Origin: Salinispira sp.
GTDB lineage: Bacteria; Spirochaetota; Spirochaetia; DSM-27196; Salinispiraceae
Direction of reading: 5' to 3'
DNA length: 64,000 nt
Assembly (NCBI GenBank): GCA_965226555.1
Contig: CBDDDG010000001.1
Coordinates: 88,248-152,247, forward strand
This document shows, piece by piece, positions 1 through 64,000 of the stretch. The notes below the pieces were generated by a model. The model had not been told where the DNA came from. It searched no databases and saw nothing but the letters and a program-made list of their open reading frames with translations. The position numbers and the translations under genes were made by a program. Position 1 is the first letter of the stretch. Every line of letters starts with the position of its first letter.

Positions 1-837
1 TTTAGGTGCTTCCTGCTTGGGCGCTTCCTGTTTGGGTGCTTCCTGCTTGGGCGGAGTGCTGTCTTTGTCGGGCGGAGTAGTGTCAGCCTTTTCCTGCTTG
101 GGTGCTTCCTGCTGAGGCGCTTCTTGCTTTGGTGTTTCTTGCTTGGGTGCTTCCTGCTGAGGCGCTTCCTGTTTAGGTACTACCTTCTTCTTTGGTGCTT
201 CTTGCTTGGGCGTTTCCTGCTTGGGTGCTTCTTGCTGAGGCGTTTCCTGCTTGGGTACTACCTTCTTCTTTGGTGTTTCTTGCTTGGGCGCTTCCCGCTT
301 GGGCGCTTCCCGCTTGGGTGTTTCTGGCTTAGGCGCTTCCTGTTTAGGTGCTTCCTGCTGAGGCGCCTCCTGTTTAGGTGCTTCCTGCTTGGGCGCTTCT
401 TGCTTGGGCGCTTCCTGTTTAGGTGCTTCCTGCTTGGGCGCTTCCTGCTTTGGCGCTTCTTGCTGAGGCGCTTCCTGCTTGGGCGCTTCCCGCTTCTTAG
501 GTACTACCTTCTTCTTTGGTGCTTCCTGCTTGGGCGCTTCCTGCTTGGGTGCTTCCCGCTTGGGCGTTTCCTGCTGAGGCGTTTCCTGCTTTGGCGCTTC
601 CTGCTTGGGCGTTTCCTGCTTGGGCGCTTCTTGCTTGGGCGCTTCCTGTTTAGGTGCTTCCTGCTTGGGCGCTTCCTGCTTTGGCGCTTCTTGCTGAGGC
701 GCTTCCTGCTTGGGCGTTTCCTGCTTGGGCGTTTCCCGCTTGGGCGTTTCCTGCTGAGGCGTTTCCTGCTTGGGTGTTTCTGGCTTTGGCGTTTCCTGCT
801 TAGGTATGTCTGGTTTTTCGTTCATATGATCCTCCAT
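1..837 (-). CDS. Partial CDS (first 279 codons; continues past window start): low-complexity protein of tandem PKQE(A/T) pentapeptides punctuated by KKKVVP
   Basis: Hand translation of the minus strand. ATG at 837-835 forms a TAATG overlap with the ssb stop. The frame stays open to position 1 (MEDHMNEKPDIPKQETPKPETPKQETPQQETPKRE...EAPKQEKADTTPPDKDSTPPKQEAPKQEAPK). A 15-nt DNA period is visible across 1-800. It is absent from the ORF track because there is no stop inside the window. Confidence 0.6.
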   Translation of the reverse strand, partial: MEDHMNEKPDIPKQETPKPETPKQETPQQETPKRETPKQETPKQEAPQQEAPKQEAPKQEAPKQEAPKQEAPKQETPKQEAPKQETPQQETPKREAPKQEAPKQEAPKKKVVPKKREAPKQEAPQQEAPKQEAPKQEAPKQEAPKQEAPKQEAPKQEAPQQEAPKQEAPKPETPKREAPKREAPKQETPKKKVVPKQETPQQEAPKQETPKQEAPKKKVVPKQEAPQQEAPKQETPKQEAPQQEAPKQEKADTTPPDKDSTPPKQEAPKQEAPKQEAPK

Positions 838-1301
838 TAAAAGGGAATATCGTCATCAAAACTGCTGTCAAATGATTCTGGTGATTCTGGCGCAGCAGTA
901 CTTCCATTGCCGGTATTGGCATTTGTTTGTTGATGTGCGCGTTGATCGTTTCGTTGATCGTTTCGAGAAGAACCGCCGATGAGTTGAATATCGTTTACAA
1001 AAATTTCAACCCTGCTGCGGTTCTGTGATGTCTGCTTATCCTGCCAGCGATTCTGCTGAAGCGTTCCCTGAAGTGCAACCTGCTTTCCTTTCAGCAGATA
1101 ACGCTGAAGAGCGTCGGCTCTGCGCCCCAGCATAACGGCATCGAAGAAATGGCTTTCTTCAACCCATTGGTCGCCGTCTTTTCTGCTTTGCGTATTCGCA
1201 ATGGAAAAACGGACAATTGCGGTTCCTGATGCGCTGTATTTTGCTTCCGAATCGCGGGTAAGGCGGCCGATAATTAATACGGAATTAATGTCTGTTACCA
1301 T
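837..1301 (-). CDS. ssb: Single-stranded DNA-binding protein
   Basis: 154 aa. OB-fold N-terminus (VLIIGRLTRDSEAKYSASGTAIVRFSIA), a Q/N/G-rich linker and the canonical acidic tail DDDIPF. Lies directly downstream of rpsF. Confidence 0.95.
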   Translation of the reverse strand: MVTDINSVLIIGRLTRDSEAKYSASGTAIVRFSIANTQSRKDGDQWVEESHFFDAVMLGRRADALQRYLLKGKQVALQGTLQQNRWQDKQTSQNRSRVEIFVNDIQLIGGSSRNDQRNDQRAHQQTNANTGNGSTAAPESPESFDSSFDDDIPF

Positions 1302-1312
1302 AAGTTTCTCCT

Positions 1313-1594
1313 TTATTCGTTGCAGCGGATTACAAGAATGCGGATTAAATTCTCAATGAGAGCGACATTCTTTTCAATTTGATGAGCCTTGTCAGGCTCC
1401 ATGGTAAATTTGAATACAAGATAGTGTGCATCAAGCTGATTTTTTATGGGATAGGACAGCATCCGAACACCCATGTCATGTTCCGAGATTGATTCTGCCC
1501 CCAGTTCTGTAATGTGGGAAAGAATCTCTTTTTTGCCGCTGGTGAACAGATCTTCTTCAGACCTGAATACACAGGCTGCTTCATAGGTTCGCAT
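1313..1594 (-). CDS. rpsF: 30S ribosomal protein S6
   Basis: MRTYEAACVFRSEEDLF...YLVFKF is S6-like. ATG at 1594 is preceded by GGAGGAAAC. The ORF-track start at 1636 is an upstream GTG without an RBS. Confidence 0.9.
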   Translation of the reverse strand: MRTYEAACVFRSEEDLFTSGKKEILSHITELGAESISEHDMGVRMLSYPIKNQLDAHYLVFKFTMEPDKAHQIEKNVALIENLIRILVIRCNE

Positions 1595-1805
1595 GTTTCC
1601 TCCTTGCGGACCAATCGGCGAAGCTTCAGACCTCACCGAAATTGACTATCCTGTATCCATCCTCTTTTCAGGTCAGGAACAGCCAGAATAGTAAAGAGAC
1701 AGGAATATCATCCTGCAATATATATCGTGTATTGAATGATTATTACACAATAAGAATCATCCTACTACAGAAAAAATAGTGTGTCAATTCATTGTCAAGT
1801 TATTT

Positions 1806-1911
1806 TTGGGAAATAAACACGGATGGAAACAGTGAACAGCAGTATCACATATTCTCAGTATCATCGCAAGTCTCGGAAGTATCAGGCTGCGGCTGCGATG
1901 TATGATTGGCG
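1806..1911 (+). mobile_element. Remnant of the 5-prime end of an IS481-like element (left IR-like sequence plus first ~15 codons of the transposase)
   Basis: 1824-1911 aligns by eye with 51861-51948 (GGAAACAGTGAACAG(C/T)AGTATCACATATTCTCAGTATCATC...GTATGATTGGCG). 1806-1823 (TTGGGAAATAAACACGGA) resembles the left IR TTGGGATATAAACCTTTGGA at 51769. No transposase body follows. Confidence 0.6.
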
Positions 1912-1976
1912 ATTTAATATCATTAATTACAATTGCCTGATCTATTTTTTCTTTCACAATTATACCTTATCATCAC

Positions 1977-3167
1977 TCATTTCAGTGCATTGATAATTTC
2001 CACCACCTGCTTTACTTTCTGCCCAGACCCCTGCCTGCTTATAAGCAGGGCATCTTCTGTTTCTACAACGATTAGGTCGTCTATGTCAATAAGCGCGATC
2101 TGTTTTTTCGGATGCTGTTGAGTAATGACCATGTTTCGCTGCGCATCAATGTGGATCGGCGTGGCGGTATGGGGTGTATTGGGCGGCTGCGGAGCCGAAG
2201 CCTGCGGAGCTGAAACAAACAGGTTATCCCCGGATGTCCGCGTAAGGGCATTTTCATTTCCGCTTTCGGGGCTGCGGTAGTACTCGTACAGGGAATCTAG
2301 GCTGCCGAGGTCGCTCCAGCCGAAACTGCAGGGCAGTACGGTAATGCGGTTACTGTGCTCCATGACTGCGTAGTCGATGGAGACCGATGGAATTGCCTCC
2401 ATGAGCTCAGTCTGCGGCTGCCAGAATTGACGCCCGGGCTGGCTGTTGGGCGAGGCGGCGGGCGGCGGAGCGAATGCAGTGCCGGCACTATCTGCCTGAA
2501 CAGCGCGGGCGCAGGCATCATGAACTTCGGGGGCATGAAGGCTCAGTTCTTCCAGCAGAACGCCTGCTTTGAAGCAGAACATGCCGCTGTTCCAGTAATA
2601 GTTGCCGGCCCGCAGGTACTCGGCGGCAGTTGCCTCATTGGGTTTTTCACGGAATGACCTGACCGCATAGGAGTTCTGCGGGGAGCTGACCGCGGTATCC
2701 GCTTCAATGTAGCCGTAGCCTGTTTCCGGGCGGGTCGGAGTAATTCCGAAGGTTACGATACGTCCGGCTCCTGCTATATCGATGGCGCAGGTAAGCGTTT
2801 CGCAGTAGGCTTTCACCCGAGTAATTATATGATCCGAGGGAAGCACAATGAATATATCGTGCGGATCGGCGAGCATGGCTGCAAGCGCAATGGCAGGAGC
2901 AGTGTTTCGGGCAATCGGCTCAATGATGGAGAAATACTCGTCAATGCCCAGCCTCTGCAGCTGCTCACATGCCAGAGTAGTCTGCTGACTGTTTGCGGCG
3001 ATCATGAGCTGCGATGTTAGCATGCGGTTCCTTTCCACCGTGCGTTCGAAGAGCGTCTGCCCGGGCAGAATGGGGGCAAACTGCTTCGGCAGCTCAGGCC
3101 GGGAAAGCGGCCAGAGGCGGGTGCCCATGCCGCCGCAGAGTATGAGCGTGATAACTTTACCGATCAT
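1977..3167 (-). CDS. manC: Mannose-1-phosphate guanylyltransferase
   Basis: 396 aa. N-terminal nucleotidyltransferase motif LCGGMGTRLWPLSRPELPKQF. GMP-type core (IVLPSDH, GYGYIE, YYWNSGMFCF). ATGA overlap with the upstream epimerase gene. Confidence 0.85.
   Translation of the reverse strand: MIGKVITLILCGGMGTRLWPLSRPELPKQFAPILPGQTLFERTVERNRMLTSQLMIAANSQQTTLACEQLQRLGIDEYFSIIEPIARNTAPAIALAAMLADPHDIFIVLPSDHIITRVKAYCETLTCAIDIAGAGRIVTFGITPTRPETGYGYIEADTAVSSPQNSYAVRSFREKPNEATAAEYLRAGNYYWNSGMFCFKAGVLLEELSLHAPEVHDACARAVQADSAGTAFAPPPAASPNSQPGRQFWQPQTELMEAIPSVSIDYAVMEHSNRITVLPCSFGWSDLGSLDSLYEYYRSPESGNENALTRTSGDNLFVSAPQASAPQPPNTPHTATPIHIDAQRNMVITQQHPKKQIALIDIDDLIVVETEDALLISRQGSGQKVKQVVEIINALK
1999..2096. 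repeat. Left copy of a 98-bp inverted repeat (3-prime end of manC); partner at 19596-19693
   Basis: The reverse complement of 1999-2096 matches 19596-19693 with about 3 mismatches by eye. Confidence 0.85.
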
Positions 3168-4162
3168 CCTTCAGAAACCGTATTTCCTTCAGGAATAAGG
3201 TCGGCAATTGTGCGGCGTATTCCCTCCGCCAAGCTCACCTCCGGCGTAAAATGCAGTTCTTTTCGCTTCTCTGAAGCAACCTGAGTGTTTGCGCAGAATT
3301 TTTTTATGCGGATGGCGCTGATGGCAAATTTCTTTGATGTAATGCCTGCGATAACATCGCAGAGCATACCACCCATATATACCAGCCAGTACGGCATTCT
3401 CAGAAAACCGGAAGAGATGCCCATCTCCCTCCTCACCAGAGTAACAAATTCATTCATATCCATATCCGGCTGATCGGCATAATTATATAGATGGATTCCC
3501 GCGGGCAACGCGAAATTGGAGGCGGGCTGCGCTGAATGAGCGCAGTGCTCCAGAAAGGAAGCAATGTTTTCAACATAACTCATAGATTTTCTGTTTCTGC
3601 CATTACCCACCATAATAAAAAAACCGGAAATTATTTGTCTGAGCAGATTATACACATTACCCCTGTTGCCTTCACCGAATACCACTGAGGGCCGTACGAT
3701 AATGAGCCTGCGAGTCTGCGGTTTTTCTTTCTGCCAGTTACTGTATATCTGTTCGGCCTGCAGCTTTGTTCGTCCGTATTCATTGAATGGTTCCGGTGTA
3801 TCGTTCTCACTGGTACAGCTCCCCGAGAGGCTGTACACAGCAACCGAAGATGTAAACACTATGGTCTGTATATCATGTCGGCGCGCTGCCTCACAGACAT
3901 TGCGCGCGCCGTCAACATTTACCTCCGTATAAAGACTCACGGGGGTAACATTATCTTTGTGCTCGGCCGCAAGATTAACAATAACCGAAGTTCCCGCAAG
4001 CGCAGACGAAAGTTCATCGGCACTTCTGACATCCGCAGAGATCACTTCATAGCCCCGAGCGGATTGTTGAATATCAATAATACGGAATTGTTTTTTATGT
4101 TCTGTTAAACGCTTTGCCAGACGGGAGCCAATGAATCCCGACCCGCCGATAACTGCAATCAT
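3164..4162 (-). CDS. NAD-dependent epimerase/dehydratase family protein
   Basis: Starting at ATG 4162 places the Rossmann motif at the N-terminus (MIAVIGGSGFIGSRL). The ORF-track start 4252 adds 30 aa with no motif. SDR-type YxxxK (YGRTK). Confidence 0.8.
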   Translation of the reverse strand: MIAVIGGSGFIGSRLAKRLTEHKKQFRIIDIQQSARGYEVISADVRSADELSSALAGTSVIVNLAAEHKDNVTPVSLYTEVNVDGARNVCEAARRHDIQTIVFTSSVAVYSLSGSCTSENDTPEPFNEYGRTKLQAEQIYSNWQKEKPQTRRLIIVRPSVVFGEGNRGNVYNLLRQIISGFFIMVGNGRNRKSMSYVENIASFLEHCAHSAQPASNFALPAGIHLYNYADQPDMDMNEFVTLVRREMGISSGFLRMPYWLVYMGGMLCDVIAGITSKKFAISAIRIKKFCANTQVASEKRKELHFTPEVSLAEGIRRTIADLIPEGNTVSEG

Positions 4163-4248
4163 AACTGCCTCTGTATGTCTCTTCTCATATCCCTTTACTA
4201 TAGCACACAACATATAAGTAGTCAGCCCAGGAGGCGCAGCCTCCGCCA

Positions 4249-5058
4249 TCAATCATCATCACTACCGCCGCCCAACTCCAACTGAGGCACCGACTGAACG
4301 GCATTCCCTGCAATGCCCTTATTCAGAACAAGTAGGTGCCGAGCTTCGCGCAGAAAGGGTACTTCAAGGGGGAGGAGCTGGTGCCCCTGTGGGAGCGGGC
4401 CGCCGAAATTTTCAAGAATTGTATTTTTGCGCCCTGTGTATGCGGCTATCCAGCCGCCGGAGTTCAGCAGGCGCATCTGTAGCCGACATTGTTCGGGGGT
4501 GAAGGGGCGGAAGGCGCGGGATGTTACTACATCGAAGCGCCGTTCGGCGAGGTCTTCAGCGCGCTGTTCATGTATGTGTACCATGTTTTTCAGTCCGAGG
4601 ATTGGGATGATGTTATGCAGGAATGCGCATCGCCTACGCTGCTTTTCAATGAGGTGCATGCGAAATTCCGCGCGGGTGCCGACTTCTGGGGGGGCGCCGG
4701 CTTTCGCGCTGTCGCGAAATTCTGGGGAGGCGCCGGCTTCTGTGGAGGCGCCGGCTTCCATATGGTCGCGGAATGTCAGCGCGAGTACAATGCCCGGGAG
4801 ACCTGCCCCGCTCCCTAAGTCGGCAACGGAAATCTTCCTGCGGATATTCAGAAGATCGCCGAACCAGAAAAAGGCTGCTGCTGAATCGAGAATGTGCCTG
4901 ACCACAAGCTCTCTTTCCGTGGCTTTTACAAGTCCGGCGCGGGAATTCCAGAGCAGAATTTCATCAATGTAACGTTTGAGAGATATGAACAGCGAGTCCG
5001 AGTATAGAGCGAGTTGGCGAAGTCCATGTGCGAGCAGGCGCTCATTGTTCTGAGTCAT
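4249..5058 (-). CDS. rsmG: 16S rRNA (guanine527-N7)-methyltransferase RsmG (GidB), with a low-complexity insertion
   Basis: SAM motif VADLGSGAGLPGIVLA. Downstream of mnmG, the classical gidA-gidB order. Insert: EAGASTEAGASPEFRDSAKAGAPPEVG. Confidence 0.85.
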   Translation of the reverse strand: MTQNNERLLAHGLRQLALYSDSLFISLKRYIDEILLWNSRAGLVKATERELVVRHILDSAAAFFWFGDLLNIRRKISVADLGSGAGLPGIVLALTFRDHMEAGASTEAGASPEFRDSAKAGAPPEVGTRAEFRMHLIEKQRRRCAFLHNIIPILGLKNMVHIHEQRAEDLAERRFDVVTSRAFRPFTPEQCRLQMRLLNSGGWIAAYTGRKNTILENFGGPLPQGHQLLPLEVPFLREARHLLVLNKGIAGNAVQSVPQLELGGGSDDD

Positions 5059-5133
5059 GCTGATGTTCCGCCTAATGCGCTTCCCGCTGCGTTGCGCGGG
5101 CGCGGGGAAGCCGGCGGGCGCGGGGAAGTCGGT

Positions 5134-7194
5134 TTATATTTCAAGTGTAGTGGTATTGAGCATGGATTCGCTCAGTTTTTTCTGAGATGGGCTCTGATCG
5201 GCGCGGCGGGCTGCTGCAACCATAAGAATGGCAAGGTCGGAGCTGCGGACGCCGCTGATGCGCCCCGCCTGCCCTATTGAAAGGGGGCGAATGTTCTTGA
5301 ATTTTTCACGGGCCTCATTGGACAAGCCCCGTACTCCATCATAATTGAAGCTCTGAGGAATTTTCATATTCTCCATCTTGGTAAAGCGGAGAATCTGTTC
5401 TTCCTGCCGAGCGACATAGCCTTCGTATTTTATATCAATTTCAACTTGGCGGAGCCATTCAAGGGGATGGTCACTGAGGAGATCAGGATCAATCTGCATA
5501 AGATTTTCAATGGATACGGTCGGATTTTTCAATATCTGCATAAATGTTTTTCCCGGAAGCCGAGCGGAATTGCCGGTGGGCGGTCTGGCAGAATGGCGCG
5601 GGGTGGAAATGCTCATGGCCGACTGCGCTCTGTCGAGTTCATGCGCCGAGAGGCGGCGGTGGGCGAGGAGTTCCTTAATTGCCGCTATGCCCTGTTGCTT
5701 GTCTCTGAATTGTTGCCAGGCGGCAGCGCTGTGCAATCCGATATCCCGCCCGCGGGCGTACAGGCGCATGTCTGAGGAATCGTGGCGGAGGCTGATGCGA
5801 TGTTCCGCGCGTGAAGTGAACATTCGGTAGGGTTCCTTTGTGCCAAGGGTTACCAAATCGTCTATGAGTACGCCGATGTAGGCCTCTGCCCGTGAGAGGA
5901 TGAGAGGGTCGCGTCCTCTCAGGCTCAAGGCGGCGTTAATACCTGCCATAAGCCCCTGGGCGGCGGCTTCTTCATATCCGCTTGTTCCGTTTGTCTGCCC
6001 GGCAATGTACAGGCCCCGGCAGAGTTTTGCCTCAAGACTGGGATACAGCTGGCTCGGATCAATATGGTCGTATTCAACTGCATAGCCCGGGCGCATGATG
6101 ACGGCATGCTCCAGTCCGGGGATGCTGTGAATAAAATGTTCCTGAACATCCTCCGGGAGCGATGTGGAAATACCGTTCAGGTACATCTCCTTTGTTTCAA
6201 GTCCTTCCGGTTCTACAAAAATCTGATGACGTTCCCGCTGGGGAAATTTTACGACCTTATCTTCTATGGACGGACAGTAACGCGGGCCGACTCCTTCTAT
6301 GGCGCCGGAAAAAAGGGGCGAGCGGTGCATGTTTTCGTTAATGATTCGATGTGTTTCAGGAGTTGTGAAGGTGATGTAACAGGGCTCATTCGGGCGGTTG
6401 GGCCGTTCACGGGTGAAGGAGAAGGGGAGCATTTCATCGTCTCCAAACTGCGGCTGCATTTTGCCAAGGTCGAGGCTGTCGCGGTGAACCCGGGCGGGGG
6501 TGCCGGTTTTCATGCGGCCCATGCGGAAGCCGAGCCCGCAGAGGGTGCTTTCCAGACCCCGTGCGGCAGGTTCGCCAATGCGCCCCGCGCTCGCGCTGAA
6601 CTCCCCAATGTGAATTTTACCGTTCAGGAAGGTTCCTGTTGTAAGTACGACCCGGGATGCGCTCATGCGCCGGCCCCGTTCGGTTATAACTCCGCGGATC
6701 GCGCTCCCATCAACATCCTGCTTGCTCCCGCCCGCATTCTGTCCATCAGCATCCTGCTTGCTCCCGCCCGCATTCTGTCCATCAGCATTCTGTCCGTCTG
6801 AATCCAGCAGAAAGTCGATGACCGTATCCTGAAAAAGCTGAAGATTTTTCTCGTTTTCCAGCGTTTTTTTCGCTTCTATCTGGTAGCGCATTTTGTCGGC
6901 CTGCGCCCGCGGCGCCTGCACCGAAGGTCCCTTGCGCCGGTTGAGCACCCGATACTGAATCATGGTCTTGTCGATGAGCCTGCCCATTTCTCCGCCAAGA
7001 GCATCAATTTCCCTGACCATATTGCCCTTCGCGAGTCCGCCAACGGCAGGGTTGCACGATAATTTTCCAATGCAGTCGAGGTTCATGGTAATGAGAAGGG
7101 TGCGGAAGCCCAGCCGTGCCGAAGCAAGCGAGGCTTCAATGCCCGCGTGACCGCCGCCGACAACAATAATGTCAAAATCAGTATTCATCTTCAT
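5134..7194 (-). CDS. mnmG: tRNA uridine 5-carboxymethylaminomethyl modification enzyme MnmG (GidA)
   Basis: 686 aa. FAD motif [14 protein letters not shown], plus [11 protein letters not shown] and [17 protein letters not shown]. Contains a tandem 12-aa insert. Confidence 0.95.
6714..6800. repeat. In-frame 36-bp tandem duplication (2 full copies plus a partial) inside mnmG
   Basis: CATCCTGCTTGCTCCCGCCCGCATTCTGTCCATCAG at 6714-6749 and 6750-6785. Encodes [12 protein letters not shown] twice. Confidence 0.9.
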
Positions 7195-8303
7195 AGCATC
7201 GTATTCGCCTTCGCCTTCACATTGCTACTGCGCTTTTTTCGGCGGCCCTTCCTGCCAATCCAACCCTTGAGTCTGAAAAATAATCCCAGACCGGCGGCAA
7301 TGGCGAGCATAACAAACAATACAAGCGGATATACCCAGGGAATACTCAGCTCAGGCATGTTTTGAAAATTCATTCCATACACACCGGATATGAATGTCAG
7401 TGGTATAAAAATAGTAGAGATAATCGCGAGCACCTTCATAATCTCATTCATTCTGTTACCCTGAAGAGCGGCATAAAGCCCAAGCTGATCACTGAGCATT
7501 TCACGGTAGCTGTCTACGGCATCGCGTACCTGCCGAATCTGATCCCGCAAATCCTGATAAAACGGATAACTCGCCTCCTGAATAATGCGATGATCCGACT
7601 TCAGAATCTGCTCAATAATTCCGATGACAGGGCGGGTAAAACGGCGAACCTCGGCAAAATCGCGCTTAAGCTTTCGTACAAAACGAATAATGTATTCATC
7701 GTGGTAACGGAATATTTCATCTTCAAATATTTCCACCTGCTCCCCCAGCGTTTCAATTGTAAGAACATAGTGGTCAATGGCGGCATCCAACATGGAGAAC
7801 ACAAGGTAATCTGTCCCCATTTGCCGCGCGCGTCCCAAATTATCCCTGAGCCTCCGCCGAATCTGATCGAACACATCGCCCTGAACTTCCTGAATGGTTA
7901 TGACACATTGCCGGGTAATAATAATGTTGAGCTGCTCCGCGACAATAAGATCGCCATCGAGCGAAAGCATCTTAACAATCATATAGCTGTATTCAGGATG
8001 ATCCTCATACTTGGGAGCGTGCGCATCGTTGGCAATATCTTCAATGGTGAGCGGATGAATTCCATAGTACGATGCAATACTTTCCAACGCAGTTCTGTTA
8101 TTCCCGACAATATTGACCCAGTGCAGACACTTCGGATTCAGATTCCACTCTTCCGGCCGGTACGATGCAAGCACCCGCTCCGCGCAGTAATTTTTCGTCC
8201 ACTCAATACAATTCAGTACCGACACCTGATTCCCCGCAGTCTCCGGTAGAGACCCGGGAATAGAATCAATATCAATTTGTTTTGTGCTGATATACTTTGC
8301 CAT
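7191..8303 (-). CDS. corA: Magnesium/cobalt transporter CorA
   Basis: 370 aa. C-terminal YGMNF (GMN motif) between two hydrophobic helices. ATGA-type overlap with mnmG. Confidence 0.9.
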
Positions 8304-8322
8304 AAGTCCTCACCAGCCCGCC

Positions 8323-11300
8323 TCAGAGCGGAGCGTCCGCGGATGTTCCAGCCGCAATCGTTTTCCGGTATTCTATAGCAAAGTTTTGCATTGATATCCG
8401 CCTAAGCTGCGGGCATTCGCCGGAGAGGGCGTTCAGGGCTTCGGGGTCGGCAAGCACCGTCCGGTGAGCGCCCGGAAGGGCGCGGACAAGTCGTTCGGCA
8501 GCCTGCTGAATGTCGGTTCCGGTGCTTTCAATGAGCCAGCGGCGGCGCTGGCGGCGCAGATCATCGCTTATGCCGCAGGAGAAGCGCCGAAAACTGAGGT
8601 CTCCCTTTTCCGCAGGGGAAAGGGGGTGGAGTTCCCTCCCCGCGAGATAAATTTTTGCGAGATCAAGATCCGCTTGGTTAAGAGGAGCGGATGCGAGTAT
8701 GTTCAGGCTATCGGCACAGGCAGCCCAGCTCCGGCTGATCGCAGGATCACGGTAGGTAGCAAAGCTGAATGTAGCATTGAGGGGATCTGAGTTGCAGAAT
8801 GCGCCGTAGGCGCCGCCTTCCGCGCGGATTTTATCGTGGAAAATTCCGGTGCGCAGAATGTGGCTGAGAATTTGTTCGTGAACCTGTTCCCGTTCGTTCA
8901 TACCAGATGCGGGGATGGCGAGGGCAGTAAAATTGACCTTGGAGGTATATTCTATGCCTTCGGCGCCCTCCTTTGTAGGGGTATCTGTTCTGCGCTGCAT
9001 GTGGTTGTGGTCCTGAATGAGCAGGGGCCGGGTAATGTCCGACAGCGGAGTGAGAGATTTCTGAAAAGGCGCATCGTTAACATTCCCGGTAGTCTTTCTG
9101 TCAGCCCTTCTATCAGTTTTTTTGGCAGTTTTCAGCGCATTCAGGAACTTTGCGAGCTGCGTCCGCAGGCGCGGAGCCTGTTGTTCTTCGCAGACAATAC
9201 TGAGATTAAGCGATTCAGGGCTCCATATCATGCGCATGAGGGCAGAAAGCGCAGCGGGAGAGAGAAAAATATTCCCATTTTTGCGCGCGCCGCCGCCTTC
9301 ATCAGCATTCTCTTTCAGGGAATGAGCATACTGGTGAAGAGTTTCAATAAAGCGGGACTGAATAACCCCCCACCACAGGTCATCACTGAAAGCCGAAGAG
9401 GAAAATCCGCGCCGCGCCCGTATGTCGGCGTAGTTGCTGCCGTGGGGTATTATGTCTGCGCGGAAATCGTTACGATATTCCCGGTATATCTCCCGAATAT
9501 AATGCTGATCGGAAAAATCGGCAGATACCAGAATTTCCTGCAACAGAGCGAGCCCATCTCCGCTCATATCATCCAGAGTTTTGAGGCGGATGCAGATAAA
9601 TTGCCGCTGCCCGGCGCGGTCTGAGCGTCCGGTACTCAGGCCGGTTTGTCCGGTACTCAGGCCGGTCTGCCCTGCGGCGCGCCCGGTGCTGCTAAGGTCT
9701 GTGTGGTGAACAGGACTGAGTGAGAAGCCGCCCGTTTTCAGTCCCCATTCGGTGGACATGTGAGAATACGATTTTGTTTTTGTACCGAGCTGCGGGAGGA
9801 GGTGGGCGAGGAAGGGAATAAATATCTGCAATTCTTTTTCCATGTCTGTGATGTCGAAATACACATTAATGTAGCTTACGCTGTTGGTAAAGATTTTATG
9901 GATATGAAGCGGGCATCCCTGTACATCGCCTTCCTCTCGGGGAATGGTTCGGATATCCCGCGGAATGTCATCCACCGTAAGAACAGGAAATTGTGCGATA
10001 TCTTCAGGCCGGTCTTCCTGCTGCTGGAACTTCTGAAACATTTCGCTTGTCTGCCTGAGAATATCAGGAGCATGAGCGCCGAGCGATTGAACCTTACGGG
10101 ATACGAGCTCGCGTTCAGCCTGTTCCTCGCGGGCGCTCAGTTGGGGGTCGGGACTGACCGTGAGGCGGCTGCGGTGCGGATTGCTCAGGATAGCGCGGAT
10201 TAATTCTCTGAAAAAATCCTGATCGCCGATGTTTTTCAGGTTTTCAAGATGCGCGGTGAACTGCATGGCCAGTCCTGGTGTTTCGCCATGCAGCCAGCGT
10301 TTGAGGGTTCGTAAGAGAAGACGGAGCCCAAAGGGCGCGCCGCCCTTTATTTCCCTGTTATGAAATTCAAAACGCAGAAATGAGGCCCGAATGAGATCGG
10401 GATCAAGCCCTTCGCTAACTACCCGCTCCAGCCCTGAAATAATGAGCTTTTCCACTGCTGCAGCATGTTCTGCCTGTGTTCCCCGAATTCCAATGGTGAA
10501 GACGGGTTGGCGGAAATCGCTTTCAAAACCGGTACTATCGCTCATGTCCTCCCCGAGTTCCGATTCAAGAATGAGTTTCTGAATGGGGCTGGCGGGAGTT
10601 CCGAAGAGGATGTCGCTCAGGAGCTCCATTTTAATGATGTCGGCTCCGCTTTTTGGCTCAGGAATGAGCCAGTTGATATCCACAGACGTTCCATCGTTCT
10701 TTTCTTTGTCTGCCGGATATTTCACTTCGAAGGTCCGGGGATTGTCCCAGCTCTGCTGGAGCGGAACAGTTGCGCTGCTGCGCTTTTTCAGTTCATCTTC
10801 ACTGAATCGTGAAAAAATACATTCATCGAGGAAGGTGAGGTAATCTTCACTTGCTATGTTGCCGTAAAGAAAAATTCGGCAATTTGAGGGATGATAATAT
10901 CTGCGGTGAAAGGCGCAAAATTCCTCATAGCTCAGATCAGGAATGTCAGCAGGATCACCGCCCGAATCGTAGGCGTAGGGGGTATCGGGAAGGATACTCC
11001 GATATGTCCAGTCGCGGGCTATCGATTCCTGGGTTGAATATTGAGCCTTCATCTCATTGTAGACAATACCCGCAATGCGGGCGCCGGCGCTGTCGGCATC
11101 GGTACTGTCGGCATCGGTACTGTGAGCGGCGGCGCTGCCGGCGCTGGCATCCATTTCAAGACGATGCCCCTCCTGGAGAAAATGTTCCTTACGGAGCAGG
11201 GGAAAAAAGACCGCATCGGCATAGATCGACATGAGATTAAACAGATCCTTCCGAACAGGAGAAGCCGCCGGATAGATGGTTTTATCAGGAAAGGTCATCG

Positions 11301-11643
11301 CATTCAGAAAGGTCTGCATACTTCCCTTGTAGAGCATGAAAAAGGGGTCGCGAATCGGATACCGTTCGGAGCCGCATAAGACCGTATGTTCGAGAATGTG
11401 GGCAACGCCGGTGGAATTTGCGGGCAGGGTGGTGAAATTGAAACTGAAGAGGTTTTCATCATCCGTGTTATCAACATGGTATATTTCTGCGCCGCTCAAT
11501 TCTTCAACGAAAAGAATACCACGGCTTTTATACTCGTCTAAATTGTCAACTGATTTTACCCGAAAACGTCCAATTATCTGGCCGGGAGAAAATGCGCTGC
11601 TGCCGCTGCCGTTATTGGCGCCGCGGGAAGGAATATGTTTCAT
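8323..11643 (-). CDS. Peptidase M16 family (PreP/insulinase-like, M16C) zinc protease
   Basis: 1106 aa. Inverted zinc motif HILEH followed by TVLCGSERYP. Two short in-frame tandem repeats: GQTGLST x2 at 9628-9669 and STDAD x2 at 11091-11120. Confidence 0.85.
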   Translation of the reverse strand: MKHIPSRGANNGSGSSAFSPGQIIGRFRVKSVDNLDEYKSRGILFVEELSGAEIYHVDNTDDENLFSFNFTTLPANSTGVAHILEHTVLCGSERYPIRDPFFMLYKGSMQTFLNAMTFPDKTIYPAASPVRKDLFNLMSIYADAVFFPLLRKEHFLQEGHRLEMDASAGSAAAHSTDADSTDADSAGARIAGIVYNEMKAQYSTQESIARDWTYRSILPDTPYAYDSGGDPADIPDLSYEEFCAFHRRYYHPSNCRIFLYGNIASEDYLTFLDECIFSRFSEDELKKRSSATVPLQQSWDNPRTFEVKYPADKEKNDGTSVDINWLIPEPKSGADIIKMELLSDILFGTPASPIQKLILESELGEDMSDSTGFESDFRQPVFTIGIRGTQAEHAAAVEKLIISGLERVVSEGLDPDLIRASFLRFEFHNREIKGGAPFGLRLLLRTLKRWLHGETPGLAMQFTAHLENLKNIGDQDFFRELIRAILSNPHRSRLTVSPDPQLSAREEQAERELVSRKVQSLGAHAPDILRQTSEMFQKFQQQEDRPEDIAQFPVLTVDDIPRDIRTIPREEGDVQGCPLHIHKIFTNSVSYINVYFDITDMEKELQIFIPFLAHLLPQLGTKTKSYSHMSTEWGLKTGGFSLSPVHHTDLSSTGRAAGQTGLSTGQTGLSTGRSDRAGQRQFICIRLKTLDDMSGDGLALLQEILVSADFSDQHYIREIYREYRNDFRADIIPHGSNYADIRARRGFSSSAFSDDLWWGVIQSRFIETLHQYAHSLKENADEGGGARKNGNIFLSPAALSALMRMIWSPESLNLSIVCEEQQAPRLRTQLAKFLNALKTAKKTDRRADRKTTGNVNDAPFQKSLTPLSDITRPLLIQDHNHMQRRTDTPTKEGAEGIEYTSKVNFTALAIPASGMNEREQVHEQILSHILRTGIFHDKIRAEGGAYGAFCNSDPLNATFSFATYRDPAISRSWAACADSLNILASAPLNQADLDLAKIYLAGRELHPLSPAEKGDLSFRRFSCGISDDLRRQRRRWLIESTGTDIQQAAERLVRALPGAHRTVLADPEALNALSGECPQLRRISMQNFAIEYRKTIAAGTSADAPL

Positions 11644-11650
11644 AATGTGT

Positions 11651-12325
11651 TCACCATTCTGAATCTGTCATAAGAGTCAGTTTGTTTTTTGCCCGCTGAT
11701 CGTCCGGATTAATTTTCAGAACTTTGCGGAAGGCCTTTATGGCATCAATGTTTCTATGAAGTCCGTAGTAGGCTTGTCCGAGCATGTAGTGCGCTTCGCT
11801 GAGGTTAGGGGTTTCCTCAAGAAGTTCTTCAAGAAGGATGACAGCATCGGAGAATTCATTCTGTTTGAGTTTGAGTTGGGCAAGGAAGAAGTTTGCTATG
11901 AGAGATTCAGGCGCGTTATTGCGGAAGGCGCTGAAGGCCTGTTGTGAATCATCTTCCTTACCAAGAAAAAAATTGATGAGACCGACAAAGTAGGCTGCCA
12001 TGGCATGTCCGTCCTTTTGCATGACCCTGTTAAAGGCTTCCAGCGATTTCACCAGCTCCCCTCTCCGAAAATACGTGACCCCCAGTTTGTAATAGGCCAG
12101 ACCCCAATGAGGTTCACACTGCAACGCTTTAAGATACCACTCGATGCTCTGTTTGAGTTTTCCTGTTGAATAATAAATGTTTCCAATTGTCAAAGGTATA
12201 AAGCTGCTTTTCGGATACTTTTTGAGCAGTGTAAGAAATGATTTCTCGGCTGCATCCCAGTTGCCGAGCATGAAATCGCTCATGGCTTCAATGTATTCCG
12301 GATCGGATTGATTCAGTGCCTTCAT
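11651..12325 (-). CDS. Tetratricopeptide repeat protein
   Basis: 224 aa with repeated TPR-like W/Y-x-A-x-Y helices (AEKSFLTLLKKYP, SIEWYLKALQCEP, AYYKLGVTYFRRG, AHYMLGQAYYGL). Confidence 0.7.
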   Translation of the reverse strand: MKALNQSDPEYIEAMSDFMLGNWDAAEKSFLTLLKKYPKSSFIPLTIGNIYYSTGKLKQSIEWYLKALQCEPHWGLAYYKLGVTYFRRGELVKSLEAFNRVMQKDGHAMAAYFVGLINFFLGKEDDSQQAFSAFRNNAPESLIANFFLAQLKLKQNEFSDAVILLEELLEETPNLSEAHYMLGQAYYGLHRNIDAIKAFRKVLKINPDDQRAKNKLTLMTDSEW

Positions 12326-13701
12326 ATCATGCTCCTCGGGTCAAGAATTGAATTGAGTTCATCTTCACTGATAATTTTCTCTTCAAGAACAAGATCGCGA
12401 ATTTTTTTCTTCTCCCTGTATGCCCGGTAGGCCAGCGTACTCGCCCGATCATAGCCGATTTTCACAGCCAGCGGAGTAACCATGGCGAGGCTCCAGTCTA
12501 TCCAGTAACGGCAGCGTTCGCTGTCGGCCGCGGCGCCGCGAATGGCCTTGTCGGCCAGTGTGTTGCAGGCCTTTGTGAGTATGGTAATGGAGCTCAGCAC
12601 TTCATAGGCTATGAGGGGGTTCATCATGTTCAGTTCGAGAGGCGCGTTCTGTCCTCCCATGGTAACGGAAATGACCTTACCGTGAACATGGGCAGCAACC
12701 TGAATGATCATTTCCGGAATAACAGGGTTCACCTTCCCGGGCATAATGGAGCTGCCGGGCTGAAGGCTGGGAAGAAGAATTTCACCGAGGGCGCCGCGGG
12801 GACCGCTGGCAAGAAGGCGCAGATCGTTGGCAATTTTCATAAGCGATGTTGCAAGAACATTCACTGCCCCCATAAATGCTACCTGAGCGTCTCGGGCGGC
12901 AATGCCTTCAAACTTGTTAGCGGCAGGAACAAAGCCTATGCCGGTATCGGCGGCAATGCCGGAAATTGCGCGGTCGGCAAAGTCCGGGTGAGTGTTCAGA
13001 CCCGTACCAATTGCCGTACCGCCGAGGGGAAGTTCTTCCATGTCAGCAAAGCTGTTGCGGATGCGCGCCGCGGCCTTTTGAATTTGCAGGGCGTACACAG
13101 CAAATTCCTGACCGAGGGACATGGGTACGGCGTCCTGAAGGTGGGTTCGCCCGAGTTTGAGTACCTCGGAAAATTCATCGGCCTTTGCCGTGAAGGCATC
13201 GGCGAGGTTGGTAAGTGAGGCGAGCAGGCCATCCGCTTCAACGCGGTTGGAAATGTGCAGGGCTGCGGGGATAACGTCGTTTGAGCTTTGTCCGCGGTTG
13301 ACGTGATCATTCGGATGTACGGGTTTCCGCATGCCGATGGGTTCGCCGAGAATTTCATTTGCGCGGTTGGCGATGACTTCGTTCGCGTTCATATTGCTGC
13401 TGGTGCCGCTGCCGGTCTGAAACACATCAACCGGAAAATGGTCATTCCATTTTCCCTCATACACCTCTGTTGCGGCCTGTATAATGGCCTCCGCACGTTC
13501 CGGCTCCAGAAGTCCGAGCTCCCGGTTCGCAGCGGCGGCATTCTTCTTAATGAGGGCGATTGCCTGAATCATTGCCGACGGCAGGACAATGCCCGATATC
13601 CTGAAATTCTCTACAGCCCGCTGTGTCTGCGCGCCCCAATAGGCCCATGCGGGAATTTCAATATCTCCCATGCTGTCTGACTCAATTCTTTTTTCATTCA
13701 T
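12322..13701 (-). CDS. fumC: Class II fumarate hydratase
   Basis: 459 aa. Lyase-1 signature GSSIMPGKVNP, plus HPNDHVNRGQSSND and WGAQTQRAVENF. The Gly in the signature favours FumC over AspA. Confidence 0.85.
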   Translation of the reverse strand: MNEKRIESDSMGDIEIPAWAYWGAQTQRAVENFRISGIVLPSAMIQAIALIKKNAAAANRELGLLEPERAEAIIQAATEVYEGKWNDHFPVDVFQTGSGTSSNMNANEVIANRANEILGEPIGMRKPVHPNDHVNRGQSSNDVIPAALHISNRVEADGLLASLTNLADAFTAKADEFSEVLKLGRTHLQDAVPMSLGQEFAVYALQIQKAAARIRNSFADMEELPLGGTAIGTGLNTHPDFADRAISGIAADTGIGFVPAANKFEGIAARDAQVAFMGAVNVLATSLMKIANDLRLLASGPRGALGEILLPSLQPGSSIMPGKVNPVIPEMIIQVAAHVHGKVISVTMGGQNAPLELNMMNPLIAYEVLSSITILTKACNTLADKAIRGAAADSERCRYWIDWSLAMVTPLAVKIGYDRASTLAYRAYREKKKIRDLVLEEKIISEDELNSILDPRSMI

Positions 13702-14616
13702 AAAAATTTTTGCTCCTGAAAGTTTCCGCTATATGGCAAGCATTTCATATAGTTCTCCATAAATTCCCAATTCGGGTTGCCATCCTCATTATAAGGATAT
13801 TTGCCTTCTCCGTACTCCTTTATTTCCTTCTTTGTAAAACTCTTTGAACCTTTTATTTCAAATAGATCTTTCAAACTAAAATACTGCCACTTATGAAGTG
13901 GAATAATGGGTGAGCCATGCCTTCTTAATGCTGTCCCATTTATTATCATAATTTGCCCTGCCTCCCACTTTCATATTATAAAAACCATCATTTTTCCAGT
14001 AGGCAAAATATGACTTGTACCCTTCTCTGTGTGGTTCCTTGGCTTTCATAACAATTACACACGTTGTTGTACCTGCCTTTCATTAAATTACTTCTCCCAT
14101 CGCCATGAATGTACATATTGGAGCATAGGAGCGAATAAATATCGTGTTGGAATTCAACACCTACTATTTGACTTTGTTTAATGTGCCTTTCTTTTTCTTC
14201 ATTGCCACCAGCATCTCTAATCATGTTTTTCATGGCAGATATTAAGAATCCACCGGTACCCGTGCAGGTATCTAAAACCACAGAAGCCTTGTTCACATAG
14301 GCTATTTCAGAAAATAATTCTGTTATATGGGGAGGAGTCAAAACTATGCCCAAACCTTTGTCGTTATTGGCACATCGTAAAAATTCTATATAAAACTGCC
14401 CGAGGGCATCGAAGTACTTATATTGTTATCATCGCCGCTAACAGCAATGGCAAGAACATCGTATTCTTTAGACAAAAAAGAGGCATAGAGCAAAACCCCA
14501 TCGACAGCATAACTCCCATATTGTTTTCTATTCTGGCTTTCGTGTTGAGTTACACTGGCCTTACATTCAACAACAATGATTACATGTACATTTTCCGTTA
14601 TTCTCTCGTTAGCCAT
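13698..14616 (-). pseudogene. Decayed N6-adenine DNA methyltransferase / R-M subunit (nuclease-like N-domain, SAM domain, specificity-domain remnants) split into three frames
   Basis: ORFs 14386-14616 (VIIVVECK, ExK-type HsdR_N-like), 13988-14353 (TPPHITELF...DTCTGTGGFL motif I, no intact NPPY/F motif) and 13698-13949 (WQYFSLKDLFEIKGS, TRD-like start fused to a conserved end). They are collinear but lie in different frames. Confidence 0.6.
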
Positions 14617-14648
14617 TTATCTCCCTCTGCGCTGAATGGTCCACAAGA

Positions 14649-14726
14649 GAAACTTTTGCAAAGCACAATTTTCAGTAGCAAAACTTTCCAAGAGTATAAC
14701 AGAAACCTTCATTAATGCAAAAGTTT
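14649..14726. repeat. Degenerate copy of the AAACTTTTGC/GCACAATTT palindromic repeat family, 3-prime flank of the SIR2 operon
   Basis: GAGAAACTTTTGCAAAGCACAATTTTCAGTAGCAAAACTTTCC ... AATGCAAAAGTTTTT shares arms with the elements at 18407, 20353, 45694, 49342 and 49905. Confidence 0.6.
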
Positions 14727-15872
14727 TTATCTGAATTTTATTGATGATAAAAACGATGCAGCCGATTCTAATCCTTTCCAGAAAAAGTCATTCTCATTAA
14801 TATTGTGGAAAATAGTAGAAAAGTTCTTCATTAATTGACGCCTGTGATCTTTTTCCTTCTCTTTTTGGATGATTTTAACAGCTGGAGGATTATTTCTCAA
14901 TGATACAGCGCGCAGAAAAATATCGCGAATATCAATATCGGAAACGGGGAGCGAATAGCCAATAAAGGTAATTTTATGAGCATTTTGAATTGCATGGAGT
15001 ACCTCCGTTTGTATCGATTGAAAACTCCCAATAAATTTATGCTTATGAAAAGTTGGCGTTACAATAATCGGCTGCAATGCAACACTGCGCTTCGATAAAA
15101 TTTGTCGATCCTCATCGGATTCAAAAAGAATTGGAATTTCTGTAGATTGCTGAGTATTCTGCCCTGTCGATTCTTGCAAAATTTCTTCTGATTTTTTATC
15201 TGAAAAACAATAGATGCACGTTTCATATTCTAGGGATTGAGAATCTACTCTGAATAAACGCTCGCATGCCGGACACAATCGCCAATCGATGGAGCCATGA
15301 GGCTTGAGTACTGTTATTGGTTTTTGATTCGAATCGGTATCTGTTCCATTTTTCATTACTATTGGGATGGTATCTCCAAAATGAATATCATACTCATAAT
15401 CTTGCTTGAGAAGCATTTCCAATAGCCAATCCCAATTCATGCTAATAAAGGTTACCTGTACATTTTCTTGAATAATCTGACTCATTAATGAATGAAACGG
15501 GCTCGGATCAATATCATGGCTCATCTGTTCTGTTAAGAGAATGAGAATGAGTGAATTTAAAGACGTTTTAATTTCTAATAATTTTTGCGGAGTATAAGTT
15601 CCTAAATTTCTTTCTGCTGCAATTGCTGAATCAATACTGCTATAGACATCTTCCAATAATATCTGCTCCTCAATAGTTTGATTACCGTAAACTGCTCGCA
15701 AAAATTTCACAACATCATGTACTAAAGGAGCAGATTCAATGCTTACGCGTTCACGAAAATCATCTGCCAGAATTTTAGTAAGCAATTGTTCCTGAAGAGG
15801 AAATCCCATCGCGCGGGAGAATCCGGCACCGATAATTACCGTGTGTGTTTTTGCTGGATGAGTTTTATCCAA
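14727..15872 (-). CDS. SIR2-family (SIR2_2-like) protein, predicted NAD-consuming effector
   Basis: 381 aa with a TTG start. Landmarks: VIIGAGFSRAMGFP, FISMNWDWLLE (TTNYD-like, Asn position), VLKPHGSIDW (catalytic His position), CPAC-x19-CIYC zinc ribbon, ITFIGYSLPVSDIDI. Overlaps the upstream gene by 37 nt. Confidence 0.8.
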   Translation of the reverse strand: MDKTHPAKTHTVIIGAGFSRAMGFPLQEQLLTKILADDFRERVSIESAPLVHDVVKFLRAVYGNQTIEEQILLEDVYSSIDSAIAAERNLGTYTPQKLLEIKTSLNSLILILLTEQMSHDIDPSPFHSLMSQIIQENVQVTFISMNWDWLLEMLLKQDYEYDIHFGDTIPIVMKNGTDTDSNQKPITVLKPHGSIDWRLCPACERLFRVDSQSLEYETCIYCFSDKKSEEILQESTGQNTQQSTEIPILFESDEDRQILSKRSVALQPIIVTPTFHKHKFIGSFQSIQTEVLHAIQNAHKITFIGYSLPVSDIDIRDIFLRAVSLRNNPPAVKIIQKEKEKDHRRQLMKNFSTIFHNINENDFFWKGLESAASFLSSIKFR

Positions 15873-17197
15873 ATTTTTAGGTGCTCCGTAGATGTATATT
15901 CAGATTTTTTATTCCATTCAATGAAATCATGCAGGTTTTTCATATTGATCTTATCCTCTACAATCTCAGAAATTTTATTCAACACAAAATGCACTTGATT
16001 ATTCCACAATGTTTCAGATGTCGGCATGAGCTTTTCAGTATTGGGGATTGCTTTTCTCGCCCCATAATGTTCGGCAAAAACTGTTTGAGTAAATTTCCCT
16101 GGGGACAATATTTCATGGCATTTCAAGCAGCCGCACACTTTCTTAGTATAGGCTGAATCAAATTCCTTTCTCATTTGCAGAATTGCATCGACAATTTCAA
16201 ACCTCATTCGCTGTTGCGCGTACGGCAAATAAAATTTGGCAGTCGGTAGTCCTCCTCCAACCGGCAATACGCTGCGATATTCTCCATAACCCGGCCCATG
16301 AGCAATACCATTCAGTCGTTTTTCTTTTTTCAAAAGCGTAGAAAACCCGCCTCCATATAAATTAATGACTTTTTTACCTTTATAGTTAAAATGTATGAGC
16401 AATTCCCGATACGCTTGCAGGTATTTTTCATTTTGAGAAGTCTCGTCAAAATTATTAATCCACAACAGCAATGTGGAAATTTTTGATGTGGAATACACGT
16501 CCTTAATCTGCTTCATTTTATCTGGGTCTAATAAAACACTCTTTTCTACAATTATCTCCAAAGCAGTCTCTATATCGTCATTTCTTGGATTTTTGTCATA
16601 CTCTTGAATAATCGTTTTGTTTATTTTTAACGCTTTGTCAAAATCTGCAAGAGTCATGTATAAGCAGGGCAGTATTATAAATGTTGGTTTAGGAGAAATA
16701 TCGGATTCTTCTTCGTAATCAGAATAACCTTTTTTTTCCATTGCTTCTTGGGACAGGCTGTTTTGAATATAATGTGTTTGAAATTCCAGAACATTTTTCG
16801 TGAGGTCACTAATATTGGCTGCTATATCGGAGAATTGGAGGGCTTGCTTGGTTTTGATAATTTGTTGGCCTAAGCGACCAAAACGCTGCAGTAATTTCTC
16901 CATAGATTTCTTTAGAGTCATACTATCTGTGTTCGCGTAGTACTTCAGTGGGTCTATGGTGAGAACATACGTCATAGGATCAATAAAAAATGAACAGTTT
17001 CCGAATGTTATTGTGAGCATTTTGGCAATTGCCGCCGGCGTATGTACGGCAACATTGCCGTTTATTACGATTCCAGTTTTTTTCTGGGAAATATATTGTT
17101 TTATTAAAGGTTCCAAGAGAATTTTTTTCTCGTTGTGAGAACCGAATCGGATAAACTGTTCAGTTTTCATTATGCTGCCTGCATAATTTAATATCAT
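15836..17197 (-). CDS. Hypothetical protein with a TGT/DpdA-like motif layout (CxCxxC)
   Basis: 453 aa, or 444 aa from the alternative ATG at 17170. Ordered motifs FFIDPMTY, VINLYGGGFSTLL, NGIAHGPGYGEYR, CGCLKC, NNQVHFVLNKI. Overlaps both neighbours. Confidence 0.55.
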   Translation of the reverse strand: MILNYAGSIMKTEQFIRFGSHNEKKILLEPLIKQYISQKKTGIVINGNVAVHTPAAIAKMLTITFGNCSFFIDPMTYVLTIDPLKYYANTDSMTLKKSMEKLLQRFGRLGQQIIKTKQALQFSDIAANISDLTKNVLEFQTHYIQNSLSQEAMEKKGYSDYEEESDISPKPTFIILPCLYMTLADFDKALKINKTIIQEYDKNPRNDDIETALEIIVEKSVLLDPDKMKQIKDVYSTSKISTLLLWINNFDETSQNEKYLQAYRELLIHFNYKGKKVINLYGGGFSTLLKKEKRLNGIAHGPGYGEYRSVLPVGGGLPTAKFYLPYAQQRMRFEIVDAILQMRKEFDSAYTKKVCGCLKCHEILSPGKFTQTVFAEHYGARKAIPNTEKLMPTSETLWNNQVHFVLNKISEIVEDKINMKNLHDFIEWNKKSEYTSTEHLKIWIKLIQQKHTR

Positions 17198-17600
17198 CGA
17201 ATATTTCTAAAAAATTCTTTCTTAAAAATTCATTATGCATTCTTGATTTTTTGTCGACAATCTTTTCTATTTCTTTCTTATCTTGATCCCAAATATAAAA
17301 TGAGAGATCAAATTTGTTTATTTTTTCTTCAATTGTTGTTGTATTGCGCGGGACAGTTGCCTTCGGCATAATGAGAATTGCCTTGTCGACAACACAGCTG
17401 TGATCCTTCAATTGTTCAATAGCTCTCTTCCAATTCTTTAGTTTTACTTCAATAGAAATTAAGGAATTGTCCTTTTGCAAAAATATGTCTACAATACGCG
17501 ACATGAGGGGAATTTCCCTATAAACCTTGTACGTTTTTCCGTCCAACGGTTCATGGGTAAAATACCTAAGCAATTCCGTTTGAACTTTTGCCTCCGTCAC
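17160..17600 (-). CDS. Small PD-(D/E)xK (restriction-endonuclease-fold) protein
   Basis: IVDIFLQKDNSLISIEVKLKNWKRAIEQLKDH is a D...ExK...Q pattern. A GTG at 17600 overlaps the upstream TGA (GTGA), giving 146 aa. The 203-aa ORF-track version (start 17771) would overlap the upstream gene by 175 nt. Confidence 0.55.
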   Translation of the reverse strand: MTEAKVQTELLRYFTHEPLDGKTYKVYREIPLMSRIVDIFLQKDNSLISIEVKLKNWKRAIEQLKDHSCVVDKAILIMPKATVPRNTTTIEEKINKFDLSFYIWDQDKKEIEKIVDKKSRMHNEFLRKNFLEIFDDIKLCRQHNEN

Positions 17601-18217
17601 AACGTATATTCTCCCAATACTTGGTTTTTTATTAATGAATTTTTCGTAGAATCGGGATATCGCGTGTAAACATAGTGCAGAATTGTCTGTAAGGTTTTGT
17701 GTATAATGCTTGTTTTGAATCGTACGAGAATTTCCCGTTGGGGTTCGGTTAAATTTGTCCATGAAAACCATTTCTGAGGCGAGGTAATAACTTTCTTTCC
17801 TTCTCCGCTAAGCGTATATTTTTCAATTTCATGCGTATAATCATTAATCCCTAAATTATCATTTTCAAAACCCCTCATATTCGATTCCCAGACATCATCG
17901 GCTCTACCTATTTGAGAATAAGAAATGCTTATAGTAAGCATATGTTTCGCGTTTAAAAAATCCACTGCTTCCAACACGTCTGTGCTGAATGGTCCAAAAT
18001 TATAGGCTTCAAAATCAAAAGAAGAAATATTGTCAGACGGATTCAGGAATTTCTGCTGTACTTCCTGCTCAAAAAGGTACATCATCTTCATTAATCGCGT
18101 TCTGCCAGTAATTGGATATGCGATATTTTGATCCAGATCGCCGTATAAGGTGAGATGCACCGGCGCATAAAGCAGCAGGTGTAAAATATGAACGCATTTA
18201 TAATTTTTCTTCGGCAT
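17597..18217 (-). CDS. SocA/Panacea (DUF4065)-like protein, first gene of the SIR2 operon
   Basis: 206 aa. GRTRLMKMMYLFEQE...FDFEAYNFGPFSTDVLEAVDFL matches my recollection of the DUF4065 core (KLQKLLY...W.YGP). The C-terminal YTLSGEGKK looks wHTH-like. Confidence 0.5.
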   Translation of the reverse strand: MPKKNYKCVHILHLLLYAPVHLTLYGDLDQNIAYPITGRTRLMKMMYLFEQEVQQKFLNPSDNISSFDFEAYNFGPFSTDVLEAVDFLNAKHMLTISISYSQIGRADDVWESNMRGFENDNLGINDYTHEIEKYTLSGEGKKVITSPQKWFSWTNLTEPQREILVRFKTSIIHKTLQTILHYVYTRYPDSTKNSLIKNQVLGEYTL

Positions 18218-18223
18218 GACAAG

Positions 18224-18251
18224 AGTATATCAGAAACCTTTATTTATGCAA
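18224..18251 (-). promoter_or_regulatory. Sigma70-like promoter of the SIR2 operon (near-leaderless)
   Basis: Minus strand reads TTGCAT (18251-18246), a 16-nt spacer, TATACT (18229-18224), then 6 nt (CTTGTC) to the ATG at 18217. No Shine-Dalgarno sequence is present. Confidence 0.4.
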
Positions 18252-18406
18252 ACCTTTTTGATACAGTCTTCTACCCACATAGCATTCACCCCGCATTCAA
18301 GAGCAATCCGACCTTACCATATTGTATTCATCATTAACAATGATAGCACTGGGACGATATCGCCATACATGCCTTTTCTTTTGTTTTCCAAATGTATATA
18401 CTGCGA

Positions 18407-18475
18407 TAAAACTTTGCTACTGAAAACTTTGTTACTGGAAATTGTGCAAGCACAATTTTCCAATGCAAACGTTTC
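18407..18475. repeat. Palindromic repeat-family copy, 5-prime flank of the SIR2 operon
   Basis: GATAAAACTTTGCTACTGAAAACTTTGTTACTGGAAATTGTGCAAGCACAATTTTCCAATGCAAACGTTTC. Confidence 0.7.
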
Positions 18476-18499
18476 TATTACAAAGAATAGGAGATATAT

Positions 18500-19492
18500 A
18501 TGGAATATCGTAATCTTGGAAGATCGGGACTGAAGGTTTCGGCGCTTTCCTTCGGATCGTGGGTGACATTTTCATCGACAGTTGATGTTGATGCTGCGGT
18601 CGATATGATGAAAGCCGCCTTCGACGCCGGTGTGAATTTCTTTGATAACGCCGAGGCCTACGCGCAGGGAGAATCGGAAACTATTATGGGCAAGGCCCTG
18701 AAGAAAATTGGATGGAACCGCAGTGAATACACGGCATCCACCAAAATATTCTGGGGCGGTTCAGGCCCGAATCAGAGCGGTCTCTCGCGCAAGCACATTC
18801 TGGAAGGTACGGCAGCGGCGCTTACGCGTCTTCAGCTGGACTATGTGGATATGGTGTTTTGTCATCGTCCCGATTATGAAACCCCCATTGAAGAAACGGT
18901 TCGGGCAATGACCTATCTTGTGAACCAGGGCTATGCTCTGTATTGGGGAACCAGCGAATGGAGCGCATATCAGCTTCGCGCAGCATACGACATTGCCGAA
19001 CAGGAACACCTCATTCCGCCTGTTATGGAGCAGCCCGAATACAATATGTTCTTCCGTGAGCGTTTTGAAGTTGAATATGCTCCCCTGTACAGCGATTTTG
19101 GACTTGGTACGACAATTTGGAGTCCGCTCTCTTCCGGAGTTCTCACCGGTAAATACGGAAAGGGAATTTCCGATGGACGTCTCACCATGGAAGGATACGA
19201 ATGGCTCAGGGAACGCTGGGAATCGGATGATGGACGCAGAAAAATTGAAACAGTGGAAAAGCTCCGTCCGATAGCCGGTGACATCGGCGCAACGCTTGCC
19301 CAGCTTGCCATTGCCTGGACCCTCAGAAACCCGCATGTGAGTACCTGTATTACCGGTGCCAGCAGGATATCGCAGCTCCATGAAAACCTCAAAGCCATGG
19401 ATATTCTTCCCAAGCTCACCGATGATGTTATGGAAGAAATAGAAAAGGTTCTGAATAACAAGCCCGAATTTCCCCGTAACTGGAGGGGCTAG
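18500..19492 (+). CDS. Aldo/keto reductase (Kv-beta-like AKR)
   Basis: 330 aa. MEYRNLGRSGLKVSALSFGSW, DNAEAYAQGESE, VFCHRPD. RBS GGAG upstream. Confidence 0.85.
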   Translation: MEYRNLGRSGLKVSALSFGSWVTFSSTVDVDAAVDMMKAAFDAGVNFFDNAEAYAQGESETIMGKALKKIGWNRSEYTASTKIFWGGSGPNQSGLSRKHILEGTAAALTRLQLDYVDMVFCHRPDYETPIEETVRAMTYLVNQGYALYWGTSEWSAYQLRAAYDIAEQEHLIPPVMEQPEYNMFFRERFEVEYAPLYSDFGLGTTIWSPLSSGVLTGKYGKGISDGRLTMEGYEWLRERWESDDGRRKIETVEKLRPIAGDIGATLAQLAIAWTLRNPHVSTCITGASRISQLHENLKAMDILPKLTDDVMEEIEKVLNNKPEFPRNWRG

Positions 19493-19592
19493 GGGATGCC
19501 ATAATACCTCATGTTGTTTGATGTGAGTCGATGGATGTGGGAATGATGATGGGAATGAGTATATGAAGTCCCTGAATATCCGGGGATTTTCA

Positions 19593-19712
19593 ATTGCGCT
19601 TATTGACATAGACGACCTAATCGTTGTAGAAACAGAAGACGCCCTGCTTATAAGCAGGCGGGGGTCGGGGCAGAAAGTAAAGCAGGTGGTGGAGAACATA
19701 GAATTAATATGA
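19593..19712 (+). pseudogene. Orphan 3-prime fragment of a manC copy (last ~39 codons)
   Basis: Translates as IALIDIDDLIVVETEDALLISRRGSGQKVKQVVENIELI*, versus the manC C-terminus IALIDIDDLIVVETEDALLISRQGSGQKVKQVVEIINALK*. Its TGA overlaps the ATG of the next gene (ATGA). Confidence 0.8.
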
Positions 19713-20347
19713 ATTTTTCGAAAATAAGTATGTATTGTATCGGTATATTATCCGCATTATTCATCCTGTCCTGCGCCAGCATACCGCCCGAAGCAGTTGA
19801 GCTTTCAACAGCGGTGGAATCGCGAATTACTGAAACAAAGTCCATGCATCAATCGCTGGTGAGAAGCTATTTCGATGCCCGATATGCTCTTGTTGACGAT
19901 TATATGTATAATGAGTATGTGGACGACTATATTGAAAATATATTCAATAACCCTGCCATTCACGAAGCATGGAATGAGATCAGAACTGGTGAAAATGAGG
20001 AAGACAGAAACATGTTCTTCCGAGTTGTGACCCTGCGGCTCTTTCAGAATGTGCAGGATCAACGCAAGCAGCTTATATCTCCCATTCAAGAACGGGAAAA
20101 CGAGTTATTGCAGGCATTAGACCAATACTATGGCGATACTCTGGCAGCTCATAGATACATTACAGACCTGTTGGCATCGGCGGCAGACCTCAATGCAACT
20201 CGTAATGAACTATTCGCCGACATTGTTGGCGAAACCCCCGATTTTTCAGGTATTATTGATCAGATTAATCGGGCAAGCAACACGCTACGAGCTGGCGGAG
20301 AAAGCGCAGAAGAAGCATTGAACAAGACTTTGGAAATAATCCAGTAA
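19709..20347 (+). CDS. Putative lipoprotein, function unknown
   Basis: 212 aa. Signal peptide with lipobox (ILSALFILSC-ASIP). The remainder is predicted helical. Confidence 0.6.
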   Translation: MNFSKISMYCIGILSALFILSCASIPPEAVELSTAVESRITETKSMHQSLVRSYFDARYALVDDYMYNEYVDDYIENIFNNPAIHEAWNEIRTGENEEDRNMFFRVVTLRLFQNVQDQRKQLISPIQERENELLQALDQYYGDTLAAHRYITDLLASAADLNATRNELFADIVGETPDFSGIIDQINRASNTLRAGGESAEEALNKTLEIIQ

Positions 20348-20352
20348 CCATA

Positions 20353-20407
20353 ACAAAGTTTTGCTACTGGAAATTGTGCACGCACAATTTTCCAATGCAA
20401 AAGTTTC
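20353..20407. repeat. Single-hairpin copy of the palindromic repeat family between two co-oriented genes
   Basis: ACAAAGTTTTGCTACTGGAAATTGTGCACGCACAATTTTCCAATGCAAAAGTTTC, immediately followed by the RBS AAGGAGG. Confidence 0.75.
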
Positions 20408-20424
20408 TAAGGAGGAAAAATTTT

Positions 20425-20685
20425 ATGGCAATTAATTGGAATAACGTAACGAAGGGAATAGATGAATCAAAACCAGATATTCCCTCCAGGATATCGTCCC
20501 TTACCCATTTCACCGACAAAGAGATTAGCTCATTGTTTCCTGCTGCGGGGGATCAGAAGAATCTTGCCGATTTAATGGCGACGGTAAAGAATGCCACCAA
20601 TGAAAATGCAAAGCAGAAGGCGATAATTGACAATGTAACGAAGTTTGCAAAAACACTTGTCACCATTATTGATAAGGTGGTGTAA
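20425..20685 (+). CDS. Small hypothetical protein (86 aa)
   Basis: ATG 20425 lies 7 nt after AAGGAGG (MAINWNNVTKG...). The ORF-track start 20374 falls inside the repeat element. Confidence 0.5.
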   Translation: MAINWNNVTKGIDESKPDIPSRISSLTHFTDKEISSLFPAAGDQKNLADLMATVKNATNENAKQKAIIDNVTKFAKTLVTIIDKVV

Positions 20686-20688
20686 TTT

Positions 20689-21045
20689 ATGCTGAGTTTA
20701 ATTATCGCTGAAGCAATAGTTTTTGTTTCAACAGTACTAATAGTGATTGCGGCCTACACAAGAGCTGGCAAAATGAATGATGAGCATTTACGAGGACTTG
20801 CCCTCCCGAGGGGAAGTGTTCGAGCCATTTTCACATTATGGCTGGTTGGGTCATTTGCGGTTTTCACGTTATTTGGCGAGGAAGCAATGTCGAGTGTTGA
20901 GGCATATCAGCAGGGGTTATCTGCCCTCTCTGGAGTTACCGGATCGGTATTAGGTTTCTACTTTGGCGGACGCAGCGCAACCCCGCTCCCCGAGTCTGAA
21001 AAGAACCCCGCATCGAAAGCAGAACAGAATTCCATATCAACGTGA
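20689..21045 (+). CDS. Small membrane protein (about 3 TM helices)
   Basis: 118 aa with hydrophobic segments IIAEAIVFVSTVLIVIAAY, AIFTLWLVGSFAVFTLF and LSGVTGSVLGFYFG. Starts 4 nt after the previous stop. Confidence 0.5.
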   Translation: MLSLIIAEAIVFVSTVLIVIAAYTRAGKMNDEHLRGLALPRGSVRAIFTLWLVGSFAVFTLFGEEAMSSVEAYQQGLSALSGVTGSVLGFYFGGRSATPLPESEKNPASKAEQNSIST

Positions 21046-21114
21046 TCGTGAGGTCATCGAAAGGGCATCGCGAACTATGGGAGCCCTCTCTTTTTGGGTG
21101 CGAAACGCTGGCTA

Positions 21115-22374
21115 ATGATACAGACAATTTTTAAGTATGGCATGAGTGAATTTTTTGCGAAGGGCCTGAATGTTATACTCCTATCGCTCGTATTACCCGC
21201 GCTGCTCGACATTGAAAGTTACGGACAGGTCGCTATCATTATTGCGATTGAAATGATTTTTCTTGTATTACTGACCTGTAATCAAAACACCGTAATGCTC
21301 CGCTTATATAGTTCTTTCAAAGGAAAACTATTCCATCTCTATAGTGTTTCATTTGGAATTGTTCTAATAATGGCTGCTGTTTTACTCATTTTGTACGTTG
21401 CGTTGTTTGCAACAAATATATTGAACTTTGAGAATATTAAAAATTATACAATTCTCTTTATTATTATTGCGGCTGCATTACAAGGACAATTTGCGTTATA
21501 TCTTGCCTATCTTCGAAAGGAAAACAGGGTCGACGAGTACGGCATTAGTCGAATATGTTATCAGATAGTTAAATTCTGTATAGTTGCGGGAGGAGCTGTA
21601 ATACTCAGAGATGTCACAGCGTACCCCCTCGGCATTTTGGTATCGAATATTGTCGTATTTGTGTTTATCGGAGTTAGAAATCGGCATCGTTTTACAACTT
21701 TCAGAGTACATTTTTCAGAAATTTTCACTAATGTGAAATCGGTTTTTAAAGACAATATGCATATTGCGCTTCCTCTGACCATAAGTTCGCTTATTACATC
21801 AATGTATACCTTTATTGATCGATTCATACTTCAGTATTTTCTCACTATGCAACAGGTAGGAGTCTATAATTTTGCGCTTACCTTAGGAAATACGATCTAT
21901 TTTTTTGTTTACGTTCTCAGCCTATCCTATGTTCCGGTTATATATGAAAACAAGGAGTATGATCATCATACCGCTAAGCTCTTACGTACATTTCTTATTG
22001 TCGCAATGCTTACTTCCCTGGGCGCAGTCGTTGTAATATATTTTTTCATATTTCCATTTACGCTGCAATTTGTTCCATCGGACTATGAGGATGGGCGGGT
22101 AGTTCTCCTTCTTGCATCCGGTGCAATGGTTATTAATACACTAACCTTGTATGGCACCTATACCTTGATCAGCCTGCGGAAAGTGATACTAATACCCATT
22201 CTTACACTTGGCGCATTAATTATTAAAGTAATTCTGAACTATTTTTTTATTCCATTGTATGGAATTAATGGTTCAGGTATGGCAGTCATTCTCAGTGAAT
22301 TTTTGCATGGGCTTTCGTTTATAATTGTCGCTCGGGTACTTGTAAACAGAAATCGAAGCAAGATCAGTTTGTAG
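21115..22374 (+). CDS. Polysaccharide biosynthesis protein / Wzx-type flippase
   Basis: About 12 predicted TM segments and 419 aa from ATG 21115 (the ORF track uses TTG 21094). First gene of the AT-rich glycan block. Confidence 0.65.
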   Translation: MIQTIFKYGMSEFFAKGLNVILLSLVLPALLDIESYGQVAIIIAIEMIFLVLLTCNQNTVMLRLYSSFKGKLFHLYSVSFGIVLIMAAVLLILYVALFATNILNFENIKNYTILFIIIAAALQGQFALYLAYLRKENRVDEYGISRICYQIVKFCIVAGGAVILRDVTAYPLGILVSNIVVFVFIGVRNRHRFTTFRVHFSEIFTNVKSVFKDNMHIALPLTISSLITSMYTFIDRFILQYFLTMQQVGVYNFALTLGNTIYFFVYVLSLSYVPVIYENKEYDHHTAKLLRTFLIVAMLTSLGAVVVIYFFIFPFTLQFVPSDYEDGRVVLLLASGAMVINTLTLYGTYTLISLRKVILIPILTLGALIIKVILNYFFIPLYGINGSGMAVILSEFLHGLSFIIVARVLVNRNRSKISL

Positions 22375-22489
22375 TGTGTAATGAAATGAGAAACGATGAA
22401 TTATTTTCTGGTTGAATTCGCCCGCTTGTAAAAAAAATTATGGACAAGTATAATAGAATTATGCAAAAATTTCTACAAGGAGAATCATT

Positions 22490-23365
22490 GTGGTAAAAGT
22501 TGTCGGTGAAATTGGGTGCAATCATCAAGGAAAAATGGACATTGCAAAAGAGCTCATTAAAATAGCGGCTGTTTTTTGCAAATGTGACTACGTTAAGTTC
22601 CAGAAGAGATCAAATAAGGAACTTCTAACTGTAGAAGAGTACAATGCTCCCCACCCTGTTCCGAAGAACTCTTATGGAAGAACCTATGGTGAGCACAGAG
22701 AATTTCTTGAATTCAACTTAGATCAACATAAAAAACTCCAACATTTGTGTAATGAATTTAATATCGGATACTCGACATCTGTATGGGATATGACTTCAGC
22801 CCGAGAAATGTCTACCCTCAATTGCGATTTTATCAAAATACCTTCTGCCTGTAATTTAGACTATACAACCCAAAAATATCTCATTGAAAATTTCCATGGT
22901 GACATTCACGTTTCCACAGGAATGACCACAAAAAACGAAATTGAAGCGATTGTTCGTTTTTATGAAGAAAACAATGCCGCCCATCGACTTGTTTTATATG
23001 TATGCACTTCAGGATACCCTGTGAGTTTTGAAGATGTTTGTTTGTTGGAAATTACTCGCTTTAAAAAACTTTACGCCGCGAGGGTTAAGGAAATTGCCTT
23101 CTCAGGGCATCATCTTGGAATTGCTGCGGATATAGCCGCAGTCACTTTGGGAGCTGCCTGGATAGAAAGACACTACACGCTTGACAGGGCATGGAAAGGA
23201 ACTGACCACGCGGCATCCTTAGAACCCGATGGTTTAAGAAAACTCACAAGAGACATAAAAGCTGTCGAAAAGACCCTTACCTACAAGAATAAAGATATTC
23301 TGGACATCGAAAATGTCCAGCGAAGAAAACTCAAAAGAACCCGGGAGAATTTTGCCCATGCTTAA
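22490..23365 (+). CDS. neuB: N-acylneuraminate(-9-phosphate)/nonulosonate synthase family protein lacking the C-terminal SAF domain
   Basis: GEIGCNHQGKMDIAKELI, VKFQKR, IKIPSACN, TGMTT, FSGHHLG. Only 291 aa, versus about 340-350 aa for NeuB with an SAF domain (from memory). Confidence 0.75.
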   Translation: MVKVVGEIGCNHQGKMDIAKELIKIAAVFCKCDYVKFQKRSNKELLTVEEYNAPHPVPKNSYGRTYGEHREFLEFNLDQHKKLQHLCNEFNIGYSTSVWDMTSAREMSTLNCDFIKIPSACNLDYTTQKYLIENFHGDIHVSTGMTTKNEIEAIVRFYEENNAAHRLVLYVCTSGYPVSFEDVCLLEITRFKKLYAARVKEIAFSGHHLGIAADIAAVTLGAAWIERHYTLDRAWKGTDHAASLEPDGLRKLTRDIKAVEKTLTYKNKDILDIENVQRRKLKRTRENFAHA

Positions 23366-24530
23366 AAAAATCGTAGCTCTCATTCCACTTAGGGGGGGAT
23401 CAAAAAGCATTCCTCACAAAAATATCAAAGTAATAGCTGGGAGACCCCTCTTTTTCTGGACAACGCGAGCCGCTGTTGAATCTAACGTTTTTTCTGATGT
23501 TTATATATCCACAGATTCAAACGAAATTACGGAATGTGTTCGCAAATATTTTAATGAAACAGAAGTTACCGTGCTAAAGAGAGCCGATTATTTGGCAACC
23601 GATGAAGCCTCGACAGAAGCCGTTATGCTCAATTTTGCCAGCAAATACGATTTTACTGATATATGTCTTATACAGGCAACATCTCCCATCACAAGTGTTC
23701 AGGATATAAAAAACGCCTTCCTGTTATATACGCAAAACAAATTCGACTCCCTTTTTACAGCCGTACAATTTAAACGATTTTTATGGGGGTATGATTCCAA
23801 CCCCATTACCTATGATTTTCGCAACCGCCCGCGAAGACAGGAATTTAAAGGCTGTCTTATGGAAAACGGATCGTTTTATTTTACCCGGCGCGAAATTTTG
23901 TTGAACGAGAAAAACCGTCTCGGAGGGAAAATTGGCTATTATGTTATGGCTGAAGAAACAGCCGTTGAAATAGATGAACCGAGCGATTGGGATATTGTTG
24001 CTCGCCTCATCCAAAAAAACTCTCTTCTCTATTTTAAACGTTCCCTAGAACACATTAGGGCCATAATTTTCGATGTTGATGGAACCATGACCGATGCGGG
24101 AATGTATTATGGCGAAACCGGTGAAACTCTCAAAAAATTTAACACACGCGATGCTGAGGGAATCGCTTGTTTAAGAGAACAGGGAATAAAAATAGGTGTT
24201 ATTACGGGAGAGAACAGCCCTTCAGTCACCTCAAGAATGAATAAACTACAAATTGAATGCTATGAGAAGGACGTTTCTAACAAATTGCCAGTATTCAATA
24301 AAATGATACAGAAATGGGGATTGTTGCCTTCTCAGGTTGGCTATATGGGCGATGACATTAGTGACAAATTATGCATGGAAGCTGCGGGTTATAGTTTCTG
24401 CCCCCAAGATGCCGTTGAGAATGTAAAACATCTTGCGGGCTTTGTCTGCGCTGAAAAATCGGGAGAAGGGGCGGTAAGAGAAGTGGCCAATGTAATACTA
24501 AAAAACATATCGCCTGCCCAATTGTCATAA
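23358..24530 (+). CDS. neuA: Fusion protein: CMP-nonulosonate synthetase (cytidylyltransferase) + HAD-type (KDO8P/Neu-9-P-like) phosphatase
   Basis: N-terminal half has ALIPLRGGSKSIPHKNIK. C-terminal half has IFDVDGTMTD (DxDGT), ITGENS and MGDDISD. ATG 23358 overlaps the neuB stop (ATGCTTAA). Confidence 0.75.
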   Translation: MLKKIVALIPLRGGSKSIPHKNIKVIAGRPLFFWTTRAAVESNVFSDVYISTDSNEITECVRKYFNETEVTVLKRADYLATDEASTEAVMLNFASKYDFTDICLIQATSPITSVQDIKNAFLLYTQNKFDSLFTAVQFKRFLWGYDSNPITYDFRNRPRRQEFKGCLMENGSFYFTRREILLNEKNRLGGKIGYYVMAEETAVEIDEPSDWDIVARLIQKNSLLYFKRSLEHIRAIIFDVDGTMTDAGMYYGETGETLKKFNTRDAEGIACLREQGIKIGVITGENSPSVTSRMNKLQIECYEKDVSNKLPVFNKMIQKWGLLPSQVGYMGDDISDKLCMEAAGYSFCPQDAVENVKHLAGFVCAEKSGEGAVREVANVILKNISPAQLS

Positions 24531-24531
24531 C

Positions 24532-25788
24532 ATGAAAAAAATTATCTATTTCGATTCCTGGACACTGGGAATTCAGAATTATTGTTCCATTGACAGACTA
24601 CTGCGAAACGACTGTCAGACTCTCCTTCTCCATGTAGAAAGTCTGGTAGTTCCCTATTTCGCTTCTCATGTTGACACCTCCTGGTATAGAGCTGAAAAAG
24701 AACAAAGAATCTCCGGTATCCATTGTAAGGATATTTCCGCGTACAACGGAATGACAATTGCGGACATTCTGAAAACAGAAGCCCCCAATGTTGTTGTGCA
24801 GCTAAATGTGTCGCATCTTCAGAACCGAATGGTAACAGCAGCCTGCAAGCGTCTGGGTATAAAGGTAGTGTTTATGATGCACGGCGCAATCCGCAACCTG
24901 AATGAGGCCGAGTCGCTTGCTACCAGCCTGACAGAATCGCATAAACATAATATTTCGCTTAAAGTCAAAAAAATCCGTAAATATATCAGGCTTCTGCGTG
25001 AATACCACGCGGCTTCAGGGAAAATCAGCGATACCCTAAACATTGCCCGACAAGTATTTTCTTCACCGTTTAAATTCACATGGAATCCAGAGCCTCATTT
25101 TTCATTAAATGTCGACAAATCTTTCGTCTATACAATTGCAGACATTCATTCTCTGTCGGAAGTATTTGGCATTCCATTAAAAAATAGTATGGCTGTCGGG
25201 AATCCAAAACTGGATCCGATATTGTCTGAACCGCATCAGAAAACACAACGGCAGTCTGATAAACTGAGGCTTTTATATATTGAAGGATCGGTCAATGATC
25301 TGAAGATGATGGATGATTCACAGCAAATGAATATTCTTTCATTTCTGAACGAAGCGGCAAAGCGAAACAAACTTGAATTTGTTATTAGACTCCACCCCGG
25401 TACAAACCGAAAGAATTTCATTCAGAAATTTGGTTCCGAGTATCAGTATTCGCCAGCAGATGAATCGTTGAAAAACTCCCTCCTTAATGCAACAATAATT
25501 ACCGGGCATCACTCAACAGCAATGCTGGAAAGTATTGCCTACCGCATACCGACCATTTCCCTGTTGTGGTTTGGAGGGGCACTCCAGCGCATTGTTGTTA
25601 ATGAACATGATGTGGGAATTGTCAGACAAAAGAGCTCATTTGAAGAAAAACTGCGGGAGTTTCTTAAAAACGGCTGGATGCAGGAAGAAACCCGCAAAAC
25701 ATTATTTCCCCGGGGTGACATACCCGCGGCAGAAAATATTGTTGCGGAAATTAGGAAATTGGCAGACACAGAATCTGCCGTATTATGA
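24532..25788 (+). CDS. Hypothetical protein, possible sialyl/nonulosonyl-transferase
   Basis: 418 aa. YIEGS and IRLHPGT resemble the D/E-D/E-G and HP motifs described for bacterial sialyltransferases. Sits immediately after neuB-neuA. Confidence 0.35.
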   Translation: MKKIIYFDSWTLGIQNYCSIDRLLRNDCQTLLLHVESLVVPYFASHVDTSWYRAEKEQRISGIHCKDISAYNGMTIADILKTEAPNVVVQLNVSHLQNRMVTAACKRLGIKVVFMMHGAIRNLNEAESLATSLTESHKHNISLKVKKIRKYIRLLREYHAASGKISDTLNIARQVFSSPFKFTWNPEPHFSLNVDKSFVYTIADIHSLSEVFGIPLKNSMAVGNPKLDPILSEPHQKTQRQSDKLRLLYIEGSVNDLKMMDDSQQMNILSFLNEAAKRNKLEFVIRLHPGTNRKNFIQKFGSEYQYSPADESLKNSLLNATIITGHHSTAMLESIAYRIPTISLLWFGGALQRIVVNEHDVGIVRQKSSFEEKLREFLKNGWMQEETRKTLFPRGDIPAAENIVAEIRKLADTESAVL

Positions 25789-25888
25789 AAAAATTAATTC
25801 TGGCCTATGGTTTCAGCGAAGGTATAGCGAAAAGCTTGAACATGCGGATAATGGCGCGCGGAACGCAGAGCATTCCAAAGGAATAAGT

Positions 25889-27127
25889 ATGAAAAAAATA
25901 CGCGGTCTACCAAAACTAAGGAATAACTTTAACCTTAAACTATTTTACATAGTGTGTCTGATCCCTGTCAATCTGTTATATAATGTAAATTATCTTTTCG
26001 CGTCTTTATATATCCGAAAACGATTCAGAAAAATTAATGATATTATTCTGCGTTTTTTTGTTGTATATGTTCCAATATGTTATTTGCTTGGATTTCTTAC
26101 CGCGATATCTTTTAGTGTTTATGCCATAGGGAGGCATTTTATTAGTTTTGGCATTTACTTTATCTTCCTGTGCCTGCTGTTTATTGAGTTCAACGAGAAA
26201 AAAATACGTATATTACTGGACGCGGTTATTATTATTGCTGTCATGTATGCTTCATGGGTGCTATTAGTAATACTGTTTAATCCTCACGTTGCCATGAGTA
26301 TTAACGATATTCGAAGCCTAAAAGAAATTCTGAGACTTTATCATATCTGGGGATGGCCGCAATATAATGTCCCGGTGCTCATTTTTGCCCTGCTCCTGCT
26401 CCTGCCAAAGCTTTCGAGGAAAGTTACGCACTATTTTGCAGTTATAGTATTATTGACTGTCATTATCTTTACCGGACTACGCGCGGCATATTTGGCACTG
26501 TTTGTTGGTTTTTTTTCGTATATCATAGTAAATATCTTAAAAATGGCAATGCTAAGATCATTTGAGAAACGCTTCCTGCATGTTCTGTCCGGGGTATGTA
26601 TGTTTGCTCTTATAGCTTTATTATTTCTTTGGAACACAGCATTTTTTGACAGTGTTCTTTACCTGATTGAACGGGGAATTACTACATTGGAGGATTTTTT
26701 TACAAGGGGTCCTCCTACATTAAGATCAGATAACTTGAGATATGAACACTGGAGATTCGCTCTTAACCAGTTATGGAACACGAACTCCCTTCTCCATGGA
26801 AGCGGATTTATCGGAATATATGTATGGAATAATAATACGTTTGGAAGTCTTGACAGTCAGTTCATAAATGATCTATTCCGTATGGGGTTAATTGGTACGT
26901 GTTTTGTGCTCTATTGTTTTGCCAAAATAATACGGTTTTTTTACCGATATGATACTCGCATTTTTTCATGTATGCTTGCCTTGTTGACGTATGGTTTTTT
27001 TCACACAACATATCAATCGCCATACATTGGCTTTATATTTTTCGCGCTATTGAGTTTTGCAGATTCCCAATCGCCAACGAAAGGAAAACGCAAGCATCGA
27101 GTATTACAGCGGGAGGAGAATATATGA
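25889..27127 (+). CDS. O-antigen polymerase/ligase (Wzy/O-antigen ligase family) membrane protein
   Basis: About 10 TM segments plus a loop with HWRFALNQLW...GSGFIG. The ATG 25889 start (MKKIRGL) follows the previous gene. The ORF-track start 25535 overlaps that gene by 254 nt. Confidence 0.6.
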   Translation: MKKIRGLPKLRNNFNLKLFYIVCLIPVNLLYNVNYLFASLYIRKRFRKINDIILRFFVVYVPICYLLGFLTAISFSVYAIGRHFISFGIYFIFLCLLFIEFNEKKIRILLDAVIIIAVMYASWVLLVILFNPHVAMSINDIRSLKEILRLYHIWGWPQYNVPVLIFALLLLLPKLSRKVTHYFAVIVLLTVIIFTGLRAAYLALFVGFFSYIIVNILKMAMLRSFEKRFLHVLSGVCMFALIALLFLWNTAFFDSVLYLIERGITTLEDFFTRGPPTLRSDNLRYEHWRFALNQLWNTNSLLHGSGFIGIYVWNNNTFGSLDSQFINDLFRMGLIGTCFVLYCFAKIIRFFYRYDTRIFSCMLALLTYGFFHTTYQSPYIGFIFFALLSFADSQSPTKGKRKHRVLQREENI

Positions 27128-27158
27128 AAGTACTGTTATCTGTACAGGAGGCAAGAAG

Positions 27159-28304
27159 GTGAAAAATAGTCATTGCGTGCTCATACATGGTTTGAATTCA
27201 CGAACGGGCGGAGGCAAGGTAATTCTGTATAATTTTCTTTCATATTTGTACAATGAAGAATCCGGCAACACTAAATATATGTGTCTTGTGCCCAACCTCC
27301 ATGAATATATGAACTTCGAATGCGCGCACATTACTGTCCGGACTCTTCCGGGAATACTACGCAGAAATTTTGTATACCCGCTGGTAAATTCCCGCTTTCT
27401 GCCAAGGTATATTAGAAAACATAACATTGATGTTGTTTTTAATTTTTCGTCTGTTCCAATACCAACCCGCGCCAAGCAAATATTTTATTTTGACTGGCCC
27501 TATGCCGCATACATTGATTCTCCGGTGTGGAAAACAATGGATTTTAAGAACCGCATTACAAGACGCGTGAAGCTGTATTTTTTTAGAAAATATATCCCCT
27601 ATGTTGATCTGCTCATTTGTCAGACTAATGACATAAAACGCTGTTTGAATACTCATTATACTATAAAACGCATTGAGGTTATTCCGCCAGGAATTTTAAA
27701 GGCGCATTTTTCTCAGAATATGAATACCAATATTGCGCTCCCTGCCGGATATAAACTGTTTTATCCGACACGATACTATCCGCACAAAAACCTGGAAACA
27801 TTACTTCCTCTTATTCGCTTAATAAAAAATAAAGAATTGGACATAAAAATAATTATTACTCTTGAGAATAATCAGCATTCTGGCGCCCGAAAAATACTCC
27901 AGACAATTATGGCAGACAAGTTGGATAAGTACATAATTAATATCGGATACCTTCCGAGTGAAGAAGTATCTGCGCTATTCCAGTTATGCGATGGATTGCT
28001 CATGCCGACATTGCTGGAATCGCATAGTTTGGCGTATATTGAAGCCATGGTTCACCGGAAACCTATTTTTACCAGCGATTTTGGCTTTGCCCGCGAAGTG
28101 TGTAAAAATGCCGCAGTGTATTTTGATCCATACAATCCGTCCGATATTCTTGACAAAATACTGTCAGTAAAAAACAATACTACCGAACAGCAGAGAATGA
28201 TTGAGGCCGGGAGTACCATTCTTAAAACTCGACCGACCGCAGATGAAGTACACAAAAAATTTGTTACTGCAATTCATTCAATTCTCAGCGAACGCGCCAC
28301 GTAA
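27159..28304 (+). CDS. Glycosyltransferase family 1 (GT-B)
   Basis: C-terminal LMPTLLESHSLAYIEAMVHRKPIFTSD (EX7E-type). GTG 27159 lies after AGGAGG. Confidence 0.7.
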   Translation: MKNSHCVLIHGLNSRTGGGKVILYNFLSYLYNEESGNTKYMCLVPNLHEYMNFECAHITVRTLPGILRRNFVYPLVNSRFLPRYIRKHNIDVVFNFSSVPIPTRAKQIFYFDWPYAAYIDSPVWKTMDFKNRITRRVKLYFFRKYIPYVDLLICQTNDIKRCLNTHYTIKRIEVIPPGILKAHFSQNMNTNIALPAGYKLFYPTRYYPHKNLETLLPLIRLIKNKELDIKIIITLENNQHSGARKILQTIMADKLDKYIINIGYLPSEEVSALFQLCDGLLMPTLLESHSLAYIEAMVHRKPIFTSDFGFAREVCKNAAVYFDPYNPSDILDKILSVKNNTTEQQRMIEAGSTILKTRPTADEVHKKFVTAIHSILSERAT

Positions 28305-28339
28305 CGTACTACACTCATGTAGAAAACAAGGAAACATAC

Positions 28340-30487
28340 ATGAAACAGATTCTTCAAAATCTTCAGACCGGTGAAACGGAAGTTGTTAATGTTCCCGCCC
28401 CCGAGGTTGCTGCGGGGCATCTGCTTATACGCACCAGCTACAGTCTCATTTCGGCGGGGACGGAGCGCATGCTGGTAGAATTCGGGAAGGGCAATGTGCT
28501 GCAGAAGGCGCGTCAGCAGCCGGATAAGGTGAAACAGGTTCTGGAGAAGATCAGAACCGATGGTATTATGCCGACCCTGAACAGTGTTCGCAACAAACTT
28601 TCGCAGCCGCTTGCGCTGGGCTATGCCAATGCCGGTGAGGTGCTGGCCATTGGCGCGGGGGTGTCGGGTTTTGCTCCGGGCGACAGGGTGGCGAGTAACG
28701 GCAACCATGCCGAAATGGCGCTGGTTCCTTCCATGCTCTGCGCGAAAATTCCCCCGACGGTTAATGACGAAACCGCAGCCTACACTGTTCTAGCCTCCAT
28801 TGCTCTGCAGGGCATACGGCTGGCTGGGCCCGCGCTGGGCGAAACAATTGTGGTTATTGGGCTGGGGCTCATTGGGCTGTTGACGGTTCAGTTGCTCAGG
28901 GCGCAGGGCTGCAGGGTCATTGCCTCCGATCTTAATTCAGAGCGGCTTACATTAGCGGATCATTTCGGCGCGCACGCGGTGAATCCCAATGAGGCAGAGG
29001 GAGCGGACGGGATCGTTCCAACGGTGGAAAGCCTGACGCGCGGACAGGGGGCGGACGCGGTTATTATTGCCGCATCGACAAAGAGCAGCGATCCGGTACG
29101 TCAGGCCGCGCGCGCCTGCCGAAAACGCGGGCGAATCGTTCTGGTCGGGGTCGCCGGGCTTGAGCTTTCCCGTGCCGATTTTTATGAAAAGGAATTGACC
29201 TTCCAGGTCTCATGCTCCTATGGACCCGGTCGCTACGATCCGCTCTATGAAGAAAAGGGGCAGGATTATCCCATTGGCTTTGTCCGCTGGACAGAACAGC
29301 GAAACTTTCAGGCCGTACTGGAGATAATGGCTGAGAAAAAACTCAATACCGAAGCCCTCACAACACACCACTTTCCTATTTCACATGCCGGAGAGGCCTA
29401 TAAGCTCATAAACAGCGGCGAGCCGTCATTGGGAATAGTGCTGGAGTATCCCCGGGCACCAGAACAGGCAGAACAGCCAGAACAGCCCGAACAACACACG
29501 GCATTGGCTCCGAACGGGCAGTCTCCTGCCCCGCGGAACGGGGGAAAACAGGGAAAGAGGGTTGCATTTGTCGGCGCTGGTAATTATGCCGGAGCTGTTC
29601 TCATTCCTGCCTTCAAGGCGGGCGGGGCGGAGCTCGCTGCGGTGGTATCGCAAAAGGGAGTGTCGGCCTTTCATGCGGCCCGGAAACATGGCTTTGAACG
29701 GGCGGTGAGCACTGCCGATGAGCTGTTGCAGAATGCGGACATTCAGGCGGTGGTTATTGCCACCCGGCACAATGACCATGCCGAACTGGTGGAGCGCGCC
29801 CTGCGCGCGGGCAAGCATGTGTTCGTGGAAAAGCCCTTGTGCTTGCAGGCGCATGAACTGAGCAACATTCAGAAACTGTACAAAGCGGCTCGCGAAAACG
29901 GCAGCCCTCCGGTGCTCATGGTGGGCTTTAACCGGCGGTTTTCGCCGCTGGTACAGAAAATGAAAATGCTGCTCGACAAAATGCCGCAGGCAAAGTCGTT
30001 CATTATGACGGTCAATGCCGGATCAATTCCAGCCGATCATTGGACACAGGACAGGGAAGTTGGCGGGGGGCGAATTATTGGCGAGGCATGCCATTTTATC
30101 GATCTCCTCCGCTTTCTCGCTGGATCGGCAATATCGAACTGGAAAAAAAATACCATGATGGAGCAGGAAGATACTGTCTCTATTGATCTTGGCTTTGAGG
30201 ACGGGTCAGTTGGCTCCATTCATTATTTTGCCAATGGTTCCCGCTCTTTCCCGAAGGAACGGTTGGAGGTCTTTTCCGGAGGCGCAATTCTGCAACTGAA
30301 TAATTTCCGCAGGTTGACAGGCTACGGCTGGCCGAGATTCTCCCGAATGAACCTCATGAATCAGAATAAGGGGCAGCTCGCCTGCGCGCGGGCCTTTGTT
30401 GAGAGCATTTCCCATGGGGCGCCGCCTCCCATTCCCCCCGAAGAACTCTTTGAGGTGAGCCGCGTTGCCATTGAATTGGCCCACTAA
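28340..30487 (+). CDS. Bi-domain oxidoreductase (zinc-type alcohol dehydrogenase domain + Gfo/Idh/MocA domain)
   Basis: 715 aa. MDR-like N-terminal half (VIGLGLIGLLTVQL), a PEQAEQPEQPEQ linker, and a C-terminal half with VAFVGAGNYAG and EKPL. Confidence 0.8.
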   Translation: MKQILQNLQTGETEVVNVPAPEVAAGHLLIRTSYSLISAGTERMLVEFGKGNVLQKARQQPDKVKQVLEKIRTDGIMPTLNSVRNKLSQPLALGYANAGEVLAIGAGVSGFAPGDRVASNGNHAEMALVPSMLCAKIPPTVNDETAAYTVLASIALQGIRLAGPALGETIVVIGLGLIGLLTVQLLRAQGCRVIASDLNSERLTLADHFGAHAVNPNEAEGADGIVPTVESLTRGQGADAVIIAASTKSSDPVRQAARACRKRGRIVLVGVAGLELSRADFYEKELTFQVSCSYGPGRYDPLYEEKGQDYPIGFVRWTEQRNFQAVLEIMAEKKLNTEALTTHHFPISHAGEAYKLINSGEPSLGIVLEYPRAPEQAEQPEQPEQHTALAPNGQSPAPRNGGKQGKRVAFVGAGNYAGAVLIPAFKAGGAELAAVVSQKGVSAFHAARKHGFERAVSTADELLQNADIQAVVIATRHNDHAELVERALRAGKHVFVEKPLCLQAHELSNIQKLYKAARENGSPPVLMVGFNRRFSPLVQKMKMLLDKMPQAKSFIMTVNAGSIPADHWTQDREVGGGRIIGEACHFIDLLRFLAGSAISNWKKNTMMEQEDTVSIDLGFEDGSVGSIHYFANGSRSFPKERLEVFSGGAILQLNNFRRLTGYGWPRFSRMNLMNQNKGQLACARAFVESISHGAPPPIPPEELFEVSRVAIELAH

Positions 30488-30500
30488 CAGCGAGAGCGCA

Positions 30501-32264
30501 ATGAATATTTTTAACACCCTGAGAAAGTATTTTTTCACCATCTGCTACCTCAGGCCAGTTCAAATATTCAACCGCATTCTCCGCCGCCTGCCGAAAAGCC
30601 GCCCGGTCATTCGCGGGGTTCCCATTCTGAACCTTGTCCGGGGAACATGGATCGCTCCTGTGGCGGGCGCGCCCTGCATGACGGCCCCGAACGAGTTTGT
30701 GTTCATGGGCGAACGGGGGAGCATTACGGAAATTGGCTGGAATGGCCCGGAGCGCGAAGCCCTGTGGCGTTATAACCTGCATTACTTCGATTCCCTCACT
30801 GCCCGCGGCGCACAGGAACAGGAGAACTGGCATACGAATCTCATTGAGGACTGGGTCAGGCAGAACCCCCCCTGCGGAGGCGCTGGTTGGGAGCCCTATC
30901 CGCTCTCCCGGCGCATTGTGAACATAATAAAATGGTCGCTTGCCGGAAATGAGCTGACCGCCGCATGGAAGCAGAGCCTCTTTCTTCAGGCTGCCTGGCT
31001 GCGCCGGAACATTGAATGGCATCTTCTGGCAAATCATCTGCTTGCCAATGCCAAAGCGCTTATTTTTGCCGGACTCTTCTTTACCGGCAGGAAACCGCGG
31101 AGGTGGCTGAACACAGGGCTTACGATTCTGAAGTCTGAATTGGATGAGCAGATACTCGCGGACGGCGGGCATTTTGAGCGGAGCCCAATGTACCATGCCA
31201 TTGTTCTGGAAGATATTCTGGACATAATTAATGTTCTCAGTGCATATTATGGAGCTGATGCTGATGTAACCGCCGCCGGATCAATCTACGCCGCCTGCGC
31301 GCGGGCAGCCATAGCCATGCTGCGCTGGTCAGAAGTAATGACGCACCCCGATACTCATATTGCCTTCTTCAATGACAGCGCGCTCGGCATTGCCCCAACC
31401 CTCAGTCAACTCTCCGACTATGCTGAGCGCGTGCATGTTACGAGTACTGCTCGCCCGCTCGCCGCCCCGAAGGACGACCCGCAACGGAACGCAGACCCGC
31501 AACGGAACACAGACCCGCAGTGCGCGCGTTTACCCCAATCGGGATACATAAAAATTGCAACCGGGCCGGCAACCGCCATTTTAGATGTCGCGCCCATTGG
31601 CCCGAATTATCAGCCCGGGCACGCTCACGCGGACACCCTGAGCTTTGAACTGTCGCTGTGGGGGAGTCGGGTACTTGTGAATGGCGGAACATCATGCTAT
31701 GGTTTAAGCGCTCGCCGGTTGGCCGAACGGCAGACATCGGCGCATAACACGGTGGAAATTAACGGAGAGAGTTCATCGGAGGTCTGGTCGGGCTTCCGCG
31801 TGGGGCGCCGCGCCCGGCCTGTGGGGCTGCGCGTGCTTCGGAATGGGAAAAAACTCATGGTTCGCTGTTCTCATACCGGCTACCGGAGAATTGGCGGAGA
31901 ACATGTCAGAACATGGCGCATGGATCCGCAGAGTCTGACAATAGAGGACATGGTAACTGGCGAGCACCCGGCAGTGGCACGTTTCCGCTTCCATCCGCGC
32001 TGCGTTGTTAAAACCGCAGGAAAAAATATGCTGCTGGTGAATGTTCGGGGAGCGGCGCGCGCTGCGCGGCTCATTATTCATCGCGGAAGTTGGCGTCTTG
32101 CCGGCGGCGCGTATGCCCCACAGTTCGGCGCAGTTCTCCCCGCTCCTGTGCTTGAGGTCTCCTGCGCTGTCCGTGAACCGGCGCTGCCTCGGCAGCGGGT
32201 TCTCAGGGAATCATTGGTGCACATACATTGGGCAGATGAGAACCCGGAGGAGGAACTGCGGTGA
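30501..32264 (+). CDS. Heparinase II/III-like (alginate-lyase superfamily) protein
   Basis: WRYNLHYFD, NHLLANAKAL, ADGGHFERSPMYH, GHAHADTLSFEL. Confidence 0.75.
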   Translation: MNIFNTLRKYFFTICYLRPVQIFNRILRRLPKSRPVIRGVPILNLVRGTWIAPVAGAPCMTAPNEFVFMGERGSITEIGWNGPEREALWRYNLHYFDSLTARGAQEQENWHTNLIEDWVRQNPPCGGAGWEPYPLSRRIVNIIKWSLAGNELTAAWKQSLFLQAAWLRRNIEWHLLANHLLANAKALIFAGLFFTGRKPRRWLNTGLTILKSELDEQILADGGHFERSPMYHAIVLEDILDIINVLSAYYGADADVTAAGSIYAACARAAIAMLRWSEVMTHPDTHIAFFNDSALGIAPTLSQLSDYAERVHVTSTARPLAAPKDDPQRNADPQRNTDPQCARLPQSGYIKIATGPATAILDVAPIGPNYQPGHAHADTLSFELSLWGSRVLVNGGTSCYGLSARRLAERQTSAHNTVEINGESSSEVWSGFRVGRRARPVGLRVLRNGKKLMVRCSHTGYRRIGGEHVRTWRMDPQSLTIEDMVTGEHPAVARFRFHPRCVVKTAGKNMLLVNVRGAARAARLIIHRGSWRLAGGAYAPQFGAVLPAPVLEVSCAVREPALPRQRVLRESLVHIHWADENPEEELR

Positions 32265-33487
32265 AAATGAGCATTATCAGTAACTATTTTCCTCCAGAAA
32301 TTGGCGCGGCATCTTCCCGGGTATTCGCTATGGCAGTACTTTTACAAAATACGGGCATGGATGTCGAAGTGCTTACAGCTCTGCCGAATCATCCTCTCGG
32401 AAAAATCTTTCATACGTACCGCGGCAAATTCATGGTTAAAGAAACCGTGAAGGGTATTCGGATCCGACGCTTCTGGCTTTTTGCGTCCAATTCATCGCGG
32501 GCGCTGCCGAGAATTGTGAGCATGCTGTCATTATCTGTAACAATTTTTGCTGCGCTGCCGCATCTCATTTTCCGCCGTCCCCGCGTTGTTATTGTTAACA
32601 GCCCGCCCCTATTGCTTGGTCTGGCGGGAATCATTTTGTCGGCGCTCTGCGGCGCCCGAACGGTTCTCAACATTTCCGATATATGGCCACTTTCCGCCTT
32701 TGAAATGGGCGCCATGTCGAAGGGCTTTCTGTACAGCAGACTTAAGGGCATTGAACGATTCATGTACAGGGCATCTCATGGCTTTCTGGGCCAGTCGAAT
32801 GAGATTCTGGAGCACATTAGGTCCCTTCAGCCCCGAAAATCGGCGCTGCTCTATCGGAATCTCGCGCGGGTATCGAAGTTTATTGATAATACGCCCTCCA
32901 TCAAACAGAAACGCATGAGAATAATTTATGCCGGCTTATTGGGTGTCGCGCAGGGCATTGCTGATATTTGCCGGAATGTCGATTTTTCCTCGCTACGCGC
33001 TGAATTTCATATCTACGGAGACGGGAATGAGCGGGCGCTCATTGAGGACTACATAAAAACGCATGCCAACTGTCACATTTTCATTCATAACACGGTGAGT
33101 CCCGATGCCCTTCTCGAAGTACTGGCGCAGTTTCACGCAATGCTCGTCCCCCTCAAAAGCAGCATTCGAGGAGCCATGCCCTCAAAACTCTATACAGCCC
33201 TTGCCGCTGGCCTGCCGGTTATTTTCTCCGGCAGTGGCGAGGGTGAGCGTTTTGTTATACAATACAAATTGGGCTGGGTGAGCGATCCGGTAAACTATAA
33301 CGCGCTGCAAAAAAATATTGAACAACTGGCAAACATGGAAGAACGCGAGTACCGTAACCTGCGGAAAAGTATTTCACACATTGCCAAAACACAGTTTAGC
33401 ATTGAGATGCAGGGAAACGATCTTGTCAACTTCCTGAGGCAGCCCCCCAAAGCACACATGGATGCAGATATGGAGAAATTGCCATGA
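32261..33487 (+). CDS. Glycosyltransferase family 4, WbuB-like
   Basis: MSIISNYFPPEIGAASSRV is a typical WbuB N-terminus. GTGA overlap with the upstream gene. Confidence 0.75.
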   Translation: MKMSIISNYFPPEIGAASSRVFAMAVLLQNTGMDVEVLTALPNHPLGKIFHTYRGKFMVKETVKGIRIRRFWLFASNSSRALPRIVSMLSLSVTIFAALPHLIFRRPRVVIVNSPPLLLGLAGIILSALCGARTVLNISDIWPLSAFEMGAMSKGFLYSRLKGIERFMYRASHGFLGQSNEILEHIRSLQPRKSALLYRNLARVSKFIDNTPSIKQKRMRIIYAGLLGVAQGIADICRNVDFSSLRAEFHIYGDGNERALIEDYIKTHANCHIFIHNTVSPDALLEVLAQFHAMLVPLKSSIRGAMPSKLYTALAAGLPVIFSGSGEGERFVIQYKLGWVSDPVNYNALQKNIEQLANMEEREYRNLRKSISHIAKTQFSIEMQGNDLVNFLRQPPKAHMDADMEKLP

Positions 33488-34623
33488 AAAAAATTATGCT
33501 GACCTTCGGAACACGACCCGAGGCCATTAAAATGGCTCCTCTGGTACTGGCAATGCGGCAGACAGAGAAATTACAACCCATTGTCTGTGTTAGCGGTCAG
33601 CACCGGCAGATGCTGGATCAGGTACTTGAGCTCTTCGATATTCGGCCCGATCTGGATCTTGCCATAATGCGCGATGGGCAAGACTTAACAGATATTAATG
33701 CCAATGTTCTGTTCGGCATGCGCGAGGCCTTCAAAACCTTCGAGCCGAATATGCTTCTCATTCATGGCGATACCTCAACGGCCATGGCCGCGAGTGTCGC
33801 CGCCTTCTACGCGGGCATACCAACTGGCCATGTTGAAGCGGGACTGCGCAGCCATAATATGAGCTCTCCCTATCCTGAGGAATTCAACCGCAGGGTCGTG
33901 AGTCTGACTGCGGCAGCGCATTTCGCCCCAACCCCCTTGGCGAGGAATCAATTACTGGCGGAAGGAATTCCAGACGCGCGCATTACGGTAACGGGCAATA
34001 CCATTATCGATTCCCTTCATTTCATACTACACCGTCTTGAAAACAATGAAGAACGCAGGCAGAAAATTGATACCATGCTCTCAAACTGCCTTCATTTTGA
34101 CCATTACCATGAAAAATTCATAGTCATTACCGGGCATAGGCGCGAAAGTTTTGGCGCGGGGTTCAAAAACATGTGCACGGCAATAAAATTTCTCGCGGAA
34201 AAGTACCCTCACATACATTTTGTGTATCCGGTACATCTGAACCCCAACGTGAAGCAGCCGGTATATCAATATCTTTCAAACAGAGAAAACATTCATCTCA
34301 TTAATCCGCTGGAATATGAATCATTCCTGTGGCTGCTCCGGCACTGCCATTTTGCGCTGACAGACAGCGGCGGTATTCAGGAAGAGGGGCCGAGTCTCGC
34401 CAAGCCCGTGCTTGTTATGCGCGAAATAACCGAGCGTCCCGAAGGTGTGGATGCAGGGGCTGTGAGCTTAGTCGGCGCGAATTTTGACAAAATAGTGAGC
34501 GAAACATCGCGGCTCCTCACCGACAGCGAGGCCTACAACACCATGTCGCAGGCAGTAAACCCCTATGGCGATGGCAGAGCCTGCGAACGCATTATTCACT
34601 TTCTTACAAAGGAACTGCCGTAA
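33484..34623 (+). CDS. wecB: UDP-N-acetylglucosamine 2-epimerase (non-hydrolysing)
   Basis: TFGTRPEAIKMAPL, HGDTSTAMA, HVEAGLRS, DSGGIQEE. Confidence 0.9.
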   Translation: MKKIMLTFGTRPEAIKMAPLVLAMRQTEKLQPIVCVSGQHRQMLDQVLELFDIRPDLDLAIMRDGQDLTDINANVLFGMREAFKTFEPNMLLIHGDTSTAMAASVAAFYAGIPTGHVEAGLRSHNMSSPYPEEFNRRVVSLTAAAHFAPTPLARNQLLAEGIPDARITVTGNTIIDSLHFILHRLENNEERRQKIDTMLSNCLHFDHYHEKFIVITGHRRESFGAGFKNMCTAIKFLAEKYPHIHFVYPVHLNPNVKQPVYQYLSNRENIHLINPLEYESFLWLLRHCHFALTDSGGIQEEGPSLAKPVLVMREITERPEGVDAGAVSLVGANFDKIVSETSRLLTDSEAYNTMSQAVNPYGDGRACERIIHFLTKELP

Positions 34624-35870
34624 TGAATAATGTAATGAACACTGTAATAAACAAGAAGGTATGTGTTATCGGGCTCGGATACATCGGCCTGCCGACAGCA
34701 GTCATTCTGGCCCGCGCCGGGTACTCAGTGCGCGGGGTCGATGTAAAAAATGATGTCGTTGAAACCATTAACACAGGCGTTGCCCACATTATTGAACCCG
34801 GTTTGAACGATGCCTTACAGCGCGTTGTTTTGGAAGGTCGGTTCACCGCATTCACGGAACCTGCTGAGGCGGACATATTCATTATTTGCGTGCCCACCCC
34901 CCTTAATACGGACGACACACTTCCCCGTCCGAATGTCAGCCATGTGCTGCGCGCGGTCAGAACCATTGCCCCCATTGTCCGCCCGGGCAATTACATTATT
35001 TTGGAATCGACATCGCCGGTCGGCACCACAAAGAAACTGGCAGAAGCGCTTGCGGAACATTCTGTTAGCATTGATAACCTACGCATTGCCTACTGCCCGG
35101 AACGGGTTATTCCCGGACGCGCTATGATCGAGCTCATAGAAAACGATAGAATTGTCGGAGGACTAACGCCGGAGGCAGCCGAGTCCTGCGCGGAATTTTA
35201 CCGTTCGGTTGTTACGGGAACCATTCTCACAACGAACGCGGCAACCGCCGAAATGGTTAAGTTAAGCGAAAATAGTTTTCGAGATGTGAACATTGCCTTT
35301 GCCAATGAACTTTCCATTCTTGCCGCGAATATGGGGGTACATGTTCAGGAGGTCATAGCGCTTGCAAACAGGCATCCGCGGGTGAACATTCTCCAGCCCG
35401 GTCCCGGAGTCGGCGGTCACTGCATTGCGGTGGATCCCTGGTTTCTCATTTCACAGAATCCAGATTCCGCTCGCCTCATACAAACGGCGCGGCAGGTGAA
35501 CAATGACAAAACAGAATGGGTTATTGAAAACATTAGAGCAGCCGCCGCAAAACGTTCAGCGGAATTGAACAGACCGCCCCGCATTGTTCTGCTTGGACTA
35601 ACATTTAAGCCCGACATTGATGACCTTCGGGAATCTCCCGCCCTGAAGATCGCTGAAACACTGTACAAGCAGAACTACCGAATACAGTGTGTTGAACCCC
35701 ACATTACCGAACACGCACGCCTGCCGCTCGTGAGCCTGACGGAAGGCCTCAAAATGGCAGACATTGTTGTGGGGCTGGTAAAGCACAGCGCGTTCAGCCA
35801 TAATACATTGTCCGAACACATTGATACTCGCGCTGGGAACAGCGCATTCTTGAACTTTGCGGGGTTATAA
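34623..35870 (+). CDS. wecC: UDP-N-acetyl-D-mannosamine dehydrogenase
   Basis: VIGLGYIGLPTAVILA, CPERVIPG, GPGVGGHCI, LTFKPDIDDLRESPA. Confidence 0.9.
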   Translation: MNNVMNTVINKKVCVIGLGYIGLPTAVILARAGYSVRGVDVKNDVVETINTGVAHIIEPGLNDALQRVVLEGRFTAFTEPAEADIFIICVPTPLNTDDTLPRPNVSHVLRAVRTIAPIVRPGNYIILESTSPVGTTKKLAEALAEHSVSIDNLRIAYCPERVIPGRAMIELIENDRIVGGLTPEAAESCAEFYRSVVTGTILTTNAATAEMVKLSENSFRDVNIAFANELSILAANMGVHVQEVIALANRHPRVNILQPGPGVGGHCIAVDPWFLISQNPDSARLIQTARQVNNDKTEWVIENIRAAAAKRSAELNRPPRIVLLGLTFKPDIDDLRESPALKIAETLYKQNYRIQCVEPHITEHARLPLVSLTEGLKMADIVVGLVKHSAFSHNTLSEHIDTRAGNSAFLNFAGL

Positions 35871-35936
35871 TATGAGTGAATTTGGGACAATTGCTACAGT
35901 GTTTGTAATTTCCGAAATACAAAGGATTGAGGATCA

Positions 35937-37019
35937 TTGAAAAAAGCATTAATTACCGGTGTTACCGGACAAGATGGTTCCTATCTTGCGGAGTTACTGC
36001 TGGACAAGGGCTATGAGGTTCATGGGCTGAAGCGCAGGACATCGCTGTTCAACACAGACCGTATTGACCACCTATTTAAAGATCCTCATGCAGATAATGT
36101 ACGGCTTTATCTGCATTATGGTGATCTGACAGATTCTACAAATCTCATTCGTTTAATTCAATTAATTCAGCCACATGAAATTTATAATTTGGGTGCTCAG
36201 AGCCATGTACAGGTTTCCTTTGAAATTCCCGAGTACACTGCCAATTCCGATGCTCTTGGAACATTGCGGTTATTGGAGGCAATTCGTCTTCTCGGACTGG
36301 AAAAACATACAAAATTCTATCAGGCATCGACAAGTGAACTATATGGATTAGTTCAGGAAGTCCCGCAAAAAGAAACAACTCCATTTTATCCGCGGAGCCC
36401 CTATGCTGTCGCAAAACTCTACGCATATTGGATTGTGAAAAACTACCGGGAAGCCTATAACATGTACGCGTGTAATGGCATTCTTTTTAATCATGAAAGC
36501 CCACGCCGGGGAGAAACCTTTGTTACACGGAAAATTACCCGCGCGGCAGCACGAATTAAAGCGGGGCTTCAGAAAAAACTGTACATCGGAAACCTCAATG
36601 CCCAGCGCGATTGGGGGTATGCCGGCGATTATGTTGAAGGTATGTGGAGAATGCTCCAACGTAACACGCCGGAAGATTATGTGCTTGCTACCGGAGAAAT
36701 GCATACCATAAGGGAGTTCGCAGAACTCGCCTTTGCCCGGCTTGGTATTGATATTGAATTCCGCGGTGAGGGTGTGGAAGAAAAGGGATATGTTGCCGGT
36801 ACCGACAAGGTCATTATTGAAATAGATCCAAAATACTTGCGACCCGCAGAAGTTGAGCAACTCTTAGGCGATCCGACAAAGGCTCATAATGAGTTGGGCT
36901 GGAAACCGCGCATTGGTTTTGAACAACTGGTAGACATGATGGTCGATTATGATTATAAAATGGCAAAACGCGAAAAAAATCTAAACTTGTCAAATTCCAT
37001 GGGAGGAATACATGAATAA
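35937..37019 (+). CDS. gmd: GDP-mannose 4,6-dehydratase
   Basis: [63 protein letters not shown] start at 35937. Confidence 0.92.
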
Positions 37020-37941
37020 AAATGCGAAAATTTATGTGGCAGGCCACAAGGGAATGGTTGGATCTGCGATTTTACGGGAACTTACAAAACGCGGATATAC
37101 AAATATAGTACACAAAACTCATTCGGAATTGGACCTTACCCGTCAGACGGATGTGGAAAATTTTTTCGATGCTGAAATGCCCGAGTATGTTTTCTTGGGG
37201 GCGGGAAAAGTCGGCGGTATTTTGGCAAATAAGTCCGATAAAGCAGGTTTCTGCTATGAGAATGCCACGATCGGGATCAACGTCATACATTCAGCCTATA
37301 AATTCGGGGTTAAAAAATTACTGAACATTGGGTCAGCGTGTTTCTATCCGGTGCAAGCACCTCTGCCGTTAAAAGAGGAGTATATACTGAGTGGACCATT
37401 GGAAGAAACTAACGATGCCTATGCGCTTGCAAAAATATTAGCACTTAAACTATGCCAGTATTATAATGAGAACTATAATACCAATTTTCTCTCGGTTATA
37501 CCTGCAAATATGTTCGGCATACATGATAATTTTAATTTAAAAACGGCACACGTAATACCTACTATTATACGGAAAATGCACGAGGCGAAGTCATCAAATC
37601 GGACAATTACCCTGTGGGGAGATGGATCACCATCCCGTGACTTTCTTTATTTGGATGATGGAGCACAAGCAATTGTGTTTATAATGGAAAACTATGCCGC
37701 ATCTGATATTGGTAACTACATAAACATTGGAACCGGAAAAGAGATTATGATAAAAGACCTTGCTCAGCTAATTGCCAAAATTGTTGGGTTTAAAGGTGAA
37801 ATTACTTGGGATACTACAAAACCAAATGGAACCCCCCGCAGATGTCTTTCAATAGAAAAACTCACCAAACTTGGCTGGGTAAGTACTACATCACTGGAAA
37901 AAGGAATTCAGAGAACATATACGTGGTTTCTCGAAAATTGA
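37012..37941 (+). CDS. fcl: GDP-L-fucose synthase
   Basis: [40 protein letters not shown]. Overlaps the end of gmd. Confidence 0.9.
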
Positions 37942-37953
37942 GGGGAGGTATCC

Positions 37954-39036
37954 ATGGATAAAAAAAAACTGGCTGTTTACTGTACAGATGTACACGATAT
38001 AATGGACGCTTCCTTTTGTTCATTAATTTCTCAATATTATAGGTTATGTATTTTTGCACCGCCTGAGAAAATTAATTATTTGAAACAAAAAGAAATTGTT
38101 GCAGATTTTGTACCATACCCTAAAATGCTTCCTCAATGCTGGCTTTCTTCTGATTCTCTGTTATTTTCTCTCGAAAAAAAAATACGTCAATTTTTTCTAT
38201 TGGGGAAAGCGTTTTTTATTACAATAAAATTGAAACGTAGTCTTGAAACCCGTGGAATCAAAAATGTTGTTTTTACTACTACAAATCACTTAAGAGCATG
38301 GATGGCTCTTATTCCATGCAAGGTTCATTATCATGTATTTTTTCATAATATTCACCACTGGTACAAAGTACAGCTGGACCAATACAGAGACAATCATAGC
38401 AAAGGGTTTCGTTTATTTTTAAGTTCCCTATTCTTGAAAAAAATAAAGAGTGGAGTTGTATTAACACAATACTTAAGAGAAGAAATTTCTCACTATACCA
38501 ATATACCCATAGCAGTGTTTCCATTTGTTACATTTTCAGAGAATAGGTTGAAGCAAAGAGAGAAAATACTAAAAACAGTAACAATTCCTACTTTTACATT
38601 ACTTGGGGCGGTAAACAATGAAAAAAAATATTATAAGCAAATTGTTGATGTCTTTGCAAAAATAACAAAAGAATATACATTAATCTTTCTTGGTCGGGTT
38701 ATAAGTAATGAAGAAATACTATATGCCAAGCAGAAGCTGGGGAATAAAGTAGTTAGTTTTTCAGGTTATATAGAAGATGAAGAATATGAAAACACATTGT
38801 GCTCAAGCCACTTTATTATAAACAATAATTTAACAAAGCAACCTTATGGACTATACAAGGCATCGGGAATGGAATTTGAAAGTGCAGTCTATTGTGTTCC
38901 GCTCATAAAAAAAGAAGGTGGGGATGATCAATATGAGGGAAATCTTGAAAAACTAATAACAGATGCTATTTCGTCAGTACTAACGGGAAAATATTATGAA
39001 CAATATGAAAAAATGAATGATCTTGCTTCGATTTAA
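37954..39036 (+). CDS. Hypothetical GT-B-like protein whose last ~27 codons were displaced by the IS3-family insertion
   Basis: 360 aa. The final NDLASI* is read from the IS left end. The displaced native 3-prime end lies at 40286-40367. Confidence 0.45.
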   Translation: MDKKKLAVYCTDVHDIMDASFCSLISQYYRLCIFAPPEKINYLKQKEIVADFVPYPKMLPQCWLSSDSLLFSLEKKIRQFFLLGKAFFITIKLKRSLETRGIKNVVFTTTNHLRAWMALIPCKVHYHVFFHNIHHWYKVQLDQYRDNHSKGFRLFLSSLFLKKIKSGVVLTQYLREEISHYTNIPIAVFPFVTFSENRLKQREKILKTVTIPTFTLLGAVNNEKKYYKQIVDVFAKITKEYTLIFLGRVISNEEILYAKQKLGNKVVSFSGYIEDEEYENTLCSSHFIINNNLTKQPYGLYKASGMEFESAVYCVPLIKKEGGDDQYEGNLEKLITDAISSVLTGKYYEQYEKMNDLASI

Positions 39037-39080
39037 CGGACACTCTTCTAAGCACGATACTATAGGGAGAGGAGAGTGTT

Positions 39081-39371
39081 ATGGAAACACGGAAAGTCAG
39101 AAAATTCTATGCTGAGGATTTTAAGGAACAGGCTGTGGAGCTTGCCAAAGAAATTGGCACGAAGCAGGCGACGGAAAAGCTGGGTATAGCAAGTTATCAT
39201 ACCCTCGCGAAATGGGTTCGGAACGACCAGAAAGGTCCCGAGTTTCGGGAACTTCAGGAAGCCCTGGCCGAGAACAAACGATTGAGAAAGGAACTGCGCG
39301 CCGAGAAAAAGGCGGTGGCAATACTCAATGATGCAATGGTTTTTTTTTGCAGAAAGGAGAGCCTGAAATGA
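39081..39371 (+). CDS. IS3-family transposase OrfA (HTH)
   Basis: METRKVRKFYAEDFKEQAVELAKEIGTKQATEKLGIASYHTLAKWVRN. Confidence 0.85.
   Translation: METRKVRKFYAEDFKEQAVELAKEIGTKQATEKLGIASYHTLAKWVRNDQKGPEFRELQEALAENKRLRKELRAEKKAVAILNDAMVFFCRKESLK
39340..39348 (+). other. Candidate programmed -1 frameshift site (run of 9 T) joining OrfA to OrfB
   Basis: GTT TTT TTT TGC in the OrfA frame. A -1 slip gives TTT TTT TTG CAG AAA GGA, the OrfB frame (..QKGEPEMKYRG). Confidence 0.5.
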
Positions 39372-40252
39372 AGTATCGAGGAATTGAGCAGCTGAAGCAG
39401 ACCGGACATGCTGTTGCACCATGCTGCAAACTTCTGAAGGTGTCCAGCTCGGGATTCTATGACTGGCTTAAGAGAGAACCGTCCAAAAACACCCGCAGGG
39501 ATGATGAGCTTACGGGTAAAATCCTGCGTGTGTATACTGAAAATAAGGGATGCTACGGTTCGCCCCGAATTCACCGGCTGCTGCATCTTCATGGTGAAGC
39601 AATCGGGAGGAACCGAGTCGCCCGGCTTATGAGGGAATCGGGGCTCAATGCGGGGAGAACGAAGGCATATCGCCCGCGAACAACAATGAGCAATCCATCC
39701 CAGAAGAAGTCTCCGCGGGTGTTTCGCATTGAAAGCTCCACGGTTACGAAAGCGAATGAGGTCTGGGCATCGGACCTCACGTACCTGCCCGCCGGCGCAG
39801 GATTTGCGTACCTTGTTGTGGTTCTGGACATCTATACCCGGGAAATTACGGGCTGGAATGTCAGTGATTCCATGGAGAGCACACAGACGGAAAAGGCTCT
39901 GTTACAGGCCGTACGGAGAACTCCCGGGGAGTTGAATAGCTTGGTCTTTCATTCAGATCAGGGAACGCAGTATTGCGCGCAGAGCATTCGAGACAAACTG
40001 GAAATGTTACATATTACCCAGTCGATGTCGAGAAGGGGGAATTGCTACGATAATGCCTTTGTGGAAAGTTTTTTCCACACGCTGAAGAATGAGCTTGGTA
40101 AGCCGAGGTTTCAGAACCTTCAGGAGGCGCGGAAGATAGTTTTTGAATACATCAACTGGTATAACCGAGAGAGGCTTCATTCTTCTCTTGACTATATGAG
40201 TCCGATGAATTATGCTTTGAAAACAGCAGGAGAATCCTGTTGTGTTGCTTAG
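39347..40252 (+). CDS. IS3-family transposase OrfB (rve/DDE integrase core)
   Basis: WASDLTYLP, FHSDQGTQY, NCYDNAFVESFFHTLKNE, YNRERLHSSLDYMSP. Confidence 0.85.
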   Translation: MQKGEPEMKYRGIEQLKQTGHAVAPCCKLLKVSSSGFYDWLKREPSKNTRRDDELTGKILRVYTENKGCYGSPRIHRLLHLHGEAIGRNRVARLMRESGLNAGRTKAYRPRTTMSNPSQKKSPRVFRIESSTVTKANEVWASDLTYLPAGAGFAYLVVVLDIYTREITGWNVSDSMESTQTEKALLQAVRRTPGELNSLVFHSDQGTQYCAQSIRDKLEMLHITQSMSRRGNCYDNAFVESFFHTLKNELGKPRFQNLQEARKIVFEYINWYNRERLHSSLDYMSPMNYALKTAGESCCVA

Positions 40253-40285
40253 CGGATTGTCCGAATTTTCGAAGCAAGATCAGAA

Positions 40286-40367
40286 AGAAAAAGTTCTCCA
40301 TGAAATTTCTATAGATTCTTCGCATGAAATTTTTATGAACATTGAATCATGTTCTCAAAATGAATAA
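40286..40367 (+). other. Displaced native 3-prime end of the gene at 37954
   Basis: Removing the IS and one GAA copy restores the frame ...EKM-KEKVLHEISIDSSHEIFMNIESCSQNE*. Confidence 0.6.
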
Positions 40368-40437
40368 ATTATGACTTCATTGAAAATTTACGAAAAGAAT
40401 TATCGGTATAAAGCACCCCAAGGAGCAGGATAGTACA

Positions 40438-42255
40438 ATGCTTAAACAACTGTTATTACTTGCCCGACCCGGACGCGGCAAACAATTCATATTCGTAACC
40501 CTCATTATGCTTGCCAGTACAATAAGTGAACTTGCTATGTTAGGATTCTTGGGGCTTTTTATTACCTCCATACTAAATCCTGACGGAATTGCCGATAATG
40601 AATTTTTTCAGTTTCTGGATCAATTATTATCAATAAACATTACACAGAATTCTCTAACCTACATTATTACCTTTCTTGGTATTCTGGTTATTTTTGCTGC
40701 TGTTTTTAAAAGTCTGGTGCGTATATTATCTATCTATGCCATGAGCCGGTACAGCGAGGCTGTCGCTGGCGATGTTGTGTATGACGTTATACATAATTTA
40801 CTACATGCCAATTATGAAAAAGTGCTCCTCCTCAATCGTTCTGAAATCATTCAGAATATTGAATGGAGAATGCATATAAGAGCATACCTACTTTCAATAA
40901 TTTTTGTCATTGGTGAAATATCCGTGAGCGCGTTAATAATTACCGGCCTCATAATAACCAATCCGCTTCCGAGCATGGTTTTACTCGTTCTGTTAGGACT
41001 CTTTGCCGTATGGGTATTTACCTTTTTAAAGCGGATAATTGATGTAAAATCTCAACAGGTTACACAATTGGCAGGGAATATTTTCACCGAACTTCGACAT
41101 TACATTAATGGTTTCAAAGATTTACTCATTTCGTGTTCCGAAGAAAACATTCTCAGGGAAATCAAAACTAAATTCACCGTGTTTTCCAGAATTTCGGGCA
41201 CTCAAATATTCTTTTCACAGTTGCCTGCAATTATTGTTGAAGCATTGGGTTTTATTGTTCTTGCGGGACTGAGTATTGTTTTACTCAATACGGAGCTATT
41301 TTCAATAACCGACCTCATAACATTACTTACGGTTTTCGCTGTTGCGCTATGGAGGGTCATACCCGGCATGGTTCGCTCAATGAACCGTTTTGGGCAAATA
41401 CAGGTGTCCCGTCCCTATATTCAACGAATAATTACTACCATAAACGAGTTGGGAAAGTACCCCCATGAATGGCAGAGTACGGGAAAAAACATTAGCAAAA
41501 TACATACTCTTTCTTTTAGTAACGTAACCTACCAATACCAGACCCGACCTGATGCTGCCCTCAAAAACATTACCTTTTCGGCAAAGAGAGGAGAAAAAAT
41601 TGGCATTATTGGTTCTTCTGGATCGGGCAAGAGTACGTTGGTAGATATGTTAATAGGTCTCATTTCGCCCCGGAATGGTGAAGTGCGTGTTAATGATACT
41701 TCCCTCATGCAGGTTAACCGCGATAACTGGTTAAACCAAATTGGGTATGTTTCGCAATCTCCCTTTTTTTGCGACAGCAGCATTGCAGAAAATATTATTT
41801 TTGGACATAACGGGGCAAACGCTAATGAAAAACACCTGCGGCATGTTTGCGACTTGGCGTCCATGAATTATATTAATGACCTGCCCAATGGATTACATAC
41901 GCGAATTGGTGAGAAGGGTGTTCAGCTCTCAGGAGGGCAACTTCAGCGCATTGCCATTGCTCGAACACTGTATAGAAACCCCGTTCTCATTATTTTCGAT
42001 GAAGCCACCAGCGCGCTTGATAACAGTACTGAAAAATCAATTATGAATACCATTTACTCCATACAGGGAATAACCATGTTTATTGTTGCTCACCGGCTTA
42101 GTACGGTAAAACGTTGCGACAACATTCTCTGGATTGAAAATGGAGAACTGCAAGACTATGGTCCGCCCGATGTTGTTATTCCGCGGTATGAATTATATAC
42201 TGCCCAACATACACCGCAATATGAACCGCCCCTGGTTTACGAAAGGGAAATGTAA
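40438..42255 (+). CDS. ABC transporter, fused permease/ATPase (MsbA-like exporter)
   Basis: 605 aa. Six N-terminal TM helices. Walker A GSSGSGKST, signature LSGGQLQRIAIAR, Walker B LIIFDEATSALD. Confidence 0.85.
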   Translation: MLKQLLLLARPGRGKQFIFVTLIMLASTISELAMLGFLGLFITSILNPDGIADNEFFQFLDQLLSINITQNSLTYIITFLGILVIFAAVFKSLVRILSIYAMSRYSEAVAGDVVYDVIHNLLHANYEKVLLLNRSEIIQNIEWRMHIRAYLLSIIFVIGEISVSALIITGLIITNPLPSMVLLVLLGLFAVWVFTFLKRIIDVKSQQVTQLAGNIFTELRHYINGFKDLLISCSEENILREIKTKFTVFSRISGTQIFFSQLPAIIVEALGFIVLAGLSIVLLNTELFSITDLITLLTVFAVALWRVIPGMVRSMNRFGQIQVSRPYIQRIITTINELGKYPHEWQSTGKNISKIHTLSFSNVTYQYQTRPDAALKNITFSAKRGEKIGIIGSSGSGKSTLVDMLIGLISPRNGEVRVNDTSLMQVNRDNWLNQIGYVSQSPFFCDSSIAENIIFGHNGANANEKHLRHVCDLASMNYINDLPNGLHTRIGEKGVQLSGGQLQRIAIARTLYRNPVLIIFDEATSALDNSTEKSIMNTIYSIQGITMFIVAHRLSTVKRCDNILWIENGELQDYGPPDVVIPRYELYTAQHTPQYEPPLVYEREM

Positions 42256-42262
42256 ATCTATA

Positions 42263-42499
42263 ATGATGGGTACTATGGTATACACAAAGAGATACCCGGA
42301 GGAGACTCGGGAGAATACCCGGTGGTCGAATATTCGCTGTCGTGTGGAACCTGTGTTTGCGCAGCGAAAGGGGGCATTGAGATTTCGGCAGGTCAGGCGG
42401 AAGGGACTGAAAAGAGCGAGATTTGAGATTGGTTTGGGAAATATGGTCTACAACATGCAGAGAATGTGTTTTTTGATCAATCGGTTGCAGTCGGGATAA
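42263..42499 (+). pseudogene. C-terminal remnant of an IS5/IS1182-type DDE transposase
   Basis: RCRVEPVFAQRKGALRFRQVRRKGLKRARFEIGLGNMVYNMQRM matches the conserved C-terminal block of DDE_Tnp_1 transposases. No N-terminal part is present. Confidence 0.6.
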
Positions 42500-42593
42500 G
42501 GCAACACCCCGAAAAAGTATGAAAGAAACAAGCGGAAAACACCGAAAAACGGGGGCGCAAAACAAAAACCTCTGCAAAAAATGGGCAGAAGTG

Positions 42594-42622
42594 TTGACAT
42601 ATACGTATTTTTTGGTGATACT
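42594..42622 (+). promoter_or_regulatory. Sigma70-like promoter upstream of the Wzz-like gene
   Basis: TTGACA (42594-42599), 17-nt spacer, GATACT (42617-42622). Confidence 0.4.
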
Positions 42623-42714
42623 CAGAGTACAGTGGAGCTTAAAAAAACGTTATTTCCGCGATGCAGTGTGAAATACCCGCGTTTCCAGAGCTTCCCAAAA
42701 TAATGGAGGAACCC

Positions 42715-43584
42715 ATGAATGAATCAACGCAGGAAGCCATAAACACTTCCGAGAATGCCGACTACCTTACAATAGGCGACATAATAGCATTTTTTGCGGC
42801 ATACCGAAAACTCATTCTCATTCCCACTGTCGTGCTCAGCATACTCCTGTTCATTTTCCTTATTTTTACACCGCTACTGACCCGCTTTGTCAATCCAAAC
42901 ACTAGTAATGCCTATGTAACAGTCATATCAGTTCCTTCAAGTGTTCAATCGGCATTAATTATGCAGCAGTCAGTACAGCAACAAATTACCACCCTGTTGA
43001 ACAGCCCCCCATTTCTCTTAGACGTACTTAATAGTTTTGATAGTGAATATCTAAAAATTGATTCTTATGAGAAAATTTCCGATATTGTGCAGCATAGGTG
43101 GATAGGGAGTAACTTGACTATAACGGTACGCTTGGATAATAGTGAAGACTTTCTGAAACTATTGCTGAACAAGCTAACTATGGAAATTACCGCAGAACTG
43201 AATAGCCTATACGAGCTGTACTTAGTCCGAAACGATAGCATTCTGGCGCAGGTCGAGCAATTGTTAAGTTCGTACTTCGTGGAAGAATGGACTCCCGAAT
43301 CGCTCATAGGAATTAGCGTGCTGAATTTTGTTAACCAACGTTTATCGGTAATAGGTTACTTTGGCGATGGAATAATTACTATTTGGGAGAATAATCAAAT
43401 ATTAATAGAAGAGCCGAACGAAAATATCGGCATTAGTACATCCATCATTTTTATGATATCTGCCATAGCAGCAAATTTCATTCTATTTTCCGTATTGGCT
43501 CTCATCGTCAATTTTTTCAGGAGCATCCAGAACAACCCTGTGGAAAAAGAAAAAATCCGCAACGCGCTGAGCTCAACGAAATAG
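42715..43584 (+). CDS. Chain-length-determinant (Wzz)-like protein
   Basis: One TM helix near each end (LILIPTVVLSILLFIFLIF and IIFMISAIAANFILFSVLALIV) with a long central segment. ATG 42715 lies 6 nt after GGAGGA. Confidence 0.5.
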   Translation: MNESTQEAINTSENADYLTIGDIIAFFAAYRKLILIPTVVLSILLFIFLIFTPLLTRFVNPNTSNAYVTVISVPSSVQSALIMQQSVQQQITTLLNSPPFLLDVLNSFDSEYLKIDSYEKISDIVQHRWIGSNLTITVRLDNSEDFLKLLLNKLTMEITAELNSLYELYLVRNDSILAQVEQLLSSYFVEEWTPESLIGISVLNFVNQRLSVIGYFGDGIITIWENNQILIEEPNENIGISTSIIFMISAIAANFILFSVLALIVNFFRSIQNNPVEKEKIRNALSSTK

Positions 43585-43680
43585 GAGATAATAGTTGCGA
43601 AATGGCGTCCGTCCAAAACTTTCAGTTATTCTGTTCTGCGGATATTTCATCATCCTGCTCCCACAGATAAATATGCCGAA

Positions 43681-44691
43681 ATGCTGAAAAAAATGGGTTG
43701 TACCGTGCGCGGGCTGCGCTTTTCTCCAGATAGCCTGAACCCCCTAACAGATTTTTTTCTCGTAGTAAAATTGTTTTTTCATTATCGCTATTACAGACCC
43801 GATATAGTTATGCTATATACCGTTAAACTTAATATTTATGGTTCCATAGCAAGTCAACTCCTTGCAATTCCGCAAATAAGCACTGTAACCGGACTTGGAC
43901 CAACGTTCGATACAAATAATTGGCTAACCAGTTTTGTGAGCGCATTGTACCGTATCGCTTTATGGCCTGCGGAAAAGGTATTTTTTCAGAATGAATCGAA
44001 TGCCGAGACCTTTGCCTCACGCAAAATAGTGAGAAGAGAACAAATTGTACGCGTTACTGGTTCTGGAGTAGATCTAACACATTTCACCCCAGAGCGATCT
44101 CCCGGTTCCCATCTGTTTCAACAAGGAACAAACTTTCTCCTCATAGCGCGCATGCTCTGGACTAAGGGAATTGGAGAATATGTTGAAGCTGCGCGGCTCA
44201 TAAAACAGGAATATACCAATGTTGAATTTTACCTGTTAGGGCCATCCGGTGCGGGAAATTCGGCAGCAGTATCTCAGGCGCGCATTGACGAATGGATGAG
44301 TGAGGGACTTGTGCAGCACTTGGGAGTTTGCGATGATGTGCGGCCCTACATAGCCTCCGCAAGCTGTGTGGTACTTCCGTCATACTACCATGAGGGATTA
44401 TCCCGCGTACTCATGGAAGCAGCCGCCATGGCCGTACCCGTTATTACAACAGATTGGGCGGGTTGTCGCGAAACTGTAGAAAATGGCATAACAGGGTATC
44501 TCTGTCAGCCGAGGAATGCCGTATCTCTCCACGAACAAATAAAGAAATTTATTTCCCTCTCTGCCGATGAACAGCAAACAATGGGCGAACAGGGACGGAA
44601 AAAAGCCGAGCAGGAATTCGACAAGAAAGTTGTTGCAAAAAAATACATGAGCGAAATGAAACAAATTCTTTTTCAGGATCATAAACAATAA
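43681..44691 (+). CDS. Glycosyltransferase family 1/4 (GT-B); N-terminus possibly degraded
   Basis: VVLPSYYHEGLSRVLMEAAAMAVPVITTDWAGCRETVENGITGYL. The frame is open from 43585, but no canonical start lies upstream of ATG 43681. Confidence 0.65.
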   Translation: MLKKMGCTVRGLRFSPDSLNPLTDFFLVVKLFFHYRYYRPDIVMLYTVKLNIYGSIASQLLAIPQISTVTGLGPTFDTNNWLTSFVSALYRIALWPAEKVFFQNESNAETFASRKIVRREQIVRVTGSGVDLTHFTPERSPGSHLFQQGTNFLLIARMLWTKGIGEYVEAARLIKQEYTNVEFYLLGPSGAGNSAAVSQARIDEWMSEGLVQHLGVCDDVRPYIASASCVVLPSYYHEGLSRVLMEAAAMAVPVITTDWAGCRETVENGITGYLCQPRNAVSLHEQIKKFISLSADEQQTMGEQGRKKAEQEFDKKVVAKKYMSEMKQILFQDHKQ

Positions 44692-44959
44692 TGCAAAATA
44701 TAAAGCAACCCATATGTTCTCAAATCAAGGAGTTTATAACCAATGACGGTAATCGGTAAAGGCACAGTACTGTCTATTCCAAGCGATATCCAGAATGGGC
44801 TGTCTTTTAATCTGGTAAATAGAATAAGACGCATTTGAATAGTCCAACATTCATTTGGAATGCGCTGAATATCTGAGCATTCCTGAAGGAACTGGCATGT
44901 AAGGTTGAGCAAAATGTTGATATCATCCGCTCTGCGCGCAGGCCGAGCGGCGCCAATTA

Positions 44960-46128
44960 TTAATGCGATCCGTTCCGCACTGTCCGCATTTCCTCATCGC
45001 TCAGCCCGGTAATTCTCTGAACAGCCTCTGTCGACAAGCCTTCCAAAAACATACTGCGGGCGTTTTTTCTCCGCTCCTCAATATGCCCCTCAGCGCGACC
45101 TTTCAGAATACCCTTTTCCATACCCTTCGCAATGCCCTCAGCCCGGCCCTTTGTGATACCCTGCTCAAGACCCTCAACACGGCCTTTCAGAATACCCTTC
45201 TCCATGCCTTCCCTGACGAAGGCGTTGGTTATGTTATATGTCCGCATACTGTTTTCTCCTTCAGGATATAGTTTCCTGTTAATTTTCTCAAACTGTTCAT
45301 ACAGTCCCAAGTCCTTCAGGTAGCCCAGCACACTCTCTGCCAGATCAGTAAAGTCTTGTGAAGACAGACCGTTCAGGAGCTGCGCAATTTCTTTCAGCCC
45401 CTCAGTGTCCATTTCATTATCTCGCATTATATACCACAATGCAGTCGATGTATATCGGTTTTCATCGGAACGCCATGCCAACTGTTTCTTTGTCATTCTA
45501 CAAAGATCGCGCACAATGTACGACACTTTCACCCTGACATCTACCGTGCCTTCAATCATAGATTCGAAAGCAGCATTTCCATGCGAACTGTAAAATGTGA
45601 GTGGGAGGTTCCATTCCTTTTTTCCATGGTAGAGCAGCAGTATATAGATAGCATCATTTTCATTGTACACATTGCTGTTTCTGAGGGCATGCTACAGAAA
45701 CTTTTGCTACTGGAAATTGTGCAGAGCACAATTTCCAGTAGCAAAAGTTTCAAATTCGGAATGCTTTCTTTGTGCTTAGCATTCTCCTATTTCATAGAAA
45801 GTTTTGCCTGTGGCAAAACTTTGTGATAATTATCGATTTGAGTGAGCGCATGTTTATGCTGGTAGCTTTTGTGTTCAATAATGAACAGGGCTTTCCGGTC
45901 GGGGTCTGACAGGAAGGGGGCGCTGACAACGAGATCGCAGTGAATGTTCTTTTTTCCCGCAATGTAGCTGGGGTTTTCAATGCGGATTTTGTCCATGTCC
46001 AGCTTGGCAAGAGTTGTATCCTCACAGAACAGCCGCAGCAGGTCGAGAATCATACGGGGGGTTCTGTAGTAGGCGATCTTGAAGGCTATGTCGTGGATGT
46101 TGCCTGTGCTATGGGATGATTTTTTCAT
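44960..46128 (-). pseudogene. Rpn-family (PDDEXK_2/YhgA-like) nuclease paralogue A, interrupted by a 131-bp element
   Basis: The N-part 45787-46128 and C-part 44960-45670 are collinear with intact paralogues. The break falls between DNYQ and HALRNS. Confidence 0.85.
45694..45824 (+). mobile_element. MITE-like hairpin-rich element (131 bp) inserted in Rpn paralogue A
   Basis: The intact paralogue reads GAGGGCATGCT|GATAATTATCG. Here 131 bp are inserted at that junction. They contain a 26-bp-stem hairpin (GAAACTTTTGCTACTGGAAATTGTGC-AGA-GCACAATTTCCAGTAGCAAAAGTTTC), GAATGCT...AGCATTC, and AAAGTTTTGCC-TGT-GGCAAAACTTT. Confidence 0.85.
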
Positions 46129-46394
46129 ATTCTTCCTCCTACATCTGTGACGGGAGAAAAACGAGATATGAATGACAAAATGAGAAATTTTTGTGAAATT
46201 TTGTAATTATTTTTTTAGAAGGGTATGTTCCCGGAAACATCCGAGCATGATGAACAGGCAGTTCAGGATCTGGCGCGAGAGTTTATGCAGACAGGAGCTG
46301 CAACGCGGGTCGCGCTGCAACTCCTGTTTAATTTAATCTGTTCCAGACGCATGGGTGAGCCGGATGCGTGGTCGAGCAGGCCGAGCGGCGATAA

Positions 46395-47420
46395 TTAATG
46401 CGATCCATTCCGCACTGTCCGCATTTCCTCATCGCTCAGCCCGGTAATTCTCTGAACGGCCTCTGTCGACAAGCCTTCCAAAAACATACTGCGGGCGTTT
46501 TTTCTCCGCTCCTCAATATGCCCCTCAGCACGACCTGTTCGCAGACCTTTCAGAATGCCTTTCTCCATGCCCTGCTCAAGACCCTCAGCGCGACCTTTCA
46601 GAATACCCTTTTCCATACCTTTCTCCATACCTTCCCTGACGAAGGCGTTGGTTATGTTATATGTCCGCATACTGTTTTCTCCTTCAGGGTACAGTTCCCT
46701 GTTAATTTTCTCAAACTGTTCATACAGTCCCAAATCTTTTAGATAACCCAGCACACTCTCTGCCAGATCAGTAAAGTCTTGTGAAGACAGACCGTTCAGG
46801 AGCTGCGCAATCTCTTTCAGCCCCTCAGCATCAATCTCATTATCTCGCATTATATACCACAACGCAGTCGATGTATATCGTTTTTCATCAGAACGCCATG
46901 CCAACTGTTTCTTTGTCATTCTACAAAGATCGCGCACAATGTACGACACTTTCACCCTGACATCTACCGTGCCTTCAATCATAGATTCGAAAGCAGCATT
47001 TCCATGCGAACTGTAAAATTCGCGCTGGAGGTTCCATTCCTTTTTTCCATGGTAGAGCAGCAGTATATAGATAGCATCTTTTTCATTGTACACATTGCTG
47101 TTTCTGAGGGCATGCTGATAATTATCGATTTGAGTGAGCGCATGTTTATGCTGGTAGCTTTTGTGTTCAATAATGAACAGGGCTTTCCGGTCGGGGTCTG
47201 ATAAGAAGGGGGCGCTGACAACGAGATCGCAGTGAAGGTTCTTTTTTCCCGCAATGTAGCTGGGGTTTTCAATGCGGATTTTGTCCATGTCCAGCTTGGA
47301 AAGCGTTGTATCCTCACAGAACAGCCGCAGCAGGTCGGGAATCATACGGGGGGTTCTGTAGTAGGCGATCTTGAAGGCTATGTCGTGGATATGGCCTGTG
47401 CTGTGGGATGATTTTTTCAT
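46395..47420 (-). CDS. Rpn-family recombination-promoting nuclease/putative transposase paralogue B (intact)
   Basis: 341 aa from MKKSSHSTGHIHD, with AGGAGGAATGTTT before the ATG. CDLVVSAP...ALFIIEHKSYQHK is a D...ExK pattern. C-terminal (x-x-G-x-x-K-G)n repeats, then LSTEAVQRITGLSDEEM. Confidence 0.8.
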   Translation of the reverse strand: MKKSSHSTGHIHDIAFKIAYYRTPRMIPDLLRLFCEDTTLSKLDMDKIRIENPSYIAGKKNLHCDLVVSAPFLSDPDRKALFIIEHKSYQHKHALTQIDNYQHALRNSNVYNEKDAIYILLLYHGKKEWNLQREFYSSHGNAAFESMIEGTVDVRVKVSYIVRDLCRMTKKQLAWRSDEKRYTSTALWYIMRDNEIDAEGLKEIAQLLNGLSSQDFTDLAESVLGYLKDLGLYEQFEKINRELYPEGENSMRTYNITNAFVREGMEKGMEKGILKGRAEGLEQGMEKGILKGLRTGRAEGHIEERRKNARSMFLEGLSTEAVQRITGLSDEEMRTVRNGSH

Positions 47421-47678
47421 AAACATTCCTCCTACATCTGTGACGGGAGAAAAACGAGATATGAATGACAAAATAAGAAATTTTTGTGAAATTTTGTAAT
47501 TATTTTTTTTAGAAGGGTATGTTCCCGGAAACATCCGAGCATGATGAACAGGCAGTTCAGGATCTGGCGCGAGAGTTTATGCAGACAGAGCTGCAACGCG
47601 GGTCGCGCTGCAACTCCTGTTTAATTTAATCTGTTCCAGACGCATGGGTGAGCCGGATGCGTGGTCGAGCGCCAATTA

Positions 47679-48656
47679 TTAATGCGATCCGTTCCGCACT
47701 GTCCGCATTTCCTCATCGCTCAGCCCGGTAACCTTCCGAACGTCATCTGCTGAAAGTCCTATGGAAAACATACTGCGGGCGTTTTTTCTCCGCTCCTCAA
47801 TATGCCCCTCAGCGCGACCTTTCAGAATGCCCTTCTCCATTCCTTTCAGAATACCTTTCGCAATGCCTTCCCTGACGAAGGCGTTGGTTATGTTATATGT
47901 CCGCATACTGTTTTCTCCTTCAGGGTACAGTTCCCTGTTAATTTTCTCAAACTGTTCATACAGTCCCAAATCTTTTAGATAACCCAGCACACTCTCTGCC
48001 AGATCAGTAAAGTCTTGTGAAGACAGACCGTTCAGGAGCTGCGCAATCTCTTTCAGCCCCTCAGCATCCATCTCATTATCTCGCATTATATACCACAACG
48101 CAGTCGATGTATATCGTTTTTCATCGGAACGCCATGCCAACTGCTTCTTTGTCATTCTACAAAGATCGCGCACAATGTACGACACTTTCACCTTGACATC
48201 TACCGTGCCTTCGGTAAGGGATTCGGAAGCAGCATTTCCATGTGAACTGTAAAATGTGAGTGGGAGGTTCCATTCCTTTTTTCCATGGTAGAGCAGCAGT
48301 ATATAGATAGCATCATTTTCATTGTACACATTGCTGTTTCTGAGGGCATATTGATAGTTATCGATTTGAATGAGAGCATGTTTATGCTGGTAGCTTTTGT
48401 GCTCAATAATGAATAGAGCCTTCCGCTCGGGGTCTGACAGGAAGGGGGCGCTGACAACGAGATCGCAGTGAAGATTCTTTTTTCCTGCAATGTAGCTGGG
48501 GGTTTCAATGCGGATTTTGTCCATGTCCAGCTTGGCAAGAGTTGTATCCTCACAGAACAGGCGCAGCAGGTCGGGAATCATACGGGGGGTTCTGTAGTAG
48601 GCGATCTTGAAGGCTATGTCGTGGATATGGCCTGTGCTCTGGGATGATTTTTTCAT
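47679..48656 (-). CDS. Rpn-family nuclease paralogue C (intact)
   Basis: 325 aa. Same architecture as B, with a divergent C-terminal tail (SIGLSADDVRKVTGLSDEEM). Confidence 0.8.
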   Translation of the reverse strand: MKKSSQSTGHIHDIAFKIAYYRTPRMIPDLLRLFCEDTTLAKLDMDKIRIETPSYIAGKKNLHCDLVVSAPFLSDPERKALFIIEHKSYQHKHALIQIDNYQYALRNSNVYNENDAIYILLLYHGKKEWNLPLTFYSSHGNAASESLTEGTVDVKVKVSYIVRDLCRMTKKQLAWRSDEKRYTSTALWYIMRDNEMDAEGLKEIAQLLNGLSSQDFTDLAESVLGYLKDLGLYEQFEKINRELYPEGENSMRTYNITNAFVREGIAKGILKGMEKGILKGRAEGHIEERRKNARSMFSIGLSADDVRKVTGLSDEEMRTVRNGSH

Positions 48657-49341
48657 AAACATTCCTCCTACATCTGTGACAGGAGAAAAACGAGATATGA
48701 ATGACAAAATGAGAAATTTTTTCAAAAAAGTGAAAGTTTCTTCCTGAAGAGGTAAGTTCCCATACCATATAGACGGGCTACATTGAATGGTAAATGATAC
48801 AATGAGAAATTTTTGTGAAATTTTGTAATTATTTTTTTTAGAAGGGTATGTTCCCGGAAACATCCGAGCATGATGAACAGGCAGTTCAGGATCTGGCGCG
48901 AGAGTTTATGCAGACAGAGCTGCAACGCGGGTCGCGCTGCAACTCCTGTTTAATTTAATCTGTTCCAGACGCATGGGTGAGCCGGATGCGTGGTCGAGCA
49001 GGCCGAGCGCCAATTATTAATGCGATCCGTTCCGCACTGTCCGCATTTCCTCATCGCTCAGCCCGGTAATTCTCTGAACGGCCTCTGTCGACAAGCCTTC
49101 CAAAAACATACTGCGGGCGTTTTTTCTCCGCTCCTCAATATGCCCCTCAGCGCGACCTGTTCGCAGTCCTTCCTGCCGACCTGTCTGCAATCCTGTCTGA
49201 AGTCCTTCCTGCCGACCCTTTGTGATACCCTGCTCAAGACCTTCAACACGACCTTTCAGAATACCCTTCTCCATACCCTTCGCAATGCCTTCCCTCACGA
49301 AGGCGTTGGTTATGTTATATGTCCGCATACTGTTTTCTCCT

Positions 49342-49473
49342 ACTGAAACTTTTGCATTGGAAAATTGTGCTTCGCACAATTTCCAGTAGCAAAAGTTTCA
49401 CATTTGGCAGACCTCGTTGCGCTTGGCATTCTCTCATTTTGTAGAAAGTTTTGCCTGCGGCAAAACTTTGTCT
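49342..49473 (+). mobile_element. MITE-like element copy (about 132 bp), second insertion site in paralogue D
   Basis: TTTTCTCCT|ACTGAAACTTTTGCATTGGAAAATTGTGCTTCGCACAATTTCCAGTAGCAAAAGTTTC...GGCAAAACTTTGTCT|AGGATAT. Intact paralogues read TTTTCTCCTTCAGG(A/G)TA. Boundaries are uncertain by about 2 nt. Confidence 0.75.
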
Positions 49474-49904
49474 AGGATATAATTTCCTGTTAATTTTCTC
49501 AAACTGTTCATACAGTCCCAAGTCCTTCAGGTAGCCCAGCACACTCTCTGCCAGATCAGTAAAGTCTTGTGAAGACAGACCGTTCAGGAGCTGCGCAATT
49601 TCTTTCAGCCCCTCAGTGTCCATTTCATTATCTCGCATTATATACCACAATGCAGTCGATGTATATCGTTTTTCATCAGAACGCCATGCCAACTGTTTCT
49701 TTGTCATTCTACAAAGATCGCGCACAATGTACGACACTTTCACCCTGACATCTACCGTGCCTTCAATCATAGATTCGAAAGCAGCATTTCCATGCGAACT
49801 GTAAAATGTGAGTGGGAGGTTCCATTCCTTTTTTCCATGGTAGAGCAGCAGTATATAGATAGCATCTTTTTCATTGTACACATTGCTGTTTCTGAGGGCA
49901 TGCT

Positions 49905-50034
49905 ACAGAAACTTTTGCATTGGAAAATTGTGCAAGCACAATTTCCAGTAGCAAAAGTTTCAAATTCGGAATGCTTTCTTTGTGCTTAGCATTCTCCTAT
50001 TTCATAGAAAGTTTTGCCTGTGGCAAAACTTTGT
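49905..50034 (+). mobile_element. MITE-like element copy (130 bp) at the same codon position as in paralogue A
   Basis: GAGGGCATGCT|ACAGAAACTTTTGCATTGGAAAATTGTGCAAGCACAATTTCCAG...GGCAAAACTTTGT|GATAATTATCG. Confidence 0.85.
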
Positions 50035-50697
50035 GATAATTATCGATTTGAGTGAGAGCATGTTTATGCAGGTAGCTTTTATGCTCAATAATGAATAGAG
50101 CTTTTCGGTCGGGGTCTGACAGGAAGGGGGCGCTGACAACGAGATCGCAGTGAATGTTCTTTTTTCCCGCAATGTAGCTGGGGTTTTCAATGCGGATTTT
50201 GTCCATGTCCAGCTTGGCAAGAGTTGTATCCTCACAGAACAGGCGCAGCAGGTCGGGAATCATACGGGGGGTTCTGTAGTAGGCGATCTTGAAGGCTATG
50301 TCGTGGATATGGCCTGTGCTGTGGGATGATTTTTTCATATTCTTCCTCCTACATCTGTGACGGGAGAAAAACGAGATATGAATGACAAAATGAGAAATTT
50401 TTTCAAAAAAGTGAAAGTTTCTTCCTGAAGAGGTAAGTTCCCATACCATATAGACGGGCTACATTGAATGGTAAATGATACAATGAGAAATTTTTGTGAA
50501 ATTTTGTAATTATTTTTTTTAGAAGGGTATGTTCCCGGAAACATCCGAGCATGATGAACAGGCAGTTCAGGATCTGGCGCGAGAGTTTATGCAGACAGAG
50601 CTGCAACGCGGGTCGCGCTGCAACTCCTGTTTAATTTAATCTGTTCCAGACGCATGGGTGAGCCGGATGCGTGGTCGAGCAGGCCGAGCGGCGATAA

Positions 50698-51669
50698 TTA
50701 ATGCGATCCATTCCGCACTGTCCGCATTTCCTCATCGCTCAGCCCGGTAATTCTCTGAACAGCCTCGGTCGACAACCCTTCCAAAAACATACTGCGGGCG
50801 TTTTTTCTCCGCTCCTCAATATGCCCCTCAGCGCGACCTTTCAGAATACCCTTTTCCATACCTTTCTCCATACCTTCCCTGACGAAGGCGTTGGTTATGT
50901 TATATGTCCGCATACTGTTTTCTCCTTCAGGGTACAGTTCCCTGTTAATTTTCTCAAACTGTTCATACAGTTTTGGATCTAGATCTTTGATATAGCCTAA
51001 CACACTTTCTGCCAGATCAGTAAAGTCTTGTGATGACAGACCGTTCAGGAGCTGCGCAATCTCTTTCAGCCCCTCAGTGTCCATCTCATTATCTCGCATT
51101 ATATACCACAACGCAGTCGATGTATATCGTTTTTCATCGGAACGCCATGCCAACTGCTTTTTGTCCATTCGCCTCAGATCGCGCACAATGTACGACACTT
51201 TCACCCTGACATCTACCGTGCCTTCAATCATAGATTCGAAAGCAGCATTTCCATGCGAACTATAAAATTCGCGCTGGAGGTTCCATTCCTTTTTTCCATG
51301 GTAGAGCAGCAGTATATAGATAGCATCATTTTCATTGTACACATTGCTGTTTCTGAGGGCATATTGATAGTTATCGATTTGAATGAGAGCATGTTTATGC
51401 TGGTAGCTTTTGTGTTCAATAATAAAAAGAGCTTTCCGCTCGGGGTCTGACAGGAAGGGGGCGCTGACAACGAGATCGCAGTGAAGATTCTTTTTTCCCG
51501 CAATGTAGCTGGGGTTTTCAATGCGGATTTTGTCCATGTCCAGCTTGGCAAGAGTTGTATCCTCACAGAACAGCCGCAGCAGGTCGAGAATCATACGGGG
51601 GGTTCTGTAGTAGGCGATCTTGAAGGCTATGTCGTGGATGTTGCCTGTGCTATGGGATGATTTTTTCAT
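50698..51669 (-). CDS. Rpn-family nuclease paralogue E (intact)
   Basis: 323 aa from MKKSSHSTGNIHD. It has the shortest C-terminal repeat tract (GMEKGMEKGILKGRAEG). Confidence 0.8.
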   Translation of the reverse strand: MKKSSHSTGNIHDIAFKIAYYRTPRMILDLLRLFCEDTTLAKLDMDKIRIENPSYIAGKKNLHCDLVVSAPFLSDPERKALFIIEHKSYQHKHALIQIDNYQYALRNSNVYNENDAIYILLLYHGKKEWNLQREFYSSHGNAAFESMIEGTVDVRVKVSYIVRDLRRMDKKQLAWRSDEKRYTSTALWYIMRDNEMDTEGLKEIAQLLNGLSSQDFTDLAESVLGYIKDLDPKLYEQFEKINRELYPEGENSMRTYNITNAFVREGMEKGMEKGILKGRAEGHIEERRKNARSMFLEGLSTEAVQRITGLSDEEMRTVRNGSH

Positions 51670-51769
51670 AAATACTCCTCCTACATCTGTGACAGGAGAA
51701 AAACGAGATATGAATGACAAAATGAGAAATTTTTTCAAAAAAGTGAAAGGGTGGATTTTGTTTTGAAAT

Positions 51770-53021
51770 TGGGATATAAACCTTTGGACAGACCCCTCCT
51801 CCCCAGTGTAAAACGAAGGTTATTCGTATACACTGGGGGTTGTATAAAACATAAAAGGAGGGAAACAGTGAACAGTAGTATCACATATTCTCAGTATCAT
51901 CTCAAGTCTCGGAAGTATCAGGCGGCTTCGATGTATGATTGGCGGTTGCGGATGGTTCGGTATGCCCAGGAGCATTCGATCAAGGCGGCTGCTCGGGAGT
52001 TCGAGGTGTCGCGCAACACGGTGCGGCGGTGGGTTCGGCGCTTTGAATCCGGCGAGGGGCTTGAAGACAAGAAGCGGGGCACGACCAATCATCCGATGAA
52101 GATGAAATTCGGGCACCGGTGTCATCTCGAGAGTCTTGTCCAGACCAAGAATCGGAATCACAACAAAATCATTGGAACTCAGGTGCAAAAGCAGTTGCAG
52201 ACGGAAGTTGGCGGGAAGTACAGCCTGCCGACGATTATCAAGACGCTAAAGCAGATAGGGGCGCGGAAAACAAAGAAGCCGAAGGCGCTACCCAAGAGAG
52301 ATTTGCGGGAGGTAACCGACAGGATGAAGTTCGGCGAGTGCATTCAGATTGATATCAAGTATCTGACGGACATTCCCGCTATGCGGTTTTCTCAGAAGTG
52401 TTTAGACGTTCCGAAGTACCAGATAACCGCCCGGGATCGGGCGACAGGGGCTCTGTGGTACGCCTTCGCCAATGAGAAGAGCAGTATGGTAACAACCTTG
52501 TTCGCCGAGTACCTGCTGGAGCACCTGCGGAATCGCGGCGGAGACCTTGTCAACGGCATAACGGTTCAGACCGATAACGGGGCAGAGTTCACCGTTCGGC
52601 ATCTGAGCAAGACCCGAACGTCGGGGTTTGAGCAGGCGCTCATACAGGCGGGTGTCGAGTATCGGCGTATTCCGCCCGGGCATTGCACATGGAACAGTTC
52701 TGTCGAGTCCTCGCACCGGCTCATTGAGGATGAGTTCTACAGTCAGGTGATGAATCCAAAGCTCAATGAGTTTCTTAAGGAAGCCGAGGAGTATCAGATA
52801 GATTTCAATTACCGGCGGTTCAACACCTACCGCAAAGGGACTCCGCTGGATCTTTTGAGGCAGCGGAATACCAATGTGGATAGTGATATTCTCCGGCTCA
52901 AGCCGATCATAATGGAGCAACGGTTCACACGGCCGACGCTTGAGCGATGGAGGGCTTGGCACTCGGAAGAAATGATCGCATAATAGGTCAAAGTGGGGTC
53001 TGTTCAAACCTTAATATCCCA
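51770..53021 (+). mobile_element. IS481-like insertion sequence (~1.25 kb) with ~27-bp imperfect terminal IRs
   Basis: Left TGGGATATAAACCTTTGGACAGACCCC. Reverse complement of right TGGGATATTAAGGTTTGAACAGACCCC. A single transposase ORF lies inside. Confidence 0.75.
51868..52983 (+). CDS. DDE (rve integrase-core) transposase, IS481-family-like
   Basis: GTG 51868 lies 5 nt after AAGGAGGG. N-terminal HTH (AAAREFEVSRNTVRRWVRRF), IQIDIKYL, VQTDNGAEF, and a catalytic-Glu region (SSVESSHRLIEDEF). Confidence 0.75.
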   Translation: MNSSITYSQYHLKSRKYQAASMYDWRLRMVRYAQEHSIKAAAREFEVSRNTVRRWVRRFESGEGLEDKKRGTTNHPMKMKFGHRCHLESLVQTKNRNHNKIIGTQVQKQLQTEVGGKYSLPTIIKTLKQIGARKTKKPKALPKRDLREVTDRMKFGECIQIDIKYLTDIPAMRFSQKCLDVPKYQITARDRATGALWYAFANEKSSMVTTLFAEYLLEHLRNRGGDLVNGITVQTDNGAEFTVRHLSKTRTSGFEQALIQAGVEYRRIPPGHCTWNSSVESSHRLIEDEFYSQVMNPKLNEFLKEAEEYQIDFNYRRFNTYRKGTPLDLLRQRNTNVDSDILRLKPIIMEQRFTRPTLERWRAWHSEEMIA

Positions 53022-53159
53022 CTTTTATAAATGCACAATACTTTCGAAATGTTTGCCCCATGGCAGTAAGTCACATTCCTCGTAATTGCGAATGTGGCCG
53101 ATCCCATGGGCCTTTTTTTATAACAAGAAGAAATTTTTTGCTTTATGGGAGGTATCATT

Positions 53160-53285
53160 ATGGAAACAAAAATTGCTATTTTAGTAGATGGTGGGTATTT
53201 CTACAAAAGATTACCATCGGTACGGAAAGATATTCTCGATCCGCTCTGTCTCATGTATGCCAATCGCCGCTTGAAAAAACCATAA
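53160..53285 (+). pseudogene. Possible N-terminal fragment (41 codons) of an NYN/LabA-like protein
   Basis: GGGAGG RBS followed by METKIAILVDGGYFYKRLPSV..., resembling the first strand of NYN domains. Terminates after 41 aa. Confidence 0.25.
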
Positions 53286-53309
53286 TTATTTAGTACAGTA
53301 ATAGTACGA

Positions 53310-54785
53310 ATGTCCGCATCCATATCTTTTCGAAATATAACAAGGAACATAGCGCGCAACAAGTTCATTCTGACCTTTATTTTTGTTATATTTGCGCTGT
53401 TGCTTATGGTCAACAGCTTTGTGAGCACAATATCCGATTCCTTTTATAAGCTATACACAACATCGCTTACGGCCGATCTTTCCATATCGGCCAGCGGGGA
53501 AGATTTCACCCTCTTTGGAAACTCTGCCCTCCTTGTTGGTGAATTTCTGCCGGTGCCCCTTATCGCGGATATTGAAAACATTATTGAATTTCTGAATGCG
53601 CATGAGGCGGTGAATAACTGGGCGGGGGTGCTTACCCTTCCCGTTCATTTGAGAACAGGCAGCGCATCGGGTACCTACATTGCTTTTGGGGTCGATTTTG
53701 ACGCATACCGGAATGTGTTGCCGGGCATCCACCTGCATTCCGGCGCATGGCCGGAGCGGGGCAACGGGCAGCGCGATGGGCTGGCCTACACAATGCTGCA
53801 GCAGCATCAGTATGAAAAGCTTGGAGAACCTGCAATAGGATCGCAATTACTTCTCACAATGAGTGACGGCAGTAGTTTTACCATTCGGGAGACCACATTA
53901 TCGGGGACCTACAGCTATTCGGCTGAAGATGCGCTTATGCAGAACATTATTCTCACAGATGCCGATATTATCCGCTCGCTTGCCGGGTATGTTTCTTTCC
54001 CGCAGAATGGTACTATATCAACAGAGCAGCAGGAAGGTGCGGAGGTAGATGTGGATGACCTGTTTTCAGAATTACCGCAGGAAAGCGCTCCTCAGAATTC
54101 ATTGTCCGCTGAATCGGCACTTGAATCGGCCATTGAATCGGAGGGCTTGCAGCTCAGCGATGTTGAGGATATTTTGAGTCTCACCCCAGAGAGGCTGGCG
54201 GGCAGGCAGATTAAAGAATCGGCATGGCATTTCATTCTCATTGCGCGTGACGAGGCACATTCATTTAATAGGGCAAAATTTGAGCAATTCGGAATTACTC
54301 AGGAGCACCGGCTTCTCAACTGGCGTAATACCGCCGGCGGCGATGCCCTCATTACCTTTTTTCTGCAGATTCTTGTAAACGGGGGAGTGGGACTGGTTTT
54401 AATGTGCATAGCCTTTGTTACAATGAATATGATATCGCTCTCAATTCTGGAACGAAAAAGGGAATTTGGCACCATGAGGGCGCTTGGAGCCACAAGAATG
54501 AGAATTGCCGGATACATGGCGGGCGAAGTATTTTTTATGATAGTTCCGGTAATTGTACTGGGGCTTCTTTGCGGATCATTGTGTACCGCCATTATTAATT
54601 CCCGCGCTATTGTTTTGAATGATAGGTACATCAGCCTCTTATTCGGCAGTAATACCCTCAGGGGGAGCATTGATATGCGGCTTATTGTTTCCCATATTGT
54701 TTTGGGTATGGTGTTTATTCTCCTGTGTATTCCGTATCCGCTTACAAAGATTCTAAATATACAGCCGTTCAAAGCGATGTCATGA
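53310..54785 (+). CDS. ABC transporter permease, FtsX/MacB-like
   Basis: 491 aa. N-terminal TM, large periplasmic domain, and a C-terminal FtsX module (ILERKREFGTMRALGATRMRI). Confidence 0.8.
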   Translation: MSASISFRNITRNIARNKFILTFIFVIFALLLMVNSFVSTISDSFYKLYTTSLTADLSISASGEDFTLFGNSALLVGEFLPVPLIADIENIIEFLNAHEAVNNWAGVLTLPVHLRTGSASGTYIAFGVDFDAYRNVLPGIHLHSGAWPERGNGQRDGLAYTMLQQHQYEKLGEPAIGSQLLLTMSDGSSFTIRETTLSGTYSYSAEDALMQNIILTDADIIRSLAGYVSFPQNGTISTEQQEGAEVDVDDLFSELPQESAPQNSLSAESALESAIESEGLQLSDVEDILSLTPERLAGRQIKESAWHFILIARDEAHSFNRAKFEQFGITQEHRLLNWRNTAGGDALITFFLQILVNGGVGLVLMCIAFVTMNMISLSILERKREFGTMRALGATRMRIAGYMAGEVFFMIVPVIVLGLLCGSLCTAIINSRAIVLNDRYISLLFGSNTLRGSIDMRLIVSHIVLGMVFILLCIPYPLTKILNIQPFKAMS

Positions 54786-56098
54786 GCCCTGTACTGTATT
54801 TGTCTTTCAGGAATTTTTTCCGGCATAATAGCCGCTACATCATCATATTGTACTCGCTCATTACCGTAACCGTTGTGTTTGTTATACAATTTGCCGTTAT
54901 GTCCGGGCTGCGGCAGAGTGTTTTGTCGAAAACATCGAGGTATTTTGCCGGAGATGTTGTTATACAGGCCTATAGGTTTACCAATGGCAATGGAGCGAGA
55001 ATTTTAATGCCCGATCTTTCGGAGCTCTACCAGTCCACCGAAGCCGATAAAAGAATTGAAACATGGGCGCAGCGAACCCTGTATTTGAGTACCCCGCGCA
55101 TATTCTTTAACGGCAGTAGTGTTAAACAGCGCAGAATCATTGGCGCAGAATGGGGGAGCGAAGCTCATGTTCTGCGGGAAATGTCATTCGTTGATGGAAC
55201 TGTTCCCGAAGAAGATGATCGCAATGGAATTCTCATATCAACGGCAGTATCGGAATTGCTCGGAGCGCGGACGGGCGATCAGGTGCTTCTCAAGGGCGCC
55301 AGAGGTAACAATCAACAGAACACCCGCCTATTCATTGTGCGGGGTATTTTTGATGAGGGGAGTTTTTTTGGTTATGCGAGTTATGTTCCCCGTCAGGCAT
55401 TGAACGAATTTCTTGGCTACTCTGATCATGTTGCCAACGAAGTAGGGGTGTTTTTGAACAGACCCCATAGCAAAGGGGCGCGTGAGACCTTCGCGCAGGA
55501 TATCCGTGAGAAACTTGAAGCGGAAACCGCATATACTGTTTTTCCGGTGCTGAACTCCCAGACCGAACGAGATCAATACCTGCGTGGAAAAACAGATAAA
55601 GACGGTATTTTTCTGGCAGTGCTCACGGTCGATGCGCAGGCATCTGAAATTACCGAGTTACTGAGAGCGCTCATAATTATCGCGGTAAGCATTATTAGTA
55701 TATTCGGCATACTCATTGCCATTGGTGTTTCAAATGCCTTCTCCACTATTGTATATGAGCGGCGTACCGAAATTGGCATGCTCCGAGCTCTGGGAATGCT
55801 TCCCGGGCGGGTGGTCGGTCTTTTTCTCGGCGAAATTATATTTCTGGTTATTATCGGCTGTACTATTGGCATTGTGCTGGGGATAATGATACTTTATATT
55901 GCAGGCAGTCTTATCGATGTTTCTCACAGCGCATTTATGTCCCTGTTTTTACAAAACGGAAAAATCCCATGGCACATTTCTGTGGGCGCTGTGCTGGGTA
56001 TTTTTGCCCTGAGTTTTGGCGCCTGCCTTTTCGGCGGTTTACAGGCCGTGTATAAAACATCTACCATTTCCCCCGTGGAAGCCCTGCGGCAGGAATGA
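54782..56098 (+). CDS. ABC transporter permease, FtsX/MacB-like (second)
   Basis: ATG 54782 overlaps the previous stop (ATGA). VYERRTEIGMLRALGMLPGRV. Confidence 0.8.
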   Translation: MSPVLYLSFRNFFRHNSRYIIILYSLITVTVVFVIQFAVMSGLRQSVLSKTSRYFAGDVVIQAYRFTNGNGARILMPDLSELYQSTEADKRIETWAQRTLYLSTPRIFFNGSSVKQRRIIGAEWGSEAHVLREMSFVDGTVPEEDDRNGILISTAVSELLGARTGDQVLLKGARGNNQQNTRLFIVRGIFDEGSFFGYASYVPRQALNEFLGYSDHVANEVGVFLNRPHSKGARETFAQDIREKLEAETAYTVFPVLNSQTERDQYLRGKTDKDGIFLAVLTVDAQASEITELLRALIIIAVSIISIFGILIAIGVSNAFSTIVYERRTEIGMLRALGMLPGRVVGLFLGEIIFLVIIGCTIGIVLGIMILYIAGSLIDVSHSAFMSLFLQNGKIPWHISVGAVLGIFALSFGACLFGGLQAVYKTSTISPVEALRQE

Positions 56099-56122
56099 GG
56101 TTGGCGAGAATCGGAGGTATCC

Positions 56123-56887
56123 ATGAACATACGAATTGTGTTTTTCATTTTGATATGCCTGATATGCGCGGGAGGAATGGCAGCGGCAGAAGATAATGCG
56201 GTGCTTGCCGGTATTGATGCGCAGGTTTTCTATACGAGCGACTTTTCCGCAGAGTATACCATTACCCAGTATAAACCCAACCAAGGGAGCAGCGTGACCA
56301 CTGCCGCTCTGTTTCGGCGCGATCCTGCCGATAAATACCTCATTCTCATTCTTGAGCCTGAAATTGATAAGGGAAAGGGATATCTGAAAATTGCGAATAA
56401 TCTCTGGCTCTATGACCCGGTGAGCCGCCGTTTTAATGTTACCAGTGCCCGAGACCGATTTGAAAATTCGAACGCAGCCAATGCCGATTTTACCCGTTCC
56501 ACGCTGGCTGCCGATTATACCATTGTTAATGAAACCCGGGAGCAGCTGGGGGTGTATACCACCCGCGTATACATGCTTGAGGCGCGGCATAACGAAGTTA
56601 CCTATCCGAAAATGAAAATATGGGTAGATGAAAATGAGTTGGTACGGAAATTTGAAGACTATAGCCTCTCAGGTCAGCTTCTGCGTACAACAGCAATTCC
56701 CCGCTATCTGATAGTAGGAGACCGCTACGTGCCTGTTCACATTGTCATTGTCGATGCTCTCAGGGGAGCGGAGGTCAATGGAAAATTTCAGAATGAGAGA
56801 ACAATTATAACAGTAGAAAAACCAGGCTTCAGCCCCCTCCCCGATCTTTTGTTTACCAAAGCATATCTGGAACGAGTGAGCCGATAA
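56123..56887 (+). CDS. Outer-membrane lipoprotein-sorting (LolA-like) protein
   Basis: Signal peptide, then DKYLILILEPEIDKGKGYLKIANNLWLYDPVSRR, typical of the LolA-like family found next to FtsX permeases. Confidence 0.65.
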   Translation: MNIRIVFFILICLICAGGMAAAEDNAVLAGIDAQVFYTSDFSAEYTITQYKPNQGSSVTTAALFRRDPADKYLILILEPEIDKGKGYLKIANNLWLYDPVSRRFNVTSARDRFENSNAANADFTRSTLAADYTIVNETREQLGVYTTRVYMLEARHNEVTYPKMKIWVDENELVRKFEDYSLSGQLLRTTAIPRYLIVGDRYVPVHIVIVDALRGAEVNGKFQNERTIITVEKPGFSPLPDLLFTKAYLERVSR

Positions 56888-56893
56888 AAACAG

Positions 56894-58192
56894 ATGAGCA
56901 GAAAAATGAGCCGCTATATTCATGGCAAAAATTTCGTATGTCTTTTTCTGTTGATGTTGATGCTGCCGGTGATGTATGTGTTCCCGCAGGATGCCCTTGA
57001 TGATCTTTTTTCTTCACCGGATGAAACCCTGAGCGATGACGGTGGCGGGGGCGAGGACGATGGCGATGGCAGCGGCGCTGAGGGCAGCGAGGACAGTGGC
57101 GCTGAGGGCAGCGAGGACAGTGGCGCGGACGGTGCTCTCGATGTTCTTGCCGGTATCAACACCGGCACCACTGTTAAAGGTTCTGTTTCCATGAGCGGCT
57201 CCGTGGTTGCCGGTTTTCACAACTGGGATTTTAGCACCGCCGGCGAAACGGTTTCAGCGTATTATGAACTACAATCGGGTGTTTCGCTCGATGTCCGCCC
57301 AACAAAGGAGCTTCGCTTCTTTTCATCTCTGAGCGTTGGGCTCGATGCGGATGACGTAAACATTACCGCCCCGGCAATAGGCGCGCTCTTTGTCGATTAT
57401 ACCCTCGCAGATACCGTGTTTTTCAGCTTCGGCAAGCAGGGGCTTACCTGGGGGCAGGGAAATGTAATTGCGAACCCCGGTAATCTTGTGGACGGCATAT
57501 CTAATGGAATATCATTAAAAGCCTTCATTCCGCTGGGAAACAACGGCCTGAGCGTGGTGATATATCCGGGCGGAACAAGCAGCAGCCCCAGGAATTTTGC
57601 CTATGCTGCCCTCTTCGAATTTTCGGCGGGGCCGCTCAATTTCGGCCTGTCCGGAAAGTTTCAGCGGGAGCTGGATCAGGCGCTCAGTGTCAATGCCTAT
57701 CTCAAAACGGTTATCGCTGGCATCGATGTTGCCCTCGAAAGCCGGGTTGATTTTGACACCTACCCCGAACGCGAGGGCTATGTGCCGCCGAAAGTGCAGG
57801 CGGTCAGTAATGTGTTCTGGGAATCGGATATTGGGATCCGTCTGTTTGGTGAGTATTTTTTTGCATACGGCCCGCAGGAGGTCATACACATATCGGAAAC
57901 GGAGACGGTTCCAGCCGAAGCGGGTACGCACATTGGGGGCGTCGGCATGCTCTTTCCAGATTTGTTTGGAGGCGATTGGAGCCCGGGCCTCCGATGGTTT
58001 CATAACTTCAGCGATGGTTCCGGGCAGGTAGCCGCGGGAATAACAGGCACAATTGCGCCGAATCTTCGGCTTAACATCGCTATTCCAGCGGTATACGGCG
58101 CGTCATACGGACATTATCAGCGAAACAATGCAGACCCTGAAGGGCGCAGATTATCCGTAGTAACCCAGCTTACGCTCAGCGCATCATTTTGA
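56894..58192 (+). CDS. Secreted/outer-membrane protein of unknown function with an acidic tandem repeat
   Basis: Signal peptide (FVCLFLLMLMLPVMYVFPQDA), a GAEGSEDS x2 repeat (24-bp units at 57074-57121), a beta-rich remainder ending in SF. Confidence 0.5.
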   Translation: MSRKMSRYIHGKNFVCLFLLMLMLPVMYVFPQDALDDLFSSPDETLSDDGGGGEDDGDGSGAEGSEDSGAEGSEDSGADGALDVLAGINTGTTVKGSVSMSGSVVAGFHNWDFSTAGETVSAYYELQSGVSLDVRPTKELRFFSSLSVGLDADDVNITAPAIGALFVDYTLADTVFFSFGKQGLTWGQGNVIANPGNLVDGISNGISLKAFIPLGNNGLSVVIYPGGTSSSPRNFAYAALFEFSAGPLNFGLSGKFQRELDQALSVNAYLKTVIAGIDVALESRVDFDTYPEREGYVPPKVQAVSNVFWESDIGIRLFGEYFFAYGPQEVIHISETETVPAEAGTHIGGVGMLFPDLFGGDWSPGLRWFHNFSDGSGQVAAGITGTIAPNLRLNIAIPAVYGASYGHYQRNNADPEGRRLSVVTQLTLSASF

Positions 58193-58234
58193 CTTTCTGT
58201 ACAGAACCCTTTATCATGCAGGTTCAGGAGTACC

Positions 58235-59131
58235 ATGATTATACGTGAAGAACTCATCCAGGAAATAATGAAAATTATCCTGCAGGCGGGAGATGCGGTG
58301 CTTGCCGTGTATAATGACGATTATTCTGTTGAGTATAAGGAGGACAGGTCACCGGTAACCGAAGCCGATCGGATGTCCGATGAAATTATCCGGCGCAGGC
58401 TTGAAAATCTCCAAAAAAACATACCCATTGTTTCCGAAGAAAGCGAACAGCCCCCAACGAAGGAACGGCAGCAGTGGGAAGAATTTTGGCTTGTTGATCC
58501 TCTTGACGGTACACGGGAATTTATGAAGAGAAACGGAGAGTTCACGGTAAACATTGCTCTGGTGCGGAAGGAAGAGAATGATTCGGTATGGCTTCCGGTT
58601 TTCGGCATTGTGTATGCTCCCATAATGGATGAAGCCTATTTGGGCTGGATATATGGCGATTCGCATAATACTGATGTTCTGCCCGGGCAGGCCTATAAAA
58701 TAATGAATATGAGAAATACCCATGCCTATTGGCGGGAAAATGCACAGCGGCTGGTTCCACTACGGCGAATGGATCGTGTGAACCTGCCTCTGCACATTGT
58801 GAGGAGCAGGAGCCATCGCAATGAGGAAACATCAACATTCATCCGGAAACTGAAAAATACTATGGGTGAGGTTAAAATAATGCAGCGCGGAAGTTGTCTG
58901 AAAATGTGCGAAGTCGCATCTGGAGCGGCGCATGCATACCCCCGATTTTTCCCGACCATGGAATGGGATACTGCTGCTGCCCATGCCGTATGCAGGGCGG
59001 TGGGTGTTTCTGTCATCGATACAGAACACTGCAGGACGCTTACCTATAATAAGGACGAGCTCCGCAACCCTGGCATTCTCGTTACCGGTATCCGGCAGAT
59101 TGAGGAATTTTTATGCGGCCATATCAGCTGA
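58235..59131 (+). CDS. cysQ: 3'(2'),5'-bisphosphate nucleotidase
   Basis: SPVTEADR, VSEES, WLVDPLDGTREF, WDTAAAHAV. Confidence 0.8.
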   Translation: MIIREELIQEIMKIILQAGDAVLAVYNDDYSVEYKEDRSPVTEADRMSDEIIRRRLENLQKNIPIVSEESEQPPTKERQQWEEFWLVDPLDGTREFMKRNGEFTVNIALVRKEENDSVWLPVFGIVYAPIMDEAYLGWIYGDSHNTDVLPGQAYKIMNMRNTHAYWRENAQRLVPLRRMDRVNLPLHIVRSRSHRNEETSTFIRKLKNTMGEVKIMQRGSCLKMCEVASGAAHAYPRFFPTMEWDTAAAHAVCRAVGVSVIDTEHCRTLTYNKDELRNPGILVTGIRQIEEFLCGHIS

Positions 59132-60018
59132 ATCATCTGCGAACCCTCGAATCGGAGGCCATATATGTTCTCAGAGAAGTTGCATCGGAGTTTGAACGTC
59201 CGGTTATGCTTTTTTCCGGCGGCAAGGACTCAATCTGCATGGCGCATTTGGCGCGCAAGGCATTTTACCCCGGAAAAATTCCATTCCCGCTTTTGCATGT
59301 CGATACCGGACATAATTTTCCTGAAACCATAGAATTTCGCGACCGTTTTATTACAGAAATTGATGTGCGGCTTATTGTTGCCCATGTTCAGAATTCTATT
59401 GATGCCGGGCGGGTCGTTGAAGAACACGGTCCGCATGCCAGCAGAAATGCTCTTCAAACGGTTACCCTGCTGGATGCCCTCAGAGAACATAATTATGATG
59501 CGGCAATGGGAGGCGCGCGCCGCGATGAGGAAAAAGCCCGCGCGAAGGAACGGTTTTTTTCCTTTCGCAACCGTTTCGGTCAGTGGGATCCGAAAAATCA
59601 ACGCCCGGAATTGTGGAATATCTTCAATACGCAGAAACACAAAGACGAACATTTCCGCGTGTTCCCCATTTCCAACTGGACTGAGCTTGATATTTGGAGC
59701 TACATCGCGCTTGAAAATATATCCATACCATCGCTCTATTTCACGCACCGTCGGGAGGTTCTTTTCCGTAACGGAACAATACTTGCAAACAGCGATGCTA
59801 TTGAAAAACTTCCCGGTGAACATGCTGCCACTATCAGGGTTCGTTTCAGAACCATCGGCGACATGACCTGTACCGGCGCCGTACGAAGTTCGGCGACCAG
59901 TGTGGAGGAAATTATATGTGAGCTTGCTTCAACCCGCACGACCGAACGGGGAAACCGTACCGACGATAAGCGCAGCGAGACCGCTATGGAAGACCGTAAA
60001 AAACAGGGATACTTCTGA
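59113..60018 (+). CDS. cysD: Sulfate adenylyltransferase subunit 2
   Basis: LRTLESEAIYVLREVASEFERPVMLFSGGKDS, HVDTGHNFPE, GARRDEEKARAKERFFSFR, NWTELDIW. Confidence 0.9.
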   Translation: MRPYQLNHLRTLESEAIYVLREVASEFERPVMLFSGGKDSICMAHLARKAFYPGKIPFPLLHVDTGHNFPETIEFRDRFITEIDVRLIVAHVQNSIDAGRVVEEHGPHASRNALQTVTLLDALREHNYDAAMGGARRDEEKARAKERFFSFRNRFGQWDPKNQRPELWNIFNTQKHKDEHFRVFPISNWTELDIWSYIALENISIPSLYFTHRREVLFRNGTILANSDAIEKLPGEHAATIRVRFRTIGDMTCTGAVRSSATSVEEIICELASTRTTERGNRTDDKRSETAMEDRKKQGYF

Positions 60019-60192
60019 CCGCAGCTTTGCCCGCCGCAGATGCGCGCGCTGTGAACAGGAGCTTTGCTGACCGCAACTTTGCAAAAGTTTCTGATATTGT
60101 GTAATATATTGAAAAATGACGGTGGAAATGTGAGAATGTATTGATGTTTCCCTGAAACATCTTATCAAAACTAACTTTTTTAGGAGAGTAAA

Positions 60193-62343
60193 ATGATACT
60201 TTTCAATACACGTACTAAAACAGGGAAGTACTCCCTGTTTGTCGTATTCTTAGTGGTGCTTGCCGTGCTGCTTGCTGGGTGTCCAATGCCGGAACCAAGC
60301 CCTGAACCCGATCCAATGACGGAACCGGAACCAATGACGCCGGGCACCATGGACGCCCCAACCCTTGAAGCGGGGAATGGTCAACTAACGGTTAACTGGA
60401 CTCCGCCCGCTGATAACGGTGGCAGCCCCATTACCGCGTATGAACTTCGCCATAGCGATGACGGCGGGAGCAACTGGTCGGAGGATATTACTACAGCCGA
60501 CGCGCCAGCCGCAAGCGCCGCCATCACGAACCTGACAAACGGCACCCCCTACGTCGCGCAGGTGCGCGCACGGAACAGCGCGGGCGCAGGCGACTGGTCG
60601 GGATCGAGCGATGGAGCAATACCTATTACCGTTCCCCTCGCGCCGAATGCGTTTACGCTCGCAGTGAGTATGCAAACAATTACCGCGTCATGGGCTGCTC
60701 CGACCGATACTGGAGGCAGCGCCATTATTCGCTATGAACTACAATATCGCGTAGTCGGAACACGCGCGTGGGAATCTGCCACCGCCGATGCCGACACCTA
60801 CACCCTCACCATCCCCAACCTGACAAAAGGTGCAGAGTATGAGGCGCAGGTCTACGCTGTCAATGGTCAGGGCAATGGCAACCCAACGGAAATTATGAAA
60901 ATAACAATTCCGGCTACCAAACCCGCAGCGCTGTCCGCTCCTACGCTCACAGGCGGAAACGCCCAGATCACCGCAGCATGGACGGCGCCCGATGACGGCG
61001 GCAGCCCCATTACCGAGTACCATGTGCAGCACAGAACAAGCGCCGCTAGCACATGGTCAACGACCGATACAGATAACATCGCCACTATTACTGATGGTAC
61101 CACGAGCCACCCCATTACCGGGCTGACAAACGGTGCCTCCTACCACGTACGGGTGCGCGCGGTCAACGATATCGGCACTAGCGACTGGTCTACACCTGCA
61201 ACGGGAACAACGGTAATTTCTGCGACACAGACTACTTCTTCGGGTACGGCAGCGACGGTAGACCTTTCGGCTGCCGCTATGACCATTATTGCCGATGAGA
61301 CCCCAACCGTTGCTTTGACCGTGGTGGAACCGGGCACTCTCGCGGTTAGTGGATCAGGAGACATTACAGTCACCGCCGCAACTGCGCCCGGTACGGTCAC
61401 CCCTCCGACAGTTGATTCGGGTACCGGAGCTGTTACGGTTACCGCGACGACAACGGCAGGAACATATCTGGTATATGGCAGCAAAGCCGGAGACATACTG
61501 TTTGCCGAATATTTTTACGTTACCGTGAGTCCTGCTGATAACGCTGCACTGGACACAGCGGTAGCTGCGGGAATAAGTAATTGGGGCAATACTGCCGATC
61601 TCAACTACATTGTTACCACGGCAGTAACGGATATGACCGATATTTTCAAGGGTACACTTGGCGATCCAAACATGTTCAATGGCGATATCTCCGGTTGGGA
61701 TGTCAGTAAGGTAACGACTATGGAAAATATGTTCAATTATGCAAGCGCATTCAATGGCGATATCTCCGGCTGGGATACCAGCGCGGTAACGAGTATGAAC
61801 TATATGTTCAGTTACGCATTCGCATTCAATGGCGATATCTCCGGCTGGGATGTCAGCGCGGTAACGAATATGTTCCATATGTTCGATGGCGCAAGAGTAT
61901 TTAATGGCGATATCTCACTCTGGGATGTCAGTAAGGTAACGAATATGATCTTTATGTTCAGTTACGCAAGCGCATTCAATGGCGATATTTCCGGCTGGAA
62001 TACTCGCGCGGTAACGAATATGAACTATATGTTCTGGGATGCATTCGCATTCAATGCCGATATTTCCGGCTGGGATGTCAGCAATGTAACGGGTATGGGT
62101 TATATGTTCAATAGCGCAAGAGCATTCAATGCCGATATCTCGGGCTGGGATGTCAGTTCGGTAGCGATTACGAGCAATATGTTCAATGGAGCAAGGGCAT
62201 TCAATCAAAATCTTGAGGAGTGGAAGGATCATTGGTCGACTGCTGCCGGGACGCTTGATGCCGCTGGCACATACACCGGAAACAAAGCAGATATGTTTAC
62301 GGATTCCGGCGTAACAGGTAATCTGATTCCGTCATGGTTTTAG
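60193..62343 (+). CDS. Surface lipoprotein: three fibronectin type III modules + DUF285 (BspA-like, Mycoplasma-type) repeats
   Basis: Lipobox LLAGC. Three FN3-like units (W.PP.DNGGSPIT.YEL...Y...VRA.N..G.G.WS). About nine ~26-aa repeats (FNGDISGWDVSxVTNMxxMF). Confidence 0.8.
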   Translation: MILFNTRTKTGKYSLFVVFLVVLAVLLAGCPMPEPSPEPDPMTEPEPMTPGTMDAPTLEAGNGQLTVNWTPPADNGGSPITAYELRHSDDGGSNWSEDITTADAPAASAAITNLTNGTPYVAQVRARNSAGAGDWSGSSDGAIPITVPLAPNAFTLAVSMQTITASWAAPTDTGGSAIIRYELQYRVVGTRAWESATADADTYTLTIPNLTKGAEYEAQVYAVNGQGNGNPTEIMKITIPATKPAALSAPTLTGGNAQITAAWTAPDDGGSPITEYHVQHRTSAASTWSTTDTDNIATITDGTTSHPITGLTNGASYHVRVRAVNDIGTSDWSTPATGTTVISATQTTSSGTAATVDLSAAAMTIIADETPTVALTVVEPGTLAVSGSGDITVTAATAPGTVTPPTVDSGTGAVTVTATTTAGTYLVYGSKAGDILFAEYFYVTVSPADNAALDTAVAAGISNWGNTADLNYIVTTAVTDMTDIFKGTLGDPNMFNGDISGWDVSKVTTMENMFNYASAFNGDISGWDTSAVTSMNYMFSYAFAFNGDISGWDVSAVTNMFHMFDGARVFNGDISLWDVSKVTNMIFMFSYASAFNGDISGWNTRAVTNMNYMFWDAFAFNADISGWDVSNVTGMGYMFNSARAFNADISGWDVSSVAITSNMFNGARAFNQNLEEWKDHWSTAAGTLDAAGTYTGNKADMFTDSGVTGNLIPSWF
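61672..62214 (+). repeat. ~78-bp tandem coding repeats (DUF285 units)
   Basis: Recurrent TTCAATGGCGATATCTCCGGCTGGGATGTCAG...GTAACGAATATG. Confidence 0.8.
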
Positions 62344-62461
62344 TAGTTTCATAGCCCGCAGGGGCTATTGAAACCCTGCAACTCCGGCAGGCGCGGGTTG
62401 GGGTGTTCATAGCCCGCAATGGCCATGAGAAAATTTCTCACCTACTTTCAGGAATTGTTAC

Positions 62462-63550
62462 ATGTTTGTATCGACCATTACCTACATTGCGCTTGCCTTT
62501 GGCATTAACCTTATGTTAACTCCCATCATCATTCGAATAAGCCATAAATATAACTGGTACGATACTCCCGACAACCGGAAAATTCATACCGAAAAAACTC
62601 CCCGCATTGGCGGAATAGGCTTATTCCTTTCCTTTAGCCTCTCCGTCCTCGTTCTTGCCCTCTTCCGCCGCTTCACCGATCAGTTCATACCCATGCAGTT
62701 TTTTACAAGCAGAAATCTGCTTCTTTTCCTTGGTTTCATTCTTGTTCATGTCATTGGCCTCGTGGACGATTTCCATAACATTCCCGCCTTGTACAAGCTG
62801 GGCGGGCAGATTCTTGCGGGCGCCTTCGTTGCGCTCGGGGGAGCGCTTATCGATGGAATATATCTGCCGATAGCAGGCATTACTATTCCCCTCGGTCCCA
62901 TGAGCGGTGTGGTAACAATTTTCTGGCTCATTTCCATTTCAAATGCGGTTAATCTCATTGATGGTATGGATGGCCTTGCCGGCAGCACGGTGCTCATTGC
63001 CTCCGGGGCAATAGGGCTGGTACACCTGCTTGCGGGAAACAATGCCGGTGCGCTGTATAGTTTCATACTTTGCGGGTCGGTTCTGGCATTTCTGTTTTTC
63101 AATAAACCGCGAGCGCATATATTCATGGGCGATTCCGGTTCGCTGTTTCTGGGTTTTGTGCTTGGTTCGCTGGCATTTATCGGCCCGGGCGATTCATCGG
63201 TTCCTTTACGGCATTTCGAAGAGGGATTTATTATTACTTCAACAGTTTTGATCATTCCTATTGCCGATATGTTTGCTTCAATACTGCGGCGTATTAGAAT
63301 GAAGAAGCCAATTTATGCTCCAGACAAGGCGCACATCCACCATAAACTTTTATCGCTCGGTATGTCGCCGAAGGCAATTCTGGCAGTTGTTACTGTCGTC
63401 AATCTTCTTATGGCTGGAGCAGTTATTGCTCGGGAGTTTTACATATTGAGGAATGAGACAGTTGCGGGAGACATTCTCCTGCTCGCTGCTTGGCTGGCGG
63501 TCATTATATTGTTTCTCATACTACATTACGTACATCAACGGCGTGGATAA
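62462..63550 (+). CDS. Undecaprenyl-phosphate sugar-1-phosphate transferase, MraY/WecA family
   Basis: 362 aa polytopic protein. NAVNLIDGMDGLAG, FMGDSGSLFLG, IHHKL. Confidence 0.8.
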   Translation: MFVSTITYIALAFGINLMLTPIIIRISHKYNWYDTPDNRKIHTEKTPRIGGIGLFLSFSLSVLVLALFRRFTDQFIPMQFFTSRNLLLFLGFILVHVIGLVDDFHNIPALYKLGGQILAGAFVALGGALIDGIYLPIAGITIPLGPMSGVVTIFWLISISNAVNLIDGMDGLAGSTVLIASGAIGLVHLLAGNNAGALYSFILCGSVLAFLFFNKPRAHIFMGDSGSLFLGFVLGSLAFIGPGDSSVPLRHFEEGFIITSTVLIIPIADMFASILRRIRMKKPIYAPDKAHIHHKLLSLGMSPKAILAVVTVVNLLMAGAVIAREFYILRNETVAGDILLLAAWLAVIILFLILHYVHQRRG

Positions 63551-63629
63551 GCGCGCAGACGCCGCAGGCAGGGGCGCAGATAGCTTAGCTCGCGCCCGGA
63601 TGGATAAATGCCGCTCGCGTATGCACTAT

Positions 63630-64000
63630 TCAAATTGACAATCCCAGAAGAATGTTCAGATAGTTTGCGCTCTTGCGGGCATCTTCAACAAGTTCTGCAT
63701 TCCATACCTCTTCATGGGTGTATCCTATGCCGAGGTCTATACGAAAATCGGGAGAGATGAGGAATGCAGCATGTATGTCGATGTTGAATTGCAGATTATG
63801 CTCAATAAGGTTCTGGGTGAGAAAACGGGTGTAGGGTTGTCCGGTGGGATCCTCATATGGAGCCTGAAAGGTGGGCGTACTGCCAATGTACCCCGGGTCA
63901 AAAAGATCTCCGGCGCTCCCCTGAATAATGCCCTCGCTGGCGTTGCCGTGGCGTATGAGCTGGATGCCCGCCCCAAGGCGCAGAGTATGGAACCAGTCCG
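63630..64000 (-). CDS. Partial CDS (C-terminal 123 codons; starts beyond window end), hypothetical, possibly a beta-barrel protein
   Basis: Hand translation of the minus strand gives ...WFHTLRLGAGIQLIRHGNASEGIIQGSAGDLFDPGYIGSTPTFQAPYEDPTGQPYTRFLTQNLIEHNLQFNIDIHAAFLISPDFRIDLGIGYTHEEVWNAELVEDARKSANYLNILLGLSI*. The frame is open to the window edge. Confidence 0.4.
   Translation of the reverse strand, partial: DWFHTLRLGAGIQLIRHGNASEGIIQGSAGDLFDPGYIGSTPTFQAPYEDPTGQPYTRFLTQNLIEHNLQFNIDIHAAFLISPDFRIDLGIGYTHEEVWNAELVEDARKSANYLNILLGLSI

Follow-up and report, generated by a model that had tools for sequence, protein, structure and literature searches.

A mobile four-gene cassette with an interchangeable SIR2 or membrane effector in a spirochaete: probably an anti-phage or toxin-antitoxin system, as yet unnamed

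What could be the role of four overlapping genes that were located on the minus strand of a Salinispira (spirochaete) genome, in an AT-rich islet of 4.8 kb with housekeeping genes on either side? The window, that is, the whole 64-kb stretch of DNA that was analysed, contained all four open reading frames (A to D) exactly where the initial annotation had placed them. The features of the locus were as follows.

18224 to 18252, minus strand: putative sigma-70-like promoter, TTGCAT/TTTGCA, 16-17 nt spacer, TG-extended TATACT (sequence read and consensus scan)
17597 to 18217, minus strand: gene A, 206 aa, ATG start; stand-alone Panacea/DUF4065 (SocA-like) domain; proposed to act on the effector as antitoxin or regulator
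17160 to 17600, minus strand: gene B, 146 aa, GTG start; small PD-(D/E)xK-fold protein with the motif D38...E51-x-K53...Q63
15836 to 17170, minus strand: gene C, 444 aa (453 aa with the start at 17197); signature protein with a TGT-fold TIM barrel and a CxCxxC...H zinc site; unannotated family
14727 to 15872, minus strand: gene D, 381 aa, TTG start; SIR2-family protein with an internal Cys4 zinc ribbon; predicted NADase effector
14689 to 14728, no strand assigned: second copy of a 40-nt promoter-bearing direct repeat, 88% identical to 18220-18259
13698 to 18500, no strand assigned: AT-rich islet (GC 0.33-0.40) that contains, besides the operon, a decayed type I restriction-modification (R-M) remnant

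All four reading frames were intact and full-length in comparison with their orthologues. The start of gene B overlapped the stop of gene A in the sequence GTGA, and the overlaps were 11 nt between genes C and B and 37 nt between genes D and C. The first of these two values refers to the gene C start at 17170 (the 444-aa form), which was favoured over the other proposed start, 17197, by the homologue alignment and by the database entry P0001. The putative promoter was present as it had been described, namely TTGCAT-16 nt-TATACT ending 6 nt ahead of the gene A start codon (ATG), and no Shine-Dalgarno sequence was seen there when the sequence was read. The consensus scan called the same promoter as TTTGCA-17-TATACT with a TG extension; as a class, promoter-like sites showed no enrichment across the region (19 sites versus 17.5 expected). 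Since the promoter ends so close to the ATG, the mRNA predicted from it is probably leaderless or near-leaderless. The predicted promoter fell inside one copy (18220-18259) of a 40-nt direct repeat that had only two copies in 64 kb versus 0 expected. The other copy came immediately after gene D and before the R-M remnant, and the pair bracketed the four-gene cassette.

Every motif quoted in the initial annotation could be read in the four proteins, and the families that it had proposed from them were borne out by profile and structure comparisons. Gene A carried RLMKMMYLFEQ...FEAYNFGPFSTDV. Its match to the Pfam family SocA_Panacea (E 1.2e-3, 20.2 bits) was below the gathering score of 25.7; the same family was matched at E <= 0.01 by 8 of the 11 gene A orthologues, gene A matched the PADLOC model PDC-M19A at 2.7e-7, and the Pseudomonas aeruginosa orthologue was named a SocA-domain antitoxin by NCBI. 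All related loci kept gene A, with 24-42% identity, and it can be proposed as the antitoxin or regulator that restrains the effector.

Gene B carried IVDIF...SIEVKLKNWKRAIEQL, where we counted 8 residues between IVDIF and SIEVK (Asp38 and Glu51 were 13 positions apart) instead of the 11 given previously. The restriction-endonuclease fold that had been read from this D...ExK pattern was confirmed by the AF2 model (pLDDT 92.9). Its Foldseek matches with a probability of at least 0.9 were all PD-(D/E)xK-fold proteins, mostly known nucleases, and the matches included SfsA, the XisH-like protein 2okf, AF2093, Bax1, Can2, and Hjc. Residues D38, E51, K53, and Q63 were invariant in alignments of 12 and 28 sequences, and Hjc (E 0.12) and NucS (E 0.58) were the profile matches.

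Gene C carried CGCLKC and had been called TGT-like from the order of its motifs. The top 50 Foldseek matches of its AF2 model (pLDDT 80.3, pTM 0.84) in the PDB were all tRNA-guanine transglycosylase, the best being 7ovs_C (E 1.2e-4, TM 0.48/0.54). Residues D64, P65, W237, E297, Y314, C346, C351, H394, and W434 were invariant in 63 sequences, and the CxCxxC...H zinc site was invariant. None of the 63 family members had a Pfam match, and gene C was covered by no Pfam, NCBIfam, or PADLOC model; clustering of the family at 50% identity gave about 895 clusters, none of which had a name. A profile search gave no sequence-level match to DpdA or to any TGT. The canonical TGT nucleophile Asp is probably not conserved, the residue aligned with it being Lys, Arg, or Gln (hhalign, at a probability of only 1%). 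Given the missing sequence match and the possible replacement of the nucleophile, gene C may be a binding protein rather than an enzyme.

Gene D contained all the motifs IIGAGFS, MNWDWLLE, KPHGSIDW, CPAC...CIYC, and FIGYSLPVSD. It matched Pfam SIR2_2 at 6.2e-7 with 30 bits, which exceeds the gathering score of 24.5, and PADLOC SIR2 models down to 3.5e-13. In profile comparisons, KomC (8zsf, 6.7e-8) and a SIR2-like NADase (8w9l, 1.5e-7) were matched, and their NxD and HG motifs lined up with those of gene D. The catalytic residues were in place, since GAGFS, N146, H192, and the ribbon cysteines C200, C203, C219, and C222 were invariant in 7 orthologues. Thus, the sequence of gene D predicts a NAD-depleting effector.

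The conservation of this neighbourhood in other genomes, a check suggested at the outset, turned out to be broad. The same gene order was found in at least 18 independent lineages and therefore represented more than a chance gene set. Namely, either A-B-C-D or A-X-B-C was present at 24-41% identity in Spirochaetota, Aminicenantes, Bacillota, Terriglobia, Hyphomicrobiales, Anaerolineales, Planctomycetales, and Pseudomonas. In the second cassette type, which occurred in more than 100 P. aeruginosa contigs, gene D was replaced by X, a protein of about 170 aa with three transmembrane segments (TM) encoded between A and B. The effector was SIR2 in 9 of the sampled lineages, including the window and its clade, and the 3-TM protein in 9, X being the effector in most lineages outside that clade. 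In a neighbor-joining tree of gene C, a second SIR2 pair (L013 and L015) was nested among the 3-TM types. The conserved core is A, B, and C, the effector is interchangeable, and the swap between SIR2 and the 3-TM protein occurred at least twice. Components can also be lost, as one locus (L004) was without gene B and another (L009) had a deletion fusing C and D.

The cassette was horizontally acquired and mobile. The GC content was 0.33-0.40 over positions ~13700-18500 versus 0.50-0.56 in the flanks, where the nearest genes encoded a class II fumarate hydratase and an aldo/keto reductase. A palindromic GCACAATTTyC...GCAAA repeat had 10 copies in the window, among them copies on both flanks, versus 0.04 expected. 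In P. aeruginosa, the cassette closed an AlpA-Toprim-DUF927 element in L016, and L017 and L018 carried the same cassette elsewhere in the chromosome. Other copies adjoined SIR2-HerA and a recombinase (L001), IS21 (L005), a helicase and MZB/DUF1998 pair (L007), or an NB-ARC NTPase (L024). The earlier description of the islet as a typical defence island could be retained only in part. The decayed R-M gene was indeed next to the operon (N6_Mtase and Methylase_S fragments at 13698-14353), but the islet held nothing else. Moreover, about two thirds of the sampled loci had ordinary metabolic or housekeeping neighbours, which speaks against a defence role and leaves no statistical case for defence-island enrichment.

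Neither profile searches (Pfam and PADLOC among them) nor the literature yielded a named system or a paper matching the cassette, as the initial annotation had supposed. The PADLOC candidate PDC-M19 was considered because gene A and its orthologues matched PDC-M19A (2.7e-7 down to 5.8e-16). However, the match covered only the Panacea-like N-terminal part of the 294-position model. None of B, C, D, and X matched PDC-M19 or, the SIR2 models for gene D aside, any other PADLOC model, and the cassette was therefore not this candidate system. Gene D shared the NAD-binding G-loop, the catalytic Asn and His, and presumably NAD+ depletion as output with Thoeris ThsA, SIR2-HerA, DSR1/DSR2, SIR2-pAgo/SPARSA, and Kongming KomC; KomC and the SIR2-like defence protein were its closest solved relatives by profile. 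In contrast, the partners that define those systems (TIR, HerA, pAgo, KomA/B, or a giant single chain) were absent from the operon, gene D was set apart by its internal Cys4 ribbon, and SIR2 was replaceable by a membrane protein in related cassettes. Recruitment of a transglycosylase-fold TIM barrel into a multi-gene conflict system was the feature in common with Dpd (DpdA) and type IV CBASS (Cap10). The cassette had no QueC-like partner (QatC of QatABCD is QueC-like), CD-NTase, or DpdB. The zinc subdomain used near nucleic acid by TGT and DpdA was kept in gene C, whereas Cap10, the TGT-family protein of type IV CBASS immunity, is without the zinc site (bioRxiv 10.1101/2025.04.06.647259).

Taken together, we favour a conflict system that is mobile and resembles toxin-antitoxin modules, and that most probably acts against phages by abortive infection, with A, B, and C as its core and an exchangeable cell-killing effector (probability about 0.6). 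The overlaps in the sequence suggest that the four genes would be co-transcribed from one promoter with coupled translation. In the uninfected cell, A would bind and neutralise the effector as PanA antitoxins do. Judging from the folds, C together with B might bind or process nucleic acid, either phage DNA or tRNA, through the TGT-type barrel and the zinc subdomain. The effector would then be released or activated, SIR2 depleting NAD+ or X depolarising the membrane, and growth would stop before phage release.

The same genes could instead form a plain PanAT-type addiction module that stabilises mobile elements or islets without phage defence, with A as the antitoxin, D or X as the toxin, and B and C as accessory proteins. 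PanA proteins were shown experimentally to neutralise diverse toxins, including membrane toxins with coiled-coil and TM regions, which X resembles (Kurata et al. 2022, PMC8832971). The Panacea domain of A, the mobile and patchy distribution, the presence of the cassette on integrative elements, and the adjacency of A and X in type 2 loci agree with such a module; A and D were non-adjacent in the SIR2 type. Yet PanAT pairs are only two or three genes long, and the cassette adds conserved PD-(D/E)xK and TGT-fold proteins (B missing in L004). The survey left out operons longer than three genes, and 'SIR2' has 0 occurrences in its main text (PMC8832971). The toxin varied while the large B and C part was more conserved, which is unusual for a simple toxin-antitoxin pair and typical of sensor modules. 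To our knowledge, SIR2 effectors have so far come from defence systems. We consider pure addiction unlikely, and it overlaps with the favoured reading because toxin-antitoxin function and abortive infection are compatible.

It is distinctly improbable that, as in Dpd, C is a DNA transglycosylase that introduces a modified base into the DNA of the host and B restricts unmodified DNA. The TGT fold and zinc site shared with DpdA (structure 7ui4), the intact motif of B, and the R-M remnant beside the window copy would suit this arrangement. However, genes for a DpdB-type ATPase, QueC/D/E, and FolE were found in none of the roughly 18 loci, neither a Panacea protein nor an effector of the SIR2 or membrane type fits R-M logic, and gene C resembled DpdA in fold but not in sequence, with the doubtful nucleophile position noted above (low confidence). 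It is very improbable that the genes play no part in conflict and are either a tRNA-modification operon with a housekeeping or niche role or a decaying remnant without function. The TGT fold classically modifies tRNA, and tRNA-modification genes lay near two loci (MnmG in the window, MnmE and a MiaB-like gene in L010). On the other hand, four intact reading frames, the patchy cross-phylum distribution, the foreign GC content, the differing P. aeruginosa insertion sites, and the presence of a Panacea protein with SIR2 or TM effectors all speak against it.

Thus, the cassette is probably an anti-phage or toxin-antitoxin system that has yet to be named. Beyond what the initial annotation had proposed, the SIR2 protein was an exchangeable module of this system and not its defining part.

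The minus strand of the window carried an operon of four overlapping genes, A to D, that appeared to be served by one predicted promoter. All four open reading frames proposed in the initial annotation were found exactly where it had placed them, and orthologue alignments backed translation starts at GTG for B, at position 17170 for C and at TTG for D. The promoter-like element TTGCAT-16-TATACT was also present as described, 6 nt upstream of the ATG of A and with no Shine-Dalgarno sequence, so the transcript was probably leaderless. The peptide motifs reported for the four proteins could all be located; only the spacer in the IVDIF-SIEVK motif of B had to be corrected, being 8 residues long and not 11.

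Features of the operon and its surroundings (window positions)
18217-17597, minus strand: gene A, 206 aa, Panacea/DUF4065-like
17600-17160, minus strand: gene B, 146 aa, predicted PD-(D/E)xK fold; GTG start within the GTGA overlap with the stop of A
17197 or 17170 to 15836, minus strand: gene C, predicted TGT (tRNA-guanine transglycosylase) fold; the 17170 start gives the 444-aa form, public database entry P0001
15872-14727, minus strand: gene D, 381 aa, SIR2; TTG start, 37-nt overlap with C
13698-14616: decayed type I restriction-modification (R-M) locus, four short ORFs
13988-14353: N6_Mtase fragment, part of the decayed R-M locus
13698-13949: Methylase_S fragment, part of the decayed R-M locus
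14689-14728 and 18220-18259: 40-nt direct repeat, 88% identical, the only two copies in the window
14661-14682, 18448-18469, 20360-20401, 45703-45745, 49351-49393 and 49914-49955: REP-like palindrome GCACAATTTyC..GCAAA, intergenic

The operon lay within an AT-rich islet, as had been noticed before, with a GC content of 0.33-0.40 over ~13700-18500 versus 0.50-0.56 outside it in the composition profile. A class II fumarate hydratase gene flanked the islet on one side and an aldo/keto reductase gene on the other. The decayed R-M neighbour was recognized inside the islet by its type I N6_Mtase and Methylase_S fragments, and the stop of the last fragment overlapped the start of the fumarate hydratase gene. 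The four-gene cassette was flanked at both ends by the 40-nt direct repeat, which contained the TTGCAT-N16-TATACT promoter and whose downstream copy stood ahead of the decayed R-M gene. Duplication of the promoter might account for this repeat, as might a scar left by recombination or insertion. Moreover, a genome-wide REP-like palindromic repeat occurred on both sides of the cassette, in line with the mobile palindromic repeats suggested earlier for both flanks; it had 10 matches in the window against 0.04 expected, mostly arranged as back-to-back inverted pairs. With respect to RNA genes, no Rfam family matched anywhere in the window, the REP-like element included. A second AT-rich stretch (21000-27200; GC ~0.37-0.39 measured over 21000-23000) was considered as an extension of a defence island and rejected. 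It was not a defence locus but overlapped the first part of a cluster for surface polysaccharide and nonulosonic acid, which reached ~27.1 kb and encoded Polysacc_synt, NeuB, CMP-sugar cytidylyltransferase-HAD and Wzy-like proteins.

The product of gene D was assigned to the SIR2 superfamily and, judging from its sequence, was a predicted NADase of the defence type with intact active-site residues. It exceeded the gathering score of Pfam SIR2_2 (30.0 versus 24.5 bits) and matched PADLOC SIR2 models with E-values down to 3.5e-13. Of the SIR2 landmarks named in the initial annotation, GAGFS, N146 (NWD) and H192 (KPHGS) were invariant in 7 orthologues, and the Cys4 ribbon was kept in all of them. 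The D profile matched the Kongming NADase KomC (6.7e-8) and the SIR2-like structure 8w9l (1.5e-7), and its catalytic motifs aligned with the NYD and HGD motifs of KomC as well as with 8w9l.

The Panacea/SocA reading of A was favoured by several weaker signals. A scored 20.2 bits (E 1.2e-3) against Pfam SocA_Panacea (PF13274), below the gathering score of 25.7, and its best orthologue reached 24.7 bits; the domain was recovered at E <= 0.01 in 8 of 11 orthologues. Additionally, A matched the PADLOC model PDC-M19A (2.7e-7), and NCBI labelled the Pseudomonas aeruginosa orthologue a SocA-domain antitoxin. As a separate observation, Pseudomonas orthologues of A matched the C-terminal end (positions 431-548) of the Specificity_I model PDLC03184 (4.8e-9 and 2.1e-10). 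Thus, some HsdS-annotated proteins may carry a fused Panacea-like domain.

Profile searches with B returned no family match. Its AlphaFold2 model (pLDDT 92.9) had the core alpha-beta-beta-beta-alpha-beta fold of the PD-(D/E)xK superfamily, and every Foldseek match with a probability of at least 0.9 was of this fold (SfsA, the XisH-like 2okf, AF2093, Bax1 and Can2); TM scores against 2okf were 0.52/0.58, and Hjc and BglII were matched at lower probability. Residues D38, E51, K53 and Q63 were invariant in alignments of 12 and of 28 sequences. The D...ExK nuclease-fold call made earlier for B was thereby reinforced by both the model and the invariant D38/E51/K53, and B was predicted to be a nuclease-fold protein with its catalytic-motif residues intact. 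A distant B-like PD-(D/E)xK protein (database protein P0184) was found in a biogas metagenome (L020, 3998-6438), preceded by a Ser/Thr kinase (PADLOC PD-T4-6-like, 6e-31) and an unannotated 403-aa protein. The element surrounding this trio carried three integrases, KAP NTPase and methyltransferase genes were close by, and the trio may represent another system using the same small nuclease module. The 403-aa protein was rejected as a remote relative of C (hhalign probability 0.9%).

Neither C nor its 63 diverse relatives gave anything beyond noise in Pfam, NCBIfam, PADLOC or PDB sequence searches, and a glycosyltransferase match at E ~0.2 was dismissed as chance. By sequence profile C lay outside the TGT family: Pfam TGT was matched by 0 of the 63 family members, and the family profile matched no PDB chain at E <= 10. 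The AlphaFold2 model (pLDDT 80, pTM 0.84) had the TIM-barrel TGT fold according to Foldseek. All of the top 50 PDB matches were TGT or QTRT1, with probabilities of 0.97-1.00 (1.00 for 48 of the 50), and the best one had an E-value of 1.2e-4 and borderline TM scores of 0.48/0.54; nothing fell below 1e-3 in a viral structure library. C-terminal to the barrel was a CxCxxC...H zinc site, in which C346, C351 and H394 were invariant and C348 was kept in at least 90% of 63 family sequences. Thus, the TGT-like motif order with CGCLKC, proposed initially from the sequence, was joined by a TGT-like model and an invariant CxCxxC...H, and C is predicted to carry a zinc-bearing TGT fold.

Further invariant positions of C were D64, W237, E297, Y314 and W434, and the glycine-rich loop HGPGYGExRxVxPVGGG was poorly ordered in the model. 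In E. coli Tgt, D264 is the catalytic nucleophile and D89 the base-binding Asp. An hhalign comparison of the C profile with the single E. coli Tgt sequence, a weak pointer to the zinc motif and the nucleophile position, placed CxCxxC opposite C302/C304/C307 at a probability of 1.2%. The same and sole alignment set K/R/Q312 of C opposite D264 with very low confidence. The likeness of the invariant D64 (IDPxT..FQ) to the TDSGGFQ motif was seen by eye only. A phmmer search of the PDB with E. coli Tgt provided alignments from E. coli and Z. mobilis only.

A word-indexed search recovered only 9 relatives of C, and a full HMM scan covered 1.84 billion representatives. At 50% identity, 895 clusters passed a cut-off of E <= 1e-3 and 412 one of E <= 1e-30; almost every member was 430-470 aa long, and where any source gave a name it was 'hypothetical protein'. 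A genome scan with an 8-sequence C alignment gave 7 loci. Altogether, we examined 26 loci corresponding to ~18 independent lineages, and conservation of the neighbourhood, offered in the initial annotation as a test of the idea, was observed across them. The loci (L numbers denote related loci from other genomes) had two main architectures.

Cassette architectures
Type 1, A-B-C-D with SIR2: the window, L001-3, L005/6, L008, L013, L015, L027
Type 2, A-X-B-C without SIR2: L007, L010, L011, L012, L014, L016-18, L022/23, L024, L025/26
Type 2 hosts: Hyphomicrobiales (L010), Anaerolineales (L011), Pseudomonas cuatrocienegasensis (L012), Planctomycetales (L014), P. aeruginosa (L016-18)

The type 2 cassette was present in over 100 P. 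aeruginosa contigs. Its additional protein X, which adjoined A only in type 2 loci, was poorly conserved and ~165-190 aa long, with one hydrophobic helix near the N terminus, two near the C terminus and a charged segment between them. Neighbour-joining analysis of C, which gave a tree without support values, grouped most of the SIR2 cassettes in one clade and nested the SIR2-bearing L013 and L015 among type 2 loci. This nesting suggested that the effector had been exchanged more than once. Thus, SIR2 is one of two exchangeable plug-in effectors, and the defining core consists of the Panacea, PD-(D/E)xK and TGT-fold proteins.

Two loci departed from these layouts. In L004 (32-3026), the gene order was A-C-D, B being absent, and the contig began just upstream of A; B may be dispensable, or this copy of the cassette may be degenerate. 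In an Aminicenantes MAG (L009, WVZO01000400.1, 4067-5908), a single 613-aa ORF joined C residues ~5-325 to D residues ~57-368. Since the deletion removed the zinc motif of C and the GAGFS loop of D, this fusion was probably an inactivated copy.

The cassette behaved as a small mobile islet and spread horizontally. In P. aeruginosa CP128275.1 (L016, 1-10756), the type 2 cassette ended an AlpA / Toprim / DUF927-primase element neighbouring T6SS Hcp-VgrG genes; in L017 and L018, from other strains, it had an aldehyde dehydrogenase gene on one side and unrelated genes on the other. These different sites indicated that it was mobile within the species. At some further loci the neighbours were likewise mobile or defence genes: IS21 in L005, a large helicase with an MZB/DUF1998 protein in L007, an NB-ARC NTPase in L024, a prophage terminase in L015 and a Fic protein in L012. 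The type 2 cassette in L025/L026 was followed downstream (8455-12728) by a conserved soluble protein of 197 aa and two DUF488 genes. The same stretch contained another Panacea gene (217 aa), which together with its 232-aa partner resembled a classical PanAT pair. In L001, a serine recombinase and a separate pair of SIR2 (467 aa) and HerA/DUF87 (722 aa or more) genes at 13800-17323 were within 4 kb of the type 1 cassette. Therefore, this islet held two SIR2-based systems, the SIR2-HerA pair being a neighbour and not a part of the cassette. Ordinary genes flanked other sampled loci.

The earlier view that the set belonged to no named system held for the SIR2 systems compared. A, B and C matched no model of TIR (ThsB), HerA or short pAgo, the partners in Thoeris, SIR2-HerA and SIR2-pAgo, and DSR proteins are single chains of >1000 aa, unlike the 381-aa D. 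Type IV CBASS combines a CD-NTase with the QueC-like Cap9 and the TGT-like Cap10, but the operon had neither a CD-NTase nor a QueC-like gene, and PADLOC was blank for B and C. In PADLOC v2, the matches were confined to generic SIR2 models and, for the Panacea part of A, PDC-M19A. A modification-restriction system resembling Dpd is distinctly improbable: Dpd requires DpdB and 7-deazaguanine (preQ0) synthesis genes besides DpdA, and neither DpdB nor these genes occurred in the window islet or at any of the ~18 related loci. In the full-text literature searched, a coverage outside which many subscription-journal papers fall, the gene set was undescribed. We classified it as a probable modular toxin-antitoxin or abortive-infection system combining a SIR2 or membrane effector with a previously undescribed sensor core.

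In the picture that we favour, with a probability of roughly 0.6, A would hold the effector in check in the manner of PanA antitoxins, C and B would recognise or process a nucleic acid, and this event would release the effector, upon which SIR2 would consume NAD+ or X would damage the membrane. TGT-family proteins act on tRNA and DNA. A TGT fold without a QueC partner and with its zinc subdomain kept points to direct nucleic-acid recognition. Cap10 acts on a nucleobase-tagged protein (bioRxiv 10.1101/2025.04.06.647259). The toxins that PanA antitoxins bind and neutralise are unrelated to one another and include membrane disruptors with a coiled coil plus transmembrane segments (PMC8832971). 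The survey that defined them dropped operons longer than three genes (PMC8832971), a possible reason for the present set having escaped notice. The less specific statement, that the cassette is a conflict system whose toxic effector can be swapped, is quite probable. That the set is purely an addiction toxin-antitoxin module seems unlikely, and a housekeeping operon or remnant is highly improbable. The overall interpretation reached initially was supported as far as computation could carry it.

A further and doubtful possibility is that the C family is a new, catalytically active transglycosylase branch whose base chemistry, together with B, signals effector release. The active site of this branch would differ from that of TGT: D64 and E297, both invariant, would form it together with the HGPGYGExRxVxPVGGG loop, and a basic residue would occupy the nucleophile position. 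C would then excise, exchange or conjugate a base on phage DNA or tRNA, and the B nuclease would help to turn this base event into the signal freeing the Panacea-restrained effector. If true, hundreds of lineages, P. aeruginosa among them, would possess a sensing chemistry not previously known from bacterial immunity.

If the favoured picture of a restrained effector released by C/B sensing is confirmed, the cassette would be a widespread defence or toxin-antitoxin system whose signature is an unannotated TGT-fold family of ~895 clusters. It would represent a third independent recruitment of queuosine-pathway folds to immunity, after Dpd and type IV CBASS/Qat, and would bring four-gene systems and a SIR2 toxin within the Panacea antitoxin concept. 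The swap between SIR2 and the membrane protein is a natural experiment separating sensor from effector, and the P. aeruginosa version allows direct tests of the system in a host that is genetically tractable and has many available phages.

Follow-up and report, generated by a model that had tools for sequence, protein, structure and literature searches.

A lineage-specific family of small, gene-less hairpin elements in a Salinispira-like spirochaete, with insertions in Rpn nuclease genes

Two of the five tandem Rpn nuclease genes in the window (the whole 64,000-nt stretch of Salinispira sp. DNA analysed here) are disrupted by three full copies of one hairpin-rich sequence, as is seen in an alignment of the five paralogue units. 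The 131-nt sequence represents a family, specific to this Salinispira-like spirochaete lineage, of small hairpin elements that are modular and carry no gene, and it is, or was, mobile DNA that inserts without target duplication. The genes and the full copies (e1 to e3) are arranged as follows, a slash marking an insertion point here and below.

44960–46128, minus strand: Rpn paralogue A, with e1 inserted at site 1
46395–47423, minus strand: Rpn paralogue B, intact, with the empty form of sites 1 and 2
47679–48659, minus strand: Rpn paralogue C, intact, empty sites
49017–50338, minus strand: Rpn paralogue D, with e3 inserted at site 1 and e2 at site 2
50698–51669, minus strand: Rpn paralogue E, intact, empty sites, PF04754 match
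45693–45823, plus strand: e1, full element of 131 nt at site 1 of paralogue A, placed by the five-paralogue alignment; leader TACAG, hairpin 1 at 45697–45751, central palindrome at 45759–45784, hairpin 3 at 45797–45823
49341 to ~49472, plus strand: e2, full element at site 2 of paralogue D, TCTCC/TTCAGG, with the 5' flank ending in GTTTTCTCC; hairpin 1 at 49345–49399, hairpin 3 at 49444–49470
49904–50033, plus strand: e3, full element of 130 nt at site 1 of paralogue D

An earlier note on this DNA had delimited the inserts by comparing intact with interrupted Rpn paralogues, and its sequences lie where it placed them, all three inserts being evident in the five-paralogue alignment. At site 1, e1 and e3 have the junction GAGGGCATGC/TGATAA in common, and the empty form reads GCATGC/TGATAA, so that the 131 nt are cleanly inserted and the target is not duplicated (apart from, at most, 1 nt, an ambiguous T, because of which a span of 45694–45824 for e1 is equally valid). 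A cave-metagenome contig skips exactly these 131 nt, from 45692 to 45824, and represents the empty site 1. The junction at site 2 is slightly irregular, TTC being replaced to give ..CTTTGTCTAGG; this irregularity is seen again in a cave-metagenome contig, and the empty D-type site 2, TCTCCT/TCAGGATATAATTTCCTGT, was found in a cave run. Insertion, rather than ancestral sequence, is thus borne out, as the length is not a multiple of three and empty sites exist both in paralogues and in other samples. That the intact paralogues have instead lost an ancestral sequence is a formal possibility only, of negligible probability, since inserts of 130–132 nt disrupt the reading frame, Rpn proteins are matched over their full length by the intact form and the same sequence stands in unrelated intergenic flanks on >100 contigs; this reading is refuted by the paralogue alignment, the multi-contig dispersal and the empty-site contigs. 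The element had also been described as caught inside coding sequence, and it does interrupt the Rpn genes, but the sense of being caught in the act is weakened, because both Rpn insertion alleles have existed long enough to be copied to several contigs. Most likely, e1 and e3 are a single insertion that was copied together with its host gene. The Rpn-embedded copies would stem from two events, and both alleles may then have spread among the paralogues by duplication, gene conversion or repeated targeting.

A full copy (131 nt in e1, ~132 nt in e2 and 130 nt in e3) has four parts. The leader TAC(A/T)G is followed by hairpin 1 (55 nt), whose outer stem is GAAACTTTTGC/GCAAAAGTTTC and whose inner arms are marked by an internal loop and a bulge, both conserved; next come a centre of ~45 nt that varies between copies and hairpin 3 (25 nt), of the form GAAAGTTTTGCC-TGY-GGCAAAACTTTG. 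Hairpin 1 begins 4–5 nt from the 5' junction and hairpin 3 stops 0–2 nt from the 3' junction. As DNA, the element folds with −45.4 kcal/mol (z = −10.4), and the core palindrome had 0 matches across 100 shuffles. All reading frames are short or closed, in agreement with the earlier note, which had seen no ORF. The long perfect hairpin of that note exists in e1 (a perfect 26-bp stem), whereas e2, e3 and the solo copies share one imperfect form; one asymmetric hairpin form is common to four independent copies. From the loop onward e3 equals e1 exactly, and its left arm is of the majority Y type, while the left arm of e1 has been converted to the perfect complement of the e1 right arm. Similarly, the central palindrome GAATGCT..AGCATTC is present in e1 and e3 and absent from e2, whose centre belongs to a different central-region subfamily. 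The supposed lack of terminal inverted repeats does not quite hold: AAA[C/G]TTTTGC (19 occurrences found vs 0.65 expected) appears four times per element in alternating orientation, which yields an imperfect terminal inverted repeat, and the outermost pair forms a 9/10 subterminal inverted repeat, the same motif being internal too.

Shorter relatives lie elsewhere in the window. Those that had been noticed at 14649, 18407 and 20353 are significant by nhmmer (at 14646, 18421 and 20355, E = 3e-6 to 2e-13), and the short motif near 60075 is a relic of hairpin 1 (p < 0.005, local alignment vs shuffles).

14646–14727, plus strand: degenerate copy with a deletion of the left inner arm, one more motif pair coming after it; upstream of a minus-strand ORF starting at 14616
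18411–18487, minus strand: solo hairpin unit upstream of an aldo/keto reductase (AKR) gene, preceded by a partial tandem piece
20355–20408, minus strand: 54-nt solo hairpin, separated by 2 nt from the downstream AGGAGG-N9-ATG of the gene at 20416
60063–60093, minus strand: degenerate hairpin 1 relic; the gene at 60193 lies downstream

Solo copies finish in the terminal 12-mer of the full element, and the 3' end of the solo at 20355 (in element orientation), GCAAAACTTTGT, is the full-element terminus; its boundaries are sharp, with 16–18 different flanks in the organism's own sequencing runs. The 54-nt solos probably arose by internal deletion from one GCAAAA repeat to the other, and would therefore retain both termini. 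At the AKR site, the cave strain carries a 24-nt short palindrome instead, with a joint from 18410 to 18488 and CATTTTGCAGAATGCAGAAATTTC.

The family is not confined to the window, a point on which the reading of the earlier note depended, and it numbers roughly a hundred or more copies across the Salinispira-like genome and a related cave population. The element is matched by 119–156 contigs in the organism's own sequencing runs and by 79–86 contigs per run in two cave metagenomes from another study, which held empty sites too. At least five further contigs of the assembly carry the family, and element-derived peptides occur on contigs of 593,920, 161,297, 79,120, 13,147 and 7,572 nt. The summed contig depth of the element is ~1,300–2,800 vs 7.5 for single-copy sequence, although a copy number taken from depth may include related strains. 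Most copies lie outside Rpn genes, with depth falling ~10-fold in the Rpn flank (at 45825/45826); the Rpn genes are themselves strongly multi-copy in the same samples (depth ~450–1,430 vs 7.5).

Of the eight loci whose junctions are resolved at single-base level, four have (T)CTCC, which is complementary to the Shine-Dalgarno sequence, immediately 5' of the element. CTCC precedes the element at site 2, the solo at 20355, the AKR site and one more single-copy locus together with its cave orthologue, an enrichment with P(>=3 of 5) = 6e-7 by chance, and still 3e-4 when a 3% prior is assumed. The word is absent at site 1 (GCATGC), at one other locus (ATCAT) and at two degenerate copies, and the flanks of many solo copies, when pooled, give no more than an AT-rich consensus. 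Insertion is oriented and next to a short motif, as proposed in the earlier note, and it makes no target duplication; the motif is refined from ..CT to (T)CTCC/T at these four loci, and is missing at site 1 and at the ATCAT locus. The element runs antisense to the local gene at all six window loci; GC skew stays positive across the window, and the copies at these six loci lie on both strands of one replichore. The three window solos, e2 and an extra locus are each 1–25 nt upstream of GGAG/AGGAG. At site 2, the element would hit the ribosome-binding site (RBS) of the internal RpnS antitoxin.

49326–49340, minus strand: predicted internal RBS (GGAG) and ATG of the RpnS antitoxin frame, GGAGAAAACAGTATG

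The terminus of e2 lies 4 nt upstream of this GGAG, and the four-residue repeats begin 13 residues past the predicted Met, in line with a reported rule (PMC10400941). As intact paralogues and the cave strain already have GGAG at their empty site 2, the element lands beside an RBS and does not supply one. The site-2 insertion recurs in at least 10 Rpn paralogues, and the paralogue backgrounds carrying this allele do not cluster by relatedness. The Rpn insertions probably destroy the frame of the RpnL nuclease and leave that of RpnS intact.

Oriented insertion without target duplication, adjoining a short motif, is a hallmark of IS200/IS605-type elements. In the explanation that we favour, a single-strand-DNA (HUH/Y1) enzyme that recognises hairpins, of the IS200/IS605 or RAYT type, would mobilise the hairpin family, seen beside the Shine-Dalgarno complement, in trans and insert the element 3' of a short target word, and two events would lie behind the Rpn copies; taken as a whole, we consider this about as probable as its negation. 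The earlier likening to IS200/IS605-type palindrome-associated elements holds for orientation, lack of duplication and, at four of the eight resolved loci, the short word. Its statement that TIRs are absent does not fit the TIR-like repeats, and copies point both ways on a single replichore, a point against it, as IS200/IS605 elements are usually biased for replication strand. The feet of the hairpins are, moreover, only 0–5 nt from the element ends, and hairpins in IS608-type elements lie farther in; further points against the favoured reading are the imperfectly clean junction at site 2 and the missing CTCC at two resolved loci. No Y1/HUH, tyrosine or serine recombinase was found among the 29 window ORFs scanned, and the only IS in the window has 36-nt TIRs unrelated to the element. 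A more specific reading, which we regard as possible but on balance doubtful, is that the family homes to the Shine-Dalgarno complement, antisense, at RBSs including the internal one of RpnS in many Rpn paralogues, and that the TD-1/TD-2 motifs of Treponema denticola are relatives within one spirochaete element class whose 5' position is a footprint of target choice and not of regulation; insertion 3' of (T)CTCC on the antisense strand would then lead to accumulation in one orientation exactly at RBSs.

The adjacency to RBSs could also be the product of selection, if the element were a functional cis-acting 5' leader, acting as RNA or DNA in the manner of TD-1/TD-2, Neisseria REP2 or the Borrelia IR repeats. 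Such a role would suit the position of the three window solos, e2 and the extra locus just upstream of GGAG/AGGAG, the consistent orientation relative to genes (6/6 loci), the terminator-like score of hairpin 1 on the gene-sense strand and the 9-bp stem core that hairpin 3 has in common with the TD-2 consensus, and it has precedents in TD-1, which is usually in 5' configuration to genes (PMC1950547), and in the REP2 and Borrelia IR repeats, which adjoin the 5' side of genes (PMC3184786). It is unlikely nonetheless, as the element is also found inside coding sequence at site 1 with no RBS nearby, the pooled flanks of most solos are without GGAG, no promoter-like site was found in or beside solos, and the downstream genes are functionally unrelated. 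The hairpin of a leader would affect translation, mRNA stability or termination, which is compatible with mobility.

Cut-and-paste movement of a conventional MITE, by a DDE transposase recognising the subterminal inverted AAA[C/G]TTTTGC motifs, would account for the 9/10 inverted repeat near both ends of a small, AT-rich, non-coding, multi-copy element, and MITEs are abundant in spirochaetes, where MITE-type bursts are already known (PMC11602168). However, site 1 lacks a target duplication (at most 1 nt), the sole IS of the window has unrelated TIRs, the motif is also internal and therefore marks hairpins, not ends, and strict orientation relative to the flanking word is not expected of a TIR-symmetric MITE, which makes this account improbable. 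We give a comparably low probability to the hairpins being substrates of a structure-specific nuclease, either GIY-YIG Ssn-type or the co-amplified Rpn PD-(D/E)XK, and spreading by break-and-repair or gene conversion. Hairpin repeats in hundreds of copies that are tied to a dedicated single-strand nuclease are documented in the NTS/SRM repeats, which are acted on as single strands (PMC11893778), and the strongly multi-copy Rpn genes, the scatter of the site-2 allele over paralogue backgrounds not grouped by relatedness and the converted left arm of e1 are consistent with such a process; against it, there is no sequence likeness to NTS/SRM (ATTCCC..GGGAAT), most element copies are outside Rpn genes, no GIY-YIG gene is seen in the window, and PMC10400941 reports no evidence for Rpn proteins acting as transposases.

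The element is a new family of small mobile repeats, of a kind already known from bacteria. Like the IS200/IS605 PATEs and REP/REPIN-RAYT systems, it is gene-less and hairpin-based, inserts without target duplication and, at four of the eight resolved loci, in one orientation beside a short word, and occurs in tens to hundreds of copies, with solo hairpins beside longer composites and mosaic clusters (P0010); with PATEs it also shares subterminal hairpins at both ends and the lack of coding capacity. Unlike PATEs and REPINs, its hairpins are AT-rich and nearly terminal, it is found in both orientations on one replichore, and its candidate target word is the Shine-Dalgarno complement; unlike a REPIN, neither arm of hairpin 1 is itself a palindrome, and no GTAG is conserved 5' of hairpin 1, the word being present within its X' arm. 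TD-1 and TD-2 belong to the same phylum and are modular stems in dozens of copies (PMC1950547; Rfam RF03162), and the TD-2 hairpin GAGUUUUGCC-guaA-GGCAAAACUC has a 9-bp stem core in common with hairpin 3, but they were proposed as structured RNAs without evidence of insertion, which the present element has. Membership of TD-2 (RF03162) was rejected, e1 scoring 24.3 bits vs a gathering score of 48.7 and e2 giving no hit; the model's third stem fell on Rpn sequence flanking the element.

Neisseria REP2 and Borrelia IR-A/IR-B (PMC3184786) resemble the element in their 120–150 nt, two stem-loops, lack of classical TIRs and position immediately upstream of genes, but they bring their own promoter, RBS and ATG, whereas here GGAG pre-exists and no promoter-like site was found; REP2-type membership was rejected because GGAG sits in the empty site 2 and the repeat is not the RBS source. 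Correia, RUP and ERIC repeats are comparable in length (~100–150 nt), long hairpin potential and dispersed, mostly intergenic and occasionally gene-disrupting placement, yet carry true TIRs and duplicate their target (TA in the case of Correia and RUP); at site 1 neither feature is seen. The NTS/SRM hairpins with Ssn GIY-YIG single-strand nucleases are also oriented and lie around genes in hundreds (PMC11893778); Ssn/SRM membership was rejected, the motif ATTCCC..GGGAAT being absent from the element and a GIY-YIG gene from the window. An integron attC site or cassette boundary was discarded too, as RYYYAAC...GTTRRRY core sites are unmatched and the window holds no integrase. The borders of the SIR2 island relative to the cave strain are at 14598 and 18275, not at hairpins.

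The finding adds a previously undescribed repeat family, with clean insertion evidence, from a little-studied spirochaete lineage. It also suggests a route of decay for multi-copy Rpn toxin-antitoxin genes, in which the nuclease frame is lost and the internal antitoxin frame is kept, the allele decayed in this way having spread over many paralogues. If the preference for (T)CTCC holds genome-wide, this would be a small element that targets the RBS itself and is well placed to rewire translation, and it would offer a mechanistic reason for the location of some “structured RNA motifs” immediately 5' of genes.

The element is mobile but non-autonomous, a gene-less hairpin repeat made up of a leader, hairpin 1, a variable centre and hairpin 3. 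The three full copies (e1, e2 and e3) that the earlier note had placed inside the Rpn nuclease genes were confirmed at those positions in the window sequence, and their junctions were defined by aligning the five tandem Rpn units (A to E, all on the minus strand). All junctions are written in the element's own orientation, with a slash at the junction:

44960-46128, minus strand, Rpn A
45693-45823, e1, 131 nt, at site 1 in A
49017-50338, minus strand, Rpn D
49341-~49472, e2, at site 2 (TCTCC/TTCAGG), in D only
49904-50033, e3, 130 nt, at site 1 in D, the same site as e1
49326-49472, site-2 allele (also proteins P0011-P0018, P0020 and P0021), a short distance upstream of the ribosome-binding site of RpnS

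The junction shared by e1 and e3 is GAGGGCATGC/TGATAA with one ambiguous T, and the same alignment rules out a TA or CTA target duplication at site 1. Of the paralogues, A and D resemble each other most beside this site (98.8% identity over 429 nt, 100% upstream), which argues for e1 and e3 being a single insertion event that would have been duplicated along with its host gene. The site-2 allele, with the junction ...LYP/RQSFA..., is found in at least ten paralogues (at least six contigs; two assemblies), and one of its carriers has an intact N-terminus. Similarity of the host genes does not group its carriers, and A, the nearest relative of D, is without the insertion; its distribution therefore requires gene conversion or a site that was targeted repeatedly.

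Insertion at site 2 probably truncates the nuclease and keeps intact the antitoxin frame, RpnS, which lies inside the Rpn gene. The internal Met that precedes the four-residue repeats has its own GGAG, and at site 2, where it is already present in the empty site, GGAG is predicted to serve the internal RpnS frame as ribosome-binding site, 8 nt before the ATG. The repeats start 13 residues after the internal RpnS Met, a spacing that corresponds to the RpnS arrangement described in PMC10400941, and the Rpn C-terminal thirds in the window match the antitoxin architecture of that study. In these C-terminal thirds (44960-51669), the number of four-residue repeats (MEKG/ILKG/RAEG/LEQG...) varies in frame between paralogues. 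Judging by a summed depth of ~450-1,430 vs 7.5, the Rpn family appears to be strongly multi-copy. Upstream of C and D lies an extra segment of 93 nt (48745-48838 and 50426-50519), which duplicates part of the upstream region (repeat family D12).

The core palindrome of the element was absent from all shuffles, and the element DNA folds at -45 kcal/mol (z = -10.4). The 10-mer AAA[C/G]TTTTGC has 19 occurrences in the window vs 0.65 expected, with four copies of alternating orientation per full element, which build hairpin 1's outer stem and the entire stem of hairpin 3. Owing to this layout, the outermost pair forms a 9/10 subterminal inverted repeat, which speaks against the earlier description of an element with no terminal inverted repeats. 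The inner arms of hairpin 1 exist in two variants, X and Y, and the long perfect hairpin of the original description holds only for e1, whereas e2, e3 and the short copies with hairpin 1 only (solos) have in common a Y-X' combination that is imperfect and whose internal loop and bulge are conserved. From the loop onward e1 equals e3, and the e1 hairpin (45697-45751) is perfect because several clustered changes relative to e3 (49908-49961) give it a left arm exactly complementary to the right one. We infer that this arm was probably converted by an intrastrand templated event, and the changes suggest hairpin- or cruciform-templated correction in vivo. The central region falls into two subfamilies, the GAATGCT palindrome reported there being present in e1 and e3 but missing from e2.

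Short relatives had been claimed near 14649, 18407 and 20353, and a profile of the three full copies indeed matched solos at 14646, 18421 and 20355 (E = 3e-6 to 2e-13), while the motif near 60075 is a degenerate relic of the element. The 54-nt solos terminate in GCAAAACTTTGT, the terminal 12-mer of the full element, and are probably deletions between the two GCAAAA repeats with both termini retained. A stretch of 29 nt in the 3' end of an M16 peptidase gene (8361-8389) resembles, at p ~0.005, the element's linker together with hairpin 3's left arm.

Dispersal was measured in three sequencing runs from the assembly's own sample and in two cave-metagenome runs that belong to another study. The single-copy depth of the window is ~7.5 in the own-sample runs, in which the element matches 119-156 different contigs with a summed depth of 1,300-2,800, therefore suggesting ~10^2 copies, a sum that related strains may inflate. 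In the cave runs it is found on 79-86 contigs each, depth falls ~10-fold exactly at 45825/45826, and empty sites are seen both for site 1, as an exact 131-nt skip (45692 to 45824), and for the D-type site 2. The 54-nt solo is sharply bounded, and 16-18 different sequences flank it. The family is thus not confined to the window, and element-derived peptides place further copies on five or more additional contigs of the assembly. One of these (P0010) is a mosaic cluster beside another copy of the IS that neighbours the Rpn genes (51761-53030) and contains hairpin 1, an insert, the 3' module and two further hairpin-3 units. As one peptide search gave two matches and the other only Rpn site-2 alleles, most copies are outside called ORFs. 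Near-identical proteins carry names that point to a Salinispira-like lineage.

Outside this population, no similar element was found among viral contigs, plasmids and phages, nor a similar family in Rfam at its thresholds. An exact 26-mer search of JGI metagenome contigs gave no match, and the 27 loci that matched a degenerate palindrome pattern there were all unrelated. A different repeat of ~95 nt (L042:162-255 and L046:10410-10504) carries the same 24-nt palindrome, AAATTGTGC-N3-GCACAATTTCCAA; its host is a metagenomic organism of 60-65% GC, the palindrome is the only shared part, and the likeness is probably coincidence. The T. denticola TD-2 motif shares a 9-bp stem core with hairpin 3 but scores well below threshold; the likeness is a lead and not a sign of membership.

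Directly 5' of the leader, CTCC, the complement of the Shine-Dalgarno core, is found at four loci:

site 2, GTTTTCTCC/TACTG
solo at 20355, TTCCTCC/TTAG
site upstream of the aldo/keto reductase gene, both strains, ATCTCC/TA..
further single-copy locus, TTTCTCC/TACTG (reverse complement GGAGAAAGAGTT-ATGATG)

At least three such matches among five loci have a probability of 6e-7, which rises to 3e-4 with a generous prior. Exceptions are site 1 (GCATGC/), one locus with ATCAT/, and most solos, whose pooled flank consensus is AT-rich. All six window loci (6/6) are antisense to the local gene, and by GC skew the window is a single replichore with no switch inside. Three traits, namely the lack of a duplication, the constant orientation and the word at one flank, form the signature of single-strand transposition of the IS200/IS605 or RAYT type, in agreement with the earlier guess of an IS200/IS605-type element. 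The window holds no candidate for the mobilising enzyme. An alternative still in play is selection for a leader-proximal function. Searches found no sigma-54 or sigma-70 promoter inside the hairpin, and no RNA runs.

The neighbouring IS, inserted in the region upstream of Rpn paralogue E, was rejected as parent of the element, its terminal inverted repeats being unrelated, and no significant element-like remnants were found at the IS ends:

51761-53030, IS of ~1,270 bp with 36-nt terminal inverted repeats
51868-52983, IS transposase, HTH + rve (DDE)

Depth suggests ~13-22 copies of this IS, and a truncated IS 5' end lies at 1811-1890. The related cave population lacks the four-gene SIR2 island (14599-18274; depth 0). 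Homology to the cave strain breaks at 14598 and 18275. The hairpins were rejected as integron-like cassette borders of the island, since the ends of the strain-specific segment are at 14599 and 18274. A piece of 182 nt (14417-14598) has 100% identity to the cave population but unrelated sequence on either side there, as if it were itself mobile. Since gidB and gidA (4249-7194) and, near the left end, ssb are present, the origin of replication may lie near the window.

The element family is new and of a kind already known, and its significance lies mainly in the possible targeting of ribosome-binding sites and in the recurrent insertion at the RpnS start.
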